Source: the human T2T-CHM13v2.0 reference genome, Homo sapiens. Taken from it: DNA of 64,000 nucleotides. The DNA lies in NCBI RefSeq assembly GCF_009914755.1, contig NC_060934.1. The stretch is one strand, 5' to 3'. The notes beneath the pieces were generated by a model. It did not search any database, was not told the DNA's origin, and saw only the letters and a program-made list of their open reading frames with translations. Positions 1 through 64,000 of this stretch are shown here, piece by piece. A program made the position numbers and the translations under genes. Each line of letters starts with the position of its first letter. The stretch's first letter is position 1.

Positions 1-3000
1 AATGGAATTTTATGGAATGGACTAAAATTGAGTAGAATAGAAGGGAATGGCAGTGAATGGAATGGAATTGAATGGAGTAGACCCAAATGTAAAGAAATCA
101 AATGGAATGGACTCAAATAGAATGGACCCAAAAGGAATGGTCTCAAATGGAATTTATTTGAATAGAATGGAATCGAATGTAATGCAATAGTATGGTTTGG
201 AATAGAATCGAATGGAATCGAATGGAATGGAACGGAATAGAATGGACTGGAATAGAGCAAAATCGAATGCAATGGATTGCAAAGTAATTGATTCGAATGG
301 AATGGAATCAAAAGGAATGTAATCAAAGTGAATGGAATGGAATGCAATGGAATGGAATAGAATGGAATGCAATGGAATGGAACGGAGTGGAATCGAGTGG
401 AATGGAATCGAATGGAATGGAACTGAATGGAATGTCCTGGAATGGAATGGACTCGAATGGAATTTACTGGAACAAAATGGAATCAAACGGATTGGAATCA
501 AACAGAACAGAATGGAAAGGAATGGAATGGACTCGAGTGGAATGGTTTTGAATGTAATGTAACCGAATGGAATGGAATCGAATGGAATGGAATTGAATGA
601 ATTCGAAAGCAATAGAATGGTGTGGAGTGTAGTGGAAAGATATCGAATGGAATGGAATAGAATGGACTCTAATGGAATGGACTGCAACTTAATGGACTCA
701 AATGAATGGACTCGAGACGAATGGACTAGAATGGAATGGAAATGAATCGAATGGAATTGAGTGCAATGGAAAGGAATAGAATGGAATGGAATCAGAAGGA
801 ACTGAATGGAATGGAATGGAGACGAATGGAATAAAATCGAAATGAATGGCATAGAATGGAATGGAATGGAATTTAATGGAATGGACTCGAATGGAATAGA
901 ATCTCATGTAATGGCATGGAATGGAATGGAATGGAATGAACCCAAATGTAATGGACACTAATGGAATGGATTCATATAGAATGGATTCAAAAGGAATGGT
1001 CTCAAATGGAATATATTTGAATAGAATGGAATCAAAGGGAATGCAAAAGTATGGAATGGAATCGAATGGAATGGACCGAAATAGAATGGACTGGAATAGA
1101 ATGGACACAAATGTAATGGATTGCAAAGAAATTGATTCGAATGCCTTCGAATAGAATGGAAGGCAATGAAATGGAATGGAATGGAATGCAAAGGAATGGA
1201 ATAGAATGCAATGGAATGGAATGGAAAGGAGTTGAATAGAGTGGAATGGTATCAAATAGAATGGAATGGAAATTAATGGAATGGACTCGAAAGGAATAGA
1301 ATCTAATGTAATGGCATGGAATGGAATGGAATGGACCCAAATGTAATGGACCCTAATGGAATGGATTCATATAGAATGGACTCAAAAGGAATGGTCTCGA
1401 ATGGAATATATTCGAATAGAATGGAATCAAAGGGAATGCAAAAGTATGGAATGGATTCGAATGGAATGGAATCGAATGGAATGTAATCAAATGGAATAGA
1501 ATGGAATGCAATGGAATGGAACGGAATGGAATTGAGTGGAATGAAATCGAATGGAATGGAATCAAAAGTAATGGAATGCAATGGAATGGACTCAAATGTA
1601 ATGGACTGGAACAAAATGGAATCTAACGGATTGGAATCATACGGAAGGGAAGGGAATGGAATGGAATGGAATGGAATGGATTCAAACGGAATGGTGTTGA
1701 ATGGAATGGAACCGAATGGAATGGAATTGAATGGAATCGAAAGGAATAGAATGAAATTGAGTGTAATGGAAAGATATCGAATGGAATGGAATGGAATGGA
1801 CTCGAATGGAATGGACTGGAGTGGAATGGACACGAATGGAATGGACCGGTGTGTTATGGACTCGAATGAAATGGAAACGAATGGAATGGAAGGGAATGGA
1901 ATGGAATGCAAAGGAACAGAATGGAATGGAATCGGATGGAATGGAATGGAGTCGAATGGAAAAGAATCCAATGGAATGGCTTCGAATGGAATGGAATGAA
2001 ATGGAATGGAATGGAAAGGATTCGACTCGAATGGAATGGACTCGAATGGAATAGAGTCGAATGGAATGGCATCGAATGAATGGAATGGAATGGAATGGCA
2101 TGGAATGGAATGGAATGGACCCAAATGTAATGTACACAAATAGAATGGACTCCAAAAGGAATGGTCTCGAATGGAATTCTTTCGAAAAGACTGGAATCGA
2201 GTTGAATGCAATATTATGGAAATGAATCAAATGGAATGGAATCAAATGGAATGTAATCAAACGGAATGGAACGGAATGCAATGGAGTGGAATAGAATAGA
2301 ATGCAATGGAATGGAAAGGAGTGGGATCGAGTGGAATTGAATCGAATAAAATGGAATTGAATAGAAGGGAATCAATTGGAATGGACTGAAATGTAATGTA
2401 CTCGAATGGATTGGCCTGGAAATAATTGGAATCGAACATATTGGAATTGAGTGGAATGGAATGGAGTGGAATGGAATGGACTCGATTGGAAGGTAGTCAA
2501 ATGGAATGGAATTGAATGGAATGGAATCGAATACAATGGAAATGAATGGAATCAAAAAGAATAGAATGGAATGGAGTGTAATGGAAAGATATCGAATGGA
2601 ATGGAATGGAATGGACAGGAAAGGAATGGACTCGAAAGGAACGGACTGGAGTGGAATGGACTCGAATGGAACGGACTGCAGTGGAATGGACTCGAATGAA
2701 AGGGAAACAAATGGAATGGAATGGAATGGAAGGGAAGGAAAAGGAAAAGAATGGAATGGAATCAGATGGAATGGAATGGAGTGGAATGAAGTCAAATGGA
2801 ATAGAATCGAATGGAATGGCATCGAATGGTATGGAATGGAATGGACTCGAATGAAATGGACACAAATGGAATACAATGGAATGGAAGGGCAAGGAATAGA
2901 ATGTAATGGAATGAAATGGAGTGGAATGGACACAAATGTAATGGACTTCAATGGAATGGACTCAAATAGAATGGACTCGAAATGAATGGTATTGAATGGA

Positions 3001-6000
3001 ATTTATTCCAACAGAATGGAACCGAATGGAATGCAATAATATGGAACGGAATCGAATAGAAACGAATCTAGTGCAATGGACCAGAGTGGAGAGGACTGGA
3101 AGAGAATGCAGTCGAATGTAATGGATTGCAATATAATTGATTCGAATGGAATGGAATCAAATGTAATATACTCAAATGCAATGGAATGGAATACAATGGA
3201 ATGCAATGTAATGGAACTGAGTGGAATTGAGTGGAATGGAATCGAGTGGAATGTAATCGAATGGAATGGAATCGAATGGAATGTTATGTTATGGAATGGA
3301 CTGGAACAAAATTGTATCGAACCAACTGGAATGGATTGGAACGGAATGGAGCGGAATGGAATTAAATGGACCAGAATGGAATGGACTGTAATGGAATGGA
3401 CTGGAACAAAATGGAATGGAACAGATTGAAATCGCGCGGAATGGAATGGAATGGAATGGACTCGAATGGAAAGGAGTCAAATGGAATGGAATCGAATGGA
3501 ATGGAATCGAATGGAATTGAATTCAATGGAATCGAAAGGAATAGAATGGAATGGAGTGTAATTGAAAGATATCGAATGGAATGAAATGGAAATGACTCGA
3601 ATGGAATGGACTGGAATGTAATGGACATGATTGGAAAGGTACTGGAGTGGAATGGACTCGAATGCAAAGAAAACGAATGGAATTGAAAAGAATGGAACAG
3701 AAAGGAATAGAATGGAATGGAAGCGGATGGGATGGAATGCAGTGGAACAGAATGGTCTCAAATGGAATGGACTCGAATGGAATAGAATAGAATGGAATGG
3801 CATCAAATGGAATGGAAAGGAATGGAGCGTAATGGAAAGATATCAAATGGAATGGAATGGACTTCAATGGACTGGGCTGGATTAGAATTTTCTCGAATGG
3901 AATGGACTGGAGTGGAATGGACTGGAATGGAATGAAAATGAATGGAATGGAATGGAATGGAAAGGAAAGAATGGAATGGAATCAGATTGAAAGGAATGGA
4001 ATGGAATGGAGTCAAATGGCATAGAATCCAATGGAATGGCTTCGAATGGAACGGAATGGAATGAAATGGAATGGAATGAAGTTGAATGGAATGGACTCAA
4101 ATGAAATAGAATCGAATGGAATGGCATCGAATGGAATGGAATGGAAAGGAATGGAATAGACCCAAATGTAATGTATTCAAATGGAATGGACTCAATTAGA
4201 ATGAACTTGAAAGGAATGGTCTCGAATGGAATTTATTCGAATTGAATGGAATCGAATGGAATGCAATAATATGGAATGGAATTGAATGGATGGAGTCAAA
4301 TGGAATGGACCGGAATGGAAGGACTGGAAGAAAATGGACAGGAATGTAATGTATTGCAATGTAATTGATTCGAATGGAATGGAATCTAATGGAATGTAAT
4401 CAAAGGGGGAGGAATGGAATGCAATGAAATGGAATAGAATGGAATGCACTGGAATGGAACGGAGTGGAATCGAGCGGAATGGAATCAAATGGAATGGAAT
4501 AGAATGGAATGGAATCGATAGGAATGGATTGGAATATAATGGACTCGAATGGATTGGACTGGAAAAAAATGGAATCGGACAGATTGGAATCAAACAGAAT
4601 GTAATGGAATTGAATGGAATGGACTCGAATGGAATGGAAAGGAATAGAATGGAATTGAAAGGGATTGAAAGGAATAGAATGGAATGGAGTGTAATGGACA
4701 GAAATCGAACCGAATGGAATGGAATGGACTTGAATGTAATGTACTAGAATTGAATTGACTCGAATGGAATGGATGGGAGTGGAATGGATGCGAATGGAAA
4801 TGAAACGAATGGAATGGAATGGAATGGAATGGAATGGAATGGAATAGAATGGATTGGAATTGGATGGAACGCAATGGAATGTAATGGAGTCGAATGGAAT
4901 GGACTCGAATGGAATGGAATGGCATTGAATGCAATTTAATGGAATGGAATGGACCCAATTGTAATGGACTGGAATGGAATGGACTCAAATAGAATGGACT
5001 CAAAAGGAAGGGTCTCGAATGGAATTTATTCGATTAGAATGGAAAGGAATGGAATGCAATAGTATGGAATGGTATCGAATGGAATGGAATCGAATGGAGT
5101 GGACCAGAATGGAGTGGACTGTAATAGAATGGACAGGAATGTAATGGATTGCAATGTAATTGATTTTAATGGAATGGAATCGAATGGAATAGAAAGGAAT
5201 GGAGTGGAATGGAAAGATAAAAAAGGAATGCAATTTAATGGAATGGACTCGAGTGGAATGGACTGGAATGGAATGCACTCGAATGGAATGGACTTGAATG
5301 GAATTGGCAGGAGTGGAATGGACTCGAATGGCATGGAAATTAATGGAATGGAATGGAATGGAAAAGTATAGAATGGAATGGAATGGGATGGAACGGAATG
5401 GAGTCGAATGGAATAGAATCGAATGGAATGGCATCAAATGGAATGAAATGAAATGGAATGGAATGGACTCGAATGGAATGCACTTGAATGGAATATAATT
5501 GAATGGAATGGCATCGAATGTAATGGAATGGAATGTCATGGAATGGAAAGGACCCAAATGTATTGGAATCGAATGGAACCCAGCAATATGGAATGGAATC
5601 GAATGGAATGGAATCAAATGGAATGGACTGCAAAGGAATGGACTGGAATAGAACGGACACGAATGTAATGTATTGCAACGTGATTGATTCGAATGGTATG
5701 GAATCGAATGGAATGCAATCAAATGTAATGAAATGGAATGCAATGGAATGGAATAGAATGGAATGAAATGGAATGGAACACAGTGGAATCGAGTGGAATG
5801 TAATCGAATGGAATGGAATCAAATGGAATGTACTGGAATGGAATGGAATGGAATGGAATAAATTGGAACATAATGGAATCGAACAGATTGGAATTGAACG
5901 GAACGGAATGGAATGGAAAGGAATCGAATGGAATGGAGTCGAATGGAAAGGAATCAAATGGAATGGAATTGAATGGCATTGAATCGAATGAAATGGAGTT

Positions 6001-9000
6001 GAATGGAATGGAAAGAATAGAATGGAATGGAGCGTAATGGAAAGATATCAAATGAAATGGAATGGAATGGAATGGACTCGAATGGAATTGACTGGAATGC
6101 AATGAACTCGAATGAAATGGACAGTAGTGGAATGGACTCGAATGGAATGGAAACTAATGGAATGGATTTGAATAGAATGGAATGGAAAGGAATAGAATGG
6201 AATGGAATCAGATGGAAAGGAATTGAATGGAATGGAGTCAAATGGAATATAATCGAATGGAAAGGAATCAAATGGAATGGAATGGAATGGAATGCAATAG
6301 AACGGAATTGAATGTAATGGTTTCCAATGCTATTGATTTGAATGGAATGGAAACGAATGGAACGTACTCAAATGGAACGGAGTGGTATGCAATGGAATGG
6401 ATTAGAACGGAATGCAGGGGAATTGAACGGAGTGGAATTGAGTGGAATGAAGTCGAATGGAATGGAATCGAATGGAAGGGAATCGAATGTAATGGACTGG
6501 AATGGAATGAACTCGAATGGTATGAGCTGGAACATATTGGAATGGAAAGGATTAGAGTCGAACTGAAGGGAATGGAATTGAATGGATTGCAAGGGAATTG
6601 ACTCAAATGGAATGGAGTCGAAAGGAATGGAACTGAATTGAATAAAATCGAATGTAATCAAATGGAAAGTAACGGAATGCAATGGAATGGAATAGAATGG
6701 AATGCAATGGAATGGAATGGAGTGGAATCAAGTGGAATTGAATTGAATGGAATGGAATCGAATGGAATGGAATAGAATGGAATGGAATCAAATAGATTGG
6801 AATTGAATGGAAATGAAAGGAATAGAATGGAATTGAGTGTAATTGAAAGATATCGAATGGAATGGAATGGAATGGACTCGAATGGAATGGACTGGAATGG
6901 AATGGACCCGAATGGAATAGACTGGAGTGGAATGGACTAGAAAGGAATGGAAACGAATGGAATGGAATGGAATGGAATGGAATAGAATGTAAAGGAATTG
7001 AAAAGAATGGAATGGAATGGAATAGAATGTAAAGGAATGGAAAGGAATGGAATGGAATGGAGTCGAATGCAATAGAATCGAATAGAATGGCATCGAATGG
7101 ACTGGAAAGGAATGGTATGGAATGGAGAGAACTCGAATGAAATTGACTCAAATGGAATGGGCACAAATGGAATAGAATTGAATGGAATGTCACGGAATAG
7201 AATGGAATAGAATGGACAAAAAGGTAATGGACTCGAATGGAATGGACTCAAATAGAATGGACTCGAAAGGAATGGTCTCGAAAGAAACTTATTTCAATTG
7301 AATGAATTCTAACGGAAAGAAATAGTATGGAATGGAATCGAATGGAATGGCTTCGAATTGAATGGATCAGAATGGAATGGACTGGAATAGAATGGACTTG
7401 AATGCAATGGATTGCAATGTAATAGGTTCGAAAGGAATGTAATCAAATGGAATGGAATGGAATGCAATGGAATGGAATAGAATGGATTGCAATGGAATGG
7501 AAAAGAGTGGAATCGAGTGGAATGGAATCAAATGGAATGGAATCGAATGGAATGGACTGGAATAAAATTGAATCGAATGGAAAGGGATAGAATGGAATAG
7601 AATGGAATGGAATGGAATGGACTAGAATGGAATGGAGTCGAATGGAATGGAATCGAATGGATTGGAATCGAATGGAATGGAATTGAATTGAATCAAAAGG
7701 AATGGAATGGAAAGGAGTGTAATGGAAAGATATCAAATGATATGAAATGGAATTAAATGAAATGGACTTGAACAGAATGATCTGGAGTGGAATGGACTCT
7801 AATGGAATGGACTGGAATGGAATAGACTCGAATGGAATGGACTGGATTGGAATGGACATGAATGGAATGGAAACAAATAGAATGGAATGCAGTGGAATAG
7901 AATGGAACGGAATAGAATGGAATGGAATTGGATGGAACGGAATGGAATGGAATGGAGTCGAATGCAATAGAATCGAATGAAATGGCATCTAATGGAATGG
8001 ACTGGAATTTAATGGAATGGAAGGGACTTTAAAGCAATGGATTCGAATGGAAGATAATCGAATGGAATGGCATCGAATGGAATGGAATGAAATGTCATGG
8101 AATGGAATTTACCCAAAGGTAATGGACTAGAAACGAATGGACTCAAATAGAATGGACTCGAAAGGAATGGTCTGGAATGGAATTTATTCGAATAGAATGG
8201 AATTGAATGGAATGCAGTAGTATGGAATTGATTCAAATAGAATGGAATTGAAAGGAATGGACAGGAAAGGAATGGCATGGAATAGAATGGACACGAATGT
8301 AATGGATTGCAATGTGATTGATTCGAATGGAATGGAATCGAATTCAATGTAATCAAATGGAATGGAATTGAATGCAATGTAATGAAATAGAATGGAATCC
8401 GATGGAATGGAACGCAGTGGAATCGAGTGGAATGGAATCGAATGGAATGGACTGGAATAAAATGGAGTCGAATGGAATGGACTGGAACATAATGGAATCA
8501 AACGGATTGGAATTGAAAGGAAGGGAGTGGAATGGAATGGAATGGAATGGAATGGACTTGAATGGAGTGGAGTCGAATGGAATGGAATCGAATGAAATGG
8601 ATTTGAATGGAATCAAAAGGAAAAGAATGGGATGGATTGTGATGGAAAGATATCGAATGGAATGAAATGGAATGGAATGGACTCTAATGGAATGGACTGG
8701 AATGCAATCAACTCGAATGGAAAGGACTGGAGTGGAATGGACTTGACGGGAATGGAAACGAATGGAATGGAATGGAATGGAAAGGAATAGAATGGAATGG
8801 AATCGGATGGAATGGAATGGAATGGAATGGAATGGAGTCGTATGGAATATAATCGAATGGAATGGAATCAAATGGAATGGAATGACATTGAATGGAATGG
8901 GCTCAAATGGAATGGAATCGGATGGAATGGAATGGAATGGAATGGAGTCGTATGGAATATAATCGAATGGAATGGAATCAAATGGAATGGAATGAAATCG

Positions 9001-12000
9001 AATGGAATGGGCTCAAATGGAATGGACTCGAATGGAATGAATTAAATGGAATGGCCTGGAATTGAATGGAATGGAATGGAACCAAATATAATGGACTCGA
9101 ACGGAATGGACTCAAATAGAATGTACTCAAAAGGAATGGTCTTGAATGAAATTTATTCAAATAGAATGGAATCAAATGGATTTGCAATAGTAAGGAATGG
9201 AATCAAATGGAATGGAATCGAATGGAATATACCGGAAAGGAATGGACTGGAATGGAATAGACTCGAATGGAATAGACTGGAGCAAATAGGAATCGAATGG
9301 ATTAGAATCGAATGGAATGGAATGGACTCGAATTCAATGGAGTCTAATGGAATGGAATCGAATGGAATGGAATCGAATGGAATGGAATTGAATGGAAACG
9401 AAAGGAATAGAATGGAATGGAGTGTAATGGGAATATATGAAATGGAATGGAATGGAATGGAATCAAATGGAATGGACTGGAATGAAAAGGAATCTAATGG
9501 AAGGGACTGGAATGGAATGGACTCGAATGGAATGGAAACGAATAGAATGAAATGAAATGCAATGCAATGGAATGAAAGGTATAGTATGGAATGGAATCAA
9601 ATGGAATGGAATGGAAGGGAATGGAGTCGAATGGAATATAATCGAATGGAATGGCATCGAATGAAATGGAATGGAATGGACCCGAATATAATGGAGTCGA
9701 ATGGAATGGACACAAATAGAATGGATTTGAAAGGAATGGTCTCGAATGGAATTTATACAAATAGACGGGAATCGAATGGAATGCAATAGTATGGAATGGA
9801 ATTGAATGGAATGGAAACAAATGGAATGGACTGGAATGGAATGGACTGGAATAGAACGGACTCGATTGTAACATATTGCAATGTAATTGATTCAAATGGA
9901 ATCGAATGGAATGTAATCAAAAGGAATGGAATGGAATGCAATGGAATGGAATTGTATGGAATGCAATGGAATTTAATGGAGTGAAATCGATTGGAATGGA
10001 ATTGAATGGAATGGAATAGAATGGAATGCAATCAAATGGAATGGAGTCGAATGGAATGAACTGGAACAAAATGGAATCAAATGGATTGGAATCAAAGGGA
10101 ACGGAATGGAATGGAAACCAATGGAATGGAAAGGACTCGAATGGAATGGAGTCGAATAGAAAGGAATTGAATGGAATAGAATCTAATGGAATTGAATCGA
10201 AGGAAATGGAATTGAAAGGAATCGAATGGTATAGAATAGAATGGGGTGTAATGGAAAGATATCAAATGGAATGGAATGGAATGAAATGGAATCGAATGGC
10301 ATGGACTGGAATAGAATAAACTCGAAAGGAATGGAGTCAAAAGGAATGGAATCGAATGGAATGGAATTGAAAGGAATTAAAGGAATAGAATGGAATGGAG
10401 TGTAATGGAAAGATATCAAATGGAATGGAAAGGAAATGATTGGACTCGAATGGAATGGACTGGAATGGAATAGAATCTAATGGAATGTACTGGAGTGGAA
10501 TGGACTCGAATGGAATGGACTGGAGTGTATTGGACTAGAATGGAATGGAAACGAAAGGAATGGAATGGAATGGAAAGGAATAGAATGGAATGGAATTGTA
10601 TAGAACTGAAAGGAATGGAATGCAGTCATATGGAATGGCATCAAATGGAAAGACTGGAATGGGATGGAATGGAATGGACTCGAATGGAATCGACTCAAAT
10701 GGATTATAATAGAATGGAATGTCATTGAGTGGAATGGAATGGAATGGCATGGAAGGGAATGGAACCAAATGTAATGGACTCGAAAGGAATGGACTTAAAT
10801 AAAAATGGACTCAAAAGGAATGGTTTCGAATGGAATTTATTCGAATAGAATGGAATCAAATGTAATGCAATAGTATGGAATGGAATCGACAGGATTAGAA
10901 TAGAATGGAATGGACCGGAATGGAATGGACTGGTATAGAATGGACTCTCATGTAATGGATTGCAATGTAATTGATTCGAATGGAATGGAATCCAATGGAC
11001 TGTAATCAAATGGAATGAAATGCAATGCAATGGAATGGAATAGAATGGAAAGCAATGGAATGGAACGGACTGCAATATTGTGGAATGGAATCGAATGGAA
11101 TGGAATCGAATGGAATGGAATCGAATGGAATGGAATCGAATGGAATGGAAACGAATGAAATGGAATGGAATGGGATGGAAAGAAATAGGATGGAATGGAA
11201 TCGGATGGATCTTAGTGGAATTTATTGGAGTCAAATGGAATAGAACCGAATGGAATGGCATCGAATGGAATGGAATGGAATGGAATCGAATGGAATGGAA
11301 TCGAATGGAATAGAATAGAATAGAATGGCTTCGAATGGAATGGAATAGAATGAAACGGAATGGAATGGAATTTAATTGAATGGACAGAAATGTAATGGAC
11401 TCGAATGGAATGGACTCAAATAGAATGGACTCGAAAGGAATGGTCTTGAATGGAATTTATTTGAATAGAATGGAATTGAATGGAATGCTATAGTATGGAA
11501 TGGAATCGAATGGAATGCATACGAATGGAATGGACCGGAATATGATGGACTGGAATAGAATGGACTCGAATGTAATGGAATGCAATGTAATTGATTTGAA
11601 TGGAATGGAATCGAATGGAATGCAATCAAAAGCAATGGAATGGAATGCAATGGAATGGAATTGAATGGAATGCAATGGCACGGAATGGAGTGGAACTGAG
11701 TGTAATGGAATCAAATGGAATATAATCTAAGGAATGGAATCAAATAGAATGGACTGGAATGGAATGCACTCGAATGGAATGGACTGGAATAAAATGAAAT
11801 CGAACAGATTGGTATCAAATGGAACGGAATAGAATTGAATGGAATGGAACAGACTCGAATTGAATGGCGTCAAATGGAATGGAGTTGAATGGAATGTAAT
11901 GGAATGGAATGGAATGGAATGGAATGGACTCGAATGGAAATGACTGGACTGGAATAGACTCGAATGGAATGTAAATGAATGGAATGGAATGGAATGGAAC

Positions 12001-15000
12001 GAATACAGTGGAACGGAATCGGATGGAACAGAATGGAATGGAATGCAGTCGAATGGAATGTAATGGAATGGAATGGACTCAAATGGAATGGACTGGAATG
12101 GAATGGACTCGAATGGAAATGACTGGACTGGAATGGACTCGAATGGAATGGAAATGAATGGAATGGAATGGAATGGAACGAATACACTGGAATGGAATCG
12201 GATGGAAGAGAATGGAATGGACTGCTGTCGAATGGCATAGCGTCGAATGGAATGGCATCGAAAGGAATGGAATGGAATGGAATGGAATGGACTTGAATGC
12301 AATGGACTCGAATGGAATGGACTGGATTGGAATGGACTCGAATGGAATGGACTGTATTGGAATGGACTCGAATGGAATGGAATGGAATGGAATGGAATGG
12401 AATGGAATGGAAAGGAATAGAATTGAATTGAATTGGATGGAAGGGAATGGAATGGAATTGAGTCAAATGGAATAGAATCAAATGGAATGGCATCGAATGG
12501 CATGGAATGGATTGGAATGGAATTGAAAGGACTGGAATGGAATGGACTTGAATGGAATAGAACAGAATGGATTGGCATCGAATATAATGGAATGGAATAG
12601 AATAGATTGGAATGGCATCGAATATAATGGAAAGGAATGGAATAGAATGGAACGGAATGGAATGGAACGGAATAGATCCCAATGTAATGGACTCTAATGG
12701 AATGGCCTTAAATAGAATGGACTCAAAAGGAATCGCCTCAAATGGAATTTAATCAATAGAATGTCATCGAATGGAATGCAATAGTATGGAATGGAATTGA
12801 ATGGAATGGAATCGAACGGAATGGACCGGAATAAAATGGACTGGAAAAGAATGGACTCGGATGTAATGGATTGCAATGTAATTGATTCGAATGGAATGGA
12901 ATCAAATGGAATGTAATCAAATGGAATGGAATGGAATGGAATGGAATAGAATGGAATCCAATCGAGTGGAACGGAGTGCAATAGAGTGGAATGGAATCAA
13001 ATAGAATGGAATGGAATGGAATGGAAACGAATGGAATTGACTAGACTGGAATGGACTTGAATGGAATGGATTGAAACAAAATGGAATCGAACAGATTGGT
13101 ATCGAATGGAATGGAATGATTTGGAATGGAATGTAATCGAATGTTGTGGAGTTGAATGGAATGTAACCACAAGAAGTGGAATTGAATGGAATCGAAAGGA
13201 ATAGAATGGAATGGAGTGTAATGGAAAGATATCGATTGGAATGGAATGGACTCGAATGGAATGGACGGGAATGAAATGGGCTCAAATGGAATGGACTGGA
13301 GTGGAATGGACCATAATGGAATGGAACTGAATGGAATGGAATGGAATGGAATGGAAAAGAATAGATTGAAATGGAATCGGATGGAATAGAACGGAATGGA
13401 AAGGAGCCGAATGAAATAGAATCGAATGGAATGGCATCAAAAGGAATGGAATGGAATGGAATGGACTCAAAAGGAATGGACTCGAATGGAATGGAATGGA
13501 ATGGAATGGAATGAAAGGAATAGGATGGAATGGAGTTTGAAGGAAGGGAATGGAATTGAATGGATTGTAATGGAATAGAATCGAATGGAATGGCATCGAA
13601 TGGAATAGAATAGAATGGAAAGTAATGGACTCGAATGGAATGGACTCAAATACAATGGACTCGAAAGGAATGGTGTCAAATGGAATTTATTCAATAGAAT
13701 GGCATCAAATGGAATGCAATAGTATGGAATGGAATCGAATGGAATGGAATCAAATGGAGTGGACCAGAATGGAGTGGATGGAATAGAACGGATTCGAATG
13801 TAATGGATTGCAATGTAATTGATCCATAAATAATGGAATCGAACGGAAGGTTATCAAATGAAATGGAAAGGAATGCAATGGAATGGAATAGAATGGAATG
13901 CAATGGAAAGGAACGGAGTGGAATCGAGTGAAATGGAATCAAATGGAATGGAGTCGAATGGAATTGAATCAAATGGAATGGATTCGAATGGAACGGACTG
14001 AAAGAAAATGGAATCAAACGGATTCTAATCGAACGGAACGGAATGGAATGGAATGGAAAGGAATGGACTCGAAAGGAATGGAGTTGAATGGAATGGAACC
14101 GAATGGAATGGAATCGAGTGGAATGGAATTGAAAGGAATAGAATGGAATGGACTTTAATGGAAAGATATTGAAAGGAATGGAATAGACACCAATGGAAAG
14201 AACTGGAATGGAATTGAATCGAATGGAATGGTCTGGAGTGGAATGGACTCGAAAAGAATGGAAACGAACGAAATGGAATGGAATGGAATGGAAAGGAATA
14301 GAATGGAATGGAATCAGATGAAACGGAATGGAATGGAATCGGATGAAATGGAATAGAATGGCATGTAGTCGAATGGAATAGAATCAAATGGAATGGCATT
14401 GAATGGAATGGAATGGAATGGAATGGACTCGAATGGCATGAACTCGAATGGAATAGAACAGAATGTAATGGCATCAAATGGAATGGAAATGTATGTATTG
14501 GAATGGAAAGGATTGGAATGGTTCCAAATATAATGGACTCGAATGGAATGGACTCAAATAGAATGGACTCGAAAGGAATGGTCTCAAATGGAATTTATTC
14601 TAATAGAATGGAATCGAATGGAATGCAATAGTATGGAATGGAATCGAATGGAATGGAATCAAATGGAATGGAACGGAATGGAATGGACTGGAATAGAATG
14701 GACTCGAATTTAATGGATTGCAATTTATTTCATTTAAATGGAATGGAATCGATTGGAATGTAAAGAAATGGAATGGAATGGAATGGAATGCAATGGAATG
14801 GAATAAAATGGAAAGCAATGGAATGAAACGGGGTGGAATCGAGTGGAATGGAATGGAATGGAATGGAATGGAATGGAATGGAAACGAATAGAATGAACTG
14901 GAATGGAATGGACTGGAACAAAATGGAATCGAAAGGATTGGAATCGAACAGAAAGGAATGGAATGGAACTGAATGGAAAGGAATGGAGTCGAATGGAATG

Positions 15001-18000
15001 GAATCAAATGGAATGGAATCGAATGGAATGGAATTGAATGGAATGGAATGGAATGGAATGGAGTGTAATGGAAAGATATCAAATGGAATGGAATGGAATG
15101 GAACGTGATCGAATGGAATGGACTGGAATGGAATGGACTCGACTGTAAAGGAAACGAATGGAATGGAATGGAATGGAAAGGAATAGAATGGAATGGATTT
15201 GGATGGAACGGAATGGAGTGCAATGGAGTCAAAAGGAATAGAATTGAATGGAATTACATCGAATGGAATGGAATGCAATGGAATGGAAAAGAATGGAATG
15301 GACTGGAATGCAATGGACTCGGTTGGAATTTACTCGAATAGAATGGAATCAAAAGGTATGCAATAGTATGAAATGGGATCCAATGGAAGTGTATTGAATG
15401 GAATGGAATGGAATTGAATGGACTGGAATAGAACGGACGCGATAGTAATGAATGGAAATATAATTTATTCGAATGCCTTGGAATCGAATGAAATGTAATC
15501 AAATGGAAATGAAAGGAATGCAATGGAATGGAATAGAATGGAATTCAATGGAATAGAACGGAGTGGAATCGAGTGTAAAGGAATTGAATCGAATGGAATC
15601 AAATCGAGTGGAATCGAACGGAATGGACTGGAAAGGAATGGAATCAAATGGATTCGACTGGAAGAAAATGTGATTGAATGCATTGGAATCAAATGGAACG
15701 GAATGGAATGGAATCGAATGGAATGGAATGGAATCGAATGGAATGGGGTCGAATGAAATGGAATGGAATGGAAAGGAATGAAATGGAATGGGTTGGAATG
15801 GAATGGAATAGAATGGAATAGAATGGAATGGAATTGGTTGGAAAGGAGTGGAATGGAATAGACTCGAATGGAATAGAATGGAATGGATAGGCATCTAACG
15901 GAATGTAATGGAATGGAATGGAGTCGAATAGAATGGACCCAAATGTAATGGACTCGAATGGAATGGACTCAAATAGAATGGACTCAAAAGGAATGGTCTC
16001 GAATGGAATTTATTGGAATTGAATGGAATCAAATGGAATGCAATAGTATGTAATGGAATCGAATGGAATGCATTCAGATGGAATGGACCAGAAAGGAATG
16101 GTCTGGAATACAATGGACTCGAAAGTATTTGGATTGCAATGTAATTAATTCGAAAGGAATGGAATAGAATGGAAAGTAATCAAATGGAATGGAATGGAAT
16201 GCAAAGGAATTTATTGGAGTGGAATCGAGTGGAATGGAATCGATTGGAATTGAATCGAATGGAATGGACTGGAACAAAATGGAATCGAACAGATTGGAAT
16301 TCAATGGCACTGAATCGATGGAATGGAATGGACTCGAATGGAAGGGAGTCGATTCGAATGGAACCAAATGGACTGGAATCAAAAGGAATGGAATGGAATA
16401 GAATGGATTGTAATGGAAGATATCGAATGGAATGGAATGGATTCAGATGGAATGGAGTCGAAAGGAGTGAAATTGAATGGAATGGAATTGAATAGAATCG
16501 AATGCAATAGAATGGAATGGAGTGTAATGGAAAATATCTAATGGAAAGGAATGGAAGGGAATGGACTCAAAAGTAATGGACTGGAATGGAATGGAAACGA
16601 ATGGAATGGACTGGAGAGGAATGGACTCAAATGGAATGGAATGAAAGGAATGGAATGGAATGGAATGTAAAGGAATGGAATTGAATGGAATCAGATGGAA
16701 TGGAATGGAATGGAATGGAATGGACTCAAATGGAATAGAATCTAATGGAATGGTATCGAGTGGAATGCAATAGAATGGATTGGAAAGGAATCGAGTGGAA
16801 TGGATTCGAATGGAACAGGATCAATGGAGTGGTATCGAATAGAATGGAATTTAACGGAATGGAATGGAAGGAAATATAATGGACTCTAATGGATTGGACT
16901 CAAATAGAATGGTATTGAAAAGAATGGTCTCGAATGGAATTTATTGGAATTGAATGGAATCAAATGGAATGCAATAGTATGTAATGGAATCGAATGGAAT
17001 GCATTCAGATGGAATGGACCAGAAAGGAATGGTCTGGAATACAATGGACTCGAATGTATTTGGATTGCAATGTAATTGATTCGAAAGGAATGGAATAGAA
17101 TGGAAAGTAATCAAATGGAATGGAATGGAATTCAAAGGAATTTATTGGAGTGGAATCGAGTGGAATGGAATCGATTGGAATTGAATCGAATGGAATGGAC
17201 TGGAACAAAATGGAATCGAACAGATTGGAATTCAATGGCACTGAATCAATGGAATGGAATGGACTCGAATGGAAGGGAGTCGATTCGAATGGAACCAAAT
17301 GGACTGGATTCAAAAGGAATGGAATGGAATGGAATGGAATGGAATAGAATGGATTGTAATGGAAGATATCGAATGGAATGGAATGGATTCAGATGGAATG
17401 GAGTCGAAAGGAGTGAAATTGAATGGAATGGAATTGAATAGAATCGAATGCAATAGAATGGAATGGAGTGTAATGGAAAATATCTAATGGAAAGGAATGG
17501 AAGGGAATGGACTCGAAAGTAATGGACTGGAATGGAATGGAAATGAATGGAATGGACTGGAGAGGAATGGACTCAAATGGAATGGAATGAAAGGAATGGA
17601 ATGGAATGGAATGTAAAGGAATGGAATTGAATGGAATCAGATGGAATGGAATGGAATGGAATGGAATGGACTCAAATGGAATAGAATCTAATGGAATGGT
17701 ATCGAGTGGAATGCAATAGAATGGATTGGAAAGGAATCGAGTGGAATGGATTCGAATGGAACAGGATCAATGGAGTGGTATCGAATAGAATGGAATTTAA
17801 CGGAATGGAATGGAAAGAAATATAATGGACTCTAATGGATTGGACTCAAATAGAATGGTCTTGAAAAGAATGGTCTTGAATGGAATTTATTGGAATTGAA
17901 TGGAATCAAATGGAATGCAATAGTATGGAATAGAATCGAATGGAATGGAATCAAATGGAATGGACCAGAATGGAATGGACTGCAATAGAATGGACTGCAA

Positions 18001-21000
18001 TGTAATGGATTGCAATGTAATTGATTTGAATGTAATGGAATCAAATGGAATGTAATAAAATGGAATGTAATGGAATGCAATGGAATGGAATAGAATGGAA
18101 TGCAATGGAATGGAACAGAGGGGAATCGAGGGGAATGGATTCAAATGGAAAGGAATCGAATGGAATGGAATCAAATGCAATGGACTGGATTGGAATGGAA
18201 TCGAATGGAATGGACTGAAATAAAGTGGAATCGAACAGATTGGAGTGGAATGGAATGGAATGGAATGGAATGGAATGGAATGGAATGGACTCGAATGGAA
18301 TGGAGTCAAATGGAATGGAATCGAATGGTATGGAATTGAACGGAATGGAATTGAATGGAATCGAAAGGAATATAATGGAATGGAGTGTAATGGAAAGATA
18401 TCGAATGGAATGGACTAGAAAGGAATGGACTGGACTGGAATGGACTGGAATGGAATAGACTAGAGTGGAATGGACTTGAATGGAATGGAAACGGATGGAA
18501 TGGAATGGAATGGAATGGAATGGAACGGAAAGGAACAGAATAGAATCCAATTGGATGGAAAGGAATGGAATGGAATGTAGTCGAATGGAATAGAATCAAA
18601 TGGAAAGGCATCAAATGGAATGGAATTGAATGGAATGGAATGAATTGGACTCGAATGGAATGGACTCGAATGGAATATAATCGAATTGAATAGCATCAAA
18701 TGGAATGGAATAGAATAAAATAGAATCACATGGAACGGAATGGAGTGGAATGGAGTCGAATGGAATAGAATCAAATGGAATGGCATCGAATGGAATGGAG
18801 TGGAATGGAAGGAAATGGACTCGAATGGAATGGACACGGATGGAATAGAATCGAATGGACTGGCATGGACTGCAATGGAATAGACAGGAATGGAATGGAA
18901 TGGACCCAAATGTAATGGACTTGAATGGAATGGACTCAAATAGAATGCACTCGAAAGGAATGGTCTTGAATGGAATTTATTCGAATAGAATGGAATCTAA
19001 TGGAATGCAATAGTATTTAATGGAATCGAATGTAATCTAATCAAAAGGAATGGAGCAGAATGGTATGGACTGGAATAGAATGGACTCGAATGTAACGGAT
19101 TATAATGTAATTGATTCTAATGGAATGGAATCGAATGGAATGTAATAAAATGGAATGGAAGGGAATACAATGGAATGGAATAGAATAGAATGCAATGGAA
19201 TGGAACGTAGTGGAATCGAGTGGAATGGAATCGAATGGAATGGACTGGAGTGGAATGGACTCAAATGGAATGGTCTGGAACAAAGTGGAATCGAATGGTT
19301 TGGAATCGAATGGAATGGATTAGAATGGAATGGAATGGAATGGACTCGAATGGAATTGAATTGAAAAGAGTCAAAAGGAATAGAATGTAATGAGTGTAAT
19401 GGAAAGACATCGAATGGAATGGAATTTAATGGAATGGACTTCAATGGAATGGAGTCTACTGAAATGGAATCGAATTGAATGGAATCGAATGGAATGGAAT
19501 TGAATATAATTGAAAGGAATACAAAGGAATGGAGTGTAATGGAAAGATATCTAATGGAAAGGAATGGAATGGAATGGACTCGAATGGAGTGGATTGGAAT
19601 GGAATGGACTCGAATGGAGTGGAACTCTAAGGAATCGAACGGAATAGAATGGAATAGAGTGTAATTGCAAGATATCAAATGGAATGGAATGGAATGGAAT
19701 GGACTCGAATGGAATGGAGTAGAATGGAATGGAATTGAATGGAATGGAATCAAATTGAATGGAATTGAGTAGAATCAAAAGGAATAGAAGGGAATGGAGT
19801 GTAAAGGAAAGATATCGAATGAAAAGTAATGGAATGGAATGGACTCGAATGGAGTGGATTGTAATGGAATGGACTCGAATGGAATGGACTGGAGAGGAAT
19901 GGACTCGAAAGCTATGGAAATGATTCAAATGGAATGGAGTGGAATGGAAAGGAATAGGATGGAATGGAATCGGATGGAATGGAATGGAATGGAAAGGAGT
20001 CGAGTGGATTAAAATCAAATGGAATGGCATCGGATGGAATGGAATGGAATGGAATGGAATAGACTGTGATGGAATGGACTTGAATTGAACACAATCGAAT
20101 GGAATGGCATCAAATGGAATGGAATGGAATCAAATGGAATGGACTCGAATGGATTGGACTGGATCAAAACGCAATCGAACGGAATTGAATGGAATGGAAT
20201 GGAATGGACTTGAATAGAATGGAATCGAATGGAATTTAAACGAATGGAATGAAATTGAATGGAATCAAAAGGGATAGAATGGAATGGAGTGTAATGGAAA
20301 GATATCGAATGGAATGGAATGGAATGGAATGGAATGGAATGGAATGGAATGGAATCAAATGGAACGGACTCGAATGGAACGGACTCGAATGAAATGGACT
20401 GGAGTGGAATGGACTTGAATGGAATGACATCGAATGGAATGGAATGGAACAGAATGGAATCGAATGGAATGGACTCGAATGGAATAGAATCGAATGGAAT
20501 GGCATCGAATGGAATGGAATGGAATTGGATGGACCCAAATGTAATGGACTCGAATGTAACAGACTCAAATAGAATGGATTAAAAAGGAAGGGTCTCGAAT
20601 GGAATTTATTCGAAAACGGTGGAATCGAATGGAATTCAATAGTATGGAATGGAATCGAATGGAATGGACCAGAGTGGAATGGACTGGAATAGAACAGACT
20701 AGAATGTAATGGATTGCAATCCAATTGATTTGAGTTGAATTGAATCAAATGGAATGTAATCATATGGAATGGAATGGTATGCAATGGAATGGAATAGAAT
20801 GGAATGCAATGGAATGGAATGGAGTGGAATCGAGTGGAATGGAATCGAATGGAATGGACCATAATGGAATAGAATCGAATGTAATGGCATCGAATGGAAT
20901 GGAAAGGAATGGAATGGAATGCAATGGAACAGATCCAAAAGTAATGGACACGAATGGAGTGGACTCAAATAAAATGGACTCGAAAGGAATGGTCTCGAAT

Positions 21001-24000
21001 GGAGTTTATTCGAATAGAATGGAATCGAAAGGAATGCAATAGCATCTAATGGAATCGAATGGATTTGAATCAAATGGAATGTACCGGAATGGAATGGACT
21101 GGAATAGAACAGACTCGAATGTAATGGATTGAATTGTAGTTGATTCGAATGCCATGGAATTTACTGGAATATAATCAAATTTAATGGAATGGAATGCAAC
21201 GGAATGTAATAGAATGGCATGCAATGGAATGGAACGGAATGGAATCAAGTGGAATGGAATTAAATGGAATGTAATCTAATTGAATGGAATGGAATCGAAA
21301 GGAATGGAATTGAATGGAATGGACTGGAATGGAATGGACTCTAGTGGGATTGACTGGAACAAAATAGAATGTAACGGATTGGAATTGAACGGAATGGAAT
21401 GGAATGGAATGGAATGGAAAGGAATGGACACGAATGGCATGGGGTCGAATGGAATGGAATCGAATGGAATGGACCAGAATGGAATGGAGAGGTATAGAAT
21501 GGACTCGAATGTAATGGATTGCAAATATTTGATTCAAATGGATTGAAATTGAATGGAATGTAACGAAATGGAATGGAATGGAATGCAAAGGAATGGAGTA
21601 GAATGGAATGCAATGGAATGGAAGGGATTGGAATCGCATGGAATGGAATTGAATGGAATGAAATCGAATGGAATGTAGTCGTATGGAATGGACTGGAATC
21701 GAATGGAACAAAATGGCGTCGAACGAATTGGAATCGAATGGAATGGAATTAAATGGAAAACACTGGAATAGAAAAGACTCGCATGTAATGGAGAGCAATG
21801 TAATTGATTCAAACGGAATGGAACTGAATGGAACATAATCAAATGGAATGGAATGGAATGCACTGGAATGGAATAGAATGGAATGCAATGGAAAGGAACG
21901 GAGTGGAATCGAATGGAATTGAATCGATTGGAATGGAATCGAATGGAATGGAATCACATGGAATGGACTGGATTGGAATGGACACTAATGGAATGGAAAC
22001 GCATGGAATGGAATGAAATCTAATGGAAAGGAGTAGATTGGAATGGAAACGGATGGAGCGGAATGGAATGGAATGGAGTAGAATGGAATAGAATCCATTG
22101 GAATGACATCGAATGGAATGGAGTGGAATCGTAAGGATTGGAATTGAATGGAATGGAGTGGACTCGAATGTAATGGACTCGAATGGAAGAGAATTGAAGG
22201 GAATTGCGTCAAATTCAATGGAATGGAATGGAAGCAAAAGTAATGGACACAAAAGAAATGGACTCAAATAGAATGGACTCGAATGGAATGGTATTGAATG
22301 GAATTTATTCCAATAGAATGGAATCGAATGGAATGCAATAGTATGGAATGGAATCGAATGCAATGGATTCGAATGGAATGGATCGGAATGGAATGGAATG
22401 GAATACAACGAAGTCGAATGTAACGGAGTGCAATGTAATTGATTCGAATGCAATGGAATTACATGGAATGTAATCAAATGAAATGGAATGGAATGCAATG
22501 GAATGGAACAGAATGCAATGCAATGGATTGGAACTGAGTGGAATCGAGTGGAATGGAATCGAATGGAATGGACTTGAACAAAATGGAATCAAAAGGATTG
22601 GATACAAACGGCACAGAATAGAATGAATGGAATGGAATGCACTCTAATGGAAAAGATTGGAATTCAATGGACTCAAATTGTATGAACTGGAGTGGGATGG
22701 AATCGAAAGGAATGGAAACGAATAGAATGGAATGGAATGGAATGGAAAGGAATTAAAAGGAATAGATTGGAATGGAATCGGATGGAATAGAATGGAGTCT
22801 ACTGGAATAGAATTGAATGGAATGTAATCGATTGGAATGGACTTGAACAAAATGGAATCAAACGGATTGGATTCAAATGGCACAGAATAGAATGAATGGA
22901 ATGGAATGCACTCGAATGGAAAGGATTGGAATGGAATGGACTCGAATTGTATGGACTGGAGTGGAATGGAATCGAATGGAATGGAAACGAATAGAATGGA
23001 ATGGAATGGAATGGAATGGAATGGAGTGGAATGGAATGGAAAGGAATTAAAAGGAATAGATTGGAATGGAATCGGATGGAATGGAATGGAGTCAATTGGA
23101 ATAGAATTGAATGGAATGGCATCAAATGGAATGGAATGGAATGTACTCGAAGGGAATGGTATCAAATGGCGTAGAATCGAATGGAATGGCAACGAATGGA
23201 ATGGAATGGAATGGAATGGACCCAAATGTAATGGACATGAATGGAATGCACTCAAATAGAATGGACTCGAAAAGAAAGGTCTCGAATGGTATTTATTCAA
23301 ATACAATGGAATCGAATGGAATGGAAACGAATGGAATGGAAACGAATGGAATGGAATCGAATGGAATGGTCCGGAATTGAATGGACTGCAATAGTACAGA
23401 CTCAAATGTAATGGATTGCAATGTAATTGATTCGAATGCAATGGAATCGAGTGAAATGGAATGGAAAAGAAGGGAATGGAATGGAATGGAAAGGAATAGA
23501 ATGGAATGGAATCGGATGGAATGAAATGAAGTGGAATGGAATCGAATGGAACAGAATCGAACGAAATCGCTTCGAATGGAGTAGAATGGACTCGAGTGGA
23601 ATAGAACAGAATGGAATGACATCAAAAGGAATGGAATGGAATGGAATGGAATGGAATTGACTGAAATGTAATGGACTCGAACTGAATGTAAACAAAAAGC
23701 ATGGACTCGAAATGAATGGTCTCGAATGGAATTTATCTGAATAGAATGGAATCAAATGGAATGTAATAGTATGGAATGGAATTGAATGAAATGGAATCGA
23801 ATCGAATGGACCAGAATGGAATGGAGTTGAATGGAATGGACTGGAACAAAATGGAATGTAACGGATTGGAATCAAACGGAACGGAAAGGAATGGAATGGA
23901 ATGGACTCAAATAGAATAGAGTCGAATGGAATGGACTGGAACAAAATGGAATCGAACAGATTGGAATTGAACAGAACGGAATGGAAGGGAATCGAATGGA

Positions 24001-27000
24001 ATAGACTCGATTGGAATGCTGTCGAATGAAACGGAATTGAATGAAATGGAATCGAATAGAATGGAATTGAATGGAATGGAGAGGAATAGAATGGAACGGA
24101 ATGTAATTGAAATTTATCGAGTGGAATGGAATGCAATGGACTTGAATGGAATGAAGTGGAATGGAATGGAATCGAATGGAATGGAGTGGAGTGTAAAGGA
24201 CACGAATGGAATTGGAACGAATGGATTGGAATGGAATGGAAAGCAATAGAATGGAATGGAATCGGATGGAACAGAAAGGAATAGAATGGAGTTGAATGGA
24301 ATAGAATCAAATGGAATGGCATCAAATGGAATGGACTCAAACGGAATGGACTCAAAAGGAATAGAATGGAATGGAATGGCATGGAATGGAATGGAATGGA
24401 ATGGAATGGAATGGACCCGAACATAATGGACTCGAATGGAATCGACTCAAATAGAATGGACTCGAAAGTAATTGTCTCGAAAGGAATTCATTCAAATAGA
24501 ATGGAATCGAACAGGTTGCAATAGTATGGAATGGAATCAAATGGAATGGAACGGAATGTAATGGACTAGAATAGAACAGACTCGAAAGTAATGGATAGCA
24601 GTGTAATTGATTCGAATGGAATGTAATCAAGTGGAATGTCATCAAATTGAATAGAATGGAATGCAATGGAATGGAAGAGAATGGAATGCAATGGAATTGA
24701 ACGGATTGGAATCAAGTGGAATGGAATCGAATGGAATGGAATCGAATTGAAAGGAATCGAAGGGAATGGACTGGAATTGAATGGACTCATATTTAATGGA
24801 CTGGAACAAAATGAACTCGAACGGATTGGTATCAATTGGAACGGAATGGAATGAAATGAAATGGATTGGAATGGCAGGGAGTCGAACGGAATGGAACCGA
24901 ATGGAATGGAATTCAATGTAATGGAATTGAATGAAATCTAAAGGAAGAGAATGAATGGAGTGTAATGGAAAGATATAGAATGGAATGGAATGGATTGGAA
25001 AGGAATGGACTCGAATGGAATATACTGGAATGGAATGACTCGAATGGATTGGACTGGAGTGGAATGGACTCGAATGGAATGTTAACAAATCGATTAGAAT
25101 GGAATAGAATGGAATGGAATGAAAAGGAATAAAATGGAATGGAATCGGATGGAACAGAATGGAATGCAATGGATTGGAATGGAATGGACTCAAATGGAAT
25201 GGAATGGACTCGAATGGAACGGCATGGAATGGAATGGACTCGAAAGGAATGGACTGGAGTGGAATGGACTCAAAAGAAATGGACTGGAGTGGAATGCACT
25301 CGAATGGAATGGAAACGATTGGAATGGAATGGAATGGAATGGAATGGAATGGAATGGAAAGCAAGGGAAAGGAATAGAATGAAATGCAATTGGACGGAAT
25401 GGAATGGAATGGAGTCGAATGGAATAGAATCAAATAGAATCAAATAGAATGGCCTCGAATGGAAAGGAATGGAATGGAATGAATCGGAAAGGAATAGAAT
25501 GCAAAGGAATCGGATGGAATGGAATGGAAGGGAATTGAGTTGAATGGAATAGAATCAAATGCTATGGCGTCGAATGGTATGGAATGGAATGGAATGGAAT
25601 GGAATGGAATGGAATGGAATGGACTCGAATGGACTGGACTGGAGTGGAATTGACTTGAATGGAATGGACTGGAATGAAAGGGACTTGAATGGAATGGACT
25701 GAAGTGGAATGGACTGGAATGGAATGGACTCGAATGGAATGGACAGGAGTGGAATGGAGTCGAATGGAATGGAAAAAAATGGAATGGAATACAATGGAAT
25801 GGAATATAAAGGAATAGAATGGAATGGAATCGGATGGAATGGAATGCAAGGGAATGAAGTCGAATGGAATAGAATCGAATGGAATGGCATCGAATGGAAT
25901 TGTATATAAAGAACTCGAATGGATTTGACACGAATGGAATAGAGTCGAATGCAATCGCCTTGAATGGAATGGAATGGATTGGAATAGAATGGAATGGAAT
26001 GGAATGGACACAAATGTATCGGACACGAATGGAATGGACTCAAATAGAATGGACTTGAAAGAAATGGTCTTGAATGGAATTTATACTAATAGAATGGAAT
26101 CGAAAGGAATGGAGTCGAATGGAATGTAATCAAATGGAATGGACTGGAATTCAACGGATTCGATTGGAATGGAGTGGAACAAAATGGAATCAAATGGATT
26201 GGAATCGAACAGAATGGAATGCAACGGAGAGGAAAAGAATGGACGTCAATGGAATGGAGTCAAATGGAATGTAACCAAATGGAACGGAATTGAAAGGAAA
26301 TGAAAGGAATAGAATAGAATGGAGTGTAATGGAAAGATATCGAATGGAATGGAAAGGAGTGGAATCGACTCGAATGGAATAGACTGGAACGAAATAGTCT
26401 CGAATGGAATAGACTGGAACGAAGTGGAATCTAATAGAATGAAATGGAGTGGAATGGAATCAAAAGGAATGGAAACGAATGGAATGGAATGGAATAGAAT
26501 GGAAAGGGATAGAATGGAATGGAATTAAATGGAATGGAATGGAATGAAATGGAGTCCAATGGAATAGAATCGAATGGAATGGCAAAAGAGAGAATGGAAT
26601 GGAATGGAATGGAATGCAATGGAATGGAATAGACATGAATGGAATGAATTCAAATGGATTAGAATACAATGGAATGGCATCGAATGGAATGGAAAGGAAG
26701 GGAGTGTAATGGAGTGATATCGAATGGAATGGAATTGAATGGAAAGGAATGAGCTCAAATGGAATGGACTGGAATGGAATGGACTCGAATGGAATTGACT
26801 GGAGTGGAATGGACTCAAATGGAATGGACTGGAATGGAATGGAATCGAATGGAATAGACTGCAGTGGAGTGGTCTCGAATGGAATGGAAACGAATGGAAT
26901 GGAATTGAATGGAATGGAATTTAAAGGAATAGAATGTAAGGAATTGGATGGAGCGGAATGGAATTGAATGGATTTGAATAGAATAGAATCGAATGGAATG

Positions 27001-30000
27001 GCATTGAATGGAATGGAATGGAATGGACTCGAATGGAATGGACTCGAATGGAATTGAATAGAATGGAATGGCATCGAATGGAGTGGAATGGAAGGGAGTG
27101 CAATGGAAAGATATTGAATGGAATGGAATGGACTCGCATGGAATGGCCTGGAATGGAATGGACTCGAATGGAATGGACTGGAGTGGAATGAACTCGAATG
27201 GAAAGAAACGAACTGAATAGAACGGAATGGAATGGAAAGGAATAGAATGGAATTGAATCGGATGGAACAGAATGGAATGGAATGAAGTCGAATGGAATAG
27301 AATTGAATTGAATGACATCAAATGGAATGGAATGGAATAGAAAGGACTCGAATGGAGTGGACTCAAATGGAATAGAAACAAATGGAATGGTATCGAATGG
27401 AATGGAATGGAATGGAATGGATCCCAATGTAATGGACTCGAAAGGAATGGACTCAAATAGAATGGACTCGAAAGGAATGGTCTCGCATGGAATTTTTCAA
27501 ATAGAATGGAATCGAATGGAATGCAATAGTATGGAATGGAATTGAATGGAATGGAATCGAATGGAATGGACCGGAATGGAATGGAGTGGAATAGAATGGA
27601 CTCAAATGTAATGGATTGCAAAGTAATTGATTCGAATGGAATGGAATCGAATGGAATGTAACCGAATGGAATGGAATGGAGTGCTATTTAATGGAATAGA
27701 ATGGAATGCAATGGAATGGAACAGAGTGGAATCGTGTGGAATGGAATCAAATGGAATAGCATCGAATGGAATGGACTGGAATGGAATGGACACGATTGGA
27801 ATGGACTGGAACAAAATGGAATCGAACGGATTGGAATATAATGGAACGGAATGGAATGGAATGGAATGGAATGGACTTGAATGGAGTGGAGTAAAATGGA
27901 ATGGAATCGAAAGGAATGGAAAAAAATGGAATGGAATTGAATGGAATCGAAATGAATAGAATGGAATGGAATTTAATGGAAAGATATCGAAGGGAATGGA
28001 AAGGAATGGAATCGGATGGAATGGACTGGAATGGAATGGACTCGAATGGACTGGACTGGAGTGGAATGGACTCGAATGGAATGGAAAAGAATAGAATGGA
28101 ATAGAATCGGATGGAATGGAATGGAATGGAGTCAAATGGAATAGAATTAATTGGAATGGCATCGAATGGAATGGAATTGAATTGAATCAAAATGAATAGA
28201 ATGGAATGGAGTTCAATGGAAACATATTGAATGGAATGGAAAGGAATGGACTTGGATGGAATGGACTGGAAAGAAATGGACTCGAATGGAATAGACTAGA
28301 GTGGAATGGACTTGAATGGAATGTAAACGAATGGAATGGAATGGAACAGAAAAGAATAGAATGGAATGGAATCGGGTGGAGTGGAATGGAATTGAGTCGA
28401 ATGGAATAGAATCAATTAGAACGGCATCGAATGGAATGGAATGGAATGGAATGGAATGGAATGGAATGGAATGGAATTAAATTAAATGGACTCGAATGCA
28501 ATGGCCTCGAATGGAATAGAATCGAATGGTATGGCATCGAATGGAATGGAATGGAATGGAATGGACCCACATGTCATAGACTCAAACAGAATGGACTCAA
28601 ATACAATGGACTCGAAAGGAATGGTCTCGAATGGAACTTATTCGAATAGAACGGAATCAAATGGAATGCAATAGTATGGAATGGAATCGAATGGAATGGA
28701 CCAGAATGGAGTGGAAAAGAATGGCCTTGAATGCCATGGATTGCAACGTAATTGATTCGAATGGAATGGAATCAAATGTAATGTAATCAACTGGAATGGA
28801 ATGCAATGCAATGGAATGGAATGGAGTGAAATCGAGTGGAATGGAATCCAATGGAATGGAATCGAATGGATTGGAATCGATTGGAATGAGCTGGAATGGA
28901 ATGGACACGAATGGAATGGACTGGAACAAAATGGAATCGAACAGATTGGAATCTAACGATACGGAATGGAATGGAAGGAATGGCCTCGAAAGGAATGGAG
29001 TGGAATGGAAGGGAATCAAATGGAATGGAATCAAATGGAATGGAAATGAATGGAATCAAAAGGAAAAGAAGTTAATGGAGTGTAAAGGAAAGATAACGAG
29101 TGCAATGGAATGGAATGGAATGGACTTGAATGGAATGGAATGCAATGGACTCGAATGGAATGGACTGGAGTGGAATGGACTCGAATGGAATGGAAATGAA
29201 TGGAATGGAATGGAATGGAATGGAATGGAATGGAATGGAATGCAATGGAATGGAATAGAATGGAATGGAATCGTATGGCACTAAATAGAATGGAATGGAG
29301 TCTAATGAAGAGGAGTTGAATGGAATGGCATCGAATGGAGTGGAATTGAATGGATTTGAAAGGAATGAACTCGGATGGAATAGAATAGCATGGAATGGCA
29401 ACGAATGGAATGGAAAAGTAGGGAGTGAATTACAAGATATCGAATGGAATGGAATGGAATGGAATTGACTCAAATGGAATGGACTGGAATGGAATGGACT
29501 CGAATGGAATGGACTGGAGTGGAATGGACTTGAATGTTATGGACTGGAGTGGAATGGACTTGAATGTTATGGACTGGAGTGGAATGGAAACGACTTGAAC
29601 GCAATGGATTGGAATGGAAAGGAAAAGAATGGAATGGAATCGGAAGGAATGGAATGGAGTGAAATGGAGTCAAAAGGAATAGAAACAAATGCAATGCAAT
29701 CGAATGGAATGAAATGCAATGGACTCGAATGGAATGGACTCGCATGGAATAGAATTGAATGGAATGGCATGGAATTGAATGGAATAGAATGGAATGCAAT
29801 AAAATGGAACGGAGTGGAATCGAGTGGAATGGAATCGGAAGGAATGGAATGGAGTGAAATGGAGTCAAAAGGAATAGAAACGAATGCAATGCAATCGAAT
29901 GGAATGAAATGCAATGGACTCGAATGGAATGGACTCGCATGGAATAGAATTGAATGGAATGGCATGGAATTGAATGGAATAGAATGGAATGCAATAAAAT

Positions 30001-33000
30001 GGAACAGAGTGGAATCGAGTGGAATGGAATCGAACCAAATGGAATGTAATGGAATGGAAAGGAATGGAATGGAATGGACCCGAATGGAATGGAGTCAAAT
30101 GGAATGGAATCCAATGGAATGTAATTAAATAGAATGGAATTGAATGCAATTGAAAAGAATAGATAGAATGGAGGGAAATGGAAATATATCGAATCTAATA
30201 GAATGGAATGGAATGGACGCGAATGGAATGGACTGGAATGGAATGGACTCGAATGGAATGGACTGGAGTGGAATGGTCTCGAATGGAATGGAAAGGAATG
30301 GAAGGGAATGTATTGGAAGGGAAAGTAATATAATGGAATGGAATCATATGGAACGGAATGGAATGGAATGGAGTCAAATGGAATAGAATTGAATGGAATG
30401 CAATCAAAGGAATGGAATGCAATGGACTCGAATGGAATGGACTCGAATGGAATAGAATAGAATGGAATGGCATGGAATGGAATGAAATAGAATGGTATGC
30501 AATAAAATGGAATGGAGTGGAATCGAGTGGAATTGAATCAAACCGAAAGGAATGGAATGGATTGGAATGGACCCGAATGAAATGGTGTAGAATGGAATGG
30601 AATCGAAAGGAGTGGAATTGAATAGAATGGAATTGAATGTAATCGAAAGGAATAGAAAGAATGGAGGGTAATGGAAATATATCCAATGGAATAGAATGGA
30701 ATGAAATGGACTGGAATGGAATGGAATAAAATGGAATGGACTGGAGTGGAATGGACTCGAATGGAATGGAAACGAATGGAAGGGAATGGAATGGAATGGA
30801 ATGGAATGGAATCGGATGGAAAGGAATAGAATGGAATGGAATTGGATGGAACGGAATGGAATGGAATGGAGTTGAAAGTACTAGAGTCGAATGGAATGGG
30901 ATCAAATATAATGCAATGTAAGGGAATGGAATTGAATAGACTTGAATGGAATGGACTTGAATGGAAAAGAATGGAATGGAATGGCATCGAATGGAATGGG
31001 ATGGAATGGAATGGAGGGTCCCAAATGTAATGGACTCAAATGGAATGGAGTCAAACAGAATGGAATCAAAAGGAATAGTCTCGAATAGAATTTATTCGAA
31101 TAGACGAATCGAATGGAATGCAATAGTATGGAATGGAATCAAATGGGGTGGACTGGAATGGAACGGATTGGAATAGAACTGACTCGAATGTAATGGACTG
31201 CAATGTAATTGATTTGAAAGGAATGGAATAGAATGCAATGTAATCAAATGGAATGGTAAGGAATGAAAAGGAATGGAATAGAATGGAATGCAATGGAATG
31301 GAAAAGAGTGTAATCGAGTGGAATGGAATTGAATGGAATGGAATCGAATTGAATGGAATCGATTGGAAAGGACTGGAATGGAATGGATTCGAATGGAATG
31401 GACTGGAACAAAATGGAATCGAAATAATTGGAATCGAATGGAAAGGAATGGAATGGAATGCAATGGAATGGACACGAGTGGAATGGAGTCAAATGGAATG
31501 GAATCGAATGGAATGGAATTGAATAGAATGGAATTGAACTGAATCGAAAGGAACAGAATGGAATGGAGTGTAACGGAAAGATAACGAATGGAATGGAGTG
31601 GAAAGGAATGGAATGGACTCGAATGGAATGGACAGGAAAGGAATGCACTCGAATGGAATGGACTGGTGTGTAATGCAATCAAATGGAATTGAAACAAATT
31701 GAATGCAATGGAATGGAACAGAAGGGAATAGAATGGAATTGAATCGGATGGAATGGAATTGAATGGAGTGGAGTCAAATAGAATAGAATTGAATGGAATG
31801 GCATCAAATGGAATGGAATGGGCTCGAAATGAGTGGATTCGAATATAATAGAATAGAATAGAATGGCATTGAATGGAATGGAATGGAATGGAATGGACTC
31901 AAAAGGACTGGACTCGAATGGTATAGAATGGAAAGGAATGGCATCCAATGGAATGGAATGGAATGAAATGGAATGGAATGGAATGAAATTGAATGGAATG
32001 CAATGGACCCAAATTTAATGGATTCGAATGGAATGGATTCAAATAGAATGGACTCGAAAGGTATGGTCTCGAATGGAATTTATTCGAATAGAATGGAATT
32101 GAATGGAAAGCAATAGTATGGAATGGAATCGATGGAATGGAAACGAATGGAATGGACCGGAATGGTATGGACTGGAATAGAACGTACTCGAATGTAATGG
32201 ATTGCAATGTAATTGATTCGAATGGAAAGGAATCGAATGGAATGTAAGCAATTGGAATGGAATGGAATGAAATGGAATGGAGAAGAATGGAATGCAATGG
32301 AATGGAATGGAGTGGAATCGAGTGGAATGGAATCAAATGGAATGGAATTGAATGGAATGGAATCGAGTGGAATAGAATAGAATGGAATGGACTTGAGTGT
32401 AATGTAATTGAATGGACTCGAATGGAATAGAATCTAATGGAATGGAATGGAATGGAATGGAATGGAATGGAATGGAATGGAATGGAATCGAATGGACCCA
32501 AATGTAATGGACTCGTATGGAATGGACTCAAATAGAATGGATTAGAAAGGAATGCTCACGCGTGGAATTTATTCAAATAGAATTTAATCAAATGGAATGT
32601 AATAGTATGTAATGGAATCGAATGGAATGGACAGGAATGGAATGGACTGGAATAGAACGGACTTGAATGTAATGGATTGCAATGTAATTGATTTGAATGT
32701 AATGGAATTGAAAGGAATGGAATCAAATGGAATGGAATGGAATGCAATGGAATATAATAGAATGCTATGTAATGGAATCGAATGGAATGTAATCAAATGG
32801 AATGGAATGGAATGGAATGCAATGGAATAGAATAGAATGCTAAGTAATAGAATGGAATGGAGTGGAATCGAGTGGAATGGATGGGAATGGAATGGACACA
32901 AATAAGAAAACTGGAACAAAATGGAATGGAACGGATTGGAATCGAACGGAACAGAATGTCTAGAATAGAATGGAATGCACTTGAATGAAATGGAGTCGAA

Positions 33001-36000
33001 ATGAATGGAGTCGAAATGAATGGAATCGAATGGAATGGAATCGAATGGAATGGAATTGAATAGTATCGAAAAGAATAGAATGGAACGGAGCGTAATGGAA
33101 AGATATCGAATGGAATGGAAAGAAATGGACTCGAGTGGAATGGACTGGAATGGAATAGACTTGAATGCTATGGACTGGAGTGGAATGCAGTCAAATTGAA
33201 TGCAAACAAATGGAATGGAATGGAATGGAAAGGAATAGAATGGAATGGAAATGGATGGAACACAGTGGATTGGAATGGATTCGAATTGAATAGAATTGAA
33301 TGGAATGGCAATGAATGGAGTGGAATGAAATGGACTGGAATGAAATGGAATGGAATGGAATGAAATGGAATGGAATGAACTCTAATGGATTGTATTCCAA
33401 TGGAAGAGAATCAAATGGCATGGCATCGAATGGAATGGAATGGAATGGAATGGAATGGAATGCAATGGACTCATATTTAATGGACACGAATGGAATGGAC
33501 TCAAATAGATTGGACTCGAAAGGAATGGTCTCGACTGGAATTTATTCAAACAAAATGGAATTGAATGGAATGCAATAGTATGGAACAGAGTCAAATGGAA
33601 TGGAATCGAATGGAATGGACCGGAATGGAAAGGAATGGAATAGAAAGGACTGAAATGTAATGGATTGCAATGTAATAGATTTGAATGGAATGGAATCGAA
33701 TGGAATGTAATCAAATGGAATGGAATGGAATGCAATGGAATGGAATAGAATGGAATGCAAGAAAATGGAATGGACTGGAATCAAGTGGAATGGAATCGAA
33801 TGGAATGGATTCCAATGGAATGAAATCAAACGGAGTGGACTGGAATGGAATGGATTCGAATGGAGAGGACTGGAACAAAATGGAAACGAATGGATTGCAA
33901 TCGAATGGAATGGAATGGAGTGGAATGGAATAGAATCTAATGGAATGGCATTGAATGGACTGGAATGGAATAGATTCGAATGGAAAGGACTCCAACGGAA
34001 CTGAATCATATGGAATGGCATCGAGTGGAATGGAATGGAATGGAATGGAATGAAATGGAACCAAATGTAATGGACTCGAATGGAATGGACTCAAATAGAA
34101 TGGACTCTAAAGGAATGGTCTCGAATGGAATTTATTTGAATACATTGGAATCGAATGGAATGCAATAGAATGGAATGGATTGGAATCAAATCAAATCGAA
34201 TCGAATGGACTGGAATGGAATGGACTGGAATAGAATGAATTCGAATGTAATGGATTGCAAAGTAAATGATTTGAATGGGATGGAATCGAATTGAATGTAA
34301 TCAAAAGGAATGGAATGCAAGGCAATGGAATGGAATAAAATGGAATGCAATGGAATGGAATGGACTGGAATCGAGTGGAATGGAATGGAATCGAATGGAA
34401 TGGACTAGAATGGAATGGACTCCAATGGAATGTACTGGAACAAAATGGAAACGAAAGGATTGCAATCGAATGGAATGGAATGGAATGGTCTCAAATGGAA
34501 TGGAGTCGAATGGAATTGAATAGAATGGAATGGAATCGCATGGAATGGAATTGAATGGATTCGAAAAAATAGAATGGAATGGATTGTAATGGAAAGATAT
34601 CGAATGGAATGGAATGGAATGGAATGGAACGGAATCGCATGGAATGGAATTGAATGGATTCGAAAAGAATAGAATGGAATGGATTGTAATGGAAAGATAT
34701 CGAATAGAATGGAATGGACTCGAATGGAATGGAATTGAATGGATTCGAAAAGAATAGAATGGAATGGATTGTAATGGAAAGATATCAAATAGAATGGAAT
34801 GGACTCGAATGGAATGGATTGGAATGGAATGGAGTCGAATGGAATTGACTGGAGTGGAATGGACTCGAATTGAATGGAAATGATTGCAATGGAATGGAAT
34901 GCAAAGGAATAGAATGTAATGGAATCGGGTGGAATTGAATGGAATGGAGTTGAATAGAATAGAATCAAACGGAATGGCATCAAATGGAATGGAATGGAAT
35001 CGAATCAAATTTACACGAATGGAATAGAATCGAATGGAATGGCTTCGAATGGAATGGAATGGAATAGAATGGAATGGAATGTACCCAAATGTAATGGACT
35101 CGAATGGAATAGACTCAAATAGAATGGACACGAAAGGAATGATCTGGAATGGAATTTATTCGTATAGAATGGAATCAAATGGAATGCAATAGAATGGAAC
35201 GGAATTGAATAGAATGGACCAGAATGGAATGCACTGGAATAGAAAGGTCTAATATAATGGATTGCAATGCCATTGATTTGAATGGAATGGAATTGAGTGA
35301 AATGTAATCAAATTGAATGGAATTGTATGCAAAGGAATGGAATACAATGGAATGCAATGGAAAGGAGTAGAGCAGAATCGAGGGGAATGGAATCGAATGG
35401 AATAGTGTGGAATGGAATAGAATGGAAAGGAATAGAATGGAATGGAATCGGATGGAAAGGAATTGAATTTAATGGATTCAAATGGAATGACATGGAATGG
35501 AATGGAATGGAATGGAATGGAATGAAATGGAATGGACTCGAAATGAATGGACTCTAATGAAATAGAATCGAATGGAAAGGTATCTAATGGAATGGAAAGG
35601 AATGGAGTGGAATGGAATGGACCCAAATGGAATGGACCCCAATGGAATGGACTCAAATAGAATGGACTTGAAAGTAATAGTCTCAAATGGAATTCATTCG
35701 ACTAGAATGGAATCAAAAGGAATGCAATAGTATGGAACGGATTCGAATGCACTGGACCAGAATGGAATTGACTGGAATTGAACGGAATCGAATGTAATGT
35801 ATTTAAAAGTAGTTGATTCGAATGCTTTGGAATCGAAAGGAATGTAATCAAACGGAATGGAATAGAATGCAATGGAATGGAATAGGAGGGAATGCAATGG
35901 AATGGAATATAATGGAATGCAAAGGAATGAAACAGAGTGTAAGAGAGTGGAATGGAATCGAATGGAATGGAATCGATTGGAATGGACTAGAATGGATTCG

Positions 36001-38350
36001 AATGGAATGGACTGGAACAAAATGGAATCAAACTGATTGGAATCGAATGGAAAGGAATGGAATTGAATGCAATGGAATGGACTCGAATGGAATGGAGTCG
36101 AATGGAATGGAATCAAATGGAATGGAATCGAATACAATGGAATTGAACTGAATTGAAAGGAATAGAATGGAATGGAGTGTAATGGAAAGATATAGAATGG
36201 AATGAAGTGGAATGGAATGGAATGGACTCGAAAGGAATGGACTGGAAAGGAATGCACTCGAATGGAATGGACTGGTGTAGATGGGACTCAAATGGAAATG
36301 AAACGAATGGAATGCAATGGAATGGAACGGAAGGCAATAGAAGGAATGGAATAGGATGGAATGGAATTGAATGGAGTGGAGTCGAATAGAATAGAATCGA
36401 ATGGAATGGCATCGAATGGAATGGAATGGAATAGAATGGGCTCAAAATGAATGGACTCGAATAGAATCGAATGAATTGAATGGCAAGGATTGGAAAGGAA
36501 TGGAATGGAATGGACTCAAATGGACTGGACTCAAATGGTATAGAATGGAATGGAATGGAATGGCATCGAATGGAATGGAATGGAATGGAATGGACCCAAA
36601 TTTAATGGACTCGAATGGAATGGACTCAAATAGAATGGACTTGACAAGGAATGGTCTTGAATGGAATTTTTTCGAATAGAATGGAATTGAAAGGAATGCA
36701 ATAGTATGGAATGGAATCGATTGAAGGGAATCAAATGGAATGGACCAGAATGGTATGGACTGGAATAGAACAGACTCGAATGCAGTGGATTGCAATATAA
36801 TTGTTTCGAATGGAAAGGAATTGAATGGAATGTAAGCAAATGGAATGGAATGGAATGAAATGAAATGGAGTAAAATGGAATGAAAGGGAATGGAACGGAG
36901 TGGAATCGAGTGTAATGGATTCAAATGGAAAGGAATTGAATGGAATAGAATAGAATGGAATGGACTCGAATGGAATGGAATAGAATGGACTCGAAAGGAA
37001 TGGACTCGAATGGAATAGAATAGAATGGACTGGACTGGAATGGAATGGAATGGACCCAAATGTAATGGACTCGTATGGAATGGAATCAAGTAGAATGGAT
37101 TCGAAAGGAATGGTCTCGAATGGAATTTATTCAAATAGAATTTAATCAAATGGAATGCAATAGTATGTAATGAAATCGAATGGCATGGAATCAAATGGAA
37201 TGGACATGAATGGAATGGACTGAAATAGAAAGGACTTGAATGTAACGGATTGCAATGTAATTGATTTGAATGTAATGGAATCGAATGGAATGTAATCAAA
37301 TGGAATGCAATGGAATGCAATGGAATGGAATAGAATGGAATGGAGTGGAATCGAGTGGAACAGACTGGAAAAAAATGGAATGGAACAGAGTGTAATGGAA
37401 TGGAAAGGAATTTAATGGAAGGGAATGGAATGCACTCGAAAGGAAAGGAGTCAAAAGGAATGGAATCAAATGGAATGGAATCGAATGGAATGGAATTGAA
37501 TGGAATTGAAAAGAATAGAATGGAACGGAGCGTAATGGAAAGATATCAAATGGAATGGAATGGAATGGACTCGAATGGAATGGACTGGAATGGAATACAC
37601 TCGAATGGTATGGACTGGAGTGGAATGTAGTCAAATTGAATGGAAACGAATGGAATGGAAGGAATGGAAAGGAATAGAATGGAATGAAATCGGATGGAAC
37701 ACAATGGAATGGAATGGATTCGAATTGAATAGAATTAAATGGATTGGCAATGAACGGAGTGGAATGGAATGGAATGGAGAGGAATGGAATGGTATGGAAT
37801 GGACTCTAATGGATTGTATTTCAATGGAAGAGAATCGAATGACATGGCATCGAATGGAATGGAATGGAATGGACTCAAATATAATGGACTCGAAAGGAAT
37901 GGTCTCGAATGGAATTTATTCAAACAGAATTGAATCAAACGGAATGCAATAGTATTGAATGGAGTCGAATGGAATGGAATCGAATGGAATGGACCAGAAT
38001 GAAATGGACTGGAATAGAAAGGACTCGAATGTAATGGATTGCAATGTAATAGATTTGAAAGGAATGGAATTGAATGGAATGTAATCAAAAGGAATGCAAT
38101 GTAATGCAATGGAATGGAATTGAATGGAATGCAAGAAAATGGAACGGACTGGAATCGAGTGGAATGAAATTGAATGGAATGGATTCGAATGGAATGAATT
38201 CAAGTGGAATGGACTGGAATGGAATGGACTCGAATGGAAAGGACTGGAACAAAATGGAAACGAACGGATTGCAATCGAATGGAACAGAATGGAATGGAAT
38301 GGACTCGAATGGAATGGAGTATAATTAAATGGAACCGAATGGAATGCAAT
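1..38350 (+). repeat. Human satellite 3 (HSat3/SatIII) array, diverged (GGAAT)n with ~0.9-1 kb composite unit (layer A)
   Basis: Continuous GGAAT pentamers with recurrent variants (GGACT CGAAT, GGAATCGAAT, GCAAT, AGAAT). The landmark GGACCCAAATGTAATGGACTC...GGTCTCGAATGGAATTTATTCGAATAG...GCAATAGTATGG recurs about 40 times. It lacks the ATCATCGAATGG-dominated pattern of HSat2. The array continues off the left edge; the right boundary is approximate. Confidence 0.95.
15995..17871 (+). repeat. Recent near-identical tandem duplication of one ~0.93-0.95 kb HSat3 unit
   Basis: Private variants (GCATTCAGATGG, TATTTGGATTGC, CAATGGCACTGAATC, GGAACAGGATCAATGGAGTGGTATCG) recur at an offset of 931, rising to 946 after a 15-bp pentamer gain. 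Confidence 0.92.
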
Positions 38351-39911
38351 CGAATGGAATGGATTTGAATGAAATAGAAAGGAATAGAAAGGAAATGAAT
38401 GGACTCGAATGGAATGGAAAGGACACGAGTGTAACGGAATGGAATGGAATGGACTGGAATTATGGAATGGAATGGAATGGAATGGAATGGAATGGAATGG
38501 AATGAATTTGAATAGAATGGATCCAAACAGAATGGAATGGAATGGAGTGTAGTGGCCTCGAATGGAATGGAATGGACTCGAATGAAATGGAATGGACTCG
38601 AATGGAACGGAATGGAATCAACTCGAGTGCAATGGAATGGAATGGAACAGAATGGATTTGAATGGAATGGAATGGAATGAACCCGAATGGAATGGAACAG
38701 AATGGAATGCAATGGAATGGAGAGGAATGGAATGAAATGGACTCGAATGGAATGGAAAGGAATGGAATGGAATGGAATGGAATGGAATGGAATGGAATGG
38801 AATGGAATGCATTTGAATTGAATGGACCCGAAAAGAATGTAATGGAATGGAATGGAATGGAATGAAGTGGCCTCGAATGGAATGGAATGGAACGGAATGG
38901 ACTCGAATGAAATGTACTGGACTATGATGGAATGCAATGGGAAGGAATCAACTCGAGTGAAATGGCATGGAATGGAATGGAATGGATTCGAATGGAATGG
39001 AATGGACCCGAATGGAATGGAAGAGACTGGAATGGAATGGAGAGGAATGGAATGGAATGGAATGGAATGGAATGGAATGGAATGGAATGGAATGGAATGG
39101 ATTGAAATGGAATAAAAAAGAATGGAATGGAATGTATTGGAATGGAATGGAATGGAATGGAGTCGAATGGAATGGAATGCACTCTAATGGAATGGAATGC
39201 AATGGAATACACTCTAATGGAATAGAATGGAATGGAATGGAATGGAATGGAAGGGACTCGAATGAAATGGAACGGAATGGACTCGAATGGAATGGAATGG
39301 AATCGAATGGAATTGAATGGAATGGAATGGATTCGAATAGAATGGAAAGGAATGGAATTGAATGGAATGGAATGGAATCAAGTGGAATGGAATAGAATGG
39401 ACACGAATGGAATTGAATGGAAAGGAATGGACTCGAATGGAATAGAATTGAATGGACAAGAATGGAATGTAATGGAATAGAATGGACTGGAATGGAATGG
39501 AATGTAAAAGAATGGAATGGAATTGAATGGACTCGAATGGAATGGAAAGGACTTGAGTGTAATGGAATGGAATGGAATGGACTCGAGTTTTGGAATGCAA
39601 TGGAATGGAATGGAAAGGAATGGAATGGAATGGAATGCATTTGAATTGAATGGACCAGAAAAGAATGGAATGGAATGGAATGGAATGGGATGGAATGGAA
39701 TGGAATGGAATGGAATGAAATGGCCTCGAATGGAATGGAATTTAATGGAATGGACTCGAATGAAATGGAATGGACTCGAATGGAATGGAATGGAATGGAA
39801 ACAAATTGAGTGCAATGGAATGGAGTGGAATGGTATGGATTCTAATGGAATGGAAAGGAATGAACCCGAATGGAAAGGAACAGAATGGAATGGAGAGGAA
39901 TGGAATGGAAT
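38351..39911 (+). repeat. HSat3 transition zone, near-pure (GGAAT)n without the layer-A unit (layer B)
   Basis: Long perfect GGAAT runs. Own landmarks are GCATTTGAATTGAATGGACC(C/A)GAAAAGAATG (~38809, ~39637), TGGCCTCGAATGG (~38552, ~38868, ~39721) and GGAATCAACTCGAGTG (~38614, ~38944). Confidence 0.8.
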
Positions 39912-39924
39912 GGTGAAATGAAAT

Positions 39925-39988
39925 GTGAGCTGAGATTGTGCACTGCACTCCAACCTGGGTGACAGAGTGAGATTCCGTTGAAAGAAAG
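39925..39988 (+). mobile_element. Alu right-arm 3' fragment (first of 20 satellite-embedded copies)
   Basis: GTGAGCTGAGATTGTGCACTGCACTCCAACCTGGGTGACAGAGTGAGATTCCG matches the Alu consensus end GTGAGCCGAGATCGCGCCACTGCACTCCAGCCTGGGCGACAGAGCGAGACTCCG, with CpG>TpG changes and a 1-bp deletion. Confidence 0.93.
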
Positions 39989-42900
39989 GAATGGAATGGA
40001 ATGGATTTACAATGGAATGTAATGTAATGGAGTGGAGTGGAATGGAGTGGCGTGGCGTGGAGTGAAGTGGAATTGAGTGGTATGGATTCTTATGGAATGG
40101 AATGGAATGGAGTGGAGCGGAGTGAAGTGGGGTGGAGTGGAGTGGAATGGAGTGGAATGGAATGGGATGGAAAGGAATGAAGTGAAGAGGAGTGGCGTAG
40201 AGTGGAGTGGAGTGGAATTTAGTAGTATGGATTGCTATGGAATGGAATAGAATGGAATTGCATGGAGTGTAGTGGGGTTGAGTGGAGTGGAAGGGAATGG
40301 AGTGGAATGGAATGGGATGGAATGGAATGGAGAGGAGTGGAGTGGAAAGGTGTAGAATGGAATGGAATGGAATACAGTGGAGTGTAGTGGAATGGAGGGG
40401 AGTTGAGTGCAGTGGAATGGAATGGAGTGGAATGAAGTGGAGTGGAGTGGAATGGAGAGGAGTGGAGTGGAGTGGAATGGAGCAGAGAGGAGTGGAGTGG
40501 AGTGGAGTGAATTGAAGTGGAGTGGGATGGAATGGAGTGGAGTGGAATGGAAGGGAATGGAATGGAATGGAATCGAATGGAACAGAATTCAATGGAATGG
40601 AATGGAATCGAATCGAATGGAATGGAATCGAAATGAATGGAATGGAATAGAATGGAATGGAATCGAATGGCATTGAATGGATTCGAATCAAATGTGGTGA
40701 AGTGGACTGGAGTGGAATGGAGTCAAAAGGAATGGGGTGGAATGGAATTGAATGAAGTAGAGTGCAGTGGAGTGGAATGGAGTAGAGTGGAATGGACTGG
40801 GAAGGAATGGAATTGAACGGAGTGGAGTGAAGTGGAGTGGAATGGAATGCAATGGAATGGAATGGAATGGAATGGTGAAATGAAATGTGAGCTCAGATTG
40901 TGCACCGCACTCCAACCTGGGTGACACAGTGAGATCGTGTCAAAAGAAAGGAATGGAATAGAATGGATTTAGAATGTAATGTAATGGAATGGAGTGGAGT
41001 GGAGTGGCGTGGAGTGGATTGGTGTGGAGTGGAATGGAGTGGTTTGGATAGTTATGCAATGGAATGGAATGGAGTGGAGTGGAGTGGCATGAAGTGGAGT
41101 GGAATCGAGTGGAATCAAATGGGATGGAATGGAACAGAGTAGAGTGGAGTGGAGTGGAAAGATGCAGAAAGAAATGGAATGGAATGGAGAGGAGTGGAGT
41201 GGAGGGCAGTTGAGTAGAGTGGATTGGAGTGCAGTGAAATGGAGTGGAATGGAGTGGTGTGGAATGGAGTAGAATGGAGTGGAGTGGAGTGGAGTGGAGT
41301 CGAGTGGAAAGGTATAGAATTGAATGGAATGGAAAGGAGAGGAGTGGAGTGGAGTGGATTTGAGTGGAAAGGATGGTAGAGCAGTGGAATGGAGTGGAGT
41401 GGAATGGAGTAGAGTGGAGTGGAGTGGAATGGAATAGAACGAAATGGAATGGAGTGGATTGGAATGGAATGGAATGGAATGCAATGGAATGGAATTGAAC
41501 GGAATTGAATGGATGCCAATGCAATGGAATGGAAATGAATGGAATGGAATCGAATGGAATGCAGTGAAATGGAGTGGAGTGGAGTGGAGTGGATTGGAGT
41601 GGAATGAAAAGGGATGGAATGGAAATGAATGGAGTGGAGTGGAGTAGAATGGAGTGGAGTGGAATGGAATGGGAAGGAATGGAATTGAACGGAGGGGTGT
41701 GGAGTGGAGTGGAATGAAATGCAATGGAACAGAATCGAATGGAATGCTGAAATGAAATGTGAGCTGAGATTGCACACTGCACTCCAGCCTGGGTGAGACA
41801 GTGAGATCCTGTCGAAAGAAAGGAAGGGAATGGAATGGATTTAGAATGGAATATAATGGAATGGATTTAGAATGGAATGTAATGGAATGGAGTGCAGTGG
41901 AGTGGAGGGGAGTGGAATGGAATGGACTGGAGTGGAGTGGAACGGAATGGTATGGACTGTTATGGAATGGAATGCAATGGAGTGGAATGGAGTGCTGTGG
42001 GGTGGAGTGGAGTGGAGTGGAATGGAGTAGAATGGAATGGGATGGAATGGAATGGAGAGGAGTGGAGTGGAGTGGAAATGTGTAGAATAGAATGGAATGG
42101 AGTGGAGTGGAGTGGAGTGGAGTGGAAATGTGTAGAATAGAATGGAATGGAGTGGAGTGGAGTGGAATTGAGTGGAGTGGAATGGAGTGGAGTGGAATGG
42201 AGTGGAGTGGAGTAGAGTTTAGTTTTGTGGAATGGAGTGGAATGGAGTGGAGTGGTTTGGAATGAAAGGGAGTGGAGTGGAGTGGTGTGGAATGGAGTGG
42301 ACTGGGAACGAATGGAGTGGAGTGGAATGGAGTGGACTGGAGTGGAATGGAATGGAATGCAATGGATTGGAATGGAATGGAATTGAATGCAATGGAATAG
42401 AAAGCCATAGAATGGTGAAATGAAATGTGAGCTGAGATTGTGCACTGCCCTCCAGCCTGGGTGAGAGAGTGAGATCTTGTCAAAAGAAAGGAATGCAATG
42501 GAATGGATTTAGAAAGAATGGAATGGAATGGAATGGAGTGAAATGGAGATGAGTGGAATGGAGTGGAGTGGAATGGAGTGGAGTGGAGTGGAGTGGAATG
42601 GAATGAAATTGAATGGAATCGAATTGAATCGAATCGAATTGAATCAAATTGAATGGAATCGAGTCGAATGGAATTGAATAGAAAAAATGGATTTGAATGG
42701 AATCGAATCAAATGGAATCGAATGGCATCAAATGGAATCGAATAGAATGCGATGAAGTGGAATGGAGTGCAGTGGAATGGAGTGGAATGGATTGGGGTGG
42801 AATGAAATTCAATGGAGTGGAGTGGAGTGGAATAGAATTGAATGGAATGGAATGGGAAGGAATGGAATTGACTGGAGTGGAGTGGAGTGGAATGGAATGC

Positions 42901-45900
42901 AATGGAATGGAGTGGAGTGGAATGGAATGCAATGGAATGGAGTGGAGTGGAATGGAATGCAATGGAATGGAGTGGAGTGGAATGGAATGCAATGGAATGG
43001 AATGGAATGGAATGGAATGGAATGGAATGGAATGGAATGGTGAAATGAAATGAGAGCTGAGATTGTGCACTGCAGTGCAGCCTGGGTGATAGAGTGAGAC
43101 CCTGTTGAAAGAAAGGAATGCAATGGAATGGATTTAGAATGGAATGGAGTGGAGTGGAGTGGCCTGGAGTGGAGTGGAATGCAGTGAAATGGAGTGGAGT
43201 GGAGTGGCGTGGAGTGGAGTGGAATGCAGTGGAATTGAGTGATATCGATTGTTGTGGAATGGAATGGAGTGGAGTGGAGTGGAGTGGGTTGGAATGGAGA
43301 GGACTGGAATGGAGTGGAATGGAATGGAGTGGAGTGGAGAGGAAATGTGTAGAATGGAATGGAATGGAATGGAGTTGAGTGGAGTGGAGTGGAGTTGAGT
43401 GGAATGGAATGGAATGGAATGGAATGGAGTGGAATGGAGTGTAGTGGAATGGAGTGGAGTGGAATGAAGTGGAGTGGGGTGGAGTGGAGTGGAATGGAAT
43501 GGAATGAAATGGAATGGAATCGAAAGGAATGGAATGGAATGGGATGGAATGGGATGGAATGGGATGGAATGGAATGGAATGGAATGGAATGGTGAAATGA
43601 AATGTGAGCTCAGATTGTGCACTGCACTCCAACCTGGGTGACAGAGTGAGATTCCGTCAAAAGAAAGGAATGGAATCGAATGGATTTACAATGGAATGTA
43701 ATGTAATGGAGTGGAGTGGAGTGGCGTGGCGTGGAGTGGAGTGGAGTGGAGTGGAATTGAGTGGTATGGATTGTTATGGAATGGAATGGAATGGAGTGGA
43801 GCAGAGTGGAGTGGGGTGGAGTGGAGTGGAGTGGAATGGAGTGGATTCGAATGGGATGGAAGGGAATGAAGTGGAGTGGAGTGGCGTAGAGTGGAGTGGA
43901 GTGGAATTTAGTGGTATAGATTGTTATGGAATGGAATGCAATGGAGTTGAGTGGAGTGTAGTGGGGTGGAGTGGAGTGGAGGGGAATGGAGTGGAATGGA
44001 ATGGGATGGAATGGAATTGAGAGGAGTGGAGTGGAGTGGAAAGGTGTAGAAGGGAATGGAAAGGAATATAGTGGAGTGGAGTGGAGGGGAGTTGAGTGCA
44101 GTGGATTGGAATGGAGTGGAATGAAGTGGAGTGGAGTGGAATGGAGAGGAGTAGAGTGGAGTGGAATGGAGAGGAGTAGAGTGGAGTGGAATGGAGCAGA
44201 GTGGAGTGGAGTGAAGTGAAGTGGAGTGGAATAGAATGGAGTGGAGTGGAATGGAAGGGAATGGAATGGAATGGAATAGAATTGAACAGAATTCAATGGA
44301 ATGGAATGGAATGGAATCAAATGGAATGGAATCGAATGGAATGGAATCGAATGGCATCGAATGGATTCGAATGAAATGTGGTGAAGTGGAGTGGAGTGGA
44401 ATGGAGTCCAAAGGAATGGGGTGGAATGGAATTGAATGAAGTAGAATGCAGTGGAGTGGAATGGAGTGGAGTGGAATGGACTGGGAAGGAATGGAATTGA
44501 ACGGAGTGGAGTGGAGTGGAGTGGAATGGAATGCAATGGAATGGAATGCAATAGAATGGTGAAATGAAATGTGAGCTCATATTGTGCACTGCACTCCAAC
44601 CTGGGTGACACAGTGAGATCGTGTCAAAAGAAAGGAATGGAATAGAATGGATTTAGAATGGAATGGAATGGGATGGAGTGGAGTGGAGTGGAAAGGTGTA
44701 GAATGGAATGGAATGGAATGGAATACAGTGGAGTGGAATGGAGTGGAGGGGAGTTGAGTGCAGTGGAATGGAATGGAGTGGAATGAAGTGGAGTGGAGTG
44801 GAATGGAGAGGAGTGTAGTGGAGTGGAGAGGAATGGAGCAGAGTGGAGTGGAGTGAAGTGAAGTGGAGTGGAATGGAATGGAGTGGAGTGGAATGGAATG
44901 GAGTGGAGTGGAAAGAAATGGAGTGGAGTGGAATGGACTGGTGTGGAGTGGAATGGACTGGTGTGGAATGGAATGGTATGGAGTGGAGTGGAATGGAATG
45001 GAGTGCAGTAGAGTGGAGTGGAGTAGAATGGAGTGGAGTGGAATGGAGTGGAATGGACTGGAATGGAGTGGAATGGAGTGTCATGGAATGGAATGGATTG
45101 GAGTGGAGTGGCATGGAGTGCAGTGCAATGGAGTGGAGGGGCGTGGAATGGAATGGAATGGAATGAAATGGAATGGAATGGAATGAAATGGAATGGAATC
45201 GAAAGGAATCAAATGGAATGGAATGGAATGGAATGGAGTTCGATGAAATGGTGTGGAGAGGAGTGGAATGGAGTGGAATGGAACAGGGTGGAACGGAATT
45301 CAATGGAGTGGAGTGCAGTGGAGTGGCATGGAGTGGAGTGGAATGGAATGGGAAGGAATGGAATTGAACAGAGTGGAGTTTAGTGGAGTGAAGTGGAGTG
45401 CAATGGAACAGAATGGTGAAATGAAATGTGAGCTGAGATTGTGTGCTGCACTCCAGCTTGGGTGCCCTAGTGAGATCCTGTCAAAAGAAACGAATGGAAT
45501 GGAACAGATTTAAAATGGAATGTAATGGAATGGACTGGAGTGGACAGGAGTAGCATGGAGTGGAGTGGAGTGGAATGGAGTGGTATGGATTCTTATGGAA
45601 TGGAGTGGAGTGAGGTGAAGTGGAGTGGAGTGTACTGGAGTGGAATGGAATGAGATGGAATGGAATGGACTGGAGTGGAGTGGAGTGGAAAGTTGTAGAA
45701 TGGAATGGAATGGAGTATAGTGGAGTGGAGTGGAGGGGAGTTGAGTGCAGTGGAATGGAATGGAGTGGAAAGGAGTTGAGTGGAGTGGAGGGGAGTTGAG
45801 TGCAGTGGAATGGAATGGAGTGGAAAGGAGTTGAGTGCAGTGGAATGGAGCAGAGTGGAGTGAAGTGGAGCGGAGTGAAGTGAAGTGGAGTGGAATGGAA

Positions 45901-48900
45901 TGGAGTGGAATGGAATCGAATGGAGTTGAGTGGAATGGACTGCAGTGGAGTGGAATGGACTGGAGTGGAATGGTATGGAGTGGAGTGGAATGGAATGGAG
46001 TGCATTGGAGTGGAGTGGAATGCAGTGGAGTGGAATGGAGTAGAATGGGCCTGACTGGAGTGGAATGGATTGGAATGGAATGGAGTGGAGAGGAGTGGAA
46101 TGGAGTTCAGTGCAATGGAGTGGAGTGAAGTGGAGTGGAATGGAATGGAATGGAATGAAATGGAATGGAATCAAAAGAAATCAAATGGAATGGAATGGAA
46201 TGGAATGCGGTGAAATATTGTGGAGTGGAGTGGAATGGACTGGAATGGAATGGGGTGGAATGGAATTCAATGGAGTGGAGTGGAGTGGAATGACAAGGAG
46301 TGGAATGGGATGGGAAGGAATAGAAATGAATGGAGTGGAGTGGAGTGGAGTGAAGTTTAATGGAATGCAATGGAATGGAATGCAGAAATCAAATGTGAGC
46401 TGAGATTATGCACTGCACTCCAGCCTGGGTGACCTAGTGAGATCCTGTCAAAAGAAAGGAATGGAATGGAATGGATTTGAAATGGAATGTAATGGAATGG
46501 AGTGGAGTGGAGTGGAATAGCATGGAGTGGGGTGGAGTGGAATGGAGTGGTATGGATTCCTATGGAAAGGAATGGAATGCAGTGGACTGGAGTGGGGTGG
46601 AGTGGAGTGGAATGTAGTGGAATGGAATGAGATGGAATGTAATGGAGTGGAGTGGAGTGGAATGGTGTAGAATGGAGTGGAATGGTGTGGAGTGGAGTGG
46701 ATTGGAGTTGAGTGGAGTGGATTGGAATGCAGTGGAATGGAGTTGAATGGAGAGGAGTGGAGTAGAGTGGAGTGGAATGGAATGGAGTGGAATGTAATCA
46801 AATCAAATGCAATGGAATGTAATGGAATGGAATGGAATCGAATGGCATTGAATGGAATTGATTGGAATGTGGTGAAGTGGAGTGGAGTGGAGTGGAAAGG
46901 TGTAGAATGGAATGGAATGGAGAGGAGTGTAGTGGAGTTTAGTGGAGTGGATTGGAGTGCAGTGGAATGGAGTGGAGTGTATTGGAGTAGAGTGGAGTGG
47001 AGTGGAATGGAATAGAATGAAACGGAAGGGAGTGAAAGGGAATGGAATGGAATGGAATGGAATGGAATGGAATGGAATGGAATTGAATGGAATTGAATGG
47101 AGTCAAATGCAATGGAATGGAAATGAATGGAATGGAATCGAATGGAATGCAGTGAAATGGAGTGGAGTGGATTGGAATGGAGTGGAATGAAAATGGGTGG
47201 AATAGAATTGAATGGAGTGGAGTGGAGTAGAATGGAGTGGAGTGCTAAGGAATGGGAAGGAATGCAATTGAACAGAGTGGAGTGGAGTGGAATGAAAAGA
47301 AATGGAATGGAATCAAATGGAATGCTGAAATGAAATGTGAGCTGAGATTGCGCACTGCATTCCAGCCTGGGTGACAGTGTGAGATCTTGTCGAAAGAAAG
47401 GAAGGGAATGGAATGTATTTAGAATGGAATAAAATGGAATGGATTTAGAATGGAATGTAACGGAATGGAGTAGATTGGAGTGGAGTGGAATGGAGTGGAG
47501 TGCAATGGAGTGGAGTGGAATTGAGTGGAATGGAATGGAATGGAATGGAATCAAATGGAATGGAATGGAATCGAATGGAATGGCATTGAATGACATCGAA
47601 TGGAATTGAATGGAATGTGGTGAAGTGGAGTGGAGTGGAATGGAGTGGAATGGAATGGGGTGGAATGAAATTTAATGGAGTGGAGTGAAGTGGAGTGGAA
47701 AGGAGTGGAGTGGAATGGACTGGGAAGGAATGGAATTGAACGTAGTGGAGTGGAGTGGAGTGGTGTGGAATGGAATGCAATGGAATGAAATGGACTGGAA
47801 TGGTGAAATGATATGTGAGCTGAGATTGTGCACTGTACTCCAACGTGGGTGACAGAGTGAGATCCTGTCATAAGAAAGGAAAGGAATGGAATGGATTTAC
47901 AATGGAATGTAATGGAATGGAGTTTAGTGGAGTGGAGTGGCGTGGAGTGGAGTGGAGTGGAACGGAATGGTATGGATTGTTATGGAATGGAATTCAATGG
48001 AGTGGAGTGGAGTGCTGTGGGGTGGAGTGGAGTGGAGTTGAAAGGAGTGGAATGGAATGTGATGGAATGGAATGGAGTGGAGTTGAGTGGAGTGGAGTGG
48101 AAAGGTGTAGAATGGAATGGAGTGGAATGGAGTGGAGTGGAGTGGAGTGGAATTGAGTGGAGTGGAATGGAATGGAGTGGAATGGCATGGAGTGTAATGG
48201 AGTGGAGTGGAGTGGAGTTTACTGGAATGGAGTGGAATGGAGTGGAGTGGATTCGAATGAAAAGGAGTGGAGTGGAGTGGAATGGAATGGAGTGGAATGG
48301 AATGAGTGGAGTGGAATGGAGTGGAGTGGAATGGAATGGAATGCAATGGAGTGGAATGGCATGGAATGGTGAAATGAAATGTGAGCTGAGATTGTGCACT
48401 GCCCTCCAGCCTGGGTGAGAGAGTGAGATCCTGTCAAAAGGAAAGAAAGGAATGGAATGGATTTAGAATTGAATGGAATGAAATGGAATGGAATGGAATG
48501 CAGTGGAATGGAATGGGGTGGAATGGAGTGGAGTGGAGTGGAGTGGAGTGGAATGGAATGGAATCGAATGGAATCGAATCGAATCGAATGGAATAGAATC
48601 AAATGGAATGGAATGGAATCGAACGGAATCGAATGGAATAAATGGAATCGAATGGAATTGAATGGAATCAAATCAAATGGAATCGAATGGCATCGAATGG
48701 AATCGAATGGAATACGGAGAACTGGAATGGAGTGGAGTGGAATGGAGTGGAATGGAATGGTGTGGAATGGAATTCAATGGAGTGGACTGGAGTGGAATGG
48801 AATCAAATGGAATGGAATGGGAAGGAATGGAATTGAATGGAGTGCAGTGGAGTGGAGTGGAATGGAATGCAATGGAATGGAATGGAATGGTGAAATGAAA

Positions 48901-51900
48901 TGTGAGCTGAGATTCTGCAGTGCAATGTAGCATGGGTGACCTAGTGCAATCCTGTCAGAAGAAAGGAATGGAATTGAATGGATTTAAAATAGAATGGAAT
49001 GGAATGGAGTGGAGTGGAGTGGACTAGAGTGGAGTGGAGTGGAGTGGAGTGGAGTGGAGTGGAGTGGAGTGGAATGGAATGGGAAGGAATGGAATTGAAC
49101 AGAGTGGAGTGAAATGAAATGTAATGGAATGGAATTGAATGGAATGGTGAAATGAAATGTGAGCTGAGATTGTGCACTGCACTCCAGCCTGGGAGAAAGA
49201 GTGAGATCCTGTCGAAAGAAAGGAAGGGAATGGAATGGATTTAGAATGCAATATAATGGAATGGATTTAGAATGGAATGTAATGGAATGGAGTAGGCTGC
49301 AGTGGAGTAGAGTGGAGTGGAATGGAGTGGAGTGGAATGGAGTGAAGTGGAGTAGAGTGGAGTGGAATGGAGTGGAGTGGAATGGAATGGAATGGAAAGG
49401 AATGGAGTGAAAAGAAGTGAAATGCAGTGGGGTGGAATGGCATGGAATGGAGTCGAGTGTAGTGTAGTGGAATGGAGTGGAGTGCAGTGGAATGGAATTG
49501 AGTGGAATGGAATGGAATGGAGTGGAATGGAATATAATGGAAGGGATTGGAATGGAGTGGAGTGGAGTGGAATGGAGTGGAATGGAGTGGAGTGGAATGG
49601 AATGGAATGGATTGGTAATGAATGGAATGGAATAGAATGGAATGGAATGGAATCGAATGGAATGGAATTGAATGGCATCGAATGGAATTGAATGGAATGT
49701 GGTGAAGTGGAGTGGAGTGGAATGGAGTGGAATGGAATGGGGTGGACCGAAATTTAATGGAGTGGAGTGAAGTGGAGTGAAATGGAGTGGAGTGGAATCG
49801 ACTGGGAAGGAATGGAATTGAACGGAGTGGAGTGGAGTGGAGTGGTGTGGAATGGAATGCAATGGAATGGAATGGACTGGAATAGTGAAATGATATGTGA
49901 GGTGAGATTGTACACTGTACTTCAACCTGAGTGACAGATGAGATCCTGTCATAAGAAAGGAAAGGAATGGAATGGATTTACAATAGAATGTAATGGAATG
50001 GAGTTTAGTGGAGTGGACTGGTGTGGAGTGGAATGGAGTGGAGTGGAATGGAATGGTATGGATTGTTATGGAATGGAATTCAATGGAGTGGAGTGGAGTG
50101 CTGTGGGGTGGAGTGGAGTGGAGTTGAATGGAGTGGAATGGAATGTGATGGAATGGAATGGAGTGGAGTTGAGTGGAGTGGAGTGGAAAAGTGTAGAATG
50201 GAATGGAATGGAGTTGAGTGGAGTGGAGTGGAAAAGTGTAGAATGGAATAGAATGGAATGGAGTGGAGTGGAGTGGAATTGAGTGGAGTGGAATGGAATG
50301 GAGTGGAATGGCGTGGAGAGCAATGGAGTGGAGAGGAGTGGAGTTTACTGGAATGCAGTGGAATGGAGTGGAGTGGATTCGAATGAAAAGGAGCAGAGTG
50401 GATTGGAGTGTAAAGGAATGGAGTGGACTGGAATGGAATGGAGTGGAGTGGAATGGAATGGAGTGGAGTGGAGTGGAGTGGAATGGAATGCAATGGAGTG
50501 GAATGGAATGGAATCGAATGCAATGGAGTGGAATGGCATGGAATGGTGAAATGAAATGCGAGCTGAGATTGTGCACTGCCCTCCAGCCTGGGTGGGAGAG
50601 TGAGATCCTGTCGAAAGAAAAGAATGGAATGGAATGGATTTAGAATGGAATGGAATGGAATGGAATGGAATGGAATGCAGTGGAATGGAATGGGGTGGAA
50701 TGGAGTGGAGTGGAATGGAGTGGAGTGGAGTGGAGTGGAGTGGAGTGGAATGGAATGGAATGAAATCGAATGGAATCGAATCGAATCAAATGGAAAAAAT
50801 TGAATCTAATGGAATTGAATGGAATCGAATCAAATGGAATCGAATGGCATCGAATGGAATCGAATGGAATACGGAGAACTGGAATGGAGTGGAGTGGAAT
50901 GGAGTGGAATGGAATGGTGTGGAATGGAATTCAATGGAGTGGAGTGGAGTGGAATGGAATTGAATGGAGTGGAATGGAATCGAATGGAATGGAATGGGAA
51001 GGAATGGAATTGAACGGAGTGCAGTGGAGTGGAGTGGAATGGAATGCAATGGAATGGAATAGAATGGAATGGTGAAATGAAATGTGAGCTGAGATTCTGC
51101 AGTGCAATGCAGCCTGGGTGACCTAGTGTGATCCTGTCAAAAGAAAGAAATGGAATTGAATGGATTTAAAATAGAATGTAATGGAATTGAGTGGAGTGGA
51201 GTGGATTAACGTGGAGTGGAGTGGAGTGGAATTGAATGGGAAGGAATGGAATTGAATGGAGTGGAGTGGAATGAAATGCAATGGAATGGAATTAAATGGA
51301 ATGGTGAAATGAAATGTGAGCTGAGATTGCGCACTGCACTTCAGCTTGGGAGAAAGAGTGAGATCCTGTCGAAAGAAAGGAAGGGAATGGAATGGATTTA
51401 GAATGCAATATAATGGAATGGATTTAGAATGGAATATAATGGAATGGAGTAGACTGGAGTGGAGTGGAGTGGTGGGGAATGGAGTGGAGTGGAATGGAGT
51501 GGAGTGGAATGGAATGGAATGGAATGGAAAGGAACGGAGTGGAAAGAAGTGAAATGGAGTGGGGTGGAATGGCATGGAATGGAGTCGAGTGTAGTGTAGT
51601 GGAAGGGAGTGGAGTGCAGTAGAATGGAATTGAGTGGAATGGAATGGAGTGGAATGGAATATAATGGAAGGGAATGGAATGGAGTGGAGTGGAATGGAGT
51701 GGAGTAGAGTGGAATGGAGTGGAGTGGAATGGAGTGGAATGGAATGGAATGGAATAGAATGGAATGGAATGGAATGGAATGGCATCGAATGGAATTCAAT
51801 GGAATGTGGTGAAGTGGAGTGGAGTGGAATGGAGTGGAATGGAATGGGGTGGAATGAAATTTAATGGAGTGGAGTGAAGTGGAGTGGAATGGAGTGGAGT

Positions 51901-52635
51901 GGAATGGACTGGGAAGGAATGGAATTGAACCGAATGGAGTGGAGTGGAATGGTGTGGAATGGAATGCAATGGAATGGAATGGACTGGAATGGTGAAATGA
52001 TATGTGAGCTGAGATTGTGCACTGCACTCCAACCTGGGTGACAGAGTGATATCCTGTCATAAGAAAGGAATGGAATGGAATGGATTTACAATGGAATGGA
52101 ATGGAATGGAGTGTAGTGGAGTGGCGTGGAGTGGAGTGTAACGGAAAGGTATGGATTGTTATGGAATGGAATTCAATGGAGTGGAGTGGAGTGCTGTGGG
52201 GTGGAGTGGAGTGGAGTGGAATGGAGTGGAATGGCATGGGATGGAATGGAATGGAGTGGAGTTGAGTTGAGTGGAGTGGAAAGGTGTAGAATGGAATGGA
52301 GTGGAATGGAATGGAGTGGACTGGAATTGAGTGGAGTGGAATGGAATGGAGTGGAGTGGAGTGGAATGGAGTGGATTGGAGTGGAATGGAGTGGAGTGGA
52401 GTTTAGTGGAATGGAGTGGAGTGGAGTGGAATGGAGTGGAGTGGAGTTTAGTGGAATGGAGTGGAGTGGATTGGAATGAAAGGGAGTGGAGTGGAGTGGA
52501 ATGGCGTGGAATGGAATGGAATGGAGTGGAGTGGAATGGAGTGGAGTGGAGTGGAATGGAATGGAATGCAATGGAGTGGAATGGAATGGAATGGAATGAA
52601 ATGGAATGGAATGGCATGGAATGGTGAATTGAAAT

Positions 52636-52700
52636 GTGAGCTGAGATTGTGCACTGCACTCCAGCCTGGGTGAGAGAGTGAGATCCTGTCGAAAGAAAGG
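52636..52700 (+). mobile_element. Alu right-arm 3' fragment (last of 20 satellite-embedded copies)
   Basis: GTGAGCTGAGATTGTGCACTGCACTCCAGCCTGGGTGAGAGAGTGAGATCCTGTCGAAAGAAAGG, with the same breakpoints as the other copies. Confidence 0.93.
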
Positions 52701-54457
52701 AATGGAATGGAATGGATTTAGAATGGAATGGAATGAAATGGAATGGAATGGAATGGAATGGAATGTGGTGGAATGGAGTGGAGTGAAATGGAGTGGAATG
52801 GAGTGGAGTGCAGTGGAATGGAGTGGACTGGAGTGGAATGGAATGGAATGGAATGGAATGGAGTGGAGTGGAGTGGAATTGAATGGAGTGGAATGGAATG
52901 CAATGCGGTGAAGTGGAGTGCAGTGGAGTGGAATGAAGTGGAATGGAATGGGGTGGAATGGAATTGAATAGCGTGGAGTGGAATGGAGTGTAGTGGAATG
53001 GAATTTCGCTGTAGATAAAAACTAGTATTTCCGCCTACCATTGAGTGTACTTATAGCTAACCAAAACGGCACTCTGTCTCGGGAATACAGATTTGCCTAG
53101 AGGTATCCTATTGCAGTCAACGAAAGAGCAATGAGGGATAGAAAAGGTTAGTGATGGAGTGACCAAAGCTGCATTTTACAAAAAACAATGTAAAAACCTT
53201 ACGGATTGGTTCTGCTAACTTACTACAGTTTACATTCCTCTCAGGTGGCAGAATTGTTGAGTTTTTTCTTAAGATAGAAAAGCAATTCAGATAATCTGAA
53301 ATCTCCACAAGAAGGATAAGAAGCACAACGGAAACTGTTCTAGGCAGGAAGTCAATCTTTTCAACTGTCTGTGCTCCATAGAAACAATTGTCTGCACTGG
53401 GAGTCATATGCGGTACAGAAAACAGCCAGACCTCTGATCCTCTCATTTGTGATTTCAGAAGAAATTACCAGTCAACTGAGTAATTCACTGACTAAAGTAT
53501 ACATTTGGCACTGAAAGAGGTTAGACGGATAACTATTTGTATCACCATATTCATGAAGCTGGAATATTTTCCATTACTCGTATCACATCCGAATGGAAGA
53601 TTTTAAAAGCTCTCTCATCTTGTAAGATGGATATGAAATAACATTTTCTGAAAAATGAAATCATTAACACACCTGCGAGGTGGATGGAAGAGAAAAAAAA
53701 GAATAATCAGCTTGAGTTCTTCTCCTTGATAAGACAACTCACTAAAAACATAGAGAGAAAAATACAAGTTTAAAATAATTAACCAGAAGAAGACAATTTT
53801 GGAGTTTTTAAATGGCTGATAAGATTTTAATTTGCTGCAAGTTGAAAATAAGTATATTACTTGTGTTTTAAGGCACATAATGAGCAATTATATCACACAT
53901 GATAGATTCAGCAGTAAAATATTATCCGTTAACAGCTGGTACTCATAAAAGCATAGCACAATGTGAAGATGGAATTTGCTAAAATAAACCATCTTCTGAA
54001 AACTACTATTCTGTAAATTTAAAAACAAACTTTATATGTTATTTGTCTTATTTAATAGGTCTTTGATAAAAATGAGATATTTGAAAGTAGGTGCTACCTT
54101 AATTAGTTCTTTATATTAGACAGCTGGTTACAGTAATGCACAGTAAGGTGCTACATACAAATATTGCTAAATTTTCTGCATATACTATGTATTTAGCTTA
54201 AATTATTTGAAATTTTATAGTTAAAGTAATAAATGTATATTTAAATGTTTTGACACAAATTGCAAATATACCTTAAAAAGCGTCTTACACTCTAAATATT
54301 ATTTGTCACCTATATATTTGTCTTTTCTCTAAAGGAAAGTTTCAATTTTTCCCTTGAAGCTTTAATTATTTCAGTCTATAAAACAAACTGATAATGTTCA
54401 AATTAACAGGAAAAAAAGGTTTACAGATATGTTCACAAGTATGCACTTGGAGTTTAC

Positions 54458-54532
54458 ATAATATATATAAATATATATACAAATATTTGTATATTATAAA
54501 TAGATATACAAATATATGCTATATATATAAAA
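54458..54532. repeat. AT-rich low-complexity (TA)n-like tract
   Basis: ATAATATATATAAATATATATACAAATATTTGTATATTATAAATAGATATAC... Confidence 0.8.
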
Positions 54533-54539
54533 ACTCCAG

Positions 54540-55255
<716 letters not shown>

Positions 55256-55371
55256 CCTCCATATGTACAATAAATATTATTGTGATTTTTAATCTTTACT
55301 CTTCTGTGGAGAAAACACAGGTGTGATTTCTAGTGTAGCTGAACATCACATTTATTTGACAATATTGCACT

Positions 55372-55396
55372 TGTGTGTGTGTGTGTGTGTGTGTGT
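55372..55396. repeat. (TG)12 microsatellite
   Basis: Perfect TG run. Confidence 0.95.
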
Positions 55397-56230
55397 AGCT
55401 ACTCTTTACCTTTGTTCTCACTTAATGATTAGATATTAACAATTAATTCAGTAACATGCATGTTTTGCAATTTTTCTCCATGTTATGCTTTAAATTAGAT
55501 TAATCATGCCCCTATAATGTGTACACTTTAACCTTTGACTATAGGTCTCAATCTTACTTTGGCTCCTGTATTTGAATTTATGCTAATAAAGTCCTCAGCT
55601 AAAAAGGATTATATAAACTTATCTACATTTTTACTAGTATTCTGGTGTCATTTTAAATTATGTAATTAAATCAAATTTTAATTTGGATTATTGTTATCTG
55701 AGTTAAGGATCTAAATTTTTAATTTTCTTATAGATGTTACGTAACTATTTCTGAACCATATATTGACTAATCTGCCCTTTATATGATGTGCAGTATAAGA
55801 GCTTGGGATTGATTCATTTGCAAAGATGAATGCTTGAGAAGTAGATATTTAATCTTAACATTTCAAAGTCTACTCAATAACCTAGAATGGAAAAATAGCC
55901 TATAGGTTGAAAAACTCCTGTAGTGAAGAAAGAAAATAACTAATATAAAGTGACAATATAAATAAGTATTTATTTTATTATCACCCTGAAATTTGATAAT
56001 ACAAACATGTAATATCTACATATCATCCATATATCAGGTCATAAAAAATCAATACATTCTTCAAAAATTTAGCATAACAGAAAATGCACTCTCTCTCCTT
56101 GATGGAATTAAGTTACAAATAAAAGTAAAAATAAGTAGATAAGTAGATGGAAGTAGATGTTTAAAAACAAAGAAAAATATTTGTTTTGGATAACATAAAA
56201 ACTCAATTGACAATTCCAATATTTCAAGAA

Positions 56231-64000: not shown

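What the first reader, a model, noticed from the sequence alone, without database searches (positions are those of the whole stretch)
39912..52700. Satellite with 20 amplified copies of a single Alu 3'-end cassette, separated by variable GGAGT/GGAAT spacers
Seen: a conserved ~77-bp cassette (GGTGAAATGAAAT-GTGAGCTGAGATTGTGCACTGCACTCCAGCCTGGGTGACAGAGTGAGATCCTGTC-AAAAGAAAGG) occurs 20 times in one orientation. Start-to-start spacings are about 962, 872, 668, 625, 552, 967, 857, 967, 942, 478, 566, 521, 257, 738, 661, 526, 232, 688 and 632 bp. All copies share the same 5' breakpoint, the 1-bp deletion (GCGCCACT>GTGCACT), the loss of the terminal TC and largely the same CpG>TpG changes. No copy has its own TSD or poly(A). 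Known: the core is the last ~55 nt of the Alu right arm. Inference: one old Alu fragment was captured and amplified as part of a satellite unit rather than by 20 retrotranspositions. Standard annotation would split this into simple repeats plus tiny Alu hits and hide it as a distinct composite satellite. Alu-containing satellites exist (HSat1B/DYZ2), but I cannot tell whether this one is already named.
Basis: partly seen in the sequence, partly recalled or inferred. Interest (0 to 1): 0.8.

Follow-up and report, generated by a model that had tools for sequence, protein, structure and literature searches.

The report
Alu-tagged HSat3A4 satellite block, chr10
The 20 identical Alu-tail fragments are real, but they belong to a known human satellite 3 subfamily (HSat3A4) that carries about 1,500 such fragments on many chromosomes, and the chr10 block arrived already amplified as part of a duplicated pericentromeric segment.

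Summary
There are 20 same-strand copies of a 79-bp cassette, made of a leader, the last ~55 nt of an Alu and an A-rich tail remnant. They sit at exactly the stated spacings, with no indel at either breakpoint.

The block is not a separate unnamed chr10 satellite.

- **Subfamily.** Window 39,912-53,004 is a GGAGT-rich block. It carries the HSat3A4-specific 24-mer of Altemose 2014 six times exactly, and no other subfamily's 24-mer.
- **Genome-wide spread.** The same 5' and 3' breakpoints recur about 1,500 times in this assembly, on chr1, 3, 4, 9, 13, 14, 15, 16, 17, 20, 21, 22 and contig 24.
- **Deletion marker.** The 1-bp deletion marks a minor derived lineage: 219 hits against 1,441 undeleted at the same stringency.
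- **Amplification predates chr10.** Fourteen of the 19 chr10 units are colinear with 14 consecutive units on chr22 and chr14. The satellite/non-satellite junction is shared by 8 loci. The 5.9-kb flank is 95-96% identical at six of those loci.
- **No constraint.** The cassette is no more conserved than its spacers.
- **In print.** Alu fragments in HSat3 arrays are described in the T2T centromere and T2T-Y preprints.

Verdict: ordinary and already known in kind.

The parts
1..39911 (+). Neighbouring GGAAT-rich HSat3 array, HSat3A2/A1-like, with a ~920-950-bp periodicity and no cassette. Context only.
   Evidence: (HSat3A2 24-mer 13 times and HSat3A1 5 times at <=1 mismatch; HSat3A4 0 times).
39912..53004 (+). 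HSat3A4-type GGAAT/GGAGT satellite block holding the 20 Alu-3' cassettes. Mean spacing is 669 bp.
39912..39990 (+). Cassette 1
40874..40952 (+). Cassette 2
41746..41824 (+). Cassette 3
42414..42492 (+). Cassette 4
43039..43117 (+). Cassette 5
43591..43669 (+). Cassette 6. Unit 6 is 89.4% identical to unit 1, which lies 3,679 bp upstream.
44558..44636 (+). Cassette 7. Unit 7 has no partner in the chr22/chr14 chain.
45415..45493 (+). Cassette 8
46382..46460 (+). Cassette 9
47324..47402 (+). Cassette 10
47802..47880 (+). Cassette 11
48368..48446 (+). Cassette 12
48889..48967 (+). Cassette 13
49146..49224 (+). Cassette 14
49884..49962 (+). Cassette 15, the most diverged copy, with a 1-base gap.
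50545..50623 (+). Cassette 16
51071..51149 (+). Cassette 17
51303..51381 (+). Cassette 18
51991..52069 (+). Cassette 19
52623..52701 (+). Cassette 20, the last one, 381 bp before the end of the satellite.
47802..51990 (+). Two tandem copies of a four-cassette higher-order segment of ~2.1 kb: units 11-14 (2,082 bp) and units 15-18 (2,107 bp). The same duplication is present at chr17 22.5 Mb.
   Evidence: rare 16-mer distance peak at 2,080-2,160 bp.
52993..53029 (+). Junction between the satellite, which ends at 53,004, and the non-satellite flank. Shared by 8 loci in the genome.
53005..58870 (+). 5.87-kb non-satellite pericentromeric duplicon. At least 25 further full-length copies at 92-96% identity, and 95-96% at six of the loci that share the junction.
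58871..64000 (+). A further duplicated flank, 95% identical to chr21 at 11.494 Mb. It holds a true Alu on the - strand, whose 3' end lies at ~63,510-63,575.

Best explanation
The region is a 13.1-kb block of the known human satellite 3 subfamily HSat3A4. It lies at the edge of the 10p11 HSat3 array. Its repeat unit carries one fixed 79-bp cassette: a satellite-derived leader, the last ~55 nt of an Alu right arm, and a short A-rich tail remnant.

Proposed history:
1. One Alu (or right-arm monomer) 3' fragment became part of a GGAAT/GGAGT unit in an ancestral array. The 3' edge looks like the original insertion junction. The 5' edge is either a 5' truncation at insertion or a later deletion. This step is inferred.
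2. Unequal exchange and duplication multiplied the unit. Pentamer slippage made the spacers vary in length, while the non-repetitive cassette stayed fixed in length. The result is shown; the mechanism is inferred.
3. A 1-bp deletion arose in one sub-lineage (shown as a marker).
4. A multi-unit stretch of that sub-lineage, together with its non-satellite flank, was copied to at least 8 pericentromeric or acrocentric sites, including 10p11 (shown by the shared junction, flank and unit order).
5. On chr10 only a few units were added afterwards: unit 7, and one extra 2.1-kb four-unit period that chr17p also has.

The cassette is a neutral passenger and a lineage marker, not a working element.
For: - Same breakpoints in all 20 copies, with no displaced boundary.
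- Same 5' junction genome-wide. The deleted form (40-mer, <=3 mismatches) gives 219 hits and the undeleted form (41-mer) gives 1,441 hits. Reversed-pattern controls give 0.
- Same 3' junction: 1,488 hits, control 0.
- The HSat3A4 24-mer of Altemose 2014 Table 1 is exact 6 times in 39,901-53,004 and absent elsewhere in the window. All 13 other subfamily 24-mers score 0 exact. The 24-mer is also exact in 8 of the 9 other cassette-bearing regions fetched, and in 10 of 12 window hits it lies 73-88 bp upstream of a cassette.
- Unit-level chaining puts chr10 units 01-06, 08-09 and 14-19 against 14 consecutive units (11-24) of both chr22 11.575-11.605 Mb and chr14 8.77-8.80 Mb. Substitution-only identity is 0.91-0.96.
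- For 16 of 19 chr10 units the best match lies on another chromosome rather than on chr10.
- Cassettes at homologous positions on chr10 and chr22/chr14 are 94.2-94.4% identical. Different cassettes within chr10 average 85.7%. The multiplication is therefore older than the dispersal.
- The junction pattern is present at exactly 8 loci: chr10, 13, 14 (two), 17 (two), 21 and 22.
- The 5.87-kb flank is 95-96% identical at six of them, and alignment runs through the junction.
- Cassettes on chr16 and chr4 have the same breakpoints but keep the C.
- Cassette substitution identity is 0.942-0.944 against 0.937-0.938 for spacers. Gap columns number 1 against about 1,140-1,210.
Against: - Subfamily assignment rests on one published 24-mer per subfamily. 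I could not see the T2T CenSat label for this block.
- Altemose 2014 Table 1 lists HSat3A4 on 13, 14, 15, 21, 22 and Y, not on chr10 or chr17. A later preprint calls it acrocentric-specific.
- The 1.37-kb period reported for clone pTRS-47 is not seen here. The periods here are 2.1 kb and 3.68 kb.
- In one search the pool of other-chromosome units (238) is far larger than the chr10 pool (18), which favours finding the best match elsewhere.
- The chain skips units 07 and 10-13. After unit 19, chr22 has 5 more units that chr10 lacks, so rearrangement since the split is substantial.
- Cassette copies differ from their consensus by about 8%. Taken at face value this is old for the 'AluY' origin stated in the T2T-Y preprint. 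I could not resolve this.
- No ape genome was available, so no step is dated directly.
Confidence: 0.85

Rival explanations
1. In-situ origin. An Alu fragment was captured in the chr10 array and amplified there to 20 copies, making a chr10-specific composite satellite.
For: - Some local duplication is real. Units 1 and 6 are 89.4% identical, and units 12/16, 13/17, 14/18 and 15/19 are 84-88% identical.
- Rare 16-mer distance peaks lie at 2.08-2.16 kb and 3.68 kb.
Against: - The cassette with the same breakpoints occurs about 1,500 times on other chromosomes.
- Fourteen of the 19 units are colinear with chr22 and chr14.
- The junction and flank are shared by paralogous loci.
- The 2.1-kb duplication is also on chr17p.
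Confidence: 0.04
2. Ongoing exchange. The similarity between chr10 and the acrocentric or chr17 blocks is kept up by continuing non-allelic exchange or gene conversion, not by one old duplicative transfer followed by independent decay.
For: - chr13 and chr21 blocks have nearly identical unit-length series, as do chr14b and chr22. This fits the exchange among acrocentric short arms described in print.
- The T2T-Y preprint reports no clustering of HSat3-Alu fragments by chromosome.
Against: - For chr10 itself the flank is only 95-96% identical to the paralogues.
- Positional homologues are about 94% identical.
- chr10 has its own unit gains and losses.
- Together these point to no recent exchange involving chr10.
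Confidence: 0.08
3. Independent insertions. The 20 copies are separate retrotranspositions of truncated Alus into the satellite.
For: None beyond the Alu homology itself: 93% over 43 nt to the window's own Alu.
Against: - Identical 5' and 3' boundaries, identical leader, a shared 1-bp deletion and conserved flanks in all 20 copies.
- All copies are in one orientation.
Confidence: 0.01
4. Functional element. The cassette is kept by selection inside the satellite, for example as a protein-binding or transcription-related site.
For: Its length is invariant: 1 gap column in 1,106, while the spacers carry about 1,140-1,210 gap columns.
Against: - Substitution identity of the cassette (0.942-0.944) is the same as that of the spacers (0.937-0.938) between positional homologues.
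- Length invariance is expected for any non-repetitive insert in a slippage-prone pentamer array.
- There is no Rfam match.
Confidence: 0.02

Closest known systems
HSat3A4 subfamily of human satellite 3 (Altemose et al. 2014, PMC4022460; linked there to clone pTRS-47 of Choo et al. 1990)
   Same: - The subfamily-specific 24-mer is present exactly, and it is the only subfamily 24-mer that is.
- Both are GGAAT/GGAGT mixtures.
- The cassette's genome-wide distribution covers the acrocentrics and contig 24, the chromosomes listed for A4.
- As an inference, the published size of 2,518 kb per diploid genome, divided by the ~0.67-kb spacing seen here, predicts roughly 1,900 cassettes per haploid genome. 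About 1,500-1,660 were found at stringent thresholds.
   Different: - chr10 and chr17 are not in the 2014 list for A4.
- The 1.37-kb pTRS-47 period is not seen here.
- The chr10 copies belong to a minor sub-lineage with a 1-bp deletion in the cassette.
HSat3-associated Alu fragments described in the T2T-Y preprint (10.1101/2022.12.01.518724) and 'fragments of ancient TEs' in HSat3 units in the T2T centromere preprint (10.1101/2021.07.12.452052)
   Same: The same phenomenon: Alu fragments interspersed with HSat3 on Y and the acrocentrics, related to one another across chromosomes and not clustering by chromosome. My unit-level result agrees.
   Different: The passages I read do not mention chr10, the single shared breakpoint pair, the 1-bp deletion lineage or the shared junction. 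They call the fragments AluY, which a 55-nt piece cannot establish here.
HSat1B / DYZ2 (Frommer et al. 1984, as cited)
   Same: A satellite whose repeat unit includes an Alu-derived part that was amplified with the unit.
   Different: [quoted passage not shown] Here the spacers are GGAAT/GGAGT pentamers and the Alu part is only ~55 nt. The T2T-Y preprint treats the two seeding events as independent.
Pericentromeric interchromosomal segmental duplications of 10p11. Guy et al. 2003, Genome Res 13:159, seen only as a reference-list entry; its content is recalled.
   Same: The block and its flank behave as a duplicon shared with other pericentromeres and acrocentric arms.
   Different: I could not read that paper, so I cannot say whether this block is described in it.

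Membership tests
Human satellite 3 (HSat3) | Array derived from the (GGAAT)n / (CATTC)n pentamer | tested here: met
   TRF reports period 5 with consensus GAATG over 36,000-53,004. There are 47-67 GGAAT and 36-57 GGAGT per kb in the block.
Human satellite 3 (HSat3) | Pericentromeric or acrocentric short-arm location | tested here: met
   The window is chr10:38.94-39.00 Mb (task header). That this is 10p11, just short of the alpha satellite, is recalled and not tested.
HSat3A4 (Altemose 2014) | Subfamily-specific 24-mers | tested here: met
   The most common A4-specific 24-mer is exact 6 times in 39,901-53,004. The 13 other subfamily 24-mers score 0 exact. Only one 24-mer per subfamily was available.
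HSat3A4 (Altemose 2014) | Published localisation on 13, 14, 15, 21, 22 and Y | tested here: inconclusive
   Cassette-bearing arrays are on those chromosomes, but chr10 is not in the 2014 list. The T2T localisation heat-map is a figure and could not be read.
pTRS-47 higher-order array (Choo 1990) | Tandem 1.37-kb (1,366-bp) repeat unit | tested here: not met
   The dominant periods in the block are 2.08-2.16 kb and 3.68 kb, with unit lengths of 232-967 bp. The chr10 block is related to that array but is not the array itself.
pTRS-47 higher-order array (Choo 1990) | Sequence identity to the clone | not testable with these tools
   Neither the clone sequence nor the paper is held.
HSat1B / DYZ2 composite satellite | Unit made of AT-rich sequence plus an Alu part | tested here: not met
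   The spacers are GGAAT/GGAGT with GC 0.43-0.48.
Composite satellites made entirely of TE pieces (T2T usage) | [quoted passage not shown] | tested here: not met
   Only ~55 nt of each 232-967-bp unit is TE-derived.
Independent Alu insertions | Individual breakpoints, own poly(A) and own target-site duplications | tested here: not met
   The boundaries, the tail remnant and the flanks are all shared.

The most novel reading that the evidence does not exclude
All of the roughly 1,500 Alu fragments embedded in HSat3 in this genome descend from one capture event, because they share one 5' and one 3' breakpoint. Two later rare changes define a resolved clade of 8 duplicons at 10p11, 13p, 14p (two), both sides of cen17, 21p and 22p. 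Those changes are a 1-bp deletion in the cassette and a fixed satellite/non-satellite junction. This would give a marker system for ordering how HSat3A4 spread from acrocentric arms to metacentric pericentromeres. The T2T-Y passages I read report no clustering by subgroup or chromosome.
Probability: 0.4. Interest if true: 0.3.

Novelty: already known. Interest (0 to 1): 0.15.

Why it matters
It matters little beyond annotation. The result shows that short 'Alu' hits inside (GGAAT)n tracts at 10p11 are a fixed part of the HSat3A4 unit and not insertions. It also shows that the chr10 block is a paralogue of blocks on chr13, 14, 17, 21 and 22. The shared breakpoints, the 1-bp deletion and the shared junction are convenient rare-change markers for tracing pericentromeric duplication. 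They do not reveal a new kind of element or a function.

Tried and rejected
- **Rfam.** An E-value scan of 39,800-53,100 against Rfam gave 0 matches, so there was no independent 7SL/Alu call.
- **More paralogous DNA.** Flank extent was then read from coordinates only.
- **Papers not held.** Choo 1990, Choo 1992, Jarmuz 2007, Guy 2003 and the PMC copy of the T2T centromere paper. Bandyopadhyay 2001 is cited as the source for TE fragments in HSat3 units, but I never looked it up. I therefore cannot say whether the cassette was drawn in those clone sequences. bioRxiv supplements are closed, so the T2T subfamily and TE tables were not seen.
- **Papers without relevant text.** The Hoyt et al. repeat preprint has no HSat3 text. 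Two reviews and the HSat3 transcription-factor preprint do not mention Alu in HSat3.
- **Selective constraint.** Considered and rejected, because cassette and spacer substitution identities are equal.
- **Alu subfamily.** Not attempted. The 55-nt piece is too short, and consensus sequences would have had to come from memory.
- **Flank ORFs.** An ORF scan of 53,005-64,000 found only 5 ORFs of 90-109 aa. I did not pursue them.
Full report
**Observation**

The window's + strand holds 20 copies of a 79-bp cassette between 39,912 and 52,701. A search with the first copy finds all 20, plus one genuine Alu on the minus strand near 63,5xx. A 23-nt core motif with up to 3 mismatches matched 16 times against 0.00 expected.

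In the alignment of all 20 copies with flanks, neither boundary is displaced. The only gap inside a cassette is one base in copy 15. About 25 nt on each side is conserved too. Compared with the window's own Alu, the cassette starts at GTGAGC, lacks one C (GTGCCACT becomes GTGCACT), and ends at the natural Alu 3' end. A short A-rich stretch, (A/G)AAAGAAAGG, follows and runs straight into GGAAT. I read that stretch as a tail remnant shared by all copies. This is a small correction to 'no poly(A)'.

**Setting**

- Window 1-39,9xx is GGAAT-rich satellite with few GGAGT (1-14 per kb).
- Window 40,001-53,000 has 36-57 GGAGT per kb and higher GC.
- TRF sees one pentameric array up to 53,004.
- The sequence then turns abruptly into non-satellite DNA.

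Upstream of cassette 1, identity to the paralogous blocks falls to the pentamer background of about 0.7. The block therefore starts at about 39.9 kb.

**Which satellite**

I used the most common subfamily-specific 24-mers printed in Table 1 of Altemose et al. 2014 (PMC4022460, passages).

- The cassette block has 6 exact hits to the HSat3A4 word and none to the other 13.
- The upstream array has HSat3A2-like and HSat3A1-like hits only.
- The A4 word is part of the same unit: in 10 of 12 hits at up to 1 mismatch it lies 73-88 bp before a cassette.
- It is exact in 8 of the 9 other cassette-bearing regions I fetched, chr4 being the exception.

That paper links A4 to clone pTRS-47, with a 1,366-bp unit. 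That period is not present here. The block is therefore A4-type sequence, not that higher-order array itself.

**Genome-wide picture**

In the window's own assembly I searched three junction patterns, each at up to 3 mismatches and each with a reversed-pattern control of 0.

| Pattern | Hits |
|---|---|
| 40-mer across leader and Alu start, deleted form | 219 |
| 41-mer, same stretch with the C retained | 1,441 |
| 35-mer across the Alu end, tail remnant and GGAAT | 1,488 |

The listed places lie on chr1, 3, 4, 9, 10, 13, 14, 15, 16, 17, 20, 21, 22 and contig 24, which I take to be Y. The lists are truncated, so per-chromosome counts are not available. All listed chr10 places fall inside the window.

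In 20 fetched 10-kb regions there are 5-24 cassettes per 10 kb, in one orientation per region and at irregular spacing. The chr16 and chr4 copies show the same two boundaries but keep the C. So the capture is single and old, and the 1-bp deletion marks a minor derived lineage to which the chr10 copies belong.

**Where the amplification happened**

I cut every array into units running from one cassette start to the next, and compared them.

- For 16 of 19 chr10 units the best match is on another chromosome. One caveat: that pool holds 238 units against 18 on chr10.
- A monotone chain places chr10 units 01-06, 08-09 and 14-19 against 14 consecutive units (11-24) of chr22 and of chr14 8.77-8.80 Mb. 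Substitution-only identity is 0.91-0.96.
- chr10 has unit 07 and one 2.1-kb four-unit period in excess. chr17 22.5 Mb has that same period twice.
- After unit 19, chr22 has five units that chr10 lacks.
- Cassettes at homologous positions are 94.2-94.4% identical between chromosomes. Different cassettes within chr10 average 85.7%.

The multiplication therefore predates the arrival on chr10.

**The block travelled with its flank**

- Alignment runs through the satellite end into the flank at chr22, chr14 (two loci), chr17, chr21 and chr13.
- A 37-nt pattern across the junction occurs at exactly 8 loci, with control 0.
- The 5.87-kb flank has at least 25 further full-length copies at 92-96% identity. 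It is 95-96% identical at six of the junction-sharing loci.
- The next 5.1 kb is 95% identical to chr21 11.49 Mb.

As a rough inference from a recalled neutral rate of about 1e-9 per site per year, 4-5% divergence suggests a transfer on the order of 20 million years ago. No ape genome was available to test this.

**Function**

Between positional homologues the cassette's substitution identity is 0.942-0.944 and the spacers' is 0.937-0.938. Only indels differ: 1 gap column against about 1,140-1,210. This is what a non-repetitive passenger in a slippage-prone array should show. There is no sign of constraint.

**Literature**

[quoted passage not shown] For HSat3 it cites Bandyopadhyay et al. 2001.
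[quoted passage not shown] It adds that Y and acrocentric fragments cluster together, without clustering by chromosome or subgroup.
- Searches for HSat3 with Alu, satellite III with Alu or GGAGT, HSat3A4, pTRS-47 with Alu fragment, and HSat3 with Alu-fragment wording turned up no paper that describes the chr10 block, the single breakpoint pair or the deletion lineage.
- The older clone papers and the supplements could not be read.

**Verdict**

The thing is a member of a named satellite subfamily, and its Alu content is already in print. The chr10 copies were largely inherited through a segmental duplication, not made in place. Interest is low.

One loose end remains. Copies differ from their consensus by about 8%. 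This sits uneasily with an AluY origin if ordinary rates apply.

Noticed in passing
window 1-39,900: The neighbouring GGAAT-rich array is HSat3A2/A1-like by 24-mer and contains no cassette. Distances between rare 16-mers peak at 920-950 bp, which suggests a nested repeat of ~0.94 kb.
   Followed up: partly
window 53,005-58,870: A 5.87-kb non-satellite duplicon has at least 25 further full-length copies at 92-96% identity, on chr1, 2, 7, 9, 13, 14, 16, 17, 21 and 22. Most copies align from query base 1 or 8, that is, from the satellite boundary, yet only 8 loci keep the HSat3 junction. What adjoins the other copies was not examined.
   Followed up: partly
window 58,871-64,000: This stretch is 95% identical to chr21:11,494,260-11,499,389, so the flank is a patchwork of at least two duplicons.
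   Followed up: no
window 39,970-39,985 and 43,650-43,665 (cassettes 1 and 6): These two copies share a cluster of changes at the Alu 3' end (ATTCCGT rather than ATCCTGT), several differences within 10 nt. It could be a small conversion tract or a shared ancestral variant.
   Followed up: no
window 47,350 and 51,329 (cassettes 10 and 18); also chr13, chr14 and chr17 copies listed: Some copies read GCGCACT where most read GTGCACT. This is either a retained CpG or a back-change, and it is shared with copies on other chromosomes.
   Followed up: no
L049 (chr16:35.636 Mb) and L050 (chr4:49.543 Mb): Cassettes are denser here (23-24 per 10 kb, gaps 148-1,012 bp) and more diverged, and they are of the undeleted form. 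These may be older or faster-evolving A4-like arrays.
   Followed up: partly
chr13 11.07-11.09 Mb vs chr21 8.095-8.115 Mb; chr14 8.77-8.80 Mb vs chr22 11.575-11.605 Mb: The unit-length series are almost identical within each pair, which points to very recent sharing between these acrocentric short arms.
   Followed up: no
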